Source: an uncultured virus (IMG/VR IMGVR_UViG_3300012933_000135) (lineage: Duplodnaviria > Heunggongvirae > Uroviricota > Caudoviricetes). From it: DNA of 50,204 bases. Shown here piece after piece: positions 1 through 50,204 of the stretch. Each line of letters opens with the position of its first letter. Within the stretch, counting starts at the first letter, position 1. The notes below the pieces were generated by a model. The model did no database searches. It had not been told where the DNA came from and saw only the letters and a list, made by a program, of their open reading frames with translations. A program made the position numbers and the translations under genes. The stretch is from the IMG/VR virus record IMGVR_UViG_3300012933_000135. One strand, written 5' to 3'.

Positions 1-787
1 ACATTTCATCAGCAAGGTCTTTAACACCCTTGCCCATACTGTTAAGTCCTTGCTGCATGTTGTTGTACTGCTGCTCAACATCCTTGCCGCCTTTCATCAT
101 CTCAAGTTGAATAGCTGCTTGTACTTTACCATTCTCTGAACGAGATTTCATATCAGCAGTTTGTTCTTGTCTACTGATACCAGTTAATTTAGCAGTCTCA
201 TCCATCTCGCGAGCTAATGCTGCGGTTGCTTCAATTGCTTTCTTGCGTTGAGCATCATCTGATAAGTCTGTAAATCTTCGATTGGCCATGTTAGCAGCCA
301 TAACATCGTTTAGATCTTTAGTAGTGTAACCCATCTTTGACAGTTGTTCTGCAAAGTCGGTCTTCATAAACTCGCCGGAGAATTTATTAAAGTTCTTTGT
401 TCCGCTGTCTACTGATCCGCCTAAGCCCGCAATACTTGGACTTAGCTTGGTCATTACATCTTTATATTCTTCCATGGACAGTCGAGTCTGTCCAATACTA
501 TCTCGCATGCCGATAGCATTATTATTAAAACTAGCGCCAGTTCTACTTAACTGCTGAAACCCATCTACAGATGCTTCAACTTCTTTCTTAACACCAGAGA
601 ACGCTGCTGCTGCTTGACCTACTCCTGGAAGAAGTTTAGCAATATCTCCAATACCTGCACCGCTATCCGGTTTAGCACTAGGGGTACTTGATGTATACGG
701 GCTTGCTTTCTGACCCATGCCAGAAGACTGGAGTGCGTCTTTAAACGCTTCCGTTAATATCTTTTTATCATCATTGTCTAAGGACAT
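1..787 (-). CDS. Tape-measure-like protein, N-terminal part (runs off the left edge; missing from the ORF track)
   Basis: Read by hand from ATG at 787: MSLDNDDKKILTEAFKDALQSSGMGQK...GFQQLSRTGASFNNNAIGMRDSIGQTRLSMEEY...ALAREMDETAKLTGISREEQ..., open to base 1. Ala/Gly/Gln/Met-rich and helical, next to a tail chaperone-like gene, preceded by GATAAATA (838-831). Confidence 0.65.
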   Translation of the reverse strand, partial: MSLDNDDKKILTEAFKDALQSSGMGQKASPYTSSTPSAKPDSGAGIGDIAKLLPGVGQAAAAFSGVKKEVEASVDGFQQLSRTGASFNNNAIGMRDSIGQTRLSMEEYKDVMTKLSPSIAGLGGSVDSGTKNFNKFSGEFMKTDFAEQLSKMGYTTKDLNDVMAANMANRRFTDLSDDAQRKKAIEATAALAREMDETAKLTGISRQEQTADMKSRSENGKVQAAIQLEMMKGGKDVEQQYNNMQQGLNSMGKGVKDLADEM

Positions 788-812
788 AAATTAAAACCCT
801 GAAATATACGTA

Positions 813-820
813 TATAAATA
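813..820 (+). promoter_or_regulatory. T4-type late promoter TATAAATA
   Basis: Exact T4 late consensus ~30 nt upstream of ATG 850 (RBS GGAGA at 841). Confidence 0.8.
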
Positions 821-830
821 CCTTATAGTA

Positions 831-838
831 TATTTATC
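831..838 (-). promoter_or_regulatory. Late promoter GATAAATA for the tape-measure-like gene
   Basis: TATTTATC on +; the same GATAAATA variant recurs at 13556, 40059 and 44723. Confidence 0.7.
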
Positions 839-849
839 TGGAGATAACC

Positions 850-1677
850 ATGGCTACCAATCCATTACAAAAGTATTTTAGACAACCTAAGATCTACGTT
901 AATTTGCCTAGCAAAGGCATTTATAGCAAGCCCGGCTCGATTGACGGAGCTACTGATCATATGCCAGTCTATCCAATGACAGGAATGGATGAGATATTGC
1001 TCAAAACTCCAGATGCCTTACTAAATGGAGAAGCAACTGTAAAAGTATTAGAAAGCTGCTGCCCTGCAATTAAAGACGGCTGGGAAGTTAGTAATTTAGA
1101 TATCGATCTGTTGCTCACTGCTATTCGTATTGCTACATTTGGCAACAGTATGGGTATCTCTCATACTTGTAAAAATTGCGAAACTGTTAGCGATTATGAT
1201 CTAGATCTAGGCAAGTTTATCGAACACTTTGATGCATGTGTATACGACAATGTTATTAAAATTGACGACTTGACTATCAAATTACAACCGTTAACCTATA
1301 GACAAATTGCAGAATATAACTTAAAGAGCTTTGCACTGCAACGTCAACTAGCACAAGGTCTTGCTACAAACACTGACGAAGAACAACAAAAATTAGTAAG
1401 CCAGTTGTTCCAACAGCTTGCAGATTTACAATCAGGTGTGTTCCTGCAAGGTATTGAAAGCGTCGATGTACCTGAAGGTGTAGTTAACAAACAAGAGTAC
1501 ATTAAAGAATGGCTTGCTAACACAGAAAAGTCCGTATTTGATGCTATTCGAGAACAGATTGAGAAGAATAGAAAAATTTGGAAACTACCTACAAACAAAG
1601 TAGTGTGTCCTGAATGCGGTACTGACGGCGAGTTCGAAGTTGAACTTGATCAATCGAATTTTTTCGTGAACGCCTAA
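850..1677 (+). CDS. T4 gp26-like baseplate hub / tail assembly chaperone
   Basis: NPLQKYFRQPKIYVNLPSKG start, MTGMDEILLKTPDALLNG, LDIDLLLTAIRIAT, two CxxC pairs (CKNC, CPEC), and an ending ...SNFF typical of gp26-like proteins. Confidence 0.7.
   Translation: MATNPLQKYFRQPKIYVNLPSKGIYSKPGSIDGATDHMPVYPMTGMDEILLKTPDALLNGEATVKVLESCCPAIKDGWEVSNLDIDLLLTAIRIATFGNSMGISHTCKNCETVSDYDLDLGKFIEHFDACVYDNVIKIDDLTIKLQPLTYRQIAEYNLKSFALQRQLAQGLATNTDEEQQKLVSQLFQQLADLQSGVFLQGIESVDVPEGVVNKQEYIKEWLANTEKSVFDAIREQIEKNRKIWKLPTNKVVCPECGTDGEFEVELDQSNFFVNA
1659..1665 (+). other. Putative -1 programmed frameshift heptamer T TTT TTC
   Basis: X XXY YYZ slippery site correctly phased in the 850 ORF (AAT TTT TTC). The -1 frame is open from here (RERLISLSNQQIEELLVRL...) into ORF 1707-1898. 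Confidence 0.7.
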
Positions 1678-1706
1678 TCAGTTTATCTAATCAGCAGATT
1701 GAAGAA

Positions 1707-1898
1707 TTGCTGGTTAGGCTAGAAAACGAGTTGAAGAATTTTAAAGAAAACTTGTTTAGAATGAGTTGGTACATGCGCGGCGGTGTCACTGTAGACCAAC
1801 TCTTACATCAATATAGTCACGAAGATCGTCAAATGATCAACACTATCATTGATGAAAATATAGAAGCAACTAAGAATACTCAGATGCCTCTGCTTTGA
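1707..1898 (+). CDS. gp51-like small ORF, probably the frameshifted C-terminal extension of the upstream chaperone
   Basis: SWYMRGGVT..LL..YS.EDR.MI motif. TTG start without a convincing RBS; lies in the -1 frame of the upstream ORF. Confidence 0.6.
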   Translation: MLVRLENELKNFKENLFRMSWYMRGGVTVDQLLHQYSHEDRQMINTIIDENIEATKNTQMPLL

Positions 1899-3050
1899 TT
1901 ATCTACTAAGGCCAGCGCCTTTCATTAGATCGTCAAACTCGTTGTTACCTGTAGTAGGTTGTCCACTTTGTTTAACATTTCCTGCTGCCGGAGCAGTTGA
2001 TTGTGTAGCTGCTGATTGTGTAGTTTGAACTGGCGCAGCTTGTTGTCCTTGCCCTGCTTCTTGCATAGCAGTTTTCATAGACTTAACTAACCATTCTTTT
2101 GGATCATAGTTAACTAATGTAGTTAATCCTGCAGTCTTATTCCATGCCCATTCCCAACTTGGATCAATGACATTCTGTACAAGCCCTGCAATAAATTTGT
2201 CAGCTTCATCACCTTTTAAGATTTGATTAGCAAATATAGTAGCTGCTACTTCAGATCCTAATACGGCCAGCACGACTGCTCTATCTCGACTTGCAAGTCC
2301 AAATGTTAAGAAGTCAGATACTGTTCCTGCAATAGCACCGGTTCCTTGACCAATAGCTCTACCTAGTCTGATACCTAGCCCAAGTGCAATTAGTTTAGTC
2401 CCGGTGATTTCTCTGTTTTCTCTAGTAAGGATATCAGCTTGTTCTTTAGTGATAGATCCTTTAGCAAGCTCGCTATTGACATATCCTTGTTCTTTCCAGT
2501 ATTCAACTCCTAAGTCTGCTGCACCTAAATACTTTACAGCGTTGACCAAGTTACCCGCAGCTTTCTGGAACATAGTAGTTGCTTGAACATCTCCAATCTT
2601 CTGACGAGGAATAACATCATTTGGTGCTCTTGACGGCTTACGAATCTTAGGTTCTTTAGGTGGAACTTCAACTGTAGGTGTTGACGGCTCAGTAGTAGCT
2701 CGAGGGGTAGATTGTTTAGTAGGTGCTGCTACAGCTGGCTTACCTGCTTTGATCTTAGGTTGTGCTCTCTTGGCAACTTCGTCTAAGATAACTTTAAGCT
2801 GTTCAGGAGTTAGGTTAGGATCTAGATCATTCTTTAATACTGCATATGGATTAGGATCAATAGCTTTACCTGCTGATCTTGCATTAATAACAGCATCTGC
2901 GTATTTCGTAGACGAAGTTTCAATGAAAGGTTCTAATCTAGTTAGCAACTGACTTTTACTTCTAATCGAGGTAATCCCTTTCCATAAATCAGAAGCAATA
3001 CCCATAATTCTTCCAGGGTTCGCTTCATTTACAATATCGTATATCTTCAT
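1899..3050 (-). CDS. Hypothetical protein, probable virion/internal head protein
   Basis: Likely start MKIYDIVNEA at 3050; late promoter AATAAATA upstream; Pro/Thr/Gln/Ala-rich linkers and one hydrophobic Gly-rich segment. Confidence 0.5.
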   Translation of the reverse strand: MKIYDIVNEANPGRIMGIASDLWKGITSIRSKSQLLTRLEPFIETSSTKYADAVINARSAGKAIDPNPYAVLKNDLDPNLTPEQLKVILDEVAKRAQPKIKAGKPAVAAPTKQSTPRATTEPSTPTVEVPPKEPKIRKPSRAPNDVIPRQKIGDVQATTMFQKAAGNLVNAVKYLGAADLGVEYWKEQGYVNSELAKGSITKEQADILTRENREITGTKLIALGLGIRLGRAIGQGTGAIAGTVSDFLTFGLASRDRAVVLAVLGSEVAATIFANQILKGDEADKFIAGLVQNVIDPSWEWAWNKTAGLTTLVNYDPKEWLVKSMKTAMQEAGQGQQAAPVQTTQSAATQSTAPAAGNVKQSGQPTTGNNEFDDLMKGAGLSR

Positions 3051-3074
3051 TTTGATAATCCTAATCACTTTCTA

Positions 3075-3082
3075 TATTTATT
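3075..3082 (-). promoter_or_regulatory. Late promoter AATAAATA
   Basis: TATTTATT on +, ~25 nt upstream of ATG 3050. Confidence 0.65.
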
Positions 3083-3083
3083 A

Positions 3084-3545
3084 AGATGAACTACGTTCAT
3101 CTGTGTTTATCGCTATCGCTCAAACACATATCTTTCTTTTTAACTGAAGCAATATTAGCTGCGAAGCAGTGAAAAGATATTATCTAGATTGATCAGTCAC
3201 ACTTAGCCCAGCTAAGGGCTAAGAAAAAATGGACATTATCTGAGTTGAACATGTCACATAACGTTAGAGCATTACAGTGGCGGTTGACCGGTACCACGAG
3301 CTCAGTCTTAATTACAACGGCGGTTACTACATAAACGTTATCTTACATAGCAGCGCGGGGTTTTTCTCCCCTCATTTAACCTATATTAGTATCTTCAAAC
3401 AATCAAACCGCAGGAATTAAGCGATCTTCGTCCGGTAAAGGATAGTGATTGAGTGCTTGTTTCAGCGACAAGACTTCGGATCCCTGCGACACTAGGTCCA
3501 GGTTTCTACTGTTCGGCACCCGATTTTAGCCGGTGCGAGCCCTAA
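3084..3545 (-). ncRNA. Candidate large structured non-coding RNA / structured cis element (~460 nt)
   Basis: The only long ORF-free stretch in the window. At least ten stems, e.g. CTTAGCCC/GGGCTAAG 3202-3223, CTTGT/ACAAG 3456-3472, GCACC/GGTGC 3516-3536, nested GAGC-GTGG-CGG stems 3267-3303, and an 11-bp stem at 3325-3352 that pairs fully only on the minus strand through 4 G-U wobbles. Also duplicated internal motifs. Confidence 0.65.
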
Positions 3546-3553
3546 CTGAATGA

Positions 3554-3979
3554 TTAGCCTTTTAATATGTGCGAGCCATGTACACGAACTTGAATATGTC
3601 CGTTATAATAGTCGTCACTTTCTAGTACTTTGCGGGAAAATTGTTCTCTGGCCTCGATGTAAGAGCATTGTGCCTTGGAGTTGCAGTAATATAAGATTTC
3701 TCTTTTGAAGTTTTCAGTGCCTAATGTGTCTATGTCTTTTTGAAGATTAGGACTACTTCCGTAGTACTCACGCCAGTCGCTGTCGACTTTGCTTCTAATC
3801 TTCTTTTTCTTCTTTGTGCCATTCTTTAAGGTTACAGTTTTAACTGATGTCTTTGAGAACTTGGCGAGTTTTTTGCCTATATATTTTCTGCCAGAGATGA
3901 CATTTGTTATCAAATATACGAATCCAACGCAATCTTCTGGGAGAGCGTCAACTATTGTATCTTGATAAGTCCATGACAT
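3554..3979 (-). CDS. Stand-alone GIY-YIG family nuclease-like protein
   Basis: GFVYLITN...RKYIGKK, YYGSS, FKREIL, conserved Glu (YIEAREQF) and YYN; Lys-rich insertion KNGTKKKKKIRSK. Confidence 0.75.
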   Translation of the reverse strand: MSWTYQDTIVDALPEDCVGFVYLITNVISGRKYIGKKLAKFSKTSVKTVTLKNGTKKKKKIRSKVDSDWREYYGSSPNLQKDIDTLGTENFKREILYYCNSKAQCSYIEAREQFSRKVLESDDYYNGHIQVRVHGSHILKG

Positions 3980-3982
3980 GCT

Positions 3983-4234
3983 TTAGTTAGCATTGTCATC
4001 CTTGGGTGCCTGTCGGTCTTGAGCCTTTTTTGCCTTAGTTTGTTCGTTTAATTCGTAACGCCAGTCCATTACAACTTTACGGCGTTCGCTGCATATTTTT
4101 CTAATAACGTTGAGCCAGTGACGTACATCCATGCCTGCTCTTCGAGTACCTTTGTTTAACCAACGTTGGTTAGCTTCGAAGTATTCTCGAAATGCCTGCA
4201 ATAGTTCTGCGTGTAGCTCTTCGTCTCTATGCAT
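3983..4234 (-). CDS. Small basic helical protein, Hc1/histone H1-like nucleic-acid-binding family
   Basis: KGTRRAGMDVRHWL..IRKICSERRK resembles the KGNKAAGxRxRxxLxxIxKxxxExRK pattern of Hc1-like proteins. Confidence 0.5.
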   Translation of the reverse strand: MHRDEELHAELLQAFREYFEANQRWLNKGTRRAGMDVRHWLNVIRKICSERRKVVMDWRYELNEQTKAKKAQDRQAPKDDNAN

Positions 4235-4425
4235 TAGTCCTTAGCCTGTTTAATAATTTCGTCTGTTGCTTTGCTAGCACGATCTTGTTCAATGCTAACA
4301 TGATGTAATCTATTAGCACATTGACGAATATCATCGGACAAGTTACCTCGTCCGATATTATCTTCGACTAGTTTAGCAATTTCATGCAGTGTAATAACTG
4401 CATCTACTAATGCTAAGTCTCTCAT
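4234..4425 (-). CDS. Hypothetical protein (63 aa)
   Basis: Start and stop overlap both neighbouring genes, implying translational coupling. Confidence 0.6.
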   Translation of the reverse strand: MRDLALVDAVITLHEIAKLVEDNIGRGNLSDDIRQCANRLHHVSIEQDRASKATDEIIKQAKD

Positions 4426-6197
4426 TCTGTAATTTCCAAATCGTTTGCATAACTTGTGAATCCGTTTTCTTTAATAACTTTAAGTACGTTATTCACACGT
4501 CCAATCAATTCATCTTTATGCGAGATCAAGAAAATATTTTTCTTTCGTTCACGACCCATCTTCTTCAGCACACCTAGCGCACCTTCAACACCGCTAGCGT
4601 CTAGTCCGTTGTCGATCAGCTCGTCGATGAACAGTAAGTTGATTTGTTCGTACAAACTTTCCCACACGTCGCGGAATGCCCACGACAGTGACAAGATTAA
4701 ACGATTACGTTCGCCACGTGACAAGTTATCAAAGTCTAGATCCTGCCCAAGCTGCATAATTTCTACATTCAAATCATTTTGGAATGTGACAGTATGCGGT
4801 AGTCCCATCTTGTCGAGATAGTATGTCAATCTGTTATTAAGATAGGCTAAATTCTGATCAATGATCTTTTTCCGAATAAAGCTGTCTTTACTAGTCAGCA
4901 ACTTGAGCAGGAACTCTTGGTGTTCCTTGATTGCATTGAGCTCATTTACTCTATCCCATACGATTTCTTGCATGGCAGTGTGCTTGAGTTCGTCAATTTG
5001 TTCTTGATACGGATCAGTTTCGTCTGCTTTAATAACTAAATTAGTTTCGAGAGTCTTCAAGTTGTTTTGATGCTTGAGCGCTTCTTCAACAGTATCATAA
5101 TAAGTGTCAGGACGTACTGGAGCATCATCATGTCCAATCTCTGCTACAATAGCAGCAAGGTCTGCAACAATCTTATTGTGATACTTGGTTGCTTCAGTTA
5201 AGTGTGCTTGTGCAACGGCAGACATCTCTTCGTGTTTATGATCATGCAATGCTTGTTCACAAGCGTGACATGTTTTATTAGCTAATGCAGCAAGTTCAGT
5301 GGTATATTTCTTTACACTTCGTTCAGCTTGTGCTACTGCACTTTCTAATGTGGCTTTTTCTTTGTTCAAGCTCTTTAGTTTAGCAGTATACTCAGTATAA
5401 CTCTTTAGTTGGGCGTGTGCAGTTAGTTCTGCATCAATGTCAACACTTTCTAATTCAACAATTGCTCGTCCGATCTTTTCCAAATCAGTTTCTTGTTGAG
5501 AGATCCATGCTCGTTGTCGAACAATCAATGCATCGATACTTTGTTGAATCTTATCGTTTGACTTTTTAGTTGCTTCTAAGTCTGCTGATTCTTGAATAAT
5601 AGTATCTTTAGTTTCTCTGATTAGCTCTTTCAACGTATCGGCTTTCTCTGAAAGCAGTGTGATACCTAACAGTTGTTCAATGATAACACGCTGCTCACCT
5701 GTCTTTTGACTCAAGAATGGTTCAGTGTAGGTGTTCAATGCTACAATATGTTTGAACATGTCATGACTCATGCCTAGCAATTCGTCAATATCCTTCTGCG
5801 TTTCACGCATATCGCCTTGACTATCATCTGATTCTTCAGCACCTTGCTCTTCATCATCGATGTAGAACTTCATAACAGTAGGCTTGCGCCCACGCTCGAC
5901 CCGATAATTAATCCCGTTCTTTTCAAACGACAAGGTGACTAACATGTTTTTGTTATTAATCTTGTTGATCAAGTTATCTTTCTTAATGTTAGTAAGGGCA
6001 GTACCAAACAATGCAAAGCTCAATGCATTGACGATTGTAGTTTTACCTGTACCGTTGCGTGAGCCACTGTCGTCTCCACCCTGATCTAAGTTCTCACCTA
6101 GCACAAGAGTCATGTTCTCTTTGCCAAAGTCGACTGCTTGAGTCTGGTTACCCACACTCATAAAATTCTTAACTGTTAGATCTTTAATCTTTATCAT
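4422..6197 (-). CDS. Recombination endonuclease ATPase subunit, T4 gp46 / Rad50 / SbcC-like
   Basis: KNFMSVGN, Walker A (RNGTGKTT), coiled coil with zinc hook CHAC, signature LSRGE, Walker B LLFIDE, H-loop ISHK. Confidence 0.95.
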   Translation of the reverse strand: MIKIKDLTVKNFMSVGNQTQAVDFGKENMTLVLGENLDQGGDDSGSRNGTGKTTIVNALSFALFGTALTNIKKDNLINKINNKNMLVTLSFEKNGINYRVERGRKPTVMKFYIDDEEQGAEESDDSQGDMRETQKDIDELLGMSHDMFKHIVALNTYTEPFLSQKTGEQRVIIEQLLGITLLSEKADTLKELIRETKDTIIQESADLEATKKSNDKIQQSIDALIVRQRAWISQQETDLEKIGRAIVELESVDIDAELTAHAQLKSYTEYTAKLKSLNKEKATLESAVAQAERSVKKYTTELAALANKTCHACEQALHDHKHEEMSAVAQAHLTEATKYHNKIVADLAAIVAEIGHDDAPVRPDTYYDTVEEALKHQNNLKTLETNLVIKADETDPYQEQIDELKHTAMQEIVWDRVNELNAIKEHQEFLLKLLTSKDSFIRKKIIDQNLAYLNNRLTYYLDKMGLPHTVTFQNDLNVEIMQLGQDLDFDNLSRGERNRLILSLSWAFRDVWESLYEQINLLFIDELIDNGLDASGVEGALGVLKKMGRERKKNIFLISHKDELIGRVNNVLKVIKENGFTSYANDLEITE

Positions 6198-7207
6198 AGG
6201 CTGTTATAAATCGCTAATAGCGTGTTCTTATTATACTTGTCTGAGTCGATATTCACAATCTGACTGGACACAATCTGATCAACAGATTCAAATGCTTGAA
6301 TATCGATATTAGTATTAATTTCTACTTCCTTGCGCTCAGTAATCAGAGTAAGTTCTCGGATATCATAGTCCGCAATAAACTTCTCTTTGATAAAACTTGC
6401 TTCTTCATACGTGATATCAATGTCTAGTGTAACACGTAAGTGTTGCTTGGGCAAGATCAATGTGTCCGCTTCGTCGATTAGCTGGCTTAGTTTAACAGTT
6501 CTAAACGTAGGTTGGGCTGGCCAAGCATGATATTCGGGCTTGCCTCCCCACTCGAGTATCATCATTCCACGATCATCGTCCCATGCATCTGCATAGTTGT
6601 GCGGAAATGCATTGCCAATGTAATGCATATTCTTCTGTTGTTGACGTTTGTGGAAGTGTCCACTGAATCCGAGCTCGTAAGATTCAAACGCACCAAGTTG
6701 GATCTCACCATGATCGGGCATTTGAACCATTGCATTCATAAAGAAGCTAGGCAATTCAAAGTGACCAAAGATATACTTGCCGCCTTTCTTACCTATGGTT
6801 TTCCATTCGTCTCCCACGAGCCAAGGACAGAGTGTAACGTTCCCAATAGTAACAGGTTCGTGAACAATGGTAATTCCTGGGATGTATTTTCCAAACTCCA
6901 CAGAGTGAATATCCCGTTTATCTTTGTAATATAAATCATGGTTGCCAGGAAAAAAGTAAAAATTATCAAACGCTTGTCCCAGCTTTTCCAAGGCCCGCAG
7001 GCTATAGTCCATTGTAGTGATATTAAGACTATTGCGATTGTGATGCCAGTCACCCATAAAAATTCCAGTATCACAACCTTCCTCCTTTGCTTTGGCAATA
7101 TACCAATCTACAAAATCTTCGCAGTCTTGGTTATGTGTATTACTGTTTGACTTCAATCCGAAGTGGATATCTGTAAAACATGCGACTTTTTTGAATAAAT
7201 TACTCAC
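6194..7207 (-). CDS. Recombination endonuclease nuclease subunit, T4 gp47 / Mre11 / SbcD-like
   Basis: Metallophosphoesterase motifs DIHFG, GDWHH, GNHD, GHFE, SGHFH; likely GTG start at 7207 overlapping the upstream stop. Confidence 0.95.
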   Translation of the reverse strand: MSNLFKKVACFTDIHFGLKSNSNTHNQDCEDFVDWYIAKAKEEGCDTGIFMGDWHHNRNSLNITTMDYSLRALEKLGQAFDNFYFFPGNHDLYYKDKRDIHSVEFGKYIPGITIVHEPVTIGNVTLCPWLVGDEWKTIGKKGGKYIFGHFELPSFFMNAMVQMPDHGEIQLGAFESYELGFSGHFHKRQQQKNMHYIGNAFPHNYADAWDDDRGMMILEWGGKPEYHAWPAQPTFRTVKLSQLIDEADTLILPKQHLRVTLDIDITYEEASFIKEKFIADYDIRELTLITERKEVEINTNIDIQAFESVDQIVSSQIVNIDSDKYNKNTLLAIYNSL

Positions 7208-8033
7208 TGCTAGTGTCCTCATTGTGTCGTTTCAACGCCGCAGCATGTTCGCCTGCACCAGTGCGTGAGTACGATGGGTTCATTCCGTTCATTTCAAGGA
7301 TGTCATCACGGATATTTTGATTACGTTTCTCGATATTAATAACTCTAACGAAGCTGTTTGTAACCGCAGCAGTAAAATATGCAAACGGATTGTCTGATTT
7401 ACTCTCGTCAAACTGCAAGCCAATTTGCGTAAGCTGCAAAATAGCTTGGCCTTTCATTTCGTCGTTATAAGTATAACCACGCACGTTGCCGCGTGTAGCG
7501 TAACGTTCGCATAGCTTGATCATCATTCGAGCTAATGTTGGACTAATTTGCCCAGCATCCTTGTCAAAGTGACCCTTTTCTAGATCGCCCTTCCAATGGC
7601 TTTTGCCCACACAAACAAGCTCACCGGCATCGTTGTATTTCCAGTGCTGAAACGGCGGAAAATTAACTTTATCACGGCCATCTGCTACCGTTTTGGGGTT
7701 CTTTTTACGAATTGTATTGAGCGGAATGTGTTCGTAAGTCATTACTCGAAACACTAATTCTTCCTTAGTAATCTTCTTATAGTCCACTTCGCAGTCGGCT
7801 TGTTTAACCTTTTCACCTGCTCGTTTACGGGTAGCGTAGTCTAAATCTGCAAGTCTTTTGGCCTTATTTCTTTTAGCTTCGGCTACTGTGCGTATGTTTA
7901 TTTTGTCCGTACTAGGCAAAATAATGTCATATTGATGATAACTTGGGTCTGTAAAACTACAGTATGATGCTTTACTTCTATGGATTTCCAACAACATATC
8001 CTTGTTGTTTAGATAATTTACTTTCACGGTCAT
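7200..8033 (-). CDS. Late-transcription sigma factor, T4 gp55-like
   Basis: NYLNNKDML N-terminus; RGYTYNDEM...FDESKSDNPFAYFT motif; upstream of gp47-gp46 as in T4-like phages; ATG 8033 with AGGAA RBS. Confidence 0.85.
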   Translation of the reverse strand: MTVKVNYLNNKDMLLEIHRSKASYCSFTDPSYHQYDIILPSTDKINIRTVAEAKRNKAKRLADLDYATRKRAGEKVKQADCEVDYKKITKEELVFRVMTYEHIPLNTIRKKNPKTVADGRDKVNFPPFQHWKYNDAGELVCVGKSHWKGDLEKGHFDKDAGQISPTLARMMIKLCERYATRGNVRGYTYNDEMKGQAILQLTQIGLQFDESKSDNPFAYFTAAVTNSFVRVINIEKRNQNIRDDILEMNGMNPSYSRTGAGEHAAALKRHNEDTSSE

Positions 8034-8054
8034 GGATGCATTCCTATTTTGTTT

Positions 8055-8083
8055 ATTATAAACTATGTACATTATTTTGTCAA
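8055..8083 (-). promoter_or_regulatory. Perfect sigma70 promoter TTGACA-N17-TATAAT
   Basis: Minus strand reads TTGACA (8083-8078) AAATAATGTACATAGTT TATAAT (8060-8055), upstream of the gp55-like ATG. Confidence 0.9.
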
Positions 8084-8090
8084 ATAAATA
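8083..8090 (+). promoter_or_regulatory. Late promoter AATAAATA for the baseplate operon
   Basis: 20 nt upstream of ATG 8111 (RBS GGAGA at 8100). Confidence 0.7.
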
Positions 8091-8110
8091 CTTGCCAATG
8101 GAGAAGATTT

Positions 8111-9112
8111 ATGGGACTATTTGATGCAGCAGCCGGAGCACAATCGGCACTTGGAGCAGTTAATGCTACGTTTGGAGCAGTGCAAGGCGCAGGCAAAATT
8201 GCAGGTAATTTGAGTGCTGCGATGTCTGACTTGGGCAGCGGCGACTTTTTAGGAGCCCTAAGAAGTGCTAACTTGCCAGCAGCAGGTGAATTTGTCGGCG
8301 GCGTTATGGCAGCAGTCTCGCTATTTGATAGCGATTCAAACGCTGATGATTGGCGTGTTAGACTTAGCTTACCTAGCTGGCCCGCATTTACAAGCAGTCC
8401 TGTACTCAAACCGTTAAAACAATCGGGCGGTTTAGTGTTTCCATATACTCCCCAAATTAATATTGCGTCAACTGCCAAGTACAGCCAAGTAAATCCGACT
8501 CATAATAACTTTGATTTTCAAGCATACGAGAATAGTACACCTGGCAGCATTACGATTGTAGCACCATTCCATGTGGAAGATGCAGCACAAGCGTTATACT
8601 GGATTGCCGCAGTGCATTATTTACGATCTGCAACCAAAATGTTCAGCGGTCGTGATTCTATTGCGGGTAACCCACCGCCTGTCGTAATGCTAAACGGTTA
8701 CGGAAATTACGTTTTTAAAAATATTCCGGTAGTAGTTAGTCAATTTTCTTGCCAACTTGATGCAAGCTGCGACTATATTCCTACCGAAGTAACAGGTAGT
8801 GCGCTAGGCGTAGCTACTGGCACACTGGATTCAATTAGCGGCCTAGCAGGCGCTGTGGGCGGACTTGGCGGCAGCTTAGGAAGTCTTGCAAATACAATTG
8901 GATCAGCAACATCAGCAATCGCAGACGTAACTAGTTTGCTCGGCGGATTAGGAATAGGCGGCGGCACTTCTGGAGGAATGACATATGTTCCAACAAAGAG
9001 CTCAATGTCTATAACATTATTACCTGCATATAGTAGAACTAGTGCAAGAAACTTTAGCCTACAACAATTTGTCCAAGGTGGATATATGTCAGGCAAACCA
9101 GGATTCATTTAA
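8111..9112 (+). CDS. Putative baseplate / tail-tube initiator-like structural protein
   Basis: True start probably ATG 8111 (MGLFDAAAGA). DWRVRLSL..GGLVFPYTPQI..GNPPPVVMLNGYG..VFKNIPVVV core with Gly/Ala-rich flanks; directly upstream of a gp53-like gene. Confidence 0.55.
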   Translation: MGLFDAAAGAQSALGAVNATFGAVQGAGKIAGNLSAAMSDLGSGDFLGALRSANLPAAGEFVGGVMAAVSLFDSDSNADDWRVRLSLPSWPAFTSSPVLKPLKQSGGLVFPYTPQINIASTAKYSQVNPTHNNFDFQAYENSTPGSITIVAPFHVEDAAQALYWIAAVHYLRSATKMFSGRDSIAGNPPPVVMLNGYGNYVFKNIPVVVSQFSCQLDASCDYIPTEVTGSALGVATGTLDSISGLAGAVGGLGGSLGSLANTIGSATSAIADVTSLLGGLGIGGGTSGGMTYVPTKSSMSITLLPAYSRTSARNFSLQQFVQGGYMSGKPGFI

Positions 9113-9412
9113 ATGGCAAAATATTCTCAAGCAAGTCCTTGGTTTACAACTAAGATAACACAAAACTACTTAGACGTACTTTCGATTCGTCCTGTTAGTT
9201 CAGAACCTGACGACTTCTTATATACAATAGAGTCGCAGTATGCGAATCGTCCAGACTTATTAGCACACGATTTGTATGGCGACGCTGCACTATGGTGGGT
9301 CTTTACTCAACGCAATCTTGATGTGATTCAAGATCCTATTTTTGATTTTGTACCTGGTGTGAAAATTCGAGTACCTAAAAAAAGTAGCCTAACAACTATC
9401 TTAGGAATTTAA
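9113..9412 (+). CDS. Baseplate wedge protein, T4 gp53-like (LysM-related)
   Basis: YTIE..Y..RPDLLAHDLYGDAALWWVF..RN...DPIFDF.PG.KIRVP. Confidence 0.8.
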   Translation: MAKYSQASPWFTTKITQNYLDVLSIRPVSSEPDDFLYTIESQYANRPDLLAHDLYGDAALWWVFTQRNLDVIQDPIFDFVPGVKIRVPKKSSLTTILGI

Positions 9413-9414
9413 TT

Positions 9415-11736
9415 ATGGCATTTGACATAGGTGGAGCAGCAACGAATGCTGTCAACACAGTAAAGACTGCCTTCTCAGAAGGCGGCCCAGCTTCAGGCTT
9501 GTCTGCAATTAGCTCAACTATTTCTGGAGCAGTTGGAAATACAATTGATGCTATTACTGGAGCAGTTGGTGGACTATTAGGATCGTCTGGAAAGAGTATT
9601 GAAAAAGTAGCAATACCTTTTCCAATGCCTAATCAGTTGCACAATTATGCAACTTACAATTATGTGTTTAGCTTAGGTGTACTCACTGACCAGGAAGTTA
9701 ACTTTCCTGATTCAACATACAAAGCAGGCAAGGTACCAAAATTAATTTTAAAGAGTGGCAATGCAAATCCGGATAATAGAATTTCTACCCAGTACGGTAA
9801 GTTTGACTTCTTCATCGACTCGTTGTCAATTAACAGTCAAATTGGAGCAGACAAATCTACTGGTAATACAAATGCAACTACGTTTGACTTTACAGTAATT
9901 GAGCCATATAGCATGGGATTGTTTATGATGTCATGTCAGCAGGCTGCGTTTGATGCGGGCTACAAAAACTTTCGTGAAGCTGCATTTATTTTGATTATTG
10001 AATTTAGAGGAAACTTACAAACAGGCGTGCCTTCTAAAATTCCAGGCCTAACTAAATTTATTCCTTTTAGATTTACTAACATCAGTATGAAGGTTAGCGG
10101 TAAAGGTAGTACATATAATGTAAGCGCCTTGCCGTATAACGAACAAGCATTTAGCAAGCAAGTTGCAAATTTAAAAAGTGATGCAACGATTGCAGGTAAG
10201 ACTGTGCAAGAAATGTTACAAACTGGTGAAAAGAGTTTGCAAGCAGTTATCAACTCTCGTTATCAGCAGATGGAAAAAGATATTAAAGGATATGTTGCTG
10301 ACCAAGTGTTGATATTGTTTCCAATTGACATGGCATCAGCAGCATCAGCTGGCGCAGGCGGCACACCTGAAAAAGAAAATAATACTAAGGCAACAACTAG
10401 CACAACTTCTACAGAAGCTAACGGCGACTTGTTTAAGAAGTTAGGCGTTTCGATTAGCGCAAAGCATAATACCTTAGTGCAAGGTGACGGACAATGTAAT
10501 GTTATCGGCAAAGCTGGTATGGGTGTTGGCTTAACTCGTAAAGCAGCTACTCCTATGTCTAAGGGCGACAAAGTTTATAATGCCAAGACCGGAGTTGAAG
10601 TTCGTGGCAACATGGCAGTTGATCCAACAATAACTGACATGAAGTTCAGTCAAGATTCTAATATTCAGAATGCAATTAATCAAGTTATTATGAATAGCTT
10701 GTTTCCAGAAGCAACTCTAGACCCTGCAAATATTACACCTGAAGGATATAGAGGTTGGTGGACAATTCAAACGCAGGTATACATTTTAGGATCAACTGAA
10801 AATCCAAATACTGGCCAGAAGCCTAAGTTGCATGTCTACCGAGTTGTTCCTTACGGAGTACATGCAAGTAGATTGATGCCACCTAATGCTCCTGCTCCCG
10901 GATTTTCAAAACTTGCCAAGCAAGCAGTTAAGCATTACAACTATATCTATACTGGTAAAAACGTTGATGTGATTAACTTTAATATTGAGATTGCTAACGG
11001 CTTCCAGGCAATGATGATGGCAGATAACGGTAATCGAACATCTGACGAACGCACTGCAAAACAAGATGGTAAGGGTGTAGACCCTGCATCAAACATTGAA
11101 TCTAAACCGGGTAACAAACCACCTAAACCGACTGAAGGTATTGCAACACAAGCTTCATACTCTGCAACAAAAACTTCTTCAGATGGTAAAGGTGGCGGCC
11201 CGTCTGAAACAAACAGTACTAGGGTTGCAAGACTTTTTCATGATGCAATGATCAACGGGAAAGATTTAGTAAACCTTGATTTAGAAATTGTAGGCGATCC
11301 TTACTATCTCGCAACTAGCGGCATGGGTAACTATACTGCAAAAGAAACAGACAAGTCAAACTTAAATGCAGACGGTGAAGTTAATTATCAAAACGGTGAA
11401 GTTGACATTATTGTTAATTTTAGAACTCCAATTGATATTAACCAAGCTACTGGTATGTACAACTTTGGAGCATCTGTTGCAGTACTACAGTTTAGCGGAT
11501 TATACAAGTTAACAACACTTGTTAGTACTTTTTCAAAAGGTCAGTTTAAACAGAAGTTATCTGGATTTAGACGACAAGGGCAAGACGATTATCGAAATGC
11601 AGCAGTTGCTCAAGTACCGTCAGCTAAGCCAACAGCTAAGGCTCCTGAAACTGACTACGGAGACGCTGGTATAAAAATGCCAACTGATGACGAAATTAAA
11701 GCTAACAATGCCGCACTAGGCGACTTCCCAGGATAA
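9415..11736 (+). CDS. Putative baseplate hub protein (gp27/VgrG-like position)
   Basis: Lies between gp53- and gp5-like genes; C-terminal LDLEIVGDPYY...FSGLYKLTTLVSTFSKGQFKQKL resembles hub-protein ends. Confidence 0.5.
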   Translation: MAFDIGGAATNAVNTVKTAFSEGGPASGLSAISSTISGAVGNTIDAITGAVGGLLGSSGKSIEKVAIPFPMPNQLHNYATYNYVFSLGVLTDQEVNFPDSTYKAGKVPKLILKSGNANPDNRISTQYGKFDFFIDSLSINSQIGADKSTGNTNATTFDFTVIEPYSMGLFMMSCQQAAFDAGYKNFREAAFILIIEFRGNLQTGVPSKIPGLTKFIPFRFTNISMKVSGKGSTYNVSALPYNEQAFSKQVANLKSDATIAGKTVQEMLQTGEKSLQAVINSRYQQMEKDIKGYVADQVLILFPIDMASAASAGAGGTPEKENNTKATTSTTSTEANGDLFKKLGVSISAKHNTLVQGDGQCNVIGKAGMGVGLTRKAATPMSKGDKVYNAKTGVEVRGNMAVDPTITDMKFSQDSNIQNAINQVIMNSLFPEATLDPANITPEGYRGWWTIQTQVYILGSTENPNTGQKPKLHVYRVVPYGVHASRLMPPNAPAPGFSKLAKQAVKHYNYIYTGKNVDVINFNIEIANGFQAMMMADNGNRTSDERTAKQDGKGVDPASNIESKPGNKPPKPTEGIATQASYSATKTSSDGKGGGPSETNSTRVARLFHDAMINGKDLVNLDLEIVGDPYYLATSGMGNYTAKETDKSNLNADGEVNYQNGEVDIIVNFRTPIDINQATGMYNFGASVAVLQFSGLYKLTTLVSTFSKGQFKQKLSGFRRQGQDDYRNAAVAQVPSAKPTAKAPETDYGDAGIKMPTDDEIKANNAALGDFPG

Positions 11737-11739
11737 CAC

Positions 11740-13092
11740 ATGACAGATAACGTAGAAGCAAGACCGTCAGAAGATGGCGATTCAGGCGACACTCCAAAAC
11801 TAACTGGCATGCCGCAGTTAGCAAAAATTGTAAGTCATTATGATAGTACTTACATGGGCAAGCTACAGGTTGAGATTCTTCGTCCAGCAGGTAACTCTGT
11901 TTCAGACGGGCAGTTACAGACTGTTGACATGATTTCTCCGTTCAGCGGAGTAACAGGTGCTGACTATATTGGTCAAGATCCAGACGATTATAACAACACA
12001 CAAAAGAGTTATGGTATGTGGTTTGTTCCGCCCGATGTTGGAACAACTGTGCTAGTAATTTTTATCAATGCTGATCCTAAAAGAGGATATTGGTTAGGAT
12101 GCGTACCTGACAACAACATGAACTTCATGACACCTGGTCTTGCTGCCACTAGTTATCACGTTGACGGTATAGAAGCTCGTGTTCCAGTTGCAGAGTATAA
12201 TAAGAAAGTAAATGATAATCCGGGACTAGATGCAACTAAAGTTCCTAAGCCTCAACATCCGTTTGCTAAAGTACTTAAAGAACAAGGATTGTTACTAGAT
12301 GATATTCGCGGTATAACAACTAGCAGTGCTCGTAGAGAAGCACCTAGCTCAGTGTTTGGTATATCTACTCCTGGTCCGATAGACAAAGCCAACGGAGCAA
12401 AACAAGGACCTCGCGGTACAAAAGAAAATTTAATTCCTAATGCATTTGTTAGTAGACTAGGCGGAACAACTTTTGTAATGGATGACGGCGACGATAAATT
12501 TATTCGTAAGACACACGCAAAAGACGGCCCACCCGAGTATGCAGCAGTTGAACAAGATGAGACTGGTGGCCTACCTGAAATTCCACACAACGAACTAGTA
12601 CGAATTAGAACACGAACAGGCCATCAAATTCTTTTACACAATAGTGAAGATCTAATTTATATTGGTAATGCTCGTGGTACAACATGGATTGAGTTAACTA
12701 GCAANNNNNNNNNNNNNNNNNNNNNNNNNNNNNNNNNNNNNNNNNNNNNNNNNNNNNNNNNNNNNNNNNNNNNNNNNNNNNNNNNNNNNNNNNNNNNNNN
12801 NNNNNNNNNNNNNNNNNNNNNNNNNNNNNNNNNNNNNNNNNNNNNNNNNNNNNNNNNNNNNNNNNNNNNNNNNNNNNNNNNNNNNNNNNNNNNNNNNNNN
12901 NNNNNNNNNNNNNNNNNNNNNNNNNNNNNNNNNNNNNNNNNNNNNNNNNNNNNNNNNNNNNNNNNNNNNNNNNNNNNNNNNNNNNNNNNNNNNNNNNNNN
13001 NNNNNNNNNNNNNNNNNNNNNNNNNNNNNNCAACAACGACAGATACCTTTTCTAAGGTAATGCCACCTAACCAAGAAGAGGAAGAACAATAA
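11740..13092 (+). CDS. Baseplate central spike, T4 gp5-like (incomplete, spans gap)
   Basis: OB-fold motif YGMWFVPPDVGTTVLVIF...GYWLGCVP, then RIRTRTGHQILLHNSE...WIELTS beta-helix start. The 3' end across the Ns is unverified. Confidence 0.75.
   Translation: MTDNVEARPSEDGDSGDTPKLTGMPQLAKIVSHYDSTYMGKLQVEILRPAGNSVSDGQLQTVDMISPFSGVTGADYIGQDPDDYNNTQKSYGMWFVPPDVGTTVLVIFINADPKRGYWLGCVPDNNMNFMTPGLAATSYHVDGIEARVPVAEYNKKVNDNPGLDATKVPKPQHPFAKVLKEQGLLLDDIRGITTSSARREAPSSVFGISTPGPIDKANGAKQGPRGTKENLIPNAFVSRLGGTTFVMDDGDDKFIRKTHAKDGPPEYAAVEQDETGGLPEIPHNELVRIRTRTGHQILLHNSEDLIYIGNARGTTWIELTSXXXXXXXXXXXXXXXXXXXXXXXXXXXXXXXXXXXXXXXXXXXXXXXXXXXXXXXXXXXXXXXXXXXXXXXXXXXXXXXXXXXXXXXXXXXXXXXXXXXXXXXXXXXXXXTTTDTFSKVMPPNQEEEEQ
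12705..13030. other. Assembly gap (N run)
   Basis: 326 consecutive N. Confidence 1.
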
Positions 13093-13535
13093 TGAGTTCA
13101 AACGCTAATTTATATGACAAGATCGTTTTACGATCAGTTCCGCAAACAGACGTACCTATGTCTAAAACTTACAAAGGTTTTAGTTCAGTTAGTGGCGCAA
13201 CTGAGAATTTTCAACTATACGATTTAGAATTAATCCAGCAGGATTTGTTAAATCACTTTCACGTTAGACAGGGTGAGCGTTTAATGAATCCGTTGTTCGG
13301 AACAATCATATGGGACGTATTATTTGAGCCAATGACCGAAGATTTAAAGCAGCTTATTATTAGAAATGTAACTGAGATTATCAACTACGATCCTCGAGTT
13401 GTTGCAGATCAAGTAACTGTGACAACCTATGAAAGCGGCATTCAAATAGAGTGTATGCTAACGTACTTGCCTTACAACGTTACACAAAGTATGCAATTAA
13501 AGTTTGATCAAACTAACGGATTACTTGCACAATAA
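13092..13535 (+). CDS. Baseplate wedge / sheath initiator, T4 gp25-like
   Basis: YKGFS..D.ELIQQDLLNHF..RQGERLMNPLFGTIIWDVLFEP...YDPRV. Confidence 0.9.
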   Translation: MSSNANLYDKIVLRSVPQTDVPMSKTYKGFSSVSGATENFQLYDLELIQQDLLNHFHVRQGERLMNPLFGTIIWDVLFEPMTEDLKQLIIRNVTEIINYDPRVVADQVTVTTYESGIQIECMLTYLPYNVTQSMQLKFDQTNGLLAQ

Positions 13536-13555
13536 GTACATAGTTAATTTTTACC

Positions 13556-13563
13556 GATAAATA
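13556..13563 (+). promoter_or_regulatory. Late promoter GATAAATA
   Basis: Intergenic, upstream of RBS AGGA and ATG 13582. Confidence 0.7.
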
Positions 13564-13581
13564 CAATTATTAGGAAATGGT

Positions 13582-16500
13582 ATGAGCGCAACAGATAGAC
13601 AAAATAGACTGCTAGTAGCAGAAGATTGGAAGAGAGTATATCAAACTTTCCGCAATGCAGACTTCCAAAGTTACGATTTTGAAAATCTACGCCGTACGAT
13701 GATCAATTATATTCGTCAGAATTACCCTGAAGATTATAACGATTACATTGAATCAAGCGAATACCTTGCTCTAATCGACCTAATTGCGTTCTTAGGTCAG
13801 AGTATTGCCTTCCGTGTTGACTTAAATGCCCGTGAAAACTTCCTAGAATTAGCAGAGCGCCGCGAATCTGTGCTACGTTTAGCACGTATGTTGAGCTACA
13901 ATCCTAAGCGAAATATCGCTGGCAGCGGCCTTCTAAAGTTTACTAACATTCAAACGACTCAGACTATTATCGACAGTAACGGTCGTAACCTTGCGAACCA
14001 AACAATCGTATGGAATGACCCGGCTAACACTAACTGGTATGATCAATTTATTCGAGTAATTAACGCTGCATTACCGCAAGCCCGCCAGTTTGGAAACCCG
14101 GACGATAAAGCTACAATCTACGGAATTCCCACAGAGCAATATCGTTTCTCTGGCGCAAATACTGACATTCCTGTCTTTGGTTTTAGTAAGACAGTTGAAG
14201 GTAGAAGCATGAACTTTGAAGTTACTAGCACTACTTTTTCCGGCGAAGACTTTATCTACGAAGAAGCTCCTAAAGTTGGAAACAAATTAGCTTTCTTGTA
14301 CAAAGAAGACGGCAAAGGTGCAGCTAGCGGCAACACAGGTTTCTTTTTAAACTTCCGTCAAGGTAGCTTAAACACTGGCTCTTTTACAATTAGCCAGCCT
14401 AGCAATAACGAGTCAGTTGACATTGATTCTGCAAACATTAATGATGATGACGTATGGTTGTATAAACTAGATCAAAACGGTCTAGAAACTGACCTATGGA
14501 CAAAAGTTCCTGCCTTTGAAGGCAATAACATTATCTATAATAGCTTAAAGAAGAACATTAGAAATATCTACGGAGTAGTAACTAGAGCGGGCGACAGAAT
14601 TAGTCTAGCGTTTAGCGATGGTACGTTTGGTAACACTCCATTAGGAACATTTAGAGCTTACTATAGAATTAGTAACGGATTTAGTTATACAATTAATCCT
14701 AGAGATCTTCGCGGCATTACCTTGAGCATTCCTTACTATTCAAGCAAGGGCCAGTTAGAAACGTTAACACTTACTTTAGGGTTACAATCTTCTGTTTCAA
14801 ATGCAAGCGCTGCTGAGTCAAATGACAGCATTAAAGCAAAAGCTCCTGCAACTTATTACACACAAAATAGAATGATTACTGCTGAGGACTACAACATTAG
14901 TCCGCTATCTGCTAATCAAGAAGTTGTAAAAATTAAAACAGTTAACAGAACTAGTTCTGGAATTAGCAGATACTTTGACCTTGTTGATCCAACAGGCAAG
15001 TACTCTAGTACTAATCTGTTTGCAGACGACGGCGTCTTATATCAAGAAGATTATACAGACAGTCTACGTTTCACTTATGCAAACAGAACAGACATTGAAG
15101 GCGTGATATACAATACTATCTTTGATGTGCTTAAACGTCCTAGTCTTAGAAATTTTTACTACAACAAGTTTATTAAGTTAGCAACATCTAGTTTAAATAT
15201 TTCTTGGTACAACAAGACAACAGACACTGGAATGTCAACAGGTTATGTCGGAGATGCTTACGATAAAACAGCATACAAAGTAGGCGCATATACTGCAACT
15301 GACTTAAAGTATGTTGAGCCAGGATCGTTAATTAAGTTTACTGCGCCAGCTGGCTATTATTTTGATACGACTAACAATAATAAGATTACAGCGTTAGTTT
15401 CTCCTTTACCATTAGGTGCAAAGACATATATCTGGGCTGAAGTTATTTCAGTTGCAGGTGACGGTACATCAGGCGGAACTGGAGTATTGACATCAGGCTT
15501 TGGCCCAATTGCACTTAACGAAATTATTCCTAACACTGCAACTCAGTTCCCTAGAGTTGATCAAATTGTACCTAAGTGGAGAACTGTAATTGACAGTTCA
15601 GTTATTACAACAATGATTGACCTAGTATTTGCAAACAAGCCATTTGCTCTTCGATACGACACTACATCTAAATCTTGGCAGATTATTTTCGAGTCTAACT
15701 TAGATTCAAAGAATCCGTTTAGCTTAGGTAAAGCAGGTGATGCTAGTAATCAGCAGTTAGATTCTAGCTGGTTATTGTTGTTTACAACTGATAACGAATA
15801 CTACACAGTGACTAGCAGAGAGTCTCGTTACATCTTTGAAAGTGACAAGCAGATTCGTTTCTACTTTGATAGTTCTCATAAAATTTATAACAGCAAGACT
15901 AACACAATCGTTAAGGACACAATTAAAGTATTGAGTATTAATCCGTTGCCTGACAGCACTAATGCATTTACATATAACTTAGATTGGGATATTGTGTCCG
16001 AGTTTAAAGGTCTAGACGGATATATTGACAATAAGAAAATTGAAGTTACGTTTGTCGATTCTAATGATAACGGCGTTGTAGACGATCCTGATCAATTTGT
16101 AAATTTAGTTGCTCCTACAGTTAATTCTTTAAGCAAGTATATTGTTTTAGAAAAGTATACTATTGCTCAAGGGCAAGAAGATTATCGTTACGTAGACAAT
16201 AGTTCTAACATTGTACAAATTCTAAGTACTGAAGATGACATTTATTCATATAATGTGTTAGGTCTAAACTACTGGAATGATGGACAATATTTTTATCTAG
16301 CTGACACTGGCATTGTTAAAAAGTTGTTTAAAACAACTGCAAAGGTTGTGTCGTCTTTAGATTACAAAGTATTTGTTGGTCGCGCAGGATTGAAATTCCA
16401 ATACGTGCATAGTGCAGATTATGAATCTAGAATCGACCCTGGTTCAAGCAACATAATGGATATCTTTGTATTGGCAAAAAGTTACGATACTCAGTATAGA

Positions 16501-17055
16501 CAATGGCTCGTTGGGGCACTAAAGACTCAACCGTTGCCGCCTAGCTCTGACGAGTTGTATAATATCGTTGCTCCTAACTTGAATTTAATTAAATCAATTA
16601 GCGACGAAATCATCTATCATCCAGTAAAGTATAAAGCACTATTTGGATCAGTCGCATCTGTTGATGTGCAGGCTACGTTTAAGGTAATTAAGAATAGCAC
16701 CCAAGTAATTTCAGATAATGATATCAAAGCAAGAGTTCTCCAAGCAATTAATCAGTTCTTCGTGTTAGAAAACTGGGACTTTGGTGACACATTTTACTTT
16801 ACTGAATTGTCAACTTATGTAATGAATCAACTGGCTCCTAACATAACAAACTTTGTAATTGTACCTAAGCAAAGTAATCTAAATTTTGGTAGTCTTTTTG
16901 AAATTAAAGCATCAAGTGACGAGTTGTTTATCAACTCTGCAACAGTAGATGATATAGAAGTTATTTCAGGAATAACTGCTAGCACTATCAAAGCAATTAG
17001 CTCAACATCGGTTGTATCAAATGCAACTGGACAACAAACAATAACAAGCAGATAA
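13582..17055 (+). CDS. Baseplate wedge protein, T4 gp6-like
   Basis: DFENLR..MINY, SSEYLALIDLIAF, ENFLELAERRESVLRLARMLSYNPKR, FSDGTFG, ESNDSIKAKAP..YYTQNRMITAEDY. Confidence 0.88.
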   Translation: MSATDRQNRLLVAEDWKRVYQTFRNADFQSYDFENLRRTMINYIRQNYPEDYNDYIESSEYLALIDLIAFLGQSIAFRVDLNARENFLELAERRESVLRLARMLSYNPKRNIAGSGLLKFTNIQTTQTIIDSNGRNLANQTIVWNDPANTNWYDQFIRVINAALPQARQFGNPDDKATIYGIPTEQYRFSGANTDIPVFGFSKTVEGRSMNFEVTSTTFSGEDFIYEEAPKVGNKLAFLYKEDGKGAASGNTGFFLNFRQGSLNTGSFTISQPSNNESVDIDSANINDDDVWLYKLDQNGLETDLWTKVPAFEGNNIIYNSLKKNIRNIYGVVTRAGDRISLAFSDGTFGNTPLGTFRAYYRISNGFSYTINPRDLRGITLSIPYYSSKGQLETLTLTLGLQSSVSNASAAESNDSIKAKAPATYYTQNRMITAEDYNISPLSANQEVVKIKTVNRTSSGISRYFDLVDPTGKYSSTNLFADDGVLYQEDYTDSLRFTYANRTDIEGVIYNTIFDVLKRPSLRNFYYNKFIKLATSSLNISWYNKTTDTGMSTGYVGDAYDKTAYKVGAYTATDLKYVEPGSLIKFTAPAGYYFDTTNNNKITALVSPLPLGAKTYIWAEVISVAGDGTSGGTGVLTSGFGPIALNEIIPNTATQFPRVDQIVPKWRTVIDSSVITTMIDLVFANKPFALRYDTTSKSWQIIFESNLDSKNPFSLGKAGDASNQQLDSSWLLLFTTDNEYYTVTSRESRYIFESDKQIRFYFDSSHKIYNSKTNTIVKDTIKVLSINPLPDSTNAFTYNLDWDIVSEFKGLDGYIDNKKIEVTFVDSNDNGVVDDPDQFVNLVAPTVNSLSKYIVLEKYTIAQGQEDYRYVDNSSNIVQILSTEDDIYSYNVLGLNYWNDGQYFYLADTGIVKKLFKTTAKVVSSLDYKVFVGRAGLKFQYVHSADYESRIDPGSSNIMDIFVLAKSYDTQYRQWLVGALKTQPLPPSSDELYNIVAPNLNLIKSISDEIIYHPVKYKALFGSVASVDVQATFKVIKNSTQVISDNDIKARVLQAINQFFVLENWDFGDTFYFTELSTYVMNQLAPNITNFVIVPKQSNLNFGSLFEIKASSDELFINSATVDDIEVISGITASTIKAISSTSVVSNATGQQTITSR

Positions 17056-17064
17056 TAAACGAAT

Positions 17065-20000
17065 ATGGCTGATAATACAAATCCTACTAACAACGGTATT
17101 TCAAGTTTCCTACCTAGATTCTACAGAACAGATTCGAATAAGAAATTTCTGCAAGCAACGATTGAGCAACTTGTAAAACCAGGTAAAGTTAAAAAGATAA
17201 ATGGATACTTAGGTCGCAGAAATGCGAAGGCTAGTACAGGCGACGATACGTTTGTTGCAGGTGTTAATTCTACTCGAGAAAATTATCAGTTAGAGCCTAG
17301 CATAAACATTAATGATGAGTTAGGTAATACCACATTCTTTAAAGACTATCAAGATTACATTAATCAGTTAGGTGTCTTCGGCGCTGATGTATCTAATCAT
17401 GCTAGACTTAATAAACAAGAGTTTTACTCTTGGAATCCACACATCGACTGGGACAAATTTGTAAACTTTCAACAGTACTACTGGTTGCCGTACGGTCCTT
17501 CTGCGATTACAATTTACGGACAGCAACGTGCAATAACTAGCACTTACACTGTTAAGTGGGAATCAGCATTAGGCAGTAAAGAATTCTTGTTTACTCCTAA
17601 CGGCATTACTAGAAATCCCAGTTTAAAATTATACCGCGGGCAAGAATATCACTTTGAAATTGATAGCCCTGGCGAACCTTTCAGCATTAAAACTTCTAGA
17701 TCATCTGGAAATCTTGACAGATATTCTGCTCATCAATCAGTTGACCAGTTTGCAGTTGAGAATGGTACAATTACATTTACTGTTCCTGACGATGCTCCTG
17801 ACGTCTTATTTTATGTAAGCGAAAACGATATTAATTTAGGTGGCGTTTTTCAAATACTTGACATTAAAGAAAACACAGCAATTGATGTAAGCACAGATTT
17901 ACTAGGCAAGAAAACATATACATTACCTACTGGCTTGTCGTTAAGTAACGGCATGAAAGTAAGATTTGGTGGTAATGTTACTCCTGCAGAATACGCAACT
18001 GGCGACTATTATGTCGAAGGTGTTGGTACTACTATTAAGTTAGTAGCAGAATCTGATCTTGAATTAATCTATCCTTACACTGATGAGTTGCCTGTTTTAT
18101 TCGACGATACTACATTTGATAGTTTACCATTCGGTAGTGCAACAGCATTCGCTGGCAACTTAGACTATATTGTTATTAACCGAGCAAGCAAAGATAAGAA
18201 CCCGTGGAGCCGTTACAATCGTTGGTTCCATCAAGATGTTATTAATGCCAGCGCAGCGTACAATGGATCAATTGCCTCGTTAGATCAGACAGCACGAGCT
18301 GTTCGTCCTATTATCGAATTTGAGGCAGATTTAAAGTTATTTAATTTTGGTCTAGAAGCAAGCCACGATGTTGATTTAATCGATGACTACACTTCTGACA
18401 TCTTCTCTACCATTGAAGGTACTAGCGGATATAACGTTGACGGAGTTCAACTAGCTGAAGGTCAACGTATTTTGTTTATTGCAGATACTGATTCGTTAGT
18501 CAACAATAAAACATATCGTGTATCATTTATTACAGTTCAGAATAGTATTACTGGAACTCGAGATAGACAACTACATCTAGTCTTAGATGATGAGCCTATT
18601 TTAAACAGAGTTGCTGTAGTTAAGCAAGGTACAAAGTATCAAGGATCGATGTTCTGGTTCAACGGTACTAATTGGCAAATTGCTCAAAATAAATTAACAC
18701 TAAACCAACCACCGTTATTTGACATTGTTAACAACGACGGAGTTAGCTTTGGTGATTCTAGCACCTATGACGGTACAACATTTACAGGCACTACTTTATT
18801 CTCTTATAAAGTTGGAACTGGCACTGTAGATAGTAATTTAGGGTTCCCGCTTTCTTACAAAAATATTAACAACACTGGCGACATTGTTTTTAACTTCAAT
18901 ATTATCACTGATACTTTCCAGTATAAAGATGTTGAAAAAATTATCAATGTGTCTACAAGTGTAGGCTACTTGGTTAAGTCGTTAGGTAACAATCAAGTTG
19001 AGTACAAGAACGGTTGGGAAATTAGCACAATTGATTCTGAGTATCAGCCTGCGGTTAGAATTTATAAAAACTCTTCAAAAGTTAATACATTTGACTTAGA
19101 CATCTTTGATAACAAAACAGACTTAGCTGACTTACAAGTTAGAGTTTATGTTAACGGTATTCGCCTTGCTAGCTCTGATTGGATTTTAGTCGATGGTGCA
19201 GTTTATAAGAAACTTGTTCTTTCTACAGACATTGCATTAACTGATGTTCTTACAATTAAAGCATTTGCTAAACAATCAATTAACAGTAATGGATTTTATG
19301 AAATTCCAGTTAACCTACAGAATAATCCGTTAAACAATACAATGGGAGATTTTACACTTGGTGAAGTAATCGATCATGTAAACTCTATTGTTGATAATTC
19401 TGCTGCATTTACTGGCACGTTCCCAGGAAGCAACAACCTACGAGATTTAGGTAACTTATCTGCTCGTGGTACTAAGTTTGTACAGCACTCAGGACCTTTA
19501 AGTCTTGCCTTGTATCACATTACTTCTCCAGACAACAACATTATCAAAGCAATTGAAACTGCTCGTGACAACTACGGCCAATTCAAACGCAATTTTATTG
19601 CAGTATCTCAATCATTAGGCATTGACACTGCAACTAAAACTTTTGTAGATTTAATTTTACAAGAGATGAATAAAGATAAGCCTAGCAAATCAGCTTACTA
19701 CTTTAGTGATATGATTCCATACGGTGCTGTTAAAGTTAATACCTTTACTGTTATTGACTATAGAATTTTAACATATCCGCTATCTGAAACATTTGACTTA
19801 AACTACTTGTCAAACAAAGCAGTTGGTGTATATTTGACTCATAACAATGAGACTACACAATTACTATACGGACGTGATTATGAGTTTGACAGTCAAGGCT
19901 TTGTAAGAATTCTTGCTGCAATGGCTAATGATGATTCTATCACCGTTTATGAATATGACAATACTGATGGTTGTTTTGTAGCACCAACTCCTACTAAGTT

Positions 20001-23000
20001 AGGTATTTGGCCAAAGTTTGAACCTAAGATTTATATCGATACTAGTTTAATTACTCCTCGTAAAATGATCCAAGGCCATGACGGTAGTCAAGTGTTGGCT
20101 TATAGTGATATTGGCGAACCAAACGATTATAGAGACGAATTGTTGCTAGAATTAGAAAAGAGAATTTATAACAACATTAAGGTTACATATGATCCAAGCA
20201 TTTTTGATATGCTTGATATTATTCCAGGATACAACAGAACAACTGATTATTCTCTTGCAGAATTTAATCAAGTACTAGCTCCTAACTTCTATAACTGGAC
20301 TACATTTATTGACCGTGACTTTACTAAGCCAATGAGCTTTGATAAATCAAATTCGTTAACATTTAACTATCGTGGTCAGCAAGCACCTGATGGAAGAGAA
20401 GTTCCTGGTTACTGGAGAGGCGTATATCGCTGGATGCTCGACACTGATAGACCAAATCTTTGCCCATGGGAAATGCTAGGCTATAGTGAAGAGCCAGCAT
20501 GGTGGGTCGAAGTGTATGGTCCAGCACCATACACTTGTGACAACATTGTTATGTGGAACGACTTGAGCGAAGGTATTACTAGAGAACCAGGCAAGCCTAT
20601 TCAACGTAATCCAAAGTTTGTTCGTCCGTTCCTTACTACCGCAATTCCAGTTGATGAATCTGGAAACTTAAGAAGTCCAATGACTTCAAACTTTGCATCA
20701 GGATTAATTACTGGTACAGTATCTAACGACTTTGTATTTGGTGATGTAAGCCCTATCGAAGCAGCTTGGAGACGTAGTAGTTACTATGCGTTTAGCGTAC
20801 TAACAACAGCCCTATTATTAAAGCCAGCTAAGACATTTGGCGTATTGTTTGACCGTTCACGTATTGTTAGAAATCTAACAGGTCAGCTAATCTATAAAGA
20901 TACAGGATTGAGAGTACGCCCTGAAGATATTGCATTGCCAAATATCTATGCTAGCGAAACTAGAACACAGACCGCCGGCGTTATTAACTATCTAGTTGAT
21001 TACATTTTAGGCGACAACTTAAAATCTTACGATCAGTATGTATATGACTTAGGTAATATCAAGTTTAATCTAAGCTATCGTGTCAGCGGATTTACTAGCA
21101 AAGAAAAATTTAACTTACTTTTAGATAGCAAGAGTCCAACTGCGGTAGGCGGCGTATTTGTACCTCAAGAAAACTACAATGTAGTTTTGAACAGCTCTAG
21201 TCCAGTTAAGAAGATTACCTATAGTGGTGTTATTATCACTAAGCTATCAGACGGATTTGAAGTTAAGGGTTACAGTAAGACACAACCATACTTTAAATAT
21301 TATGCATGGACTCAATCAGGAGCAACTATCAACGTAGGCGGCATTTCTGAAAGCTACGTCTTGTGGAGTGCTAATCAACGATATTCAGTTGGCAAAGTTG
21401 TTCGCTACAGCAATTTGTTTTTCAGAACAACAATAACACATACTTCAACAGAAACATTTAACGCTGAAGCATTCCAACGTTTGCCCGCACTACCAGTTTC
21501 TGGCGGTCAAGATGCAACGTTTAGAAAGCGTTGGGATCGTACTGAAGCGATTGTGGTGCCATTTGGTACTAAGTTTAGAACAATTCAAGAAGTTGTTGAC
21601 TTCCTAACTGGCTACGGTGAATGGTTGAAAGACCAAGGATTTGTATTTGACGACTTTAATAACTCGTTAGCACAAATTACTAATTGGGAAACTAGTGCGA
21701 AAGAATTCTTATTCTGGACAACACAAAACTGGTCTTCAGGTGAAGACAAGTGGGAAGAGTGGTTAGCTGAAACCCCAGTTGTATACGGATCGATTGTACG
21801 TTATAACGGTGACTACTACCGCGCTACTCGTAACTCACCGGCATCTACAATATTTGAAGAAACCGATTTTGTTAAGCTAGAAGGTCTAAGCACAGTCGGT
21901 AGTTCAGTAATTAGTTTAAGCCCTTCTGCAAATAAGATTACTATCAAGACTGAATATACAGTTGTTGATGACATCTTAAATCAGTTCAACGGTTACGAAA
22001 TTTTTAAAGTTGACGGTACTAAACTTGAGCCGGCATTTGTCGATTCTTTTAGAGATGTGAATACAGTAGCGTATACTCCAAAGACTACTGATGGTATCTA
22101 CGGCGCAACTTTCTTCTTAGTACAGCGAGAGCAAGTTGTTATTCTAGATAACACTACGTTGTTCAACGACACAATTTATAACCCAGAAAGCGGCTATCGC
22201 CAAGAGCGTATTAAAACATCTAGCTATGTTAGTACTGATTGGTACGGTGGATTTGATGTCCCTGGATTTATCTTTGACCAAGCTAAGATTCAAGAATGGA
22301 ATAGTTGGACAGATTACGCCTTAGGCGACATTGTTAAGTACAAAGAATTCTATTACAGTGCAAACTATGCAATCACTGGAACTGCTGAGTTTGTAGCAAG
22401 CGACTGGGTAAAGTTAGACAGCAAGCCATCGGCTCGATTAATCCCTAACTGGAGCTATAAAGCAAGCCAGTTTGAGGATTTCTATAGTTTAGACAGTGGC
22501 AATTTTGATATTGGCCAACAAAAAGTTGCCCAGCATTTAATTGGCTACCAGAAGCGTCAATACTTGAGTAATATTATCAAAGATGATGTTAGTGAGTTCA
22601 AATTCTATCAAGGCATGATCATTGAAAAAGGTACACAGAACAGTCTAAACAAATTGTTTGACGTACTAAGTGCAGACGGCGAAGAAAGTTTAAAGTTTTT
22701 TGAAGAATGGGCAGTTTGTGTAGGACAGTACGGCGCAACAGCAGCATTTGAAGAAATTGAATTTATATTAGACGAATCTAAATTTACAAATAATCCTCAA
22801 GGATTTGAATTAGTGCAGTCGGTTGATTCAACATCACTTGACTTCATCATTCGTCAGACACCTAACGATGTATATCTAAAACCGCTCGGTTACAATAGTA
22901 ACCCTTGGCCAATGACATCTAAGAATACTTCTATTTTGCGCACAGCAGGGTATGTTCGCAATGAAGATGTAAAGTTATTACTAGACAACATTGATGATAT

Positions 23001-26000
23001 TGTTAACGAATCTCCTATTGATTTTACAGTAGGAGACTACGTTTGGTGCGCATTTGAAGGCCGTGAGTGGAACATTTATCGTTACTCTGTAGCGCCATTT
23101 AAAGTTACTAATTTAACGTACAGTAACTCTACTATTACTGTTACTACAGACGAACAAGTAAGATTGTCTGTTGGATCGTTTGTTAGTATTGTTAGAGCAA
23201 CAGGTGCTACTGGTTTTTATAAGATTAAAACAGTTAGCTTAAATTCGTTTACTGTTTCTGCTACACTAACAACACCGCCAGCAAATCCGTTCACTGAACA
23301 ATCAACAGTTGAAGTATTCTTCTTAGAAACTCAGCGTGTAAAAACTAATATAGATGATGCTAATGATGTGATTCCAACTAGACCTAAAAATGGTGAAAAG
23401 ATTTGGTCAGACAACTTAACAGATGATCAGTGGGCAGTGTGGGAATACAACACTGTTTACACAGGTTCTGAATTCTCTAATTCGTTCCCAGCTGATGACA
23501 TTGCGTACGGACGTTCAGTTGCAATGAATACTGGCGCTACTTTCTCAATGGTATCTACAAATAATGCAGTAGTTACATACGACAAAGTGCCTAATGCAAC
23601 AGTATGGCTACAGCGTCAAACTATATTTGCTCCGTTCATCTGTCAAACAGAAGATCTGCAAGCCCAACAATTTGGTTATTTTGCAGAAGCAATGGCAATT
23701 GCAGCATCTAAGTGGGTAGCAATTGGGTCTCCTAATGCAAGCGCAGCTTCGACTCTAGCTAACTCTTATACTATCGGTGAAATTGCAGTAACTGATATTA
23801 CTGGAACATCATCTGGATTTGTTAAACAGGGTGTAGTAACCTTGTATACAAAAGATTCTTCAAACGTATTGATTATTGATAGTACAATTGTTAGCCCTAA
23901 CTCTGCAAGTAACGAACAATTTGGTTCGTCGCTAGTGTTTGGTAGTAACGAATTATTCGTAGCAGCAGTTGGCTATAATAGTGGCGAAGGATGTGTTTAC
24001 AGATTTGTATTCAACGACGGATGGAAATTTGCTTCAATTATTTCTGAGAGCTTACAAGCAAATGCACAATTTGGATATGCTATTGCACTTTCTGAAGAAG
24101 GTACATTAGTAATTTCTGCACCTGGTGCAAATTCTGTATTTGTATATGCAAAGAATGAAGACGGAGAGTACGAACTAGCTACTTCACCGTTAACTGCTAC
24201 TGACAACAGATTTGGTGAAAGTGTTGCAGTTACAACTGATGGAAACTTTATTGCAGTTGGTTCTAAATTATTTGACGGTGTTAACATTGATCAAGGACAA
24301 GTTGTAGTATACGACAGAACTTTTGCAGTTCATCAACAAATTACAAGTCCTAAGCCTGAGATTGCAGAATTCTTTGGTAGCAAAGTATTGTTCTCAAACA
24401 ATGATAATACATTAGTAATTTTTAGTGCTAACGGTGACAGTTATAAAGAGACAACTTTTAATGTAGATGGTATTACTACATTTGATAATAATTCAATGCG
24501 AGTTATTGAACCGCTAGTTGACAGCGGCCGAGTCGATGTATTTGATCGTTACAACACTAAGTGGGTATACAGTGAAACATTAGGCCTTGATACAGATCCT
24601 ATCACCGGAGAATTTAGTGTACGAAACGGCGATGCATACGGTGCGAGCATTGCAGTTGGCCTTAATACAATTCTTGTAGGTTCGCCTTACACTACTGATG
24701 CTGGCTTAAATTCTGGAAAAGTATTTGGATACACTAAGCCAGTTGATGCATTAACATGGAAGGTTATTAGAACAGCGGTTGCAAAACCTGATATTACTAA
24801 AATTAAGAAAGCGTTCTTATACAACAAGACAACAAATAACTTAGTTACATACTTAGATGTACTTGATCCTGTTCAAGGTAAGATTCCAGGTATTGCCGAC
24901 CAAGAGATTAAATTTAAAACATTCTTTGACCCAGCTGTATATTCAGTAGGCACTGACGAAGTGATTGTTGATAACGGTCAAGCATGGACTACTGAAAAAG
25001 TTGGAATGTTATGGTGGGATCAACGCCGTGCTAAGTTCATTGATAGTTACGGCGGCGACGTTGTATATCGAAACACAACATGGAACACAATGTTTGAAAC
25101 TGCTAGCATTGATATCTATGAGTGGATCGAAACTACTTACTTGCCAGAAGCATGGAATGCGTTAGCTGATACCGAAGCAGGGTTAACATCAGGCATTAGC
25201 GGAACTTCTTTATACGGCAATAATGTGTATAGTGTTAAGAAACGCTATGATACAGTAAGCCAGACATTTAAGAATACCTACTTCTATTGGGTTAAGAATA
25301 AGAAAATTATTCCAAATGTTGCATCTCGTCAAATGAGCGCAAGTGACGTTTCTAACCTAATTGCAAATCCTAAAGGTCAAGGATACAAGTATATTGCTCT
25401 AACAGGCAGTAACAGTTTTAGTTTAGTTAACGTTAAGCCGTTGTTAGAAAATGCAGATGTTGTATTGGCAATACAATACTGGACTGTTGATAACACTCAA
25501 CAGAACATTCACAGCGAGTGGAGATTAGTCAGCGAAGACATTAATAGTGATCTTCCAAAGTCGATTGAATTAAAATGGTTTGACAGCTTGTGTGGAAAAG
25601 ACGAGCAAAACCGTGTAATTCCAGATTTAGATTTACCTCCTAAACTTCGATATGGTGCGCAATTCCGCCCACGTCAAAGTATGTTTGTTAACAGATTTGA
25701 AGCACTAAAACAATTTGTTGAACGTGCTAACTCGACATTGCTGTCTAATCAGATTGTAAATTCTAGAGACATAACTGATCTAAATTCTTTTGATCTTGAA
25801 CCAAGTATTGTTACCGGTCTATACGATACAGTAGTTGATACTGATGCAGAATTAAGATTTGCTAGTGTAAGTACAGTTAAGTTAGCCACTGTTACACCAG
25901 TAGTTACAAACGGTTATATTACAGGTGTTGAAATTGTAGAACCTGGTAACGGCTATTTAACTGCACCGTATATCACAGTTCACGGCAACGGTGAAGGTGC

Positions 26001-29000
26001 AGTAGTAAGGGCAGTAATTAATGCTCGTGGACAAATCACAGGCATTGATATTATTAATAAAGGCTATGGTTACGATGACTCAACAGTCTTCTTAGTACGT
26101 AACTACTCAGTATTAGTGCATAGCGACGAGCAAGCACTAGGACGCTGGAGCATCTATGCATATGATCCAATCAATAAAGTTTGGAGCAGAACACAGTCTC
26201 AGTCATATGACACTCGTAAGTACTGGACATATGTTGATTGGTATGCACCTGGACTATCACAGTTTACAGTAGTTGATCATGCGGTTGATACAATTAGCGA
26301 CATTGTTAACATTTCAGTAAACATTGGTCAACTAGTTAAAGTTCGAACAAGTGGATCAGCCGGGTGGTCATTGCTTAAAAAGTATGCTAACTCTGATTCA
26401 GTTGACTGGACACAAAGTTATAATGTAGTTGGTAGTCAGAATGGTACAATTCAATTAAGCGATTCATTGTACAAGTTTAGCAACACTACATTAGGATATG
26501 ACGGCGCATTGTTTGACGGTGATGCGTTTGATAATACTGCGGTGACTGAGTTACGAATTATTCTAAATAGTTTAAAGACTAAAATCTTTATCGACACATT
26601 GAAGCAAACTTACTTAGACTTGTTCTTTGCATGTCTACGTTATGCATTCACTGAACAAAATTACATTGACTGGGCATTTAAAACTAGCTTTGTAAGAGTT
26701 CAACATAACGTTGGCGCTCTACGTCAGAAAGTTACCTACAACAATGATAACTTAGTTGATTTTGAATCTTACATTCAAGAAGTTAAACCTTACAGAACTA
26801 AGATTAGAGAATATGTCAGCGAATATACTGCTATTGATAACAGCCGTCTTTCAGTAACTGACTTTGATGTACAGCCTATTCGAGAAGCAGGTCAGACTAC
26901 AACTATGACTTTGTTAAATGTTGACGGCGACATTCAATCGACACATCCTGAAATTTTACAATACCCTTGGAAACATTGGTTGGACAATGTAGGATTTGAA
27001 ATTACTGAAATTGTAATTACTAACAACGGCTCAGGCTACTTAACACCTCCTACAATCAGATTTGAAGGTGGATATGGAACTGGTGCAACTGCAAAGGCAT
27101 TTATTTCAAGTGGCCGCTTAAACAGAATTTTATTACTAACTCCAGGTACTAACTTCTTAGCTGCACCAAAGATTATTGTTGACGGCGGACTAGCAGTTGA
27201 CGGCGTTCCGGCAACAGCAATTGCAAAAATTGGCAATAGTGTAGTACGTTCAAACTTAATCAAAATGAAATTTGATCGAGTAAGCAAGACATACTTTATT
27301 ACTGAACTAGAAGAAACTGCAACCTTTGCAGGAACGGGAAGTCAGCTACAGTTTGTATTGAAGTGGGCACCGGATGTGAGAATTGGCACTAGCGCCGTAA
27401 CTATTAACGGCGTTGACGGATTGCGAGATAGTTATGTGCTAGCTACTGCTAAATCAACCGCTAAAGGCTACACTTCGTATTACGGTACTATTACTTTTAA
27501 AACTGCTCCTGCTAAAGGAACTTCAATTGTAGTGTCTTATATTAAAGACTGGGCACTATTAAACGCAGCTGATCGTATCAACTTCTACTACGACCCAACA
27601 ACTGGACAATTAGGTAAAGATTTGTCTCAGTTGATGACAGGTGTAGATTACGGCGGAACTATTATTACTGGTTTAGATTTTAACGTATCTGCTGGTTGGG
27701 ATAGTTTACCGTACTTCTCAGATGCATGGGATTCTATTGATCCTACATTTGATGACTACATCATCAAAGCTGGACTTAACTCTAACGAGTTTACATTACC
27801 ATACATTCCAGGTGTAGGTGAAGAGATTAACGTTTATCATAACGGCATTCGACTTGATGATTTAGCGTTTGGTACTCCTGAGCAAACTAATTTAAATGCT
27901 ACAATGCAAACTTTTATCGGTGACGGAATTAACAGCACTGTAGTATTACCGTCGATTGCAGTAACTCGTTCAGCAGATGGTACACAATCATCTGCTAGTA
28001 CTGTGTTAACATTGTCATCTGTCGCCGGTATTCAAGTTGGAAGTTTATTACTAGCTCCTGATGTTGTTCCGGCAAATACTACAGTTACAGCAGTTACTGG
28101 CAACCTAGTATCAATTACATCAACTGGTGAAATTTCAGGAACAACATTAACAATGCCTGGACTTACAGATAATTATGTTGGAATGAGAGTTACAGGTAAC
28201 ACTGTTTTACCTAATACATATATCGTTAGCGTAACTCCGGGAGTATCGTCAACGATTGAAACACAAATAGTTGAAGTATCTGGGACAGCAATTAATGCTG
28301 TTACATTCTTAGGTCAAGTAGTTGCAACTTCCGCAGCTGGCGACACCGCAGCTGATATTGTTATTAAAATTGCAGCAGATAACTCTGCGATTATGGCTGC
28401 ATGGAATGCATCTAACCCAACACAGGAAATTGAAAATATTGAAATTGATTTTGAGAATGGTCCAATTCAAGGAGCAGGCTCGACAACATTGCGTATTGTA
28501 TATCGTCCTTCTGAAGGAGATGTTCCTGTGCTAAGTACCTCAATCAGCAACGGTATTACGTTTGCTGAAAGTGTAGCACTAACTGAAGGTGTGTCAGGTG
28601 CCGTATCAACTGCACAACTAAGCATCAGCCAAACAGTTGGTTCAAGCAGCCTAACATTCTTACCGATTGTTGAAATTTCTAACCCGCTACAAGGCGAAGT
28701 TATTAACGGATACGAGTTATTCTTTGGAGATACTATTCAGTATACTCTAGGAGTACAGCCTGTTGATTCTACTAAAATAGCGGTTAGTTCTGCGTTTAAT
28801 GTCACAGTAGGTGATGCAGTATATTCTCCTAATAAGCTGCTAACTACTACTGCAATATTAACAGGCACTACAGTAACAGCAGTTGACTTAGTTGCAAACA
28901 CTGTAACATTATCTGCTCCTATCAGCAGTGCTATTGCTGATAGTGTAAAATTATCGTTTGGATATAACAAACTATTCTTCCGTAAGAGTACTAGCGATGG

Positions 29001-31512
29001 AGCAATTAAGCCGTTAGACACTGATTACGATACTGCTATTAGTGGCGGAGATTTAGCTTATTCATCAGCTACAGGCCTTGCTGCTGATGATATTATCTTA
29101 GACGGTGACGATTTTGTTACTGCTACATCTAGTGATGCGCCAGAAGAAGTAGTTCCAGGACAAATCACTGATGCAGTTGCAATCAAAGTATTCTATCGTC
29201 CAACGAGTGGATCTGCTAATATCAAAGTTGATAATCATATTGCTGACGGTCAAACTGCTGAATTTAGTTTTTCACAAGCATTGAACAGCTCTCAAGCGTT
29301 GTTGGTTAAAGTCGATGGCGATGTATTAAGCGCAACTGACTATGTGTTGAATTATAATCTACGTACTATTACGCTAAACGACACTCCGCTAGTTGACGAA
29401 TATGTTTCTATCTTTAGTTTCGGATTTAACGGACAAAATGTTTTAGACATTGATTACTTTGTAGGTAACAGTGCTACTGCTGAATTTATCACTAAAGCAC
29501 CTTGGATTGAATTAGTATCAGCAGCAGTTTATATCAACGGTGTTGCAGTAAACTATGAATTATTTAGAACTGATAGTTCGTATGATCAGTCTAACGTAAT
29601 AGGAATTAGATTTGGAACTGCACCGTTAACTACTGACGTTATTAACTATGTGATAGTTGCCGGTGACGATCATGCGTTCTCAACTATTACAACTGAGACA
29701 CTAGTACCATTAGCTAATAAGACAACATTTACTCTAACAAATCAAGTTGGAACTTCTACCCCACTTGAATCTAGTATGATTGTTAGAATTGACCAAGCAA
29801 TTATTCCAGCGGCAAACAACTCGTATTTCAACATTGTACGTAATAAACTTAATTATACAGTTGATCAAGTAAAAATGTTGCCATATGCTCTTGATATTAG
29901 TAACGTAGCAGTCTACGCAGACAATGTATTATTAAACACTGGTCTTGACTATAGTGTTGATCTGTCTGGAATTACAGTTACAATTAACAAGCAAATCTAC
30001 TCAACTTACAAAGGAAAAGTATTAACCGTTAGCATCAACACTGACCAAGCGTATACCTGTACAGGTAGTGAAATTATTTTTGCTCAAGCTCCGGCAGTAG
30101 GACAGTTGGTAGAAGTAACATCGGCATTTAAACATGACGTGTTAGATATTCAACGCACTAATTCTGCAATAGTTGCAAACTTAAATTATACCGTTGACAC
30201 TCCGGAGTTCTATGCATACACTGGACTAACAAGCGGATTAATTCCGTTAGATCGTCCTGTTATTAACTCTTCATATGTTTGGGTTACTAAAAATACACAG
30301 CTACTAACTCCTAGCATTGATTACAAACTAACTAAAAACAAGCAAAGTATCTTGTTAGACATTGAGCCAGTTGAAGGCGATAAATTTGAAATTATCACGT
30401 TTAGCAGCAATGTTCAGTCAGATACAATTAGCTACATGCAGTTTAAAGATATGCTAAACAGAACGCACTTTAAGCGTTTGAGTTTAAACAAACAAACTAC
30501 TCTAGCTAGAAAACTTCGTTACAATGATACTGATATTTTATTAGCTGATGCAAGTAATTTTGATGAGCCAAACCCGTCTCGTAACTTACCAGGCGTAATT
30601 GAAATCAACGGCGAGCGCATTGAGTACTTTGTAAAGAACGGCAATATGCTAAGTCAGTTGCGTCGTGGTACATTAGGTACAGGCACTCCTCGAGTTAACC
30701 CGCTAGGCACATCTGTACAAGATATTGGTCCATCAGAAACTATTCCTTATAAGGATACTATTAGCATTACACAAGTTGCTTCTACAGGTTCAAACTTAAT
30801 CGGTACTGATTTTACTCCGTTAAAATCTAGCACTCCTATATCAGTTGATGCAGATTTTGTAACAAGTATTCCTGCTAATTACGGTCAAGCTGATAACGTT
30901 GAAGTATTTGTTGGCGGATATGCAATTGATCAAGTATGGGCTACTGGAATTGCATACACAACCGGTACAATAGTTAATGTTGGTAGTTACTTATATCGTT
31001 GTGTTGCCGACCATACATCGACTGTATTCTCAGCAGATTCTGCTAACTGGATGTTCTTTGTTGGAAATATTAGACTGAAGAAACATGCATTTAAAGTGCA
31101 TAATGTAAATCAGCATCCTGATAGTCCCGAAGGTGATATTCAAATGGATCCTGACTTTACAGTTGACGGTGTGTCTAACAGTATCCGATTAACTAATGCA
31201 CTTGACGCAGGCACCACAGTTACTATTGTTAAGCGAGTTGGAAAAATGTGGACTGATATTACATTTAATCCTGTTGCAGTAACATTTGATACCGAATCGT
31301 TGATACTAGATAGCGGTCAAACTACAGTTGACATCAAGTATTCAAATACGTTACAAGACGGCAATAAACAAGTTGCAGAATTCTTAAAAGCAACACCGGG
31401 AATATGGCATTCTACTGTAAATCGTCCTGTTGTAGGTGACGGAATTGCAGACTTTGACGCAGAAGATTTAACATTTGATACGGTAAATACTACATACGAC
31501 AAGGATCTATGA
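17065..31512 (+). CDS. Giant (4815 aa) virion/baseplate structural protein, gp7/VrlC-like position, multi-domain
   Basis: Follows the gp6-like gene; FLPRFYRTD..KKFL N-terminus; IQEVKPYRTK motif; CBM5/12-like W-x4-Y-x2-G-x2-V-x-Y repeats, FG-GAP-like repeats, GxGY-x2-P repeats, Ig-like V-x-x-NG repeats. Confidence 0.7.
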   Translation: MADNTNPTNNGISSFLPRFYRTDSNKKFLQATIEQLVKPGKVKKINGYLGRRNAKASTGDDTFVAGVNSTRENYQLEPSININDELGNTTFFKDYQDYINQLGVFGADVSNHARLNKQEFYSWNPHIDWDKFVNFQQYYWLPYGPSAITIYGQQRAITSTYTVKWESALGSKEFLFTPNGITRNPSLKLYRGQEYHFEIDSPGEPFSIKTSRSSGNLDRYSAHQSVDQFAVENGTITFTVPDDAPDVLFYVSENDINLGGVFQILDIKENTAIDVSTDLLGKKTYTLPTGLSLSNGMKVRFGGNVTPAEYATGDYYVEGVGTTIKLVAESDLELIYPYTDELPVLFDDTTFDSLPFGSATAFAGNLDYIVINRASKDKNPWSRYNRWFHQDVINASAAYNGSIASLDQTARAVRPIIEFEADLKLFNFGLEASHDVDLIDDYTSDIFSTIEGTSGYNVDGVQLAEGQRILFIADTDSLVNNKTYRVSFITVQNSITGTRDRQLHLVLDDEPILNRVAVVKQGTKYQGSMFWFNGTNWQIAQNKLTLNQPPLFDIVNNDGVSFGDSSTYDGTTFTGTTLFSYKVGTGTVDSNLGFPLSYKNINNTGDIVFNFNIITDTFQYKDVEKIINVSTSVGYLVKSLGNNQVEYKNGWEISTIDSEYQPAVRIYKNSSKVNTFDLDIFDNKTDLADLQVRVYVNGIRLASSDWILVDGAVYKKLVLSTDIALTDVLTIKAFAKQSINSNGFYEIPVNLQNNPLNNTMGDFTLGEVIDHVNSIVDNSAAFTGTFPGSNNLRDLGNLSARGTKFVQHSGPLSLALYHITSPDNNIIKAIETARDNYGQFKRNFIAVSQSLGIDTATKTFVDLILQEMNKDKPSKSAYYFSDMIPYGAVKVNTFTVIDYRILTYPLSETFDLNYLSNKAVGVYLTHNNETTQLLYGRDYEFDSQGFVRILAAMANDDSITVYEYDNTDGCFVAPTPTKLGIWPKFEPKIYIDTSLITPRKMIQGHDGSQVLAYSDIGEPNDYRDELLLELEKRIYNNIKVTYDPSIFDMLDIIPGYNRTTDYSLAEFNQVLAPNFYNWTTFIDRDFTKPMSFDKSNSLTFNYRGQQAPDGREVPGYWRGVYRWMLDTDRPNLCPWEMLGYSEEPAWWVEVYGPAPYTCDNIVMWNDLSEGITREPGKPIQRNPKFVRPFLTTAIPVDESGNLRSPMTSNFASGLITGTVSNDFVFGDVSPIEAAWRRSSYYAFSVLTTALLLKPAKTFGVLFDRSRIVRNLTGQLIYKDTGLRVRPEDIALPNIYASETRTQTAGVINYLVDYILGDNLKSYDQYVYDLGNIKFNLSYRVSGFTSKEKFNLLLDSKSPTAVGGVFVPQENYNVVLNSSSPVKKITYSGVIITKLSDGFEVKGYSKTQPYFKYYAWTQSGATINVGGISESYVLWSANQRYSVGKVVRYSNLFFRTTITHTSTETFNAEAFQRLPALPVSGGQDATFRKRWDRTEAIVVPFGTKFRTIQEVVDFLTGYGEWLKDQGFVFDDFNNSLAQITNWETSAKEFLFWTTQNWSSGEDKWEEWLAETPVVYGSIVRYNGDYYRATRNSPASTIFEETDFVKLEGLSTVGSSVISLSPSANKITIKTEYTVVDDILNQFNGYEIFKVDGTKLEPAFVDSFRDVNTVAYTPKTTDGIYGATFFLVQREQVVILDNTTLFNDTIYNPESGYRQERIKTSSYVSTDWYGGFDVPGFIFDQAKIQEWNSWTDYALGDIVKYKEFYYSANYAITGTAEFVASDWVKLDSKPSARLIPNWSYKASQFEDFYSLDSGNFDIGQQKVAQHLIGYQKRQYLSNIIKDDVSEFKFYQGMIIEKGTQNSLNKLFDVLSADGEESLKFFEEWAVCVGQYGATAAFEEIEFILDESKFTNNPQGFELVQSVDSTSLDFIIRQTPNDVYLKPLGYNSNPWPMTSKNTSILRTAGYVRNEDVKLLLDNIDDIVNESPIDFTVGDYVWCAFEGREWNIYRYSVAPFKVTNLTYSNSTITVTTDEQVRLSVGSFVSIVRATGATGFYKIKTVSLNSFTVSATLTTPPANPFTEQSTVEVFFLETQRVKTNIDDANDVIPTRPKNGEKIWSDNLTDDQWAVWEYNTVYTGSEFSNSFPADDIAYGRSVAMNTGATFSMVSTNNAVVTYDKVPNATVWLQRQTIFAPFICQTEDLQAQQFGYFAEAMAIAASKWVAIGSPNASAASTLANSYTIGEIAVTDITGTSSGFVKQGVVTLYTKDSSNVLIIDSTIVSPNSASNEQFGSSLVFGSNELFVAAVGYNSGEGCVYRFVFNDGWKFASIISESLQANAQFGYAIALSEEGTLVISAPGANSVFVYAKNEDGEYELATSPLTATDNRFGESVAVTTDGNFIAVGSKLFDGVNIDQGQVVVYDRTFAVHQQITSPKPEIAEFFGSKVLFSNNDNTLVIFSANGDSYKETTFNVDGITTFDNNSMRVIEPLVDSGRVDVFDRYNTKWVYSETLGLDTDPITGEFSVRNGDAYGASIAVGLNTILVGSPYTTDAGLNSGKVFGYTKPVDALTWKVIRTAVAKPDITKIKKAFLYNKTTNNLVTYLDVLDPVQGKIPGIADQEIKFKTFFDPAVYSVGTDEVIVDNGQAWTTEKVGMLWWDQRRAKFIDSYGGDVVYRNTTWNTMFETASIDIYEWIETTYLPEAWNALADTEAGLTSGISGTSLYGNNVYSVKKRYDTVSQTFKNTYFYWVKNKKIIPNVASRQMSASDVSNLIANPKGQGYKYIALTGSNSFSLVNVKPLLENADVVLAIQYWTVDNTQQNIHSEWRLVSEDINSDLPKSIELKWFDSLCGKDEQNRVIPDLDLPPKLRYGAQFRPRQSMFVNRFEALKQFVERANSTLLSNQIVNSRDITDLNSFDLEPSIVTGLYDTVVDTDAELRFASVSTVKLATVTPVVTNGYITGVEIVEPGNGYLTAPYITVHGNGEGAVVRAVINARGQITGIDIINKGYGYDDSTVFLVRNYSVLVHSDEQALGRWSIYAYDPINKVWSRTQSQSYDTRKYWTYVDWYAPGLSQFTVVDHAVDTISDIVNISVNIGQLVKVRTSGSAGWSLLKKYANSDSVDWTQSYNVVGSQNGTIQLSDSLYKFSNTTLGYDGALFDGDAFDNTAVTELRIILNSLKTKIFIDTLKQTYLDLFFACLRYAFTEQNYIDWAFKTSFVRVQHNVGALRQKVTYNNDNLVDFESYIQEVKPYRTKIREYVSEYTAIDNSRLSVTDFDVQPIREAGQTTTMTLLNVDGDIQSTHPEILQYPWKHWLDNVGFEITEIVITNNGSGYLTPPTIRFEGGYGTGATAKAFISSGRLNRILLLTPGTNFLAAPKIIVDGGLAVDGVPATAIAKIGNSVVRSNLIKMKFDRVSKTYFITELEETATFAGTGSQLQFVLKWAPDVRIGTSAVTINGVDGLRDSYVLATAKSTAKGYTSYYGTITFKTAPAKGTSIVVSYIKDWALLNAADRINFYYDPTTGQLGKDLSQLMTGVDYGGTIITGLDFNVSAGWDSLPYFSDAWDSIDPTFDDYIIKAGLNSNEFTLPYIPGVGEEINVYHNGIRLDDLAFGTPEQTNLNATMQTFIGDGINSTVVLPSIAVTRSADGTQSSASTVLTLSSVAGIQVGSLLLAPDVVPANTTVTAVTGNLVSITSTGEISGTTLTMPGLTDNYVGMRVTGNTVLPNTYIVSVTPGVSSTIETQIVEVSGTAINAVTFLGQVVATSAAGDTAADIVIKIAADNSAIMAAWNASNPTQEIENIEIDFENGPIQGAGSTTLRIVYRPSEGDVPVLSTSISNGITFAESVALTEGVSGAVSTAQLSISQTVGSSSLTFLPIVEISNPLQGEVINGYELFFGDTIQYTLGVQPVDSTKIAVSSAFNVTVGDAVYSPNKLLTTTAILTGTTVTAVDLVANTVTLSAPISSAIADSVKLSFGYNKLFFRKSTSDGAIKPLDTDYDTAISGGDLAYSSATGLAADDIILDGDDFVTATSSDAPEEVVPGQITDAVAIKVFYRPTSGSANIKVDNHIADGQTAEFSFSQALNSSQALLVKVDGDVLSATDYVLNYNLRTITLNDTPLVDEYVSIFSFGFNGQNVLDIDYFVGNSATAEFITKAPWIELVSAAVYINGVAVNYELFRTDSSYDQSNVIGIRFGTAPLTTDVINYVIVAGDDHAFSTITTETLVPLANKTTFTLTNQVGTSTPLESSMIVRIDQAIIPAANNSYFNIVRNKLNYTVDQVKMLPYALDISNVAVYADNVLLNTGLDYSVDLSGITVTINKQIYSTYKGKVLTVSINTDQAYTCTGSEIIFAQAPAVGQLVEVTSAFKHDVLDIQRTNSAIVANLNYTVDTPEFYAYTGLTSGLIPLDRPVINSSYVWVTKNTQLLTPSIDYKLTKNKQSILLDIEPVEGDKFEIITFSSNVQSDTISYMQFKDMLNRTHFKRLSLNKQTTLARKLRYNDTDILLADASNFDEPNPSRNLPGVIEINGERIEYFVKNGNMLSQLRRGTLGTGTPRVNPLGTSVQDIGPSETIPYKDTISITQVASTGSNLIGTDFTPLKSSTPISVDADFVTSIPANYGQADNVEVFVGGYAIDQVWATGIAYTTGTIVNVGSYLYRCVADHTSTVFSADSANWMFFVGNIRLKKHAFKVHNVNQHPDSPEGDIQMDPDFTVDGVSNSIRLTNALDAGTTVTIVKRVGKMWTDITFNPVAVTFDTESLILDSGQTTVDIKYSNTLQDGNKQVAEFLKATPGIWHSTVNRPVVGDGIADFDAEDLTFDTVNTTYDKDL

Positions 31513-31513
31513 C

Positions 31514-32146
31514 ATGACAAAGCAAGTAATTAACGTAGGCTCCGCCGTCAATGACGGTACAGGAGACTCGTTACGGTCCGGCGCACAAAAAATTAATGAT
31601 AATTTCACCGAGCTTTATGCTTCGTTAAACGTATTTCCAACAGCATCCGCTACAACAGCGGGTGTTGTTAAAGTTGGTAGTAACTTAACAATCACAAACG
31701 GTGTTCTTGCGGCCGTGCCGGGCGCATACAATTTACCAACTGCTACTTCTTCGGTGCTAGGCGGTATCAAAGTAGGAAGTAGGCTAACTATCACAAACGG
31801 TGTATTGAGCGCTGATTTACAGACCTACACACTTCCAACAGCTTCTGCTACCGTAACCGGCGGTGTCAAAGTTGACGGAACAACTATTACTATATCAAAC
31901 GGTGTTATTAGTGCAACAGGTAGTGGAAATTCTAGTGTAACAACCGGGCCAACCCCGCCAGACACTCCAGCTTTAGGAGATCTATGGTATGATTCAAATA
32001 GCGGTAGGACTTATATCTATTACGACAGTAATTGGATCGATGCAAATCCCCCTGCTGCTGAAAGTATCAGTTTAGCAATGTTAAAATCTGTAGTAGCAGC
32101 AAGCGAAAGTTTTACAGATCTACAAATAAGAATAGCGGCGCTATAA
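31514..32146 (+). CDS. Short fibre / baseplate connector-like protein with three internal repeats
   Basis: N-terminal KQVINVGSAVNDGTGDSLRSGAQKINDNFTELY (gp9/gp10-type motif); C-terminal P.LGDLWYDS..GRTYIYY...WID. Confidence 0.65.
   Translation: MTKQVINVGSAVNDGTGDSLRSGAQKINDNFTELYASLNVFPTASATTAGVVKVGSNLTITNGVLAAVPGAYNLPTATSSVLGGIKVGSRLTITNGVLSADLQTYTLPTASATVTGGVKVDGTTITISNGVISATGSGNSSVTTGPTPPDTPALGDLWYDSNSGRTYIYYDSNWIDANPPAAESISLAMLKSVVAASESFTDLQIRIAAL
31635..31915 (+). repeat. Three tandem ~32-aa coding repeats (L/F)PTA...G(G/V)(I/V)KV...TI(T/S)NGV
   Basis: Visible in the protein and in DNA (atcacaaacggtgt near 31691 and 31790, tcaaacggtgtt near 31895). Confidence 0.8.
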
Positions 32147-32191
32147 TTCAACAGCGAATTATACCAAACATATAAACAAGGACAAAGAGCG

Positions 32192-33490
32192 ATGGCAATA
32201 TTAAATTTTCCAGATAACCCACAAGCAGACGACCAGTACACTGGTGATAACGGAACAACATATACATACGACGGTGTTAAGTGGGTTGGACGTGCAGCTG
32301 GCGGTGCAGCGGGTACAAACAGTTTACAAAACGGTAGTTACACTGTACAGGTAGATGTAGACGGACACTTAGTATTGCCAATAGGTTCAATTATTAAAGA
32401 CACAAACGGAGATCCAGTTGGCGTTGCTAGCGACATATTAACTAACGGTTCTAACCAAGTTGTACTTGAAGCAGATGGTAGTATTACGTTCCCAACAAAG
32501 ACATTTAAAAATTGGCAAGACATTAACGAAACTGGGTCTACACTACAGCTAGGAAACAATCCAGCAAGCCAAGTATTAATTACTGGGCCAGAACCGACTA
32601 ACACATATAGTAGTGCTCAACGTCTAGTTATCCAAGGCCAACAAGGCTACGGTGGCGAAAACAATAGCAAAGGTGAAGGCGGCGACGTTTATATCTGGGC
32701 AGGCTCTGGCGGCGATCCTGGTTCTATTGACCCAAGAGGCGATGGTGGTGATGTTAAACTACGCGGTGGACTAGGTGGCAATAACGGCGGATACGTTCGT
32801 ATAGAATCAGGCGATGCTCAGGCAGACAACGGTTATGGTGGTTTCTTAGATCTCAACGCTGGCAACGGTGGTGCTACAGGCGGCACTGGTGGCAATGTTA
32901 ATATTAACGCCGGCGGAGGAAACTCAGTTGGCGGTAATGTTAATATTAGTGCTGGACAAGGAGATAATAGCACTGGCGGCGACGTTTACATCAATGCTGG
33001 CTACGGCCCAACTAGTGGCGGCAAGGTTGCAATAGAAACCGGCAATGGCTATTGGCAATTCAAACCCGACGGCTCATTTGCTATTAACGGTAACGAAGTA
33101 CACATTGCTACTAATAATTGGGGCATATCAGTAGGCGGTGGAACAGGAGCAACTGGCGTGGTATACACAGCTAAACAAAATAATCTAGCTAGTATTAGGG
33201 TTCACGCTACTATTGAAGGCATCGAAGACGGTGATGCTACTGGACTCCACACCCAAGCATGTGACATAATGATTGTTAGACGAGTAGCAATAGGTGGCGC
33301 TGTTACAGTTGACGCTGTAGTATATGGTGTTATCTATACAGGAGCAGCACCATTAGCCACACTAGACGCACAGTGGAATCCAGGAACTGGTGGCGAGACT
33401 GGTCGTATTGAAATTACAGCAACACCAACAAGCGCAACTGAAAACGTCTATGTAAAAGTATATGCTACAGAAGTAGCTCGCGGCGATTAA
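32192..33490 (+). CDS. Gly-rich tail fibre/spike-like protein
   Basis: LNFPDNP...Y...GTTYTYDGVKW N-terminus; ~8 GG(D/N)V-x-(I/L)-x-(A/G)G repeats consistent with a beta-helix. Confidence 0.6.
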   Translation: MAILNFPDNPQADDQYTGDNGTTYTYDGVKWVGRAAGGAAGTNSLQNGSYTVQVDVDGHLVLPIGSIIKDTNGDPVGVASDILTNGSNQVVLEADGSITFPTKTFKNWQDINETGSTLQLGNNPASQVLITGPEPTNTYSSAQRLVIQGQQGYGGENNSKGEGGDVYIWAGSGGDPGSIDPRGDGGDVKLRGGLGGNNGGYVRIESGDAQADNGYGGFLDLNAGNGGATGGTGGNVNINAGGGNSVGGNVNISAGQGDNSTGGDVYINAGYGPTSGGKVAIETGNGYWQFKPDGSFAINGNEVHIATNNWGISVGGGTGATGVVYTAKQNNLASIRVHATIEGIEDGDATGLHTQACDIMIVRRVAIGGAVTVDAVVYGVIYTGAAPLATLDAQWNPGTGGETGRIEITATPTSATENVYVKVYATEVARGD

Positions 33491-33506
33491 TAAGGAATAA
33501 TATAAC

Positions 33507-36500
33507 ATGGCAAAAAAAGCATTTGAAATTCAAGGCAGCGACCTAAAATTAGGCGGTGTTAGTTTACAAGCAGGTACTAACGGTGTTGTTATTCCTGGTG
33601 TTACACAAGCGGCAAACTTTCGTGTAGAAGAAGTAGAAGATACGGACGATCAAACGTATCAATTTACACCTAATAGTGAAGTTGTGGTAATCGATGCGGC
33701 ATTATATGCCACTATCATTGCTGACGGTAATGTAACTACATTTGCTAATTTTGAAGCATACACTGACGATGATGGTTACATTGATGACCTTGACGTATTA
33801 GGACAAGGCACATATACTCAGCAACAAGCCAATACAGCTAAAGACAACGACATGTATGCTTATGTTGGATCAGCTAGTGCTAGTGACCGTCCTATAGTCC
33901 CGGAAGATTGGATTACTATTCCGTTCCGTCCTAAGATGAGAGCAGGCGAAATTGAAAACGTAGGCGGCGGAAGTGGCGACACAGGTGATGTTACATTCTC
34001 AAACAATGTAGTAGAAGGATATAATGGTGGCGAAGGTTTAGGACTAAGCCCAGGCCCAACATTCACTGATGGTAGTGTTTCAGCAGAAGAAGGCCCAGAC
34101 CTTGGCCCACAATACTTTAAAGTAACAGGCGGCGACACTTGGGAACACTTGCACTTTAAGACTACTGACAGTGAAAAGTTTGACCTTTACATCGGCGATG
34201 ACAACAAATATTTTAAACTGAGCAAAGACGGTCCAGCAGTTATTGGCACTGAAGCTTCTACCGAACCATACGATAGACATAGCTGGACATTTGGCACAGA
34301 CGGCAGTTTAACATTCCCAGACGGTAGTGTACAAACATCAGCTGGCAGTCTTGCTCCAGAACTAACAAAAGCTAACGGTAACATACTGGCTAACACAAAC
34401 ATTGAGTTAGGCGAAAGTGTTGGCGGCAGATTGTTTATAGTTGACAGCGATGGCGGTGATGATGTACATCAATACTTTCATACTGTAGTAGGCGATGTGG
34501 ATGGTGGATTGTTTGCTGGCGGAAGTAACAGCAATGGCCCGGAGTATATTTGGGCATTTAACTCTGATGGCACAGTTAGATGGAAAGTCGGCATTGATGA
34601 CTTTAACGGATATAATGTAAGACCAAGAACCATGGTTACGTCTGGTGACAACTTAGTTGTAGGTGTTACTTTTAGTGACAACAACGAAGATTCACAAATT
34701 GGTACAATAACACTAGCACAATCAGACGGAACATTTGTTAGTTCTTCTAACTATACAACCAACACTACCAGCTGGCGAGAAATAACAGACTTGGCTATAG
34801 ATGACACAGATGGGCATATCCTAGTGGGTCAAACATACGGTGAAAATGTTCCTATAAACGATGTTACTCCTAATAGACAACCTTGGGGTAGCAACGATGG
34901 TATCTTGACTGTTGCTAACAGTGTTTTTGCGACCCCGCTGTTACCATGGGGAGACATGATTGAAGTTCAAATTGACCCAGAAGATGCCAACAGTTGGACG
35001 CAACCAAGCGCAATTAACAGATTTAGTAACTTAGCAGTAACCACAGTAACTGGTACAGGCGGTCCACAATATTATGAAGGTGGTAATACTGACTATGCTG
35101 ACGGACAATTACAATTAGTAGTTGGCGGCACTGGAACAACATGGACACTACGTCTTGACGCAACTTGGGTCAACGGCACTGCTCAAACGCACCTACTAGC
35201 GCAAAATGGTACATATCAATTTACAATCGCTCCGGGTGATTATGTAGTTTCACAACTTACCCCTTGGACAGATGTCGGTGGCGGCATATTTGAAGCTAGT
35301 ATTAGTGTAGAAGATTCTCTAGCAGACGGTACTGGTAATATCAACTCAATAATTATCAACAAGAGTGTAATGGCTGTTGAGTTGTACTATGTTCCAGAAG
35401 GTCAGTCTAACGGGGTCGGTCCAGGACAAATTTGGAACTATGGTATAAACTTTTCAGGACAAGGGTATGCTAGCGGCGATGTTGTAAAAGTACTAGGTAG
35501 TCAGATGGGCGGTGTTGACACTATTTCATTATCTGGTACAACATGGACTGCTTCTAATAATAGTGCATCATTCTTAATTGCTGATTATCCAGGATTTTCA
35601 GTGGTACAAAATGGATGGCGAATGAGTGGTCCTGGCATTAATGGCTGGGCAACATTAAGTGAAGTACAAAATACTGGTGCTACATGGAGATTTGATGTGC
35701 CGCAAGGCATTGTCTTAGAAGAAGGACAACAATACTCTATCGACAACAACGGTAACGATATTACTCTAACACTAGGCGACTACGGCGCCGGCCCTTATAT
35801 CAACTTTACAGACGGTAGAGTTTCAGAACAAGTGGCAGCAACTACTCGCTTGATTATGCCTACAGGTGTTGACTACCGTGGCGCACCATCAGGTCCGGCA
35901 TTCACAAACGGTGTCGAATACTCAACCAATGCTGGGTTATACACAGACTTTGCTAACGGAACATCTGGTTCACTTATGTTAACCTACGCACTTTGGTCTG
36001 ATACGGCAGCGAGAGATGCTATGTTGGCTCTAGGAACAGGTGATGTGTTAATTGTTTCGATTAATTCAGGTAGTGAGCCAACCTCGCGAACATTTACATT
36101 TACTAACGAATGGGCTGAAACTTTTCCAGGCATTTGGCAAATAGATTATACCACAACTGTGTCAGAAAGTTCAGGTTGGCCGGTACTATCAGCAATAATT
36201 CCAGATGGTATTACCTTTACAGGCACTTGGGACTTGCGTCGATCATTAGACAGTCAAGCATTCATTATAACTCCTAGTTGGCAACATACATATGGCGGTA
36301 ATGGTTATCAAATTTTCAATTCTGTAACATACGATAGTTTTGACAACAGCGTTTACGCACACGGTTCATTTAACAACAACAACACCGAGTTAGCTGTGTT
36401 TAAGTTTGATTATGCTACTGGCGACATTACATGGGTCAAGTATGTTGAAGACACTGAAGGATCTGGTGATGATGCTAGCTCTATTATAGCTGACGGCACA

Positions 36501-37538
36501 GGTAATGTATATGTGTGTGCGTTAAATGATAATGGCGAAACTATTGTTACCAAGTTGACCAGCACAGGTACGCTAGTGTGGCAAGTGCTCCAAGTAGATA
36601 GCGACCACTGGGATAATGACCCAACCATGGGTCTTGACTCTAATGGTGATATTATTATTGGAGGGGACTACTACTACAACGATGTAGAAAGCGATTTATG
36701 GTCCTTTATGAAGTTGAGTAAAGTAGACGGTAGTCTAATCTGGGCTCGTAAGTTGGGCAATGCTGAAGATTTCAATATGAACGCATTTAGCGACTATGGG
36801 ACTGACCTTATGAGCGTTGTGGGCGATAACGCATACTTCGCAGGACAAGTGTATGACGCCAATGATGATGATTATGTGGCCATAGCTGCCAAGATTAATA
36901 CTAGTGGCGCAGGCTTGGGCACATACGACCGCTGGATCTACAGTAATGACACTTTAGCATCATGGGTTGACAATACTAGCAATGCCGTAGTAATTGACGC
37001 AAGCTCATCACAAGCTATTGTAGAATCAGACGAAACTGTCTTTACAAAGAACAACGATAATATTAGTGTTACAGCAGATGCGGTCGGTAATGTTAATCCA
37101 TTTACATACGAACTTGGTGGCGACAGCAAGATAGTATTTGCTGACGGCAGTGAATTAAAGTCATCAGGCATTGCTCGTCACGCAGTAGATCACGGTGATA
37201 ACTACATTAGATTATCAGCTGGCATGAATGGTAAGTTTATCTACTTTAACGACAACCCTAACAGTTTTAATTCTACTATTGAAATCCCGCTTAACAGCGA
37301 TGTTGCGTTACCTATCGGGTTTACTGTAACTGTAGTTATAGTTGAATTTGGCGGCATGTCAGTGTTTGTTAACAACAACGGTCAAGGAGATGTGATTATC
37401 TATGGTTCGGGATCAACAGGCAGTAGCGGTTGGTGGGCATTCAGCGATAACGGAGATAACGGCATCTACACTATCATGAAAGTGGATACTAACACTTGGA
37501 TGTTAGCCGGCCCAGATGTAATACAATCAGGACCATAA
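33507..37538 (+). CDS. Large acidic fibre/adhesin-like protein with beta-propeller-type repeats
   Basis: WTFGTDGSLTFPDG fibre motif; repeated K(F/L)-x3-G-x2-xW-x-K propeller blades; C-terminal LPIGFTVTVV...MKVDTNTWMLAG module. Confidence 0.55.
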   Translation: MAKKAFEIQGSDLKLGGVSLQAGTNGVVIPGVTQAANFRVEEVEDTDDQTYQFTPNSEVVVIDAALYATIIADGNVTTFANFEAYTDDDGYIDDLDVLGQGTYTQQQANTAKDNDMYAYVGSASASDRPIVPEDWITIPFRPKMRAGEIENVGGGSGDTGDVTFSNNVVEGYNGGEGLGLSPGPTFTDGSVSAEEGPDLGPQYFKVTGGDTWEHLHFKTTDSEKFDLYIGDDNKYFKLSKDGPAVIGTEASTEPYDRHSWTFGTDGSLTFPDGSVQTSAGSLAPELTKANGNILANTNIELGESVGGRLFIVDSDGGDDVHQYFHTVVGDVDGGLFAGGSNSNGPEYIWAFNSDGTVRWKVGIDDFNGYNVRPRTMVTSGDNLVVGVTFSDNNEDSQIGTITLAQSDGTFVSSSNYTTNTTSWREITDLAIDDTDGHILVGQTYGENVPINDVTPNRQPWGSNDGILTVANSVFATPLLPWGDMIEVQIDPEDANSWTQPSAINRFSNLAVTTVTGTGGPQYYEGGNTDYADGQLQLVVGGTGTTWTLRLDATWVNGTAQTHLLAQNGTYQFTIAPGDYVVSQLTPWTDVGGGIFEASISVEDSLADGTGNINSIIINKSVMAVELYYVPEGQSNGVGPGQIWNYGINFSGQGYASGDVVKVLGSQMGGVDTISLSGTTWTASNNSASFLIADYPGFSVVQNGWRMSGPGINGWATLSEVQNTGATWRFDVPQGIVLEEGQQYSIDNNGNDITLTLGDYGAGPYINFTDGRVSEQVAATTRLIMPTGVDYRGAPSGPAFTNGVEYSTNAGLYTDFANGTSGSLMLTYALWSDTAARDAMLALGTGDVLIVSINSGSEPTSRTFTFTNEWAETFPGIWQIDYTTTVSESSGWPVLSAIIPDGITFTGTWDLRRSLDSQAFIITPSWQHTYGGNGYQIFNSVTYDSFDNSVYAHGSFNNNNTELAVFKFDYATGDITWVKYVEDTEGSGDDASSIIADGTGNVYVCALNDNGETIVTKLTSTGTLVWQVLQVDSDHWDNDPTMGLDSNGDIIIGGDYYYNDVESDLWSFMKLSKVDGSLIWARKLGNAEDFNMNAFSDYGTDLMSVVGDNAYFAGQVYDANDDDYVAIAAKINTSGAGLGTYDRWIYSNDTLASWVDNTSNAVVIDASSSQAIVESDETVFTKNNDNISVTADAVGNVNPFTYELGGDSKIVFADGSELKSSGIARHAVDHGDNYIRLSAGMNGKFIYFNDNPNSFNSTIEIPLNSDVALPIGFTVTVVIVEFGGMSVFVNNNGQGDVIIYGSGSTGSSGWWAFSDNGDNGIYTIMKVDTNTWMLAGPDVIQSGP

Positions 37539-37547
37539 GGATCAAGC

Positions 37548-38945
37548 ATGTCAATCATACAAGGTTTAATAGCAAGTATTAGTTCAAGCAGTGGAGGAAC
37601 ACCTCCTCCACCGCCTCCTACAACATATCCAGCAACACTGGCCACTACTGGCGGCAGTTTATACTTCGATGCCGGAAGTTTAAATTACCTTAACGATCCT
37701 GACGCATCTGCTGATTATCAAGTAGGCACTAGCGACTTTACTATCGAATGGTGGCAGTGGATGCTAGACACTAGTGGAGAATTTACTCGTCCGTTTAGTA
37801 TGGGTACATATCCTAATTGTATAATTGGCATGAGTTATGAAACTGGGTCTTCTTACTTTTGGGCCAATGGCAATGCTATACTTCCGTTCAGCTATACCCG
37901 TGACGACTTGTTGAATACTTGGACACACATTGCTATCAGTCGTGTAAGTGGTACTACTAAGGTATTCTTTAATGGTGTTGAGATGGCAACAACTAGTGCA
38001 GCCTATGATATCCAAACATCTACTGACTTTGCTATTGGTAATGAAGTAACTAGAAGTGCCGGAGCGTCATTTGGTGGATACATTAAAGACTTTAGATTCA
38101 TCAATGGTGCTGGCTTATACGCCGCGGCCTTTACTCCACCAGTAGCTCAACTAACTGTAACAGCAGAAACTGTACTACTACTATCAGTTAATAGTGATAT
38201 TGCCAAGCATACAGATGCTACAGGTAATCACTTATTCAGTTACTCAGGAACCGCTTATGCCGACGTTGGTCCATATGATCTAGCATTATATGTTGACGCT
38301 GGTAACTCATTAAGTTATAGCCTTGCTGATCAATTAGTATGGAATGACTTATCGCCAGCAAGCAATAACTTATCCCTAACCAATGTAAGTTATACTAGTA
38401 ATAACGGCGGTACTTTATTATTTGATGACGGATTTGGAAATACTGGGATGGCCACAAGCCCAGGTTCAATAGCGTCAGCACAAGACGGTATAACACCTAG
38501 AGCCAGTATTAGTTTCTGGGCTAATATTAGCAGTAACAACGATTTCCAACATATTGCTGGTATGAGAGGCGGCGACAAGTTCCATGTAGTAATGCTTAAT
38601 GACAACGCAAATTTAGAATGTCGAGTTGAAACTTTAAGTGCAGGGGGCGGCTTTTATGACAACTATGTGAACATCACTTCACGTCTTGACACTATGACGC
38701 ACTATGCCATGGTAGTTAACGGTACGAGAACAGACACTTATATCAACGGTGCATTGTTTAACACTAATGAAAGTCTCACTGGAACATACACTGGCACATT
38801 AGGACCACTTACTATTGCTCAAGCACCTAGTGGATTTCCGGCGTCTGGTTTATTTATGAGTGAACTACGCTACTATAATCGTGCTCGAAGTCCTAAAGAA
38901 ATTGCCGCAGAGTTTACGGCTACAAGAACTAGATACGGCGTTTAA
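37548..38945 (+). CDS. Concanavalin A-like/LamG lectin-domain protein (two domains)
   Basis: GTSDFTIEWW...WTHIAISRVSGTTKVFFNG...FGGYIKDFRF, and a second domain YVDAGN..SY...WNDLS...ELRYYNRARSPKEI. Confidence 0.8.
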   Translation: MSIIQGLIASISSSSGGTPPPPPPTTYPATLATTGGSLYFDAGSLNYLNDPDASADYQVGTSDFTIEWWQWMLDTSGEFTRPFSMGTYPNCIIGMSYETGSSYFWANGNAILPFSYTRDDLLNTWTHIAISRVSGTTKVFFNGVEMATTSAAYDIQTSTDFAIGNEVTRSAGASFGGYIKDFRFINGAGLYAAAFTPPVAQLTVTAETVLLLSVNSDIAKHTDATGNHLFSYSGTAYADVGPYDLALYVDAGNSLSYSLADQLVWNDLSPASNNLSLTNVSYTSNNGGTLLFDDGFGNTGMATSPGSIASAQDGITPRASISFWANISSNNDFQHIAGMRGGDKFHVVMLNDNANLECRVETLSAGGGFYDNYVNITSRLDTMTHYAMVVNGTRTDTYINGALFNTNESLTGTYTGTLGPLTIAQAPSGFPASGLFMSELRYYNRARSPKEIAAEFTATRTRYGV

Positions 38946-39538
38946 CGAATACCTTGCTCTTTTAACTTAACACAAGTATCGCACTTTAGACAAGGTGCGA
39001 TATTTTTTTCTGTGTACACTGGATGACGACAGCTCCAAAACATATTACGCAGAGTTTCTGGTAAACTATCATATATCTCACGCTTGGTCATGTTAAGCAC
39101 GGGATAAATTTTCTTAACGTCTGTAAATGCTGCCAGAATAGCATCAGCTCGCTTGCGCCTATCTTCAAGTGCTATATTGTAATCATTAGCCTGCATACCC
39201 ATGGCAACTTTTACTATGTTAGAATTGACACTACAGATATATCCAGCAAAGAAGTTAATGCTGTCAGTGTCGTACATAAACTTATTGTTGTAGGGTTGTG
39301 ATCCTATTTCACTTTCGCTGTATAAGAAACTAAATCCTAGTCGTTCAAGTTCTACTAATACTTTTTCTACTACAATTGCCTCAGCTTGATCTCTATTCTC
39401 TATATTACGATTATGTATATGGTGAATATGTAGGTCATAATCTTTATATTCAGGATCTGTAAGTAGCATGTAAATCATGCCCAGACTGTCAAGCCCGCCT
39501 GAGTACATGGCAAGTATTGTGGGTTTTATTTGTTCCAT
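38942..39538 (-). CDS. QueC-like PP-loop ATPase (7-cyano-7-deazaguanine synthase family)
   Basis: MYSGGLDS PP-loop, P+..MTKREI, and C-terminal zinc site WSC-x10-PCLKCDTC. Confidence 0.7.
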   Translation of the reverse strand: MEQIKPTILAMYSGGLDSLGMIYMLLTDPEYKDYDLHIHHIHNRNIENRDQAEAIVVEKVLVELERLGFSFLYSESEIGSQPYNNKFMYDTDSINFFAGYICSVNSNIVKVAMGMQANDYNIALEDRRKRADAILAAFTDVKKIYPVLNMTKREIYDSLPETLRNMFWSCRHPVYTEKNIAPCLKCDTCVKLKEQGIR

Positions 39539-39975
39539 ATGTAAAATGTGTAAACTTCGTTGACAGGGTGTTCTTGTGGAACTGGCGTTAGCTCGTTAGC
39601 TTTAGGGAAATAGACAGCATACTTTGTGGGCCAGTTAGGATTTAGAAAAGCTCGGGCTACAAATCTATCACAATGTTTTAACACTAAGGGCAAAAGTGTT
39701 TTACAGTACTCTTCGCCTAGCGCCAGTGCGCCATCCACAATGATTGTATCCCAATGTTCGTCTAATGTAAACCAGTCCCGGTTTTTAATCTTAGGATTGT
39801 TATACTTGGGCTCTAAATCCCATGCTTCATCTGCTAAGGGTAGAAGTAATTGGGTGCTACCTAATAGCAACACTCTGCCCGTACAGTAGCTTTCAAATAC
39901 TGTATAATCGTTCTCGTTAGGAGCAGCCGGCCATTTTAAATGTGTCCAAAAGTCTTTATCTACGTGTATATTCAT
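39526..39975 (-). CDS. Hypothetical protein, possibly a degenerate class I SAM-methyltransferase fold
   Basis: GRVLLLGST..L, WDLEP, RDWF, WDTIIVDG match the spacing of Rossmann methyltransferase motifs only loosely; overlaps the QueC-like start. Confidence 0.4.
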   Translation of the reverse strand: MNIHVDKDFWTHLKWPAAPNENDYTVFESYCTGRVLLLGSTQLLLPLADEAWDLEPKYNNPKIKNRDWFTLDEHWDTIIVDGALALGEEYCKTLLPLVLKHCDRFVARAFLNPNWPTKYAVYFPKANELTPVPQEHPVNEVYTFYIWNK

Positions 39976-39979
39976 CGGG

Positions 39980-39987
39980 TATTTATA
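39980..39987 (-). promoter_or_regulatory. Late promoter TATAAATA for the inverted cassette
   Basis: Minus strand TATAAATA CCCG ATG. Confidence 0.75.
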
Positions 39988-40058
39988 GCTGATCTAGCAC
40001 TAGCTAAATATAATGTTATAGCCGCTACCTATCATTAAAGTAGCGTATTATGTATTCT

Positions 40059-40066
40059 GATAAATA
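40059..40066 (+). promoter_or_regulatory. Late promoter GATAAATA
   Basis: 20 nt upstream of ATG 40087 (GAGAG RBS). Confidence 0.7.
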
Positions 40067-40086
40067 CTGAATAAAGAGAGATTACT

Positions 40087-40695
40087 ATGCAGGCAAAAGA
40101 CGTTACCGGTATCCACGTAGAGGGCCACATTAAGATATGGGACCCTGTTTCTACCGAAGTGTTTATCGACAAAAGAAACGCAGTTCATTACGAAAATATC
40201 AGTATCGCACTAGCACAGAGTATTGCTAATAGCGGTCAAGGTTTTATTTACGAGATGGGATTCGGCAACGGCGGAACAGCAGTTGACCCAACTGGTATTA
40301 TTACTTACTTAACCCCTAACAGCTCTGGTTCAAATGCTAGTTTGTACAACGAGACTTATTCTAAAGTAGTTGACGATCGTTCTAGTAATAATAGCGATCC
40401 TACACGTAACTATATTGAAACACGACACGTAACAGGTACAAATTACACTGATGTGTTTATCACTTGTTTATTAGATTACGGCGAGCCAAGTGGTCAGTTA
40501 GCATTTGACAATACTACTGACAACGAAAGTGAGTTCGTCTTTGACGAGCTAGGACTAAAAAGCTATAGCTCAACAGGTCAAAGTTTATTGTTAACTCACG
40601 TTATTTTTCACCCTGTACAAAAATCATTAAACAGATTAATCCAAGTTGACTACACAGTACGTATTCAAAGTTTAACTGGTCTAGCAGGAGTATAA
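40087..40695 (+). CDS. Putative baseplate/fibre-attachment structural protein
   Basis: EGHIKIWD...KRNAVH, MGFGNGG, FDELGL, LLTHVIFHPVQKS...YTVRI resemble fibre-anchoring N-terminal domains; first gene of the fibre operon. Confidence 0.5.
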   Translation: MQAKDVTGIHVEGHIKIWDPVSTEVFIDKRNAVHYENISIALAQSIANSGQGFIYEMGFGNGGTAVDPTGIITYLTPNSSGSNASLYNETYSKVVDDRSSNNSDPTRNYIETRHVTGTNYTDVFITCLLDYGEPSGQLAFDNTTDNESEFVFDELGLKSYSSTGQSLLLTHVIFHPVQKSLNRLIQVDYTVRIQSLTGLAGV

Positions 40696-40696
40696 G

Positions 40697-42862
40697 ATGA
40701 GTTATCAAGTTAGATTTAGCGAAGCAAATAACCCACAGAAGAGTACTATTACTGTAGAGGATCAAACCCTTAATACAGAAACAAGTTTAACATTTGTTGG
40801 TAAAAATTATGCAGGTTATGCGCAGTTTGTAGCAGAAAACTTTTTACATTTATTAGAGAATTTTGCTAAGAATATTGCTCCAGCAAATCCTATTCAAGGT
40901 CAGTTATGGTTTGATAACACAGCAGGTGTTAATCAACTTAAAGTATTTGACGGCACTACGTGGACCGCAGCAGGCAGTGTTAAGAAAGCAACCTCAGCTC
41001 CAGTCGTTTCAAATAGTATCAAAGGCGACTTGTGGGTAGACACTGATAATCAACAGTTATACATGTTCTCAGGTTCGAGCTGGGTACTTATTGGACCACA
41101 GTTTAGCGCAGGCCTACAAACAGGGCCAAACGTTGACAATATTGTTGACACTTCAAACGTATCGCATGGTGTTGTATCTCTATACTCAGACGGAACTCGA
41201 GTTGCTATTGTAAGTAACACATCTTTCATTCCTAAAGCATCTATCGAAGGTTTTGGAACTATTGGTAAAGGTATTAACATTACTTCAGTTAATGCAACTG
41301 GCACAATTACTCCTACTAAGTTCTGGGGAACTGCATCTAGAGCAGATGCGCTAGTTGTTAACGATGCTGCTATTCCTTCTACAAGTTTTTTACGCTCTGA
41401 TCAAATTAGTACTACTAACTATGGGTTAAATGTTCGTTCAAATGCTGGTATTGGATTCGGCGGCGACCTAAGTTTTAATATCGGTACAGACACTAACTCA
41501 GCAGTGTTGTATTCAAAAGCATCTAACAGTGTTATTGACTTTAAATTAACATTAGCTAACGGTGATCCTAAAACTGTTATTAGAATTAACAGTACTGAAA
41601 ACGTCACATCAGTTGGTATTAATAAAACTAACCCTACTGAAAGTTTAGACGTTGTTGGCAATATTAAAACTGATACTGGTTTAATAATTACAGGCAACAG
41701 TGACACGAGTATTCTTACAGCAGGCGGCATAGAAGTTGCAGGCATAGCTAAATTTAACAGCACTGCTACACACAACGGTCAGCTAATATTTGAATACTTA
41801 GATTCAAACGGCGCACCTAGAACAGACAATCCTGTACTAGCACCTAGCTCAACAGCAGCTAATGGCAAGTATGACATCGGAACTGCAACTAAACGATTTG
41901 GAACTGTATATGCTACTACATTTGATGGTAACTTTACTGGATCGTTTAGTGGAGCACTATCGGGAAACATCTCAGGATCAGCTGCTAAGTTAGCAAGTCC
42001 TACATTATTCCAACTAGTTGGCGATGTGACTAGTAATGCAATTAGTTTTAACGGTCAAACTACTCAAGGTACTGCAACATTCCAGACAGTAATTGGCCAA
42101 GATATTATCGATGCTAGAGAAGCAGTTGCTTCGTCATACGGTACAGATGAATTCTTAATCTTAAGACAAGGAGTTGGCCTTAAGAAAGTAACTAGATCAG
42201 CAATGTTTGCATCAGCAGCAACTGTTCCAACAGGTGCTATATTTCCGTTTGCTGGCATAACTGTTCCAGCAGGATACTTACTATGTGACGGCAGTGAAGT
42301 TAGACAATCTCAGTACCCTCAGTTGTTTAGTACTATTGGATATGCGTATAAAGATATTAGTTTGCTGTTAGGTGCAAGTACATTTGCACTTCCTGACTTG
42401 CGTGGACGATTCCCGCTAGGTCGCGATAACATGGATAACGGCTTAACAGTTCCGAGTAAAGACAGCAGTCTTATTTTAATTGACGCAGGAGGCGGAGCCG
42501 CAGATCGAGTTACTGATGTAACTGCTGATATTGTAGGTGCATCGTCATCTAGTATTGGTAAAGAAGAACAAAGTTTAGGAATTAACAATATTCCAGATCA
42601 TGCTCATGACTTTAGAGGTACACTACCAAGTGGTGCAACCGGTAATCAGTTCTATGCATTTAGAAACGTTCCGGGTTCTCCACCAGACATCGATGCAGTT
42701 CCAGGTAACGGAGCAACTGCTACCGGTGCTGGACAATACTTAAACAATAGTGGCGGCATCTTAACTGATGACTTATCAGTTAAAGATCTAGGAACTCCAT
42801 TTAATATCATGAATCCGTTCCAAACTATTAACTACATTATCTATACTGGTATTTTATCATGA
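40697..42862 (+). CDS. Tail fibre protein with phage tail collar domain
   Basis: VPTGAIFPFAG...PAGYLLCDG......YPQLFSTIG...FALPDLRGRFPLG, then NIPDHAH and NIMNPFQTINYII. Confidence 0.85.
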   Translation: MSYQVRFSEANNPQKSTITVEDQTLNTETSLTFVGKNYAGYAQFVAENFLHLLENFAKNIAPANPIQGQLWFDNTAGVNQLKVFDGTTWTAAGSVKKATSAPVVSNSIKGDLWVDTDNQQLYMFSGSSWVLIGPQFSAGLQTGPNVDNIVDTSNVSHGVVSLYSDGTRVAIVSNTSFIPKASIEGFGTIGKGINITSVNATGTITPTKFWGTASRADALVVNDAAIPSTSFLRSDQISTTNYGLNVRSNAGIGFGGDLSFNIGTDTNSAVLYSKASNSVIDFKLTLANGDPKTVIRINSTENVTSVGINKTNPTESLDVVGNIKTDTGLIITGNSDTSILTAGGIEVAGIAKFNSTATHNGQLIFEYLDSNGAPRTDNPVLAPSSTAANGKYDIGTATKRFGTVYATTFDGNFTGSFSGALSGNISGSAAKLASPTLFQLVGDVTSNAISFNGQTTQGTATFQTVIGQDIIDAREAVASSYGTDEFLILRQGVGLKKVTRSAMFASAATVPTGAIFPFAGITVPAGYLLCDGSEVRQSQYPQLFSTIGYAYKDISLLLGASTFALPDLRGRFPLGRDNMDNGLTVPSKDSSLILIDAGGGAADRVTDVTADIVGASSSSIGKEEQSLGINNIPDHAHDFRGTLPSGATGNQFYAFRNVPGSPPDIDAVPGNGATATGAGQYLNNSGGILTDDLSVKDLGTPFNIMNPFQTINYIIYTGILS

Positions 42863-44721
42863 GCTACATAATCAATAAAACAGACGGAACCGTACTAACA
42901 GAAATTGTCGACGGCACAATTGATCAAGTAACTACTGATTTAACACTTATTGGAAAAAATTCTAGCAACTACGGAGAGCTTTTTAACGAGAACTTCATCA
43001 AACTGCTAGAAAACTTCTCTAACACTAGCGCACCTACTAATCCAATTACTGGTCAACTATGGTTTGATACTACAGAAAATCGTTTAAAGATATATGACGG
43101 TGCCGGCTTTAGAGTATCTGGCGGTACAGTTGTGTCTAGTACACCTCCTAGCGGACTAGTACAAGGCGACATCTGGATTGACAGCACTAGAAAGCAACTA
43201 TTTTTCTATGACGGCACTCAGTTAACACTAGCAGGCCCTCCGTACACTAGTCAACAAGGCTTAACTGGCATTACTATTGAGTCTATCTTAGATGTAAACC
43301 AATTAAGTCACACAGTTGCATTGCAATATGTTAGTCAGTCTTTAATTGGCGTATGGAGTAAAGACGAGTTTATGCCTGCATCAACTATTGTCGGCTTCTC
43401 AGGTAAAGTTTATAAAGGCTTTACGATGGGAACACTTAGCGGAGCTGAATTTAGAGTAATTGCTAAACAAGCTCGTGAGTTGATTGCAACGGACGGATCT
43501 ATCAAAACAGCAGAGAGCTTCTTATCAAAGACTGAAGATGCTGCTACTACTGGCAAGTTTACAATCTTGAATACTAAACCGTTAGTGCTTGGCCCTGGAC
43601 AGAACTGGGAAGTGCAAGTATTATCGGGTAACATGAACATTGTTTCTAATAATTCCGGTCAAGAATTTTCAATTAAAACAAAAGACGGCGGTAGTCCGGT
43701 TGATGCTATTAAGATTAAAGCAACTACTCAACGAGTAGGTGTATTCGCAGAAGATCCTCAAGCAACATTAGACGTAAACGGTGACGTAATTATCCGTGGG
43801 GACTTAACTGTTGAGGGTAGCACTACAACTATTAATACTACGGTAACAACAGTAGAAGATGCAAACATTGAATTAGGTGTAACAGATGTGCCAAGCGATA
43901 CTACTGCTGACACAGGTGGTATTATCTTAAAAGGTACTACAGATAAAACGATTATCTGGAACAAAGATATCAGTAACGTTGCAAACAGCAACTGGACCTT
44001 CAGTGAAAACGTTAGTTTAGATAGTGGTAAATCTTTTAAAATCAACAATATTTCAGTATTGTCTAGCACAAGTTTAGGAAATACTGTTACAGATGCACCT
44101 GGTTTACGTAGTTTAGGTAACTTATTATCGTTAACAGTTGACAATATCAATGTTAACAGCAATACAATTTCATCACTTGATTTAAACGGAAATATTGTAC
44201 TAAGTCCTAACGGAATCGGTACAGTTGATGTTGATACATCAAGAATTACTAATCTAGCTAACCCAGTTGATCCGACTGATGCAGTAAACTTGCAGTACTT
44301 CCAACAGTATGTTACAGCGTTTCCATTAGGTACATCACTAGATATTACCATGTTATCAGCAGCAACTCCTTTACTTTGGAGTCAAATTGCAACGATTTTA
44401 GAAGATATATATCCTGCATCTGAACACCCAACTAACACTTATTGCAAAGTCTATACAACTCGCCAGACTATTACATACCCTGCAATTAGTATTACTAAAG
44501 GAACGTCGGGTTCTGGAGCTAATATTATTGCTTCGTTTGTGTCTGTTAACAAAGGCGCATTAGAAGAAAACCAAAGTGTAATGCAAGATTTTGCAACAAA
44601 TCCTATCGATGCAGGTGAAGCAACTATTAACTATGTACGTCATGTATATGTGTTTAAGGTGAATTCGAGCTCGGAGTGGGAACATGATACTGATTATGCA
44701 GCAACTGCATTACCAACATAA
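42859..44721 (+). CDS. Tail fibre-like protein, N-terminus paralogous to both neighbours
   Basis: LTLIGKN...YGE..NENFIKLLENF...P.NPITGQLWFD; GDLTVEGSTTTINT..VED..IELG; RITNLANPVDPTDAVN. Confidence 0.7.
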   Translation: MSYIINKTDGTVLTEIVDGTIDQVTTDLTLIGKNSSNYGELFNENFIKLLENFSNTSAPTNPITGQLWFDTTENRLKIYDGAGFRVSGGTVVSSTPPSGLVQGDIWIDSTRKQLFFYDGTQLTLAGPPYTSQQGLTGITIESILDVNQLSHTVALQYVSQSLIGVWSKDEFMPASTIVGFSGKVYKGFTMGTLSGAEFRVIAKQARELIATDGSIKTAESFLSKTEDAATTGKFTILNTKPLVLGPGQNWEVQVLSGNMNIVSNNSGQEFSIKTKDGGSPVDAIKIKATTQRVGVFAEDPQATLDVNGDVIIRGDLTVEGSTTTINTTVTTVEDANIELGVTDVPSDTTADTGGIILKGTTDKTIIWNKDISNVANSNWTFSENVSLDSGKSFKINNISVLSSTSLGNTVTDAPGLRSLGNLLSLTVDNINVNSNTISSLDLNGNIVLSPNGIGTVDVDTSRITNLANPVDPTDAVNLQYFQQYVTAFPLGTSLDITMLSAATPLLWSQIATILEDIYPASEHPTNTYCKVYTTRQTITYPAISITKGTSGSGANIIASFVSVNKGALEENQSVMQDFATNPIDAGEATINYVRHVYVFKVNSSSEWEHDTDYAATALPT

Positions 44722-44722
44722 C

Positions 44723-44730
44723 GATAAATA
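44723..44730 (+). promoter_or_regulatory. Late promoter GATAAATA
   Basis: Intergenic, upstream of GAGG RBS and ATG 44751. Confidence 0.7.
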
Positions 44731-44750
44731 CTAGGAACGAGGAATAAACA

Positions 44751-46220
44751 ATGGCATATACCATTAATCATTACGATGGATCGCAAGGCTCTGTAATCGC
44801 AGACGGTACCATAGATAATACATTTGATCTAAAACTGATCGGTAAAAACTACGCTGGCTACGGTGAAGTTCAGAACGAAAATTTGCTATTTTTATTAGAA
44901 AATTTCGCCGGAACAACACAGCCGGGCAAAGCCACAAGAGGCCAGATTTGGTTTGATAGTGGCAATAGAAAGTTAAAGTTCTTTGACGGAACAAAATTTC
45001 GTACCACAGGTGGCGCTGAAATCGGCACATCTGCTCCAACAGGGTTAACAATTGGCGACTTTTGGTGGGATACTGCGAACGAGCAACTATATGCTTGTAC
45101 AGATGGTACACACTTTGCACTAATTGGTCCACAGGGTGTTACTGGTAGCGGTACAACACAGATGATTTCTCGTAGTATTCAAGATACTAACGGTGAACCT
45201 CATCCTATTATCGAAGCTGTTATTAACGATCAAACAGTTTTCATTATTTCTAAAGATGAGTTTGCAATTAATGAAGATGATGTTACATCTGAATACAGCT
45301 TTATTAAGAATGGTTTAACACTTGCATACAGCCCAACTGGCGTAACTAGCACAGACTTTAGATTCTACGGTACTGCTACTAACGCTGACAAGCTAGGCGG
45401 CATCTCTGCATCGAACTTTGTTCAAGCAGGTGCAGCTGACTTCTCTGGTAGCAAGGTTCACTTTGGTGATTTAGGTTATACAGTAGGCGGTAATACAAAT
45501 GCGCAGTCTACATTGCAAGTATACATTGATTCAGGTACTACTCCAATTGTACAAAACAATCAAAACGACACTATAATTTTTAAAACTACAGTTGGAGGCG
45601 CACCTAAGACTCCTTTAGTATTAAAAGGTTCAAACATTTTACCAGGTCTTGATATTGTATCAGACATTGGTTCAACTTCCTTTAAGTTTGCAAACATGTA
45701 TGCTACTACCTTTAATGGTACTGCTACACAGGCAAATAGTTTAAACGTTGACGGTTACTTTAGAACAACTAGTGTTGCACCAAGTGCAAATACTATTCCT
45801 GTTAGAGATAGCTCGGGCAACATTTATGCTAATATTTTCCAAGGTACTGCTACCGCAGCACAATTTGCTGACTTGGCAGAAAAATATCTTGCTGATGGCG
45901 AATACGAAATTGGTACTGTTTTAATGGTGGGCGGCGAAAAAGAAGTTACTCCTTGCCAAGTTGGATTCCGTGCTATCGGTCCTGTATCAGGATCACCTGC
46001 ATACATGATGAACAAAGACTTGGAAGGCGGCACATACGTTGCTCTAAAAGGTCGTGTTCCAGTTAAAGTAACTGGCGCTGTTCTTAAAGGTCAACGCTTA
46101 GTAGCTGGTCCTAATGGAACTGCTCAAGCAGCTATGGGAAATAACGCAGATGCATTTGCAATTGCACTAGAATCTAGTAATGAAGCTGGTGTTAGTGTAA
46201 TCGAAGCAATTACATTGTAA
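44751..46220 (+). CDS. Tail fibre-like protein with C-terminal intramolecular-chaperone (peptidase G2-like) domain
   Basis: Shared N-terminal LIGKNYAGYG..NEN...LLENFA; C-terminal ADLAEKY...GTV...VALKGRVPVKVTG.V.KGQRLV. Confidence 0.65.
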   Translation: MAYTINHYDGSQGSVIADGTIDNTFDLKLIGKNYAGYGEVQNENLLFLLENFAGTTQPGKATRGQIWFDSGNRKLKFFDGTKFRTTGGAEIGTSAPTGLTIGDFWWDTANEQLYACTDGTHFALIGPQGVTGSGTTQMISRSIQDTNGEPHPIIEAVINDQTVFIISKDEFAINEDDVTSEYSFIKNGLTLAYSPTGVTSTDFRFYGTATNADKLGGISASNFVQAGAADFSGSKVHFGDLGYTVGGNTNAQSTLQVYIDSGTTPIVQNNQNDTIIFKTTVGGAPKTPLVLKGSNILPGLDIVSDIGSTSFKFANMYATTFNGTATQANSLNVDGYFRTTSVAPSANTIPVRDSSGNIYANIFQGTATAAQFADLAEKYLADGEYEIGTVLMVGGEKEVTPCQVGFRAIGPVSGSPAYMMNKDLEGGTYVALKGRVPVKVTGAVLKGQRLVAGPNGTAQAAMGNNADAFAIALESSNEAGVSVIEAITL

Positions 46221-46232
46221 TAGGATAATAAA

Positions 46233-47129
46233 ATGGCAGGTCTAGGTACATTAATTAGAGCGTCTGACTACAATAGTATTCAGGCAAAGATTGCACTAAA
46301 CTTGGGAACAGGTTCCGGCAACCGTGGATACGGGCAAGCAGTCTCAAGCGGACAAGTTGTACCGGGCGACAAAATTTCCGTAAGTCAATGGGCAAATTTG
46401 AGAAATGATTTGCTTAAAGCACGTCAGCACCAAACAGGTCTTAACGAAAGTGATAACTTAACAATTCCTCTTAATAGTAGTTTATTGACAGAGGCATTGC
46501 GTTTACAATACGACACCATGTCAACTACGATTGACACTAACAGATTTGCACTAGGCGCCGGCCAATACACACTTGAAAATACAATTTCACCTGCAACTAG
46601 AACAGCAGCATGGAATGGCACACTAACTAATACGCTAACTCTTAATTTTGCTAGTGCAGACCACCTTCGTAATTTCTTTAACTCTGGCGGCAATATCCAA
46701 GTTTCGTCAGCATTAGCTGTAGGTTCAAGTACTAACAAAAATAATACTTGGGCAACAATGCTATCAGCATCTGGAGTTGTTACAATTGGTAAAGATTCTG
46801 TTTCTTCAAATGGTTCTTCTCCAGGTACTACATATGCATTTGGTTACCACCAGTTGTCGATTACACCAGGTAATCAAACAGTTTACTGGAAACCTGCTCC
46901 TACTGGCATGTATGCAGAAAATGATTACTACATTTATGCTAGAGTAGATAACAATCAGCTCATCATCACTAGTGAATTTAGAGACGATGATGCCGGCGAC
47001 CAAACAGGTTCAGGTGCACCTGAAGATGAAAACGTAACAGGAACATTAACAAATACTGTCCAAATGTTACGTGCAACTGGCGTAAACGTTTCTATCGCAG
47101 CTCCGACTGCTTCTCAGCTCGGATTCTAA
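46233..47129 (+). CDS. Putative virion structural protein
   Basis: In the fibre operon; I.ASDYN.I...LGTGSG..GYGQ, QW.NLRND, FFNSGG; Ser/Thr/Gly/Asn-rich. Confidence 0.55.
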   Translation: MAGLGTLIRASDYNSIQAKIALNLGTGSGNRGYGQAVSSGQVVPGDKISVSQWANLRNDLLKARQHQTGLNESDNLTIPLNSSLLTEALRLQYDTMSTTIDTNRFALGAGQYTLENTISPATRTAAWNGTLTNTLTLNFASADHLRNFFNSGGNIQVSSALAVGSSTNKNNTWATMLSASGVVTIGKDSVSSNGSSPGTTYAFGYHQLSITPGNQTVYWKPAPTGMYAENDYYIYARVDNNQLIITSEFRDDDAGDQTGSGAPEDENVTGTLTNTVQMLRATGVNVSIAAPTASQLGF

Positions 47130-47182
47130 TCTTTCACTTTTAAAAATAGATAATTACTTGATACATTCAAGTGAGATTATCT

Positions 47183-47533
47183 ATGGACGAAAGATTAGAA
47201 AAGGCGTTTGCTGTAGCCAACTATATGGCTACTTTATCAAACCAAAAACGTGTCATTAAAGAAGAATACAATCAAAAATTAGTATACTACATTAATGGCG
47301 CAACGTTTAAAACAACCCCTGACTTAATCAGTTTTACAAAAACAATGTTAGATTTAGGGCACACTACTGATGTTCCGTTTCTTGATGCTAACGGTGTACC
47401 AGTTGTAATTGCAAATGTGCAAGAATTTTTTGATAACATTGTATCTGTATACTTTGAAGCATTGAATGTATATGCTGTAAAATTTAACGAAATTAAATCT
47501 AAGCGCAAGATTACGGATATTGTTACTCTATGA
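47183..47533 (+). CDS. Hypothetical protein (possible fibre assembly/chaperone)
   Basis: Likely ATG 47183 (MDERLEKA); stop overlaps the next start (ATGA). Confidence 0.5.
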   Translation: MDERLEKAFAVANYMATLSNQKRVIKEEYNQKLVYYINGATFKTTPDLISFTKTMLDLGHTTDVPFLDANGVPVVIANVQEFFDNIVSVYFEALNVYAVKFNEIKSKRKITDIVTL

Positions 47534-48393
47534 CACATGGTGCATTAATTTTTGCACAAAACAATGCAGTCATTGATTATACAAAACTTGCAATTTTTTC
47601 TGCTAAACAAGTAATTAAACATTTGGGCATTCCGGTTACTATTGTAACTGACAACGCCAAGTGGTTACATACTGCGTACCCAGAAAGTGTTGGCATATTT
47701 GATAAGATAGTTGAAATTAGTAACACTGTAGATCCTAAGGTGCAAACTAAGAAGTTCTATGATGGATCATTAGCATATAACAAACAAGAGTGGAAAAATC
47801 ACTCTAGAGTACAGGCGTACGATTTATCTCCTTACGATAAGACATTGGTAATTGATAGTGACTACATTATTAATTCTAACACACTAAAAGCTGCATTTGC
47901 ATCTGATCACGAATTTCAAATTTATCAAACATCAATGGATTTGGCCAGCTGGCGCGACACATCTAGCTTTAATAGAATAAATCAGCGGTCAATTTTATTT
48001 TATTGGGCAACTGCTTTTGTTTTTGAGAAGACTCCTGTTACTCGAGCATTCTTTGCATTGATTACTCACATTAAAGAAAACTGGGAATACTACAGAGTTC
48101 TATACACAATTGACTCATTAGTTTATAGAAATGACTTTGCTTTTAGTATTGCAATTTATATTATGAACGGTAACGTTGATAACAATCAATTCTCTATGCC
48201 GCTGCCTGGCAACATGGTCTATATCACTGATAGAGACTTGCTGATTAATATGCAAGATGATAAGATGCAATTCTTAGTTGAAAAAGAAATGCATCGAGGT
48301 GAATATACTGCTGTAAAAACTACTGGCATGGATGTACACGTAATGAACAAACACAGTCTAACACGATTTATCGACGGAGGCGCAGGTGTCTAA
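47530..48393 (+). CDS. GT-A fold glycosyltransferase-like protein
   Basis: AYDLSPYDKTLVIDSDY (DxD), RNDFAFSIA; paralogous to the next gene. Confidence 0.65.
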   Translation: MTHGALIFAQNNAVIDYTKLAIFSAKQVIKHLGIPVTIVTDNAKWLHTAYPESVGIFDKIVEISNTVDPKVQTKKFYDGSLAYNKQEWKNHSRVQAYDLSPYDKTLVIDSDYIINSNTLKAAFASDHEFQIYQTSMDLASWRDTSSFNRINQRSILFYWATAFVFEKTPVTRAFFALITHIKENWEYYRVLYTIDSLVYRNDFAFSIAIYIMNGNVDNNQFSMPLPGNMVYITDRDLLINMQDDKMQFLVEKEMHRGEYTAVKTTGMDVHVMNKHSLTRFIDGGAGV

Positions 48394-49237
48394 AGGATTT
48401 TTAGTTCTCGCACAAAATACAGATACTGTAGACTATGTTAAGCAAGCATACGCTCTTGCATTAAGCATCAAAGCCACACAGTCTACAGTAACAAACTTGT
48501 CTATTATTACAAATGATCCAGTGCCTGATCATTATAGAGAAGTATTTGATCAAGTACTTGAAGTAGCATGGTCTGACATCGCATACAATCCTGAGTGGAA
48601 AGTTGAGAATCGTTGGAAGTTACATTACCAATCACCGTACGATGAAACAATCGTATTAGATGCTGACATGCTAATCTTAGATGATTTAACACATTGGTGG
48701 GATCACTGTAGTAATAAAGAACTAGTTTTCTGTTCTACTATTCGAAATTTTAAAAATGAGATTATCGAAAAAGATATATTTCACCGCAAGGCATTTATTA
48801 ACAATGAGTTATCAAATCCCTATGTAGCAGTACACTACTTTAAGAAAGATTCTATACTAGCGTATGAGTTTTATAAAGTGTTAGAATTTGTATTTAAAAA
48901 CTGGGAGTTGTGTTACAAGAAATTTGCTCCTAAAAATTATCAGAATTGGCTAAGTTTTGACATGTCAGCCGCAGTTGCTATTGAGATGATGGGTATTGAA
49001 AATCAAGTAATTGACATTGGATCACCGATAGAGTTTGTACATATGAAACCTGCAATCCAGGGAATATGGCCACCTCCTGCGTGTTGGCAAGAGTCAATCC
49101 ACCATTACTTTAATAACCATAACGAATTATTAATAGGTAACTATCGTCAACATTATGCTCTACATTATGTAGAAAAAGATTTTGTGACAGACGACTTAAT
49201 TACTAAATTAGAAAAGAGAGCCCATGGAAGAATTTGA
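48386..49237 (+). CDS. GT-A fold glycosyltransferase-like protein
   Basis: YVKQAYALALSIK, SPYDETIVLDADML (DxD), FVHMKP, LHY. Confidence 0.7.
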   Translation: MSKGFLVLAQNTDTVDYVKQAYALALSIKATQSTVTNLSIITNDPVPDHYREVFDQVLEVAWSDIAYNPEWKVENRWKLHYQSPYDETIVLDADMLILDDLTHWWDHCSNKELVFCSTIRNFKNEIIEKDIFHRKAFINNELSNPYVAVHYFKKDSILAYEFYKVLEFVFKNWELCYKKFAPKNYQNWLSFDMSAAVAIEMMGIENQVIDIGSPIEFVHMKPAIQGIWPPPACWQESIHHYFNNHNELLIGNYRQHYALHYVEKDFVTDDLITKLEKRAHGRI

Positions 49238-49847
49238 AGACGACGAGATAGAATATCTATCAGAAGAAGACCTTGCTGCAACGCTTGCAGTGTCGACGTT
49301 TAGCAATGTGTACTATGTATATTTTGAAGAGAATGGAGACATCTCTTCAGTTTCTAATGAGAAAAAAGAAGGTAAGATGAACTTCTTAGAGTTTGATTAC
49401 CAAGATGTTGAACAGTTTATAACTGGTACAGAAAGCATCATTAACTATCGCTTGTCTTTAATGGATAAGGATACTCCTGCACTTGTTGAAAAAGGTCAGC
49501 ATCTATTTGATAGTAACAAAAGCATTTTTACACCTATTGACTTAAAAGATACTGGCACATTAATGATTACATGGAATCATAAAGATTGCCAATGGGAGTT
49601 TAGTTTAGATGAAGAATATAAAGATAGATTACGCTCGTTAGGGTTAACTACTACGCTGTTATTCTTTATTGCACTTGATAAAAATGTAAATTTTTTAATA
49701 AGAACAATTAAAGTTGATATGCGCCAACTAACATCTACTCCTAAAGTAATAGTACCATTCCATCACGATTCAGAACGAGACTTGAATACTATCTCAGTTA
49801 GTTCTAAGAAATTTTTTGATTCCTACGGATTAGTAGCATATGAGTAA
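49224..49847 (+). CDS. Hypothetical protein
   Basis: Acidic N-terminus; overlaps both neighbours. Confidence 0.6.
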   Translation: MEEFEDDEIEYLSEEDLAATLAVSTFSNVYYVYFEENGDISSVSNEKKEGKMNFLEFDYQDVEQFITGTESIINYRLSLMDKDTPALVEKGQHLFDSNKSIFTPIDLKDTGTLMITWNHKDCQWEFSLDEEYKDRLRSLGLTTTLLFFIALDKNVNFLIRTIKVDMRQLTSTPKVIVPFHHDSERDLNTISVSSKKFFDSYGLVAYE

Positions 49848-50204
49848 ATTAAAGATTGTAGATTTTGATATTATTTTTCTTAGCTATGACGAACCAAATG
49901 CTGAGAAAAACTATGCTGATTTAATTGCAAAAGTGCCTTGGGCAAAGCGAGTACATGGCGTAGAAGGTAGTGATGCAGCGCATAAGGCTTGTGCAAATCT
50001 AAGTGAAACTGATCGATTTGTTACAGTGGACGCTGACAACATAGTACGCGATGATTTCTTAAATCAAGAATTAGACTTTGACGAAAATAAAGATTTGAGC
50101 AAATGTGTTATTAGCTGGGCTGGCCATAATGTTATTAACGGACTAATGTATGGCAACGGCGGCCTAAAACTATGGCCTAAGGAATATGTGCTTAACATGA
50201 AAAC
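49840..50204 (+). CDS. Glycosyltransferase-like protein, N-terminal part (runs off the right edge; missing from the ORF track)
   Basis: Read by hand: MSKLKIVDFDIIFLSYDEPNAEKNY...RVHGVEGSDAAHKACA...FVTVDADNIV...NGLMYGNGGLKLWP (DxD motif). Confidence 0.65.
   Translation, partial: MSKLKIVDFDIIFLSYDEPNAEKNYADLIAKVPWAKRVHGVEGSDAAHKACANLSETDRFVTVDADNIVRDDFLNQELDFDENKDLSKCVISWAGHNVINGLMYGNGGLKLWPKEYVLNMK

Follow-up and report, generated by a model that had tools for sequence, protein, structure and literature searches.

A modular structured RNA of the Polynucleobacter-1 family behind a GIY-YIG gene of a T4-like freshwater phage

The Polynucleobacter-1 motif was described by Weinberg et al. (2010, Genome Biol 11:R31, PMC2864571) in an alignment of 16 rows (supplementary file 5), 11 of which are long (274-304 nt), and is labelled there 'Burkholderiales, fresh water/estuary'. 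Its habitat is the same as that of the RNA studied here, fresh water and estuary. Our RNA lies in a stretch of 50,204 nt from an uncultured virus (IMG/VR record IMGVR_UViG_3300012933_000135), termed the window. The long form of the motif (~280 nt), with its extension, core hairpin, and pseudoknot, corresponds to window positions 3541-3258, and its carrier here is a T4-like freshwater phage in which the RNA occupies a fixed slot behind genes 55-47-46. Compared with the 2010 alignment, the window unit is ~175 nt longer and continues into twin loops and a terminal double hairpin, modules that are outside both Rfam and that alignment. Related phages put the same 3' modules on two other bodies, and the Rfam model RF01718 detects 0 of 7 such loci. 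An orphan Rfam family known since 2010 is now anchored in a clade of T4-like freshwater phages that is very abundant, and gains a defined slot, a strand, an extent of ~455 nt, and a modular build.

GOLLD and ROOL are orphan noncoding RNAs of several hundred nt, carried by phages, with ornate covarying structures and sometimes several copies per genome. The window RNA is likewise large, covarying, and phage-borne, with four copies in one record, but GOLLD and ROOL are unmatched in the window at gathering scores, or in 2800-4300 at E up to 1, and they differ from it in architecture and host phage group. The IscB/IsrB systems with their omega RNA (HEARO) share with our locus a nuclease gene beside a large structured RNA on one strand. 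In our case, however, the order is reversed, with the RNA downstream of the nuclease gene; the nuclease belongs to another family, HEARO gives no match at E up to 1, a guide segment is missing, and the RNA and the GIY-YIG gene each occur without the other. Closest to the protein are T4 SegE and the catalytic domain of I-TevI, with which it shares the PF19835 match and the conservation of the expected catalytic residues; its best structural matches are chains of the I-TevI catalytic domain. Seg-like homing endonucleases carry a C-terminal specificity domain, which the window protein lacks, and their genes are sporadic, whereas the window GIY-YIG gene is found in the same slot of nearly all related loci at 55-90% identity, the slot being held by a PD-(D/E)XK nuclease in 3 loci.

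A covarying RNA in the gene-free gap

The window is densely coding (fraction 0.982, from covering ORFs of at least 60 aa), and 3069-3553 (485 nt) is its only gap of at least 120 nt, in agreement with an earlier note on this DNA that had singled out one long noncoding stretch. The gap lies directly 3' of the 141-aa GIY-YIG ORF named in that note (3554-3979, minus strand), and blastn conservation extends from the GIY-YIG stop codon to ~3075 in many loci. With cmscan, the gap matched RF01718 at 97.1 bits (gathering score 37; E 2.6e-21; untruncated), the RNA starting 12 nt past the stop codon. This was the only Rfam match at gathering scores in the window, and over 2800-4300 nothing else, HEARO and other guide-RNA families included, appeared at E up to 1. 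The earlier note had named a clean match to a described Rfam family as counting against its proposal and removing novelty; this is such a match, and the element is not new as an RNA. We also rejected a group I intron with a resident GIY-YIG ORF, as only RF01718 matched in that interval and the ORF lies upstream of the RNA and not inside it. A search of the window for tRNA and tmRNA genes found none, and blastn with 3069-3553 gave zero matches among GenBank phages, so that a cultured relative was not found. The parts of the RNA unit are as follows.

3397-3541 (-): 5' domain of the RNA, covering the whole RF01718 Polynucleobacter-1 model (positions 1-141 of 141)
3258-3396 (-): 3' domain of the long form, laid out as in the 11 long rows of the 2010 alignment
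3373-3356 (-): hairpin of the 3' domain
3356-3320 (-): long hairpin of the 3' domain
3303-3267 (-): nested stem around the invariant GGUACCGG..ACCGCC core
3341-3335 paired with 3264-3258 (-): pseudoknot, 7 of 7 pairs covarying
3232-3257 (-): twin-loop unit 1, with GUGAC, 7 nt, and box 1 (A-CUC-AGAUAAU-G; hexamer 3240-3235)
3202-3223 (-): hairpin rich in G+C that separates the twin boxes and follows a U-run; its stem covaries in 90 sequences
3176-3200 (-): twin-loop unit 2, with GUGAC, 6 nt, and box 2 (A-UCU-AGAUAAU-A; hexamer 3184-3179)
3159-3169 (-): small hairpin with a UUC loop, located after box 2, read from the sequence and weakly conserved
3103-3127 (-): terminal hairpin A, with a 6-bp stem, a GA..GA internal loop, 2 bp, and a GNRA-like loop
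3084-3102 (-): terminal hairpin B, with AGA, 5 bp, loop, 5 bp, and UCU

The description of the element as highly structured was borne out by comparison among relatives, in which 53 pairs in 11 helices were assessed, while folding energy supports it weakly. In 93 sequences less than 90% identical to each other, these pairs were 96.0% paired, against 32-47% when the partners were slid, and 41 of the 53 showed compensatory changes; none of 500 shuffles reached the observed values. Helices 1-4 were 96.6-98.7% paired, with changes on both sides in 13 of 17 pairs, and helices 5-11 were 86-100% paired, with compensatory changes in all 7 pseudoknot pairs. The minus-strand fold of the gap (-134.6 kcal/mol, z -2.55; 2 of 100 shuffles did equally well) resembled that of the plus strand (z -2.27). 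As such z-scores neither separate the strands nor prove structure, we relied on covariation instead. The latter also gives the strand: cells holding G-U pairs outnumber those holding A-C by 346 to 51, and pairing is 96.0% on the GIY-YIG strand against 90.0% on the opposite strand, so the RNA is read from the minus strand, the same as the GIY-YIG gene, as the earlier note had it. Homologues of the gene are likewise followed on the same strand by covarying structure, RF01718 being found downstream in 12 of 20 GIY-centred loci scanned.

The GGUACCGG..ACCGCC core motif occurs once in the window (3295-3270; 0 expected). In single-sequence folds of unit 1, ACUC..GAU lies mostly in a hairpin loop and AAUG in the 3' arm of the stem. 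Unit 1 is conserved in 143 distinct loci, in which boxes 1 and 2 are spaced by 47-59 nt. Hairpin A is present in body types 1, 2, and 3; its outer stem pairs completely in 51 of 89 loci, using 28 different 5' arms, and its inner 2 bp covary (GC/GC in 78, AC/GU in 6, GU/AC in 4). Hairpin B is perfectly paired in 79 of the 89 loci through 18 distinct stems, and is the probable 3' end of the RNA unit.

The 3' border of the unit and its transcription

Two further features frame the transcription of the locus.

3048-3082 (-): start region of the next gene, with AATAAATA at 3082-3075, then AGGA, 8 nt, and ATG (3062-3048)
8055-8083 (-): sigma-70-type promoter before gp55-gp47-gp46, with TTGACA, 17 nt, and TATAAT (12 of 12 matches)

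The word AATAAATA differs by one letter from the T4 late-promoter word TATAAATA; one related locus (L002) has exactly TATAAATA at the equivalent position. The gene after the RNA probably starts at the ATG at 3050, rather than at the GTG at 3068. Outside the RNA unit, this gene is variable cargo that 19 of 71 loci lack. Terminal hairpin B is followed at 0-20 nt by the stop codon of a convergent 63-aa gene in 19 of 71 distinct loci, and the RNA unit is thus not the leader of a downstream gene.

These borders bear on the possibility that the RNA is a cis-acting mRNA element, either a riboswitch-like leader or a 3'-UTR block that stabilises or terminates the gp55-47-46-GIY-YIG transcript. The 2010 table scores the motif 'cis-regulatory: y, switch: ?' (PMC2864571) and calls it probably cis-regulatory, which the 19 of 71 loci contradict here. 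An element of this kind would suit an RNA that begins 12 nt past the GIY-YIG stop codon with no promoter of its own seen, that places its terminal hairpins exactly at the border to the next or convergent gene, and whose core hairpin, very conserved, may act as a ligand pocket. Against it, a same-strand gene after the RNA is missing in those loci and, in the window, ~180 nt of modules and a late-type promoter word separate the long form from the next start codon. In addition, a length of ~455 nt, a pseudoknot, and three interchangeable bodies are far beyond what a terminator or stabiliser needs, and four copies stand behind unrelated genes in one genome. We rejected a cis-regulatory leader or riboswitch, because the unit abuts a convergent stop codon in those 19 of 71 loci, and consider a cis-acting role as a whole unlikely.

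With regard to transcription, the promoter reported by the earlier note at 8083-8055 exists, and cotranscription of the RNA with gp55-gp47-gp46 from it, also proposed there, is plausible, given that the 12 nt before the RNA leave no room for a promoter of its own and that no strong minus-strand terminator stands between. Behind the RNA, no terminator-like site was found on the minus strand by the rule of the tool used. Contigs from four freshwater metatranscriptome studies cover ~3170-4030 of the interval 2400-4700, and one of 523 nt spans 3224-3704, joining the RNA to the 3' part of GIY-YIG. These matches are to contigs at a likeness threshold of 85%, may include DNA, and are biased towards the conserved part; for this reason (contigs, threshold, and conservation of the covered part), the uncovered flanks do not constitute a finding.

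We consider it fairly likely that the gap holds the gene, or the processed 3' tail, for a modular structured noncoding RNA of ~455 nt (~3541-3084, minus strand), with a mode of action along the following lines. The body (3541-3258) is the long form of the orphan Polynucleobacter-1 RNA, composed of a 5' three-way-junction domain and a pseudoknotted 3' domain around the invariant GGUACCGG..ACCGCC hairpin; behind it come two similar loops, each with a hairpin after it, and then the closing double hairpin. This structure, with the strand, family, and extent of the RNA and its separability from GIY-YIG, is established by the comparisons. The RNA would most likely be transcribed as the end of an early unit consisting of gp55-gp47-gp46, small ORFs, and GIY-YIG, from which it may be processed. 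Its own structure would then stabilise it, and it would act in trans. As a guess, it could serve as a protein-binding scaffold or decoy, the twin loops showing two copies of a short 'address'.

The GIY-YIG protein and its association with the RNA

The 141-aa protein matched Pfam PF19835 (SegE_GIY-YIG) at 114.8 bits (cut-off 25; E 3.8e-33), with residues 3-129 aligned to profile positions 1-123 of 123, and also PHROG 447 and the homing-endonuclease PHROGs 7363 and 314. Because the profile covers residues 3-129, no room is left for a further domain; the absence of a C-terminal DNA-binding domain, as claimed by the earlier note, was thereby supported, the last 19 residues being low-confidence coil. 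Residues Y22, Y33-I34-G35, R62, E109, and N126 are the same in all 28 relatives. By position only, we presume Y22 (the Tyr of GIY), Y33 (the Tyr of YIG), R62, E109, and N126 to correspond to active-site residues of I-TevI. A basic insertion after YIG had been thought to stand in place of the catalytic Arg helix. The segment exists, and forms a Lys-rich β-hairpin (residues ~40-66) in the AF2 model (pLDDT 80), but it is part of the PF19835 profile, ends in the invariant R62, and is 6 residues shorter in a distant subgroup of relatives. As R62 is invariant in all 28 relatives, the usual catalytic Arg is probably not missing. In a Foldseek search of the PDB, the top match was the I-TevI catalytic domain 1LN0 (E 0.06, prob 0.99), and the top three were all I-TevI catalytic domains (E 0.06-0.14; TM 0.41 by query and 0.6 by target); no PDB sequence matched the protein at E up to 1.

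The loci that we compared were chosen by GIY-YIG similarity or by one exact 26-nt core motif, and contig duplicates were left in; the counts therefore lean towards this phage clade. Among the matches listed, 72 of the 75 RNA-centred loci that extend far enough upstream have the GIY-YIG gene before the RNA, and the RNA stands without it in 3 of 75 syntenic loci (L094, L090, and L156), where a PF24608 PD-(D/E)XK nuclease, with or without RNase HI, occupies the GIY-YIG slot. A 327-kb phage record carries four copies of the RNA behind unrelated genes, with GIY-YIG within 1.5 kb of 0 of 4. The element thus occurs independently of the gene, an outcome that the earlier note had named as counting against its proposal. 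Conversely, GIY-YIG relatives of 72-90% identity precede two other, unrelated RNA bodies; in L001 and L002, the protein is 89-90% identical to that of the window and the body is an unrelated type 3. Extra ORFs separate GIY-YIG from the RNA in one RNA-centred locus (L099) and follow GIY-YIG in the same way in five GIY-centred loci (L004, L019, L049, L054, and L077), and an ORF-free gap of 320-580 nt comes after the gene in most of 80 GIY-centred loci.

The earlier note had combined these neighbours into a nuclease-RNA system, in which the RNA would be a scaffold, guide, or cis substrate of a GIY-YIG enzyme without a DNA-binding domain of its own, which would take its specificity from the RNA. 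Such a system would agree with the mostly direct adjacency in 72 of the 75 loci, with the ORF-free gap, with a protein reduced to a bare catalytic domain with a Lys-rich β-hairpin, with the PF24608 nuclease that fills the slot where GIY-YIG is missing at this locus, and with the twin loops as a short variable element in a conserved scaffold. However, the RNA is found without the gene in three syntenic loci and in all four copies of the 327-kb record, and the gene precedes three different RNA bodies. The earlier note had also advised looking for a guide-like segment in a conserved scaffold, but no part of the RNA is both unpaired and hypervariable: the variable parts are stems with compensatory changes. 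The sole element that varies in concert, the 4-8 letters of the twin loops, is much shorter than a guide would have to be, and these letters fit the GIY-YIG tree no better than shuffles (9 changes, against 8-11 in shuffles; 36 loci). With the RF01718 match, and HEARO and other guide-RNA families absent at E up to 1, the proposed system does not hold, which is worth recording, and we regard it as very unlikely. An RNA-guided nuclease of the IscB/omega RNA type was rejected because co-occurrence is not obligate and a variable unpaired guide is lacking. A functional pair would likewise be expected to keep GIY-YIG upstream, as in 72 of 75 loci; the best reading is nevertheless that the gene has been inherited vertically as a neighbour, occupies a slot for one nuclease or another, and is not an obligate partner.

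Concerted letters in the twin loops

Box 1 and box 2 share the same hexamer in 129 of 129 distinct loci, against 58 expected, and six hexamer variants occur. At box offsets -1, 0, +3, and +5, the same letter stands in both boxes in 142-143 of 143 distinct loci, and the mutual information between the two boxes amounts to the full entropy (e.g. 1.00 bit, with GG in 51 and AA in 50). A third column with high mutual information to the boxes was not found, the next-best column reaching 0.21. The reverse complement of the boxes does not occur in cis at a consistent place within 450 nt, and the 50-kb window contains no further copies of the twin boxes. At least 23 changes of box type are needed on a GIY-YIG tree built from 106 loci, and on the tree of the upstream 83-aa ORF the letters change 8 times, against 8-11 in shuffles (36 loci; a small test).

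We sought a match for the boxes among several kinds of known site. As promoters they were rejected, since GTGAC and hexamer are spaced by 10-11 nt, the final T of a -10 box is missing from GATGAA, GATGAG, and CATGAA (three of the six hexamer variants), and other copies are missing from the window. CsrA-type GGA sites would fit only some box variants, those with A having no GGA, and the same presumably applies to C/D boxes, anticodon-loop mimicry, lambda nut sites, type III antitoxin repeats, and DnaA boxes, each of which fits some variants only. The identity of the two boxes could also come from gene conversion between repeats, without any function.

Alternatively, boxes and hairpins could act at the level of DNA, as repeats or cruciforms of an origin, a recombination or packaging signal, or a nuclease target. 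Two direct repeats 47-59 bp apart whose letters change in concert are reminiscent of iterons, the site lies beside the recombination nuclease genes 46 and 47, and the G-variants of box 2 may resemble the complement of a DnaA box. Yet the stems tolerate G-U over A-C (346 against 51), which fits an RNA from one strand and not duplex DNA, the hairpins stay paired through many different sequences, and the boxes recur nowhere else in the 50-kb window. A DNA-level element is accordingly highly improbable.

Returning to the noncoding RNA, the concerted letters suggest a more specific and decidedly speculative version of the trans-acting proposal, which we would not expect to hold in this form: an 'addressed' ribonucleoprotein scaffold or decoy, in which interchangeable bodies, Polynucleobacter-1 and two or more uncatalogued ones, would sit on a common 3' platform and two loops would display the same concertedly changing word. 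If this were true, the addressed RNA could capture two copies, or a dimer, of a trans-acting partner with a specificity that varies among phage or host lineages, and would represent a phage RNA of a new kind, whose specificity code could be read. The twin-loop letters also offer a simple handle for mutation on an orphan RNA.

Relatives of the locus are numerous, with more than 583 relatives of the GIY-YIG gene and at least 120 matches to the RNA core motif in IMG/VR. In genome contigs, the 26-nt core motif gave 3 matches. Two of these lie in G+C-rich coding DNA and were dismissed as chance, and the third lies on a phage-like contig of 1957 nt from a MAG bin, where the gene order is the same.

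An RNA of the Polynucleobacter-1 family in a T4-like phage

The window is a segment of a T4-like phage. Counting ORFs of at least 60 aa, its coding share is 98.2% and 3069-3553 is the sole gap of 120 nt or more. This gap lies within a minus-strand gene block, on which two plus-strand genes converge, one a 63-aa ORF and the other a member of the T4 baseplate family.

Layout of the minus-strand block, from gp55 through the small ORFs to the 141-aa ORF and beyond
7200-8072, minus strand: gp55 ORF
6194-7222, minus strand: gp47 ORF
4422-6197, minus strand: gp46 (PHROG 77, SbcC-like, E 5e-100)
4234-4425, minus strand: small ORF between gp46 and the second small ORF
3983-4234, minus strand: second small ORF, directly before the 141-aa ORF
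3554-3979, minus strand: 141-aa GIY-YIG ORF (Pfam PF19835)
3069-3553, minus strand: gap between the 141-aa and 389-aa ORFs
1899-3068, minus strand: 389-aa ORF, no family match

Given the PF19835 match and this single gap, the earlier note described the site correctly. The longest gp55 ORF starts at 8072 and shares its first codons with a perfect sigma-70-type promoter (8055-8083, minus strand), so the real gp55 start is probably an ATG further downstream.

The full RF01718 (Polynucleobacter-1) model matched 3541-3397 (minus strand) and scored 97.1 bits (gathering score 37), and RF01718 was the one Rfam family in the whole window; the RNA family is therefore not new. Full-text literature searches found no paper on the motif besides Weinberg et al. 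2010 (PMC2864571), the other papers with "RF01718" apparently being genome reports. The table entry in that paper marks Polynucleobacter-1 "y" as an RNA, "y" as cis-regulatory and "?" as a switch, and places it in Burkholderiales and in fresh water/estuary (PMC2864571). Its motif alignment (supplementary file 5) has 16 rows, 11 of which, at 274-304 nt, run past the 141-position Rfam model into an extension composed of two hairpins, the second of them long, a nested stem that encloses GGUACCGG..ACCGCC, and a pseudoknot (PMC2864571). The same layout recurs in the window from 3541 to about 3258, and the core motif GGUACCGG..ACCGCC occurs there once, at 3295-3270 (expected 0). The RNA in the gap is real, large and conserved, and is a member of a catalogued orphan family. 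New with respect to Rfam and the 2010 alignment are its phage carrier and slot, a 3' platform with concerted twin loops, and interchangeable RNA bodies.

Structure, strand and expression of the RNA

Relatives were collected by protein (at least 600 stretches matched the search pattern, at least 583 of them encoding a relative; 80 loci kept) and by the 26-nt core motif (at least 120 stretches, 80 with flanks), and 93 sequences less than 90% identical were aligned. Across these, the 53 pairs of 11 helices (one of them the pseudoknot) were 96.0% paired, against 32-47% when partners were slid by 1-3 columns. Changes on both sides were found in 41 of the 53 pairs, amounting to 740 cells versus 69-115 in the slid controls, and none of 500 shuffles matched any observed pairing measure. 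Pairing fell to 90.0% on the opposite strand, and G-U cells outnumbered A-C cells by 346 to 51. The structure is real and lies on the GIY-YIG strand, which bears out the earlier proposal of a structured non-coding element behind this gene on the minus strand; folding energy alone would have revealed neither structure nor strand. Between the first and second helices of the RF01718 domain the window carries a 13-nt insert, GAACAG-U-AGAAAC (3512-3500, minus strand), also present in 6 of the 92 other aligned sequences (among them the related phage loci L009, L049, L057, L110 and L126) and in L014 and L022, both outside the 93-row set.

Parts of 3069-3979 were found in 20 freshwater, estuary or groundwater runs, 6 of them on record as RNA. 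Contigs from four metatranscriptome studies, matching with a likeness of at least 85%, cover about 3170-4030 of the region 2400-4700. One 523-nt contig spans 3224-3704, linking the RNA with the GIY-YIG gene's 3' part. This coverage fits co-transcription of the two, but such contigs tell neither where a transcript ends nor how abundant it is, and DNA may have been carried over.

A common 3' platform with exchangeable bodies and twin boxes

Nucleotide conservation begins at the stop codon of the GIY-YIG gene and in many loci reaches about 3075; the RNA unit extends beyond the catalogued motif.

Elements of the 3' platform
3257-3232, minus strand: unit 1 (GUGAC, spacer, box 1)
3223-3202, minus strand: G+C-rich hairpin between the twin-loop units
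3200-3176, minus strand: unit 2 (GUGAC, spacer, box 2)
3169-3159, minus strand: small hairpin behind unit 2
3127-3103, minus strand: hairpin A (6-bp stem, GA..GA internal loop, 2 bp, GNRA-like loop)
3102-3084, minus strand: hairpin B, directly behind hairpin A

Hairpins A and B covary across 89 loci. The outer stem of hairpin A pairs fully in 51 of these, with 28 different 5' arms, and its inner pairs are GC/GC (78), AC/GU (6) or GU/AC (4); hairpin B pairs perfectly in 79, with 18 different stems. Among 71 distinct loci (L063 was left out as an artefact), 19 have the convergent 63-aa gene ending with its stop codon 0-20 nt past hairpin B; in 50, one or several variable genes come in between, as they do in the window. 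Hairpin B therefore probably closes the RNA unit, which is not a leader of any gene further downstream. The interval up to the 63-aa gene is a cargo slot, empty in the 19 loci and holding unrelated ORFs in the 50. The window's cargo (1899-3050, minus strand) is the 389-aa ORF, which has a low-complexity middle and hydrophobic stretches and gave no match in Pfam or PHROG. It is preceded by a late-type word, AATAAATA at 3082-3075, as compared with the T4 late-promoter consensus TATAAATA, and probably starts at ATG 3050.

Upstream of this platform, which is the same in each case, and downstream of near-identical GIY-YIG genes, the RNA body in related phages is of one of three kinds. Type 1 is the RF01718 long form; type 2 shares the GGUACCGG..ACCGCC core of type 1 but has its own 5' part, about 200 nt long (L005, L024, L026, L028, L046 and others); type 3 is unrelated and about 330 nt long (L002, L003, L037, L068). 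Types 2 and 3 occupy the slot that the Polynucleobacter-1 RNA has in the window. Among the matches listed, type 1 accounts for 118 of the 148 distinct loci with both boxes, type 2 for 14 and type 3 for 6, while 10 are unclassed. An Rfam scan of seven type 2 and type 3 loci gave no match at E up to 1. Compensatory changes occur in 24 of 65 predicted pairs in type 2 (12 sequences) and in 13 of 72 in type 3 (6 sequences), both small sets without a control.

Box 1 reads A-CUC-R-S-A-U-R-A-D-G and box 2 A-UCU-R-S-A-U-R-A-D-A, 47-59 nt apart. Their hexamers are identical in 129 of 129 distinct loci, against 58 expected under independence; these loci are related and some share contigs, so that cells are not independent events. 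Six variants occur (GAUAAU 76, GAUGAU 23, GAUGAA 13, CAUAAU 7, GAUGAG 5, CAUGAA 5); type 1 has five of them and type 2 has two. Over 143 loci the boxes agree at offsets -1, 0, +3 and +5 in 142-143; at offsets -4 to -2 and +6 each box has its own fixed letters. For a box position and its sister, the mutual information over 101 type 1 sequences equals the full entropy; at offset -1 it is 1.00 bit (GG 51, AA 50), and the next column reaches 0.21. No complementary partner was found at a consistent place within 450 nt, nor any further box copy in the 50-kb window. The concerted change may reflect selection for identity, which would mean one trans partner read twice, or equally gene conversion.

The GIY-YIG protein and its association with the RNA

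The 141-aa protein matches PF19835 (SegE GIY-YIG domain; E 3.8e-33) over residues 3-129, in line with the earlier view of a stand-alone GIY-YIG protein without a C-terminal DNA-binding domain. All 28 relatives compared share Y22, Y33-I34-G35, R62, E109 and N126 without variation. In the structure model (pLDDT 80) the Lys-rich stretch forms a beta-hairpin, and the best PDB matches, although weak (E 0.06, prob 0.99), are I-TevI catalytic domains. The protein looks like an ordinary, intact catalytic domain. Since it has no DNA-binding domain and its gene is syntenic rather than sporadic, "homing endonuclease" is a family label here and a putative function.

The earlier note had proposed that nuclease and RNA form one system. 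Of 80 RNA-centred loci among the matches listed, 5 had no upstream DNA and were left out. GIY-YIG lies upstream of the RNA in 72 of the 75 that were informative, and in the remaining 3 another nuclease, PF24608 PD-(D/E)XK (E 2.5e-29), takes its place. Against this, the RNA also occurs without GIY-YIG, both in these 3 loci and in a 327-kb virus record (G002), where none of four RF01718 copies (35, 165, 233 and 311 kb) has GIY-YIG within 1.5 kb, whereas four single-copy records do. Gene and RNA are separated by extra ORFs in several loci, and the closest GIY-YIG relatives of the window among the matches listed (L001/L002, 89-90% identity) carry a type 3 body. Placed on a GIY-YIG tree with 106 loci, the box word needs at least 23 changes (minimum possible 5, shuffles 38-45); in 36 loci it changes 9 times on the GIY-YIG tree and 8 times on the tree of an 83-aa upstream ORF, no different from shuffles (8-11 for both). 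With the clean RF01718 match as well, the single-system proposal fails by the note's own tests.

The replacing nuclease (173 aa; PHROG 244, "RusA-like resolvase") is found upstream of the RNA in L094 (1221-1742), L090 and L156, as oriented loci, and in two of the three is followed by a 139-aa ORF named by eye as RNase HI-like. This looks like a non-orthologous replacement of a small nuclease beside genes 46 and 47.

The four G002 copies (L204, L206, L207, L208) are diverged and lack twin boxes of the window's type, and the 0.7-1 kb or so behind each copy is free of long ORFs; three lie behind small paralogous ORFs of one family with a conserved Y-C-F..L-N-x-D-G..G-W-R-L-P. A 1957-nt contig in a Bacteroidetes MAG bin (L209) has the phage gene order GIY-YIG, RNA, convergent 63-aa gene, and most likely came into that bin by mis-binning of phage DNA.

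Follow-up and report, generated by a model that had tools for sequence, protein, structure and literature searches.

A predicted ~460-nt modular RNA extending the Polynucleobacter-1 motif beside a SegE-type nuclease gene in large freshwater phages

Genomic context and extent of the RNA

The window, by which we mean the whole 50,204-nt stretch of DNA analysed from an uncultured Caudoviricetes virus (IMG/VR record IMGVR_UViG_3300012933_000135), carries on its minus strand a gene for a small GIY-YIG nuclease followed directly by a conserved non-coding region. The sole Rfam match in the window was to RF01718 (Polynucleobacter-1), which aligned to 3541-3397 on the minus strand over model positions 1-141 of 141 with 97.1 bits (gathering score 37 bits). 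A conservation profile of 65 unique loci continued well past this match, from ~3545, just past the SegE stop codon, down to ~3083, so RF01718 would correspond to the 5' third of a ~460-nt RNA. Consistent with this extent, a full-length nhmmer profile matched 44 of the SegE-first loci with alignments that begin no later than position 20 of the model and extend to its end. Beyond RF01718 lie ~310 nt whose features, among them two predicted pseudoknots, the twin elements and hairpins at the 3' end, are absent from Rfam. The features of the locus are as follows:

3554..3979, minus strand: gene for the 141-aa SegE-type GIY-YIG nuclease, the usual upstream neighbour (PF19835, E 3.8e-33, residues 3-129)
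3083..3545, minus strand: whole predicted structured RNA, ~460 nt, its ends placed at the limits of conservation
3397..3541, minus strand: 5' domain, equivalent to RF01718 and including the CAAUCA/UGAUUG three-way junction (3451-3400); 97.1 bits
3357..3371, minus strand: hairpin H1, GGGG-AGAAAAA-CCCC in the window; 83.1% paired, 5/6 pairs compensatory
3323..3354, minus strand: H2, a long G-U-rich hairpin (3354-3343 x 3334-3323); 88.6% paired, 12/12 compensatory
3314..3318, minus strand: 5' strand GUUGU of H3, the second pseudoknot; 99.3% paired, 3/5 compensatory
3267..3303, minus strand: H4 (GAGC 3303-3300 x GCUC 3270-3267) around H5 (GUGG 3297-3294 x CCAC 3280-3277)
3258..3264, minus strand: 3' strand ACGUUAU of pseudoknot PK1, whose partner is the H2 loop AUAACGU (3341-3335); 93.9% paired, 7/7 pairs changed on both sides
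3232..3257, minus strand: module 1, comprising GUGAC (3257-3253), hairpin GACAU/AUGUC (3255-3251 x 3236-3232) and twin motif 1, ACUCAGAUAA+U (3245-3235)
3202..3222, minus strand: hairpin H8, UUAGCCCU...GGGCUAAG; 89.8% paired, mostly invariant, 1 compensatory pair
3179..3200, minus strand: module 2, comprising GUGAC (3200-3196) and twin motif 2, AUCUAGAUAA+U (3189-3179)
3084..3128, minus strand: 3' hairpins H9 and H10, common to all RNA types

The region 3232-3371, which the original prediction had singled out as a folded RNA on the minus strand, starts directly 3' of the RF01718 match, whose model ends at 3397. It lies outside that family, and searches at E up to 10 returned no Rfam family other than chance-level snoRNA and miRNA matches. 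Known self-cleaving ribozymes and other large Rfam RNAs gave no match at E up to 10 across 2900-3800, nor did relatives match any ribozyme or other large Rfam RNA at E up to 0.1 or 0.01, and ARAGORN found 0 tRNA or tmRNA genes in the window. The sequence features described in the prediction are all present where it placed them; its CAAUCA/UGAUUG junction (3451-3400) is real, and turns out to be the three-way junction of the catalogued RF01718.

Comparison of gene neighbourhoods revealed a tight association between the nuclease and the RNA. Starting from the RNA, SegE was found upstream in 74/87 unique phage loci and was absent from the other 13, as well as from all 11 bacterial loci; starting from the protein, the RNA followed 67 of the 72 SegE homologues having at least 400 nt of downstream sequence, leaving 5/72 without it. 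The gene is single-copy, in that the only homologue in the window, and likewise in a complete 322-kb phage, adjoins the RNA. Where SegE is missing, the proteins upstream of the RNA show no nuclease domain, and one such SegE-less copy is one of two RNA paralogues in a single phage. The Pfam match to the nuclease spans residues 3-129 of 141, and therefore leaves no room for a DNA-binding domain.

In every case the RNA comes after a co-oriented gene with hardly any gap, and thereby occupies a transcription unit's 3' end. The longest downstream ORF was convergent in 37/50 unique phage loci and on the same strand in 13/50; given that the next gene is convergent in those 37 loci, the RNA should be neither a leader nor a terminator. 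The 389-aa protein encoded downstream in the window was conserved in 0/120 loci among the matches listed. By contrast, in the two bacterial loci with listed ORFs (L300 and L295) the RNA is followed by an ORF on its own strand, so that a cis-regulatory reading survives there. No intrinsic terminator was found on the minus strand within 2950-4300. A U-run follows the module 1 hairpin in some sequences, including the window, and is not conserved. The view that the region is no terminator was thus borne out, both by the lack of a minus-strand terminator-like site and by conservation reaching ~150 nt further 3'.

Strand, folding energy and the central domain

The strand assignment is drawn from sequence comparison. 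Pairing across the homologues reached 92.7% in the sense orientation vs 87.0% in the antisense, with 154 G-U cells, and the RF01718 covariance model matches the minus strand. Folding energies were weakly better than those of shuffled sequences. For the 140-nt region the minus strand gave z = -1.43, with 18/200 shuffles folding as well, against z = 0.01 and 96/200 on the plus strand; for the whole RNA the two strands were about equal (minus z = -1.86, 3/100 shuffles; plus z = -1.83, 5/100). The energy advantage over shuffles anticipated for the 140-nt region is therefore present on the minus strand, albeit slight, and since single-sequence thermodynamics are weak the case for the RNA rests on sequence comparison, not on folding energy. 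Two metatranscriptome runs contain short assembled contigs of relatives that cover parts of 3271-3560 and the SegE gene, with strand and ends absent. They belong to a set of four runs, all of assembled contigs in which uncovered stretches are uninformative; the other two, though labelled RNA-Seq, are probably DNA.

Within 3371-3258, five helices and two predicted pseudoknots covary among homologues. Pair counts rest on MAFFT alignments, the main structure count on 61 homologues, in which 87.7% of cells pair compared with 72.6% in shuffles (0/500 as good) and 31-49% in slid controls. Changes on both sides were observed at 36/43 pairs in these 61 sequences, providing the compensatory changes in homologues that the original prediction had proposed to look for. 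In many homologues H1 has a stem of 6 bp with a GUGA or GCGA cap, both of them GNRA loops in the sense orientation. The strand-specific hairpin at the heart of the prediction, UGCUAUGUAAG/UUUAUGUAGUA (3352-3342 x 3335-3325), has its 11 pairs with 4 G-U, belongs to the MFE structure and is conserved in 72/72 homologues; each of the 72 folds H2 individually, with 9-16 bp and a mean of 3.0 G-U. Its loop was also correctly matched to a distal strand: AUAACGU(U) x (A)ACGUUAU (3341-3335 x 3264-3258) behaves as a pseudoknot, and in 67/72 sequences the exact complementarity extends over 5 nt or more.

The 3' strand of H3, UCAAC (3287-3283), lies within the H5 loop and reads ACAAC in most homologues, and the pair types include GUCGU/ACGAC, GUCAU/AUGAC and GUCAG/CUGAC. 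H3 is a pairing that had been overlooked in the prediction. Both PK1 and H3 combine loop-distal pairing with compensatory changes, as expected of H-type or kissing pseudoknots. Among the nested stems previously proposed, GAGC/GCUC (H4; 99.2% paired, 4/4 compensatory) and GUGG/CCAC (H5; 100% paired, 1/4 compensatory) stood, whereas the third, CGG/CCG, never varies and is thus uninformative; it also clashes at C3283 with H3, where the pairing GUUGU x UCAAC is better supported. A further proposed pairing, CUCAG (3244-3240) x CUGAG (3305-3301), proved to be a complementarity of the window only, with 63.3% paired and 0 compensations in 72 sequences, CUGAG being already used by the covarying GAGC/GCUC stem. 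The H5 loop contains the invariant GGUACCGG (3295-3288), which together with ACCGCC and AAGAC makes up the invariant unpaired bases of the central domain. From this comparison, 3232-3371 on the minus strand represents the central domain, with its two pseudoknots, of a predicted ~460-nt structured non-coding RNA, and covarying helices, two pseudoknots, the minus-strand Rfam match and the excess of sense-strand pairing agree with the tertiary-folded RNA envisaged for this strand. That it is a real structured RNA extending RF01718 is, judging from these alignments, almost certain.

The 3' domain, its twin elements and the modularity of the RNA

The 3' domain contains two similar modules whose variable loops are identical base for base, a tandem-GA hairpin and a terminal hairpin. 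The tandem-GA and terminal hairpins are H9, with an outer stem GUGUUU 3127-3122 x AAACAC 3108-3103 (covariation judged by eye) and an inner GAGC-GAUA-GCGA, and H10 (3102-3084; AGAUGAAC-GUA-GUUCAUCU), a 6-pair stem with 5 compensatory pairs. The stem register of module 1 varies: 51.5% of cells pair in one register, which rules out a hairpin in fixed register, and the motif occupies a clean loop in 14/62 MFE folds.

The twin motifs, which lie 56 nt apart, carried the same base at each of the 4 variable positions in 131/134 unique sequences, with 11 haplotypes, and their mutual information equals the column entropy. On the tree, at least 18 and at least 17 changes were counted, with independent pairs concordant in 5/5 and 3/3; the element in the CUCAG loop and the element at 3189-3179 share at least 17 joint changes. 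One 353-kb phage carries two paralogues with different twin haplotypes, each internally identical, and the identity is likewise kept by copies from bacteria and by nuclease-less phage copies. No covarying complement of the twin elements was found within +-900 nt, where every column falls short of the mutual information of the twin positions and the sole fit is the invariant UGUUUGAA (3401-3394), by wobble only; no third strand pairing with them was found in bacterial loci either. In the complete 322-kb phage genome, cognate and non-cognate 9-mers were equally rare, with no excess of cognate sites, and in the window no complement of the cognate element was enriched and the motif was unrepeated elsewhere.

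Several candidate explanations for the twin elements were rejected. Watson-Crick pairing between them was tried by hand in three antiparallel registers, none of which pairs the variable positions. CsrA-type sites are contradicted by the absence of GGA in at least 75/134 sequences, anticodon-loop mimicry by the C that motif 2 has at the U33 position, and small ORFs by variable spacing. A genome-wide signal is not indicated by 3 matches in the window vs 1.3 expected, nor a rolling-circle template by unit lengths of 47-76 nt with no multiple-of-3 preference. Pfam scans of 20 window ORFs and of 33 ORFs from two island stretches revealed no reverse transcriptase. The pattern is not ordinary base pairing, and points to a bivalent partner, a symmetric contact or a copying mechanism.

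The carriers of the RNA are large T4-like freshwater phages, with at least 120 viral contigs found. The central core occurs at the same offset in 95/120 viral loci among the matches listed, a linkage that may be inflated by ascertainment bias, as homologues were collected with a 5'-domain pattern, and that the SegE-first sample partly offsets. A blastn search with 3100-3600 against 50,697 deposited phage records gave no match. In bacterial genomes, the first 5'-domain pattern returned chance matches alone among the 120 matches listed, and a longer one returned 0 matches; a central-core pattern gave 32 matches, of which 6 were true, all on short MAG contigs and one of them (L250) in phage gene order. 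Three phage loci (L307, L308 and L373) join the 3' domain to unrelated upstream parts, and 11 Polynucleobacter-genus loci keep RF01718 and the 3' domain and lack the GGUACCGG core. A small tyrosine recombinase follows the RNA in the Polynucleobacter islands. The RNA is modular, consisting of a 5' domain, an exchangeable central domain (the 3232-3371 region) and a 3' domain common to all relatives.

Candidate functions and related systems

Taken as a whole, we consider with reasonable though far from complete confidence that the locus is best explained by a modular stand-alone RNA whose 3' domain may serve a bivalent partner, next to a probable SegE-type homing neighbour. The RNA would be made within, or processed from, the upstream transcript, and would probably act as a stand-alone folded RNA. 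Two pseudoknots, one linking the H2 loop to the strand 3' of H4 and the other linking the strand 5' of H4 to the H5 loop, may hold H2 together with the H4-H5 hairpin in a single compact core built about the invariant GGUACCGG. Such a core could orient the 3' domain such that two identical sequence-specific elements are presented to a dimeric protein or to two copies of one nucleic-acid site; such a bivalent partner for the twin elements is a tentative proposal, rather less than an even chance. By analogy with T4 SegB, the nuclease gene would most likely encode a homing endonuclease living beside, and perhaps targeting, a conserved RNA gene.

A closer relationship, in which the RNA serves as guide or scaffold of the adjacent 141-aa nuclease and the twin elements provide homing recognition, is unlikely. 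It would account for the RNA after 67/72 SegE homologues even where the upstream domains of the RNA differ, for the gene at 74/87 RNA loci and its single copy per genome beside the RNA, for a nuclease whose Pfam match over residues 3-129 of 141 leaves a binding domain no room, and for the few freely varying, identity-paired bases, as expected of specificity determinants. However, the gene is missing beside the RNA in 13/87 phage loci, including one paralogue of two, and in all 11 bacterial loci; proteins upstream in SegE-less loci have no nuclease domain, 5/72 SegE genes lack the RNA, the variable part amounts to just 4 bases, and no cognate complementary sites are enriched in the complete 322-kb genome or in the window. 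Somewhat less probable still is the 2010 classification, under which the RNA would be a leader or riboswitch acting in cis on the gene downstream. A same-strand ORF does come directly after the RNA in bacterial L300 and in 13/50 phage loci. In 37/50 unique phage loci, however, the next gene is convergent, the downstream 389-aa protein is conserved in 0/120 (matches listed), and a TATAAATA-like motif, noticed by eye and presumably akin to the T4 late-promoter consensus, stands between H10 and the same-strand downstream gene. The classification itself comes from the table of Weinberg et al. 2010 (PMC2864571), which gives Polynucleobacter-1 as cis-regulatory 'y' and switch '?'.

There is a comparably small chance that the twin elements function at the DNA level, perhaps together with other parts of the 3' domain, as sites for a homing endonuclease or another DNA-binding protein. 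They covary by identity rather than complementarity, no RNA partner was found for them, and T4 SegB is described as recognising an 11-bp motif of RNA genes (PMC2330249); yet their identity persists in bacterial and nuclease-less phage copies, RNA-type covariation is seen in the flanking helices H8, H9 and H10, and the motif is unrepeated elsewhere in the window. We give little credence to a self-cleaving or otherwise catalytic central domain: a compact double-pseudoknot fold with invariant unpaired GGUACCGG, ACCGCC and AAGAC would suit one, but no ribozyme family matched at E values as high as 10, nothing stands out as a conserved processing site, and relatives retaining the 3' domain have the central domain swapped for unrelated sequence. 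Least probable is a role as nothing more than a structured 3' untranslated tail, serving to stabilise or terminate the message upstream. The position always behind a co-oriented gene with hardly any gap, and the U-runs after the module 1 hairpin in some sequences including the window, would fit, but an RNA of 460 nt that has two covarying pseudoknots as well as invariant loops and twin elements goes far beyond what stabilisation needs, and the U-run is unconserved, with no minus-strand terminator-like site.

Among large natural RNAs, GOLLD, ROOL, HEARO and OLE likewise span several hundred nucleotides and contain many helices and pseudoknots; they are linked to phages or mobile elements, and their roles are unknown or only recently found. 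None of their Rfam models matches here and no motif is shared. To our knowledge, none of these ornate RNAs has a counterpart to the twin identical elements. Paired hairpins with the same loop that act together, on each other or on a dimeric protein, are known from the guanidine-II (mini-ykkC) riboswitch and from the E. coli thrS operator with its two anticodon-like arms. The present RNA resembles these in having two similar hairpin modules with the same loop sequence, and differs in that up to 4 loop positions vary between RNAs while remaining identical within one, with no Watson-Crick register to explain them.

With respect to Polynucleobacter-1 itself, the published alignment comprises 16 sequences of ~135-172 nt and a model of 141 positions (Weinberg et al. 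2010, PMC2864571). Its full model is matched by the 5' domain (3541-3397), the habitat is fresh water in both cases, and the paper's RefSeq example NC_009379.1/2130772-2130906 was recovered among our bacterial loci (G042:C1:2130772-2130906); region 3232-3371, in contrast, is wholly outside the published model. As described in the source, T4 SegB recognises a conserved 11-bp RNA-gene motif and drives co-inheritance with the neighbouring RNA genes (PMC2330249). It too is a free-standing GIY-YIG gene beside stable-RNA genes of a T4-type phage, but the neighbour here is one large RNA rather than tRNAs, of which the window has none, and the 141-aa nuclease has a putative homing role. A parallel extension is reported for TwoAYGGAY, an Rfam motif of the same 2010 survey that proved to belong to a far larger structure, one with additional hairpins and a 3' pseudoknot (bioRxiv 10.64898/2026.09.22.753630); it is a different RNA of Pseudomonadota chromosomes with no sequence relation.

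Returning to the stand-alone RNA with a bivalent partner, one more speculative version, to which we would assign a low probability, regards the twin elements as programmable address loops in a mobile-element RNA that join two copies of one nucleic-acid site. In phages the loops could, for instance, label the two half-sites in a DNA target of the GIY-YIG nuclease lacking a binding domain, and in the Polynucleobacter islands they could bridge partner sites for the small tyrosine recombinase, with the exchangeable central domain acting as a structural clamp.

Polynucleobacter-1, an orphan 141-nt Rfam entry since 2010, would now be the front end of a ~460-500-nt modular RNA that is widespread in large freshwater phages, with relatives in Polynucleobacter genomic islands. 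For structural biologists it offers a new large natural RNA with rich covariation and a well-supported double-pseudoknot core, and the twin elements, whose bases evolve freely yet stay identical, pose a concrete puzzle. The tight pairing with a GIY-YIG nuclease that appears to have no DNA-binding domain makes the question of RNA-assisted homing directly testable.

Genomic setting and conservation

The window is a piece of a T4-like myovirus, encoding baseplate proteins, a gp46/47-like SbcCD pair and a late sigma factor; amid the baseplate and tail-fibre genes lies a single ORF of 4815 aa (17065-31512, plus strand), a length extreme even for T4-like phages. The RNA lies on the minus strand, within a gap of 485 nt, with the following surroundings:

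3554-3979: SegE-type GIY-YIG gene (141 aa), flanking the gap
3541-3397, minus: Polynucleobacter-1 (RF01718) match, 97.1 bits, immediately 5' of the central domain (3371-3232)
1899-3068: 389-aa ORF of no known family, the other flank

RF01718 was the sole Rfam match in the 50 kb; a permissive scan of 2900-3800 otherwise returned chance-level matches, and ARAGORN identified no tRNA or tmRNA in the window. Searching with an RF01718-core pattern, we identified at least 120 viral contigs, and the central core was found at a constant offset in 95 of the 120 listed viral loci (87 unique sequences). Conservation extends from ~3545, just past the SegE stop codon, to ~3083. A blastn search of 3100-3600 against deposited phage genomes (50,697 records) produced no match.

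Structure of the central domain

The following helices were examined (minus strand; percentage paired, compensatory changes):

H1, 3371-3357: 83.1%, 5/6
H2, hairpin, 3354-3343 x 3334-3323: 88.6%, 12/12
PK1, joining the H2 loop to the strand that follows H4, 3341-3335 x 3264-3258: 93.9%, 7/7
H3, GUUGU 3318-3314 x UCAAC 3287-3283, within the H5 loop: 99.3%, 3/5
H4, GAGC/GCUC: 99.2%, 4/4
H5, GUGG/CCAC: 100%, 1/4

Their strands follow the order H2-5', PK1-5', H2-3', H3-5', H4-5', H5-5', H3-3', H5-3', H4-3', PK1-3'. In a MAFFT alignment of 61 sequences (A3), 87.7% of cells pair, versus 72.6% after shuffling (0/500 as high) and 31-49% when slid. H2, the 11-bp G-U-rich hairpin of the original prediction, is the minimum free energy fold of its region and forms in 72/72 homologues folded singly (mean of 3.0 G-U pairs); the loop-distal pairing proposed for it, PK1, is also borne out, with an exact distal complement of at least 5 nt in 67/72. 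A second proposed pairing, CUCAG (3244-3240) with CUGAG (3305-3301), is unsupported, since its 5' partner belongs to H4 and the pairing forms in 63.3% of cases with no compensation. Among the nested stems, H4 and H5 held, while CGG/CCG is invariant and clashes at C3283 with H3, a pseudoknot that had been overlooked. From these alignments, the two covarying pseudoknots, PK1 and H3, face each other around an invariant GGUACCGG.

Folding energy of the 140-nt region was weakly better than shuffles on the minus strand (z -1.43; 18/200 fold as well) versus z 0.01 on the plus strand, and that of the whole RNA gave z -1.86 and -1.83, respectively. Judged by the refutation test set with the original prediction, thermodynamics would leave the point open, and covariation between homologues decides for a conserved fold. 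The minus strand as the RNA strand is corroborated by the direction of the covariance-model match, GNRA loops capping H1 in many homologues, and sense pairing exceeding antisense (92.7% versus 87.0%).

Insertions of 37-60 nt, comprising tandem UAUAGUCAAC-like repeats, were observed between H5 and the H4 3' strand in loci L002, L025, L029 and L102 (columns 189-237 of a second alignment, A2). In L051, L073 and L109 the linker that joins the 5' domain to H1 contains an extra ~30-nt hairpin (GAUUGUUUGC...GCAAGCAAU; A2 columns 21-56).

Twin elements and modular relatives

The 3' domain comprises H9 (inner GAGC-loop-GCGA), H10 and two twin elements:

3245-3235, minus: element 1, ACUCAGAUAA+U, preceded by GUGAC and containing the CUCAG loop
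3189-3179, minus: element 2, AUCUAGAUAA+U, the second copy, preceded by GUGAC

The copies differ invariably at the first three pyrimidines (CUC versus UCU), yet four positions that vary among RNAs match within the RNA in 131/134 unique sequences (11 haplotypes). For equivalent positions of the two copies, mutual information is as high as the column entropy itself (0.95, 0.63, 0.94 and 1.34 bits; next-best columns 0.44-0.64). When the twin-element columns were left out of tree building, the resulting tree of 54 RNAs required at least 18 and at least 17 haplotype changes, with independent pairs concordant in 5/5 and 3/3. Further, a 353-kb phage carries two diverged full-length paralogues (G004:C1:105092-105237 and 248435-248571; L273 and L274) of different haplotypes, each internally identical, which indicates that the constraint acts within each molecule. 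Only one of these copies has an upstream SegE gene, the other following a DUF7788 protein. We found no covarying complement within +-900 nt to serve as a third strand, no Watson-Crick register between the elements, among three antiparallel ones compared by hand, accounting for the identity of the variable positions, and no genomic target accounting for it in a complete 322-kb phage genome.

In phage loci L307, L308 and L373 the 3' domain is preceded by other, unrelated parts, and L359 carries the same RNA type after an inserted ORF; 14 further loci match only from the CCGCC strand onward. An Rfam scan of six variant loci (these four, L310 and L329) gave no match. The 2010 survey, the only mention of Polynucleobacter-1 in the literature searched, gives an alignment spanning only ~135-172 nt (PMC2864571).

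RF01718 scored above cut-off in 13/121 genomes of the bacterial genus Polynucleobacter, including the RefSeq example of that paper. In the 11 bacterial-type loci examined from this genus, which was reached through a MAG contig, the RNA is ~500 nt long and has a different central domain lacking GGUACCGG. The twin elements are the same as in phages (ACUC-NNNN-AAAG / AUCU-NNNN-AAAG) and concordant in every case where both copies could be compared, apart from single-base exceptions in L301 and L302. On one side of the RNA lies a DUF6641 gene in divergent orientation (11/11), on the other a tyrosine recombinase of 188 aa (at least 9/11), neither protein being found in phage loci; DUF6641 is mentioned nowhere in the literature searched. 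In the two Polynucleobacter chromosomes examined, the RNA lies in an island with an AAA ATPase gene, near tRNA-Phe and YcaO (L304 9138-11826; L305 7950-10915).

Gene neighbours and interpretation

Directly upstream of the RNA, 88 of the 120 listed loci encode a SegE homologue (70-80% identity), and 74/87 unique RNA loci have a SegE gene; in the remaining 13/87 its place next to the RNA is taken by ORFs that carry no nuclease domain. Conversely, among the best 80 protein homologues (72-90% identity), 72 lay on contigs continuing at least 400 nt downstream, and the RNA came next in 67/72 and a protein gene in 5/72. Gene and RNA are thus tightly linked neighbours, although each can occur without the other. 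Within-RNA identity of the twin elements in this independent sample was 59/60. Both the complete 322-kb phage and the window possess exactly one SegE-type gene, RNA-adjacent in each. SegE-less L053 has a paralogous ORF on either side of its RNA (1-729 and 1285-1821), the two being inverted in orientation, and in L359 and L382 an extra, inserted ORF of ~90 aa bearing a CxxC...CxxC pattern separates the SegE gene from a type-C RNA. The closest precedent is T4 SegB, whose gene sits in the tRNA cluster and which recognises a motif of 11 bp in tRNA genes (PMC2330249).

In phages the RNA is probably not a leader, which a same-strand gene should follow: the longest downstream ORF is same-strand in 13/50 unique phage loci and convergent in 37/50, and none of the 120 listed loci shows conservation of the 389-aa protein found in the window. 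A terminator, already disfavoured by the original prediction, is also unlikely, as no minus-strand terminator-like site was found across 2950-4300. The plus-strand complement of H10 (3084-3102) does score as a terminator-like hairpin, and could end the transcript of a convergent downstream gene in loci having one. The T4 late-promoter consensus is TATAAATA; where the downstream gene is same-strand, a similar motif was seen by eye between H10 and that gene. In the window, UUAAUAAAUAUAG (3070-3083, minus), which we take to resemble this promoter, directly follows H10 ahead of the 389-aa ORF.

Taken together, sequence comparison identifies the predicted structure as real: it is the central domain, of the phage type, in a large modular RNA that mobile elements carry and that probably stands alone. 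The pseudoknotted core of such a stand-alone folded RNA would position its 3' domain, which may in turn present two identical elements to a partner that we only tentatively suggest is bivalent.
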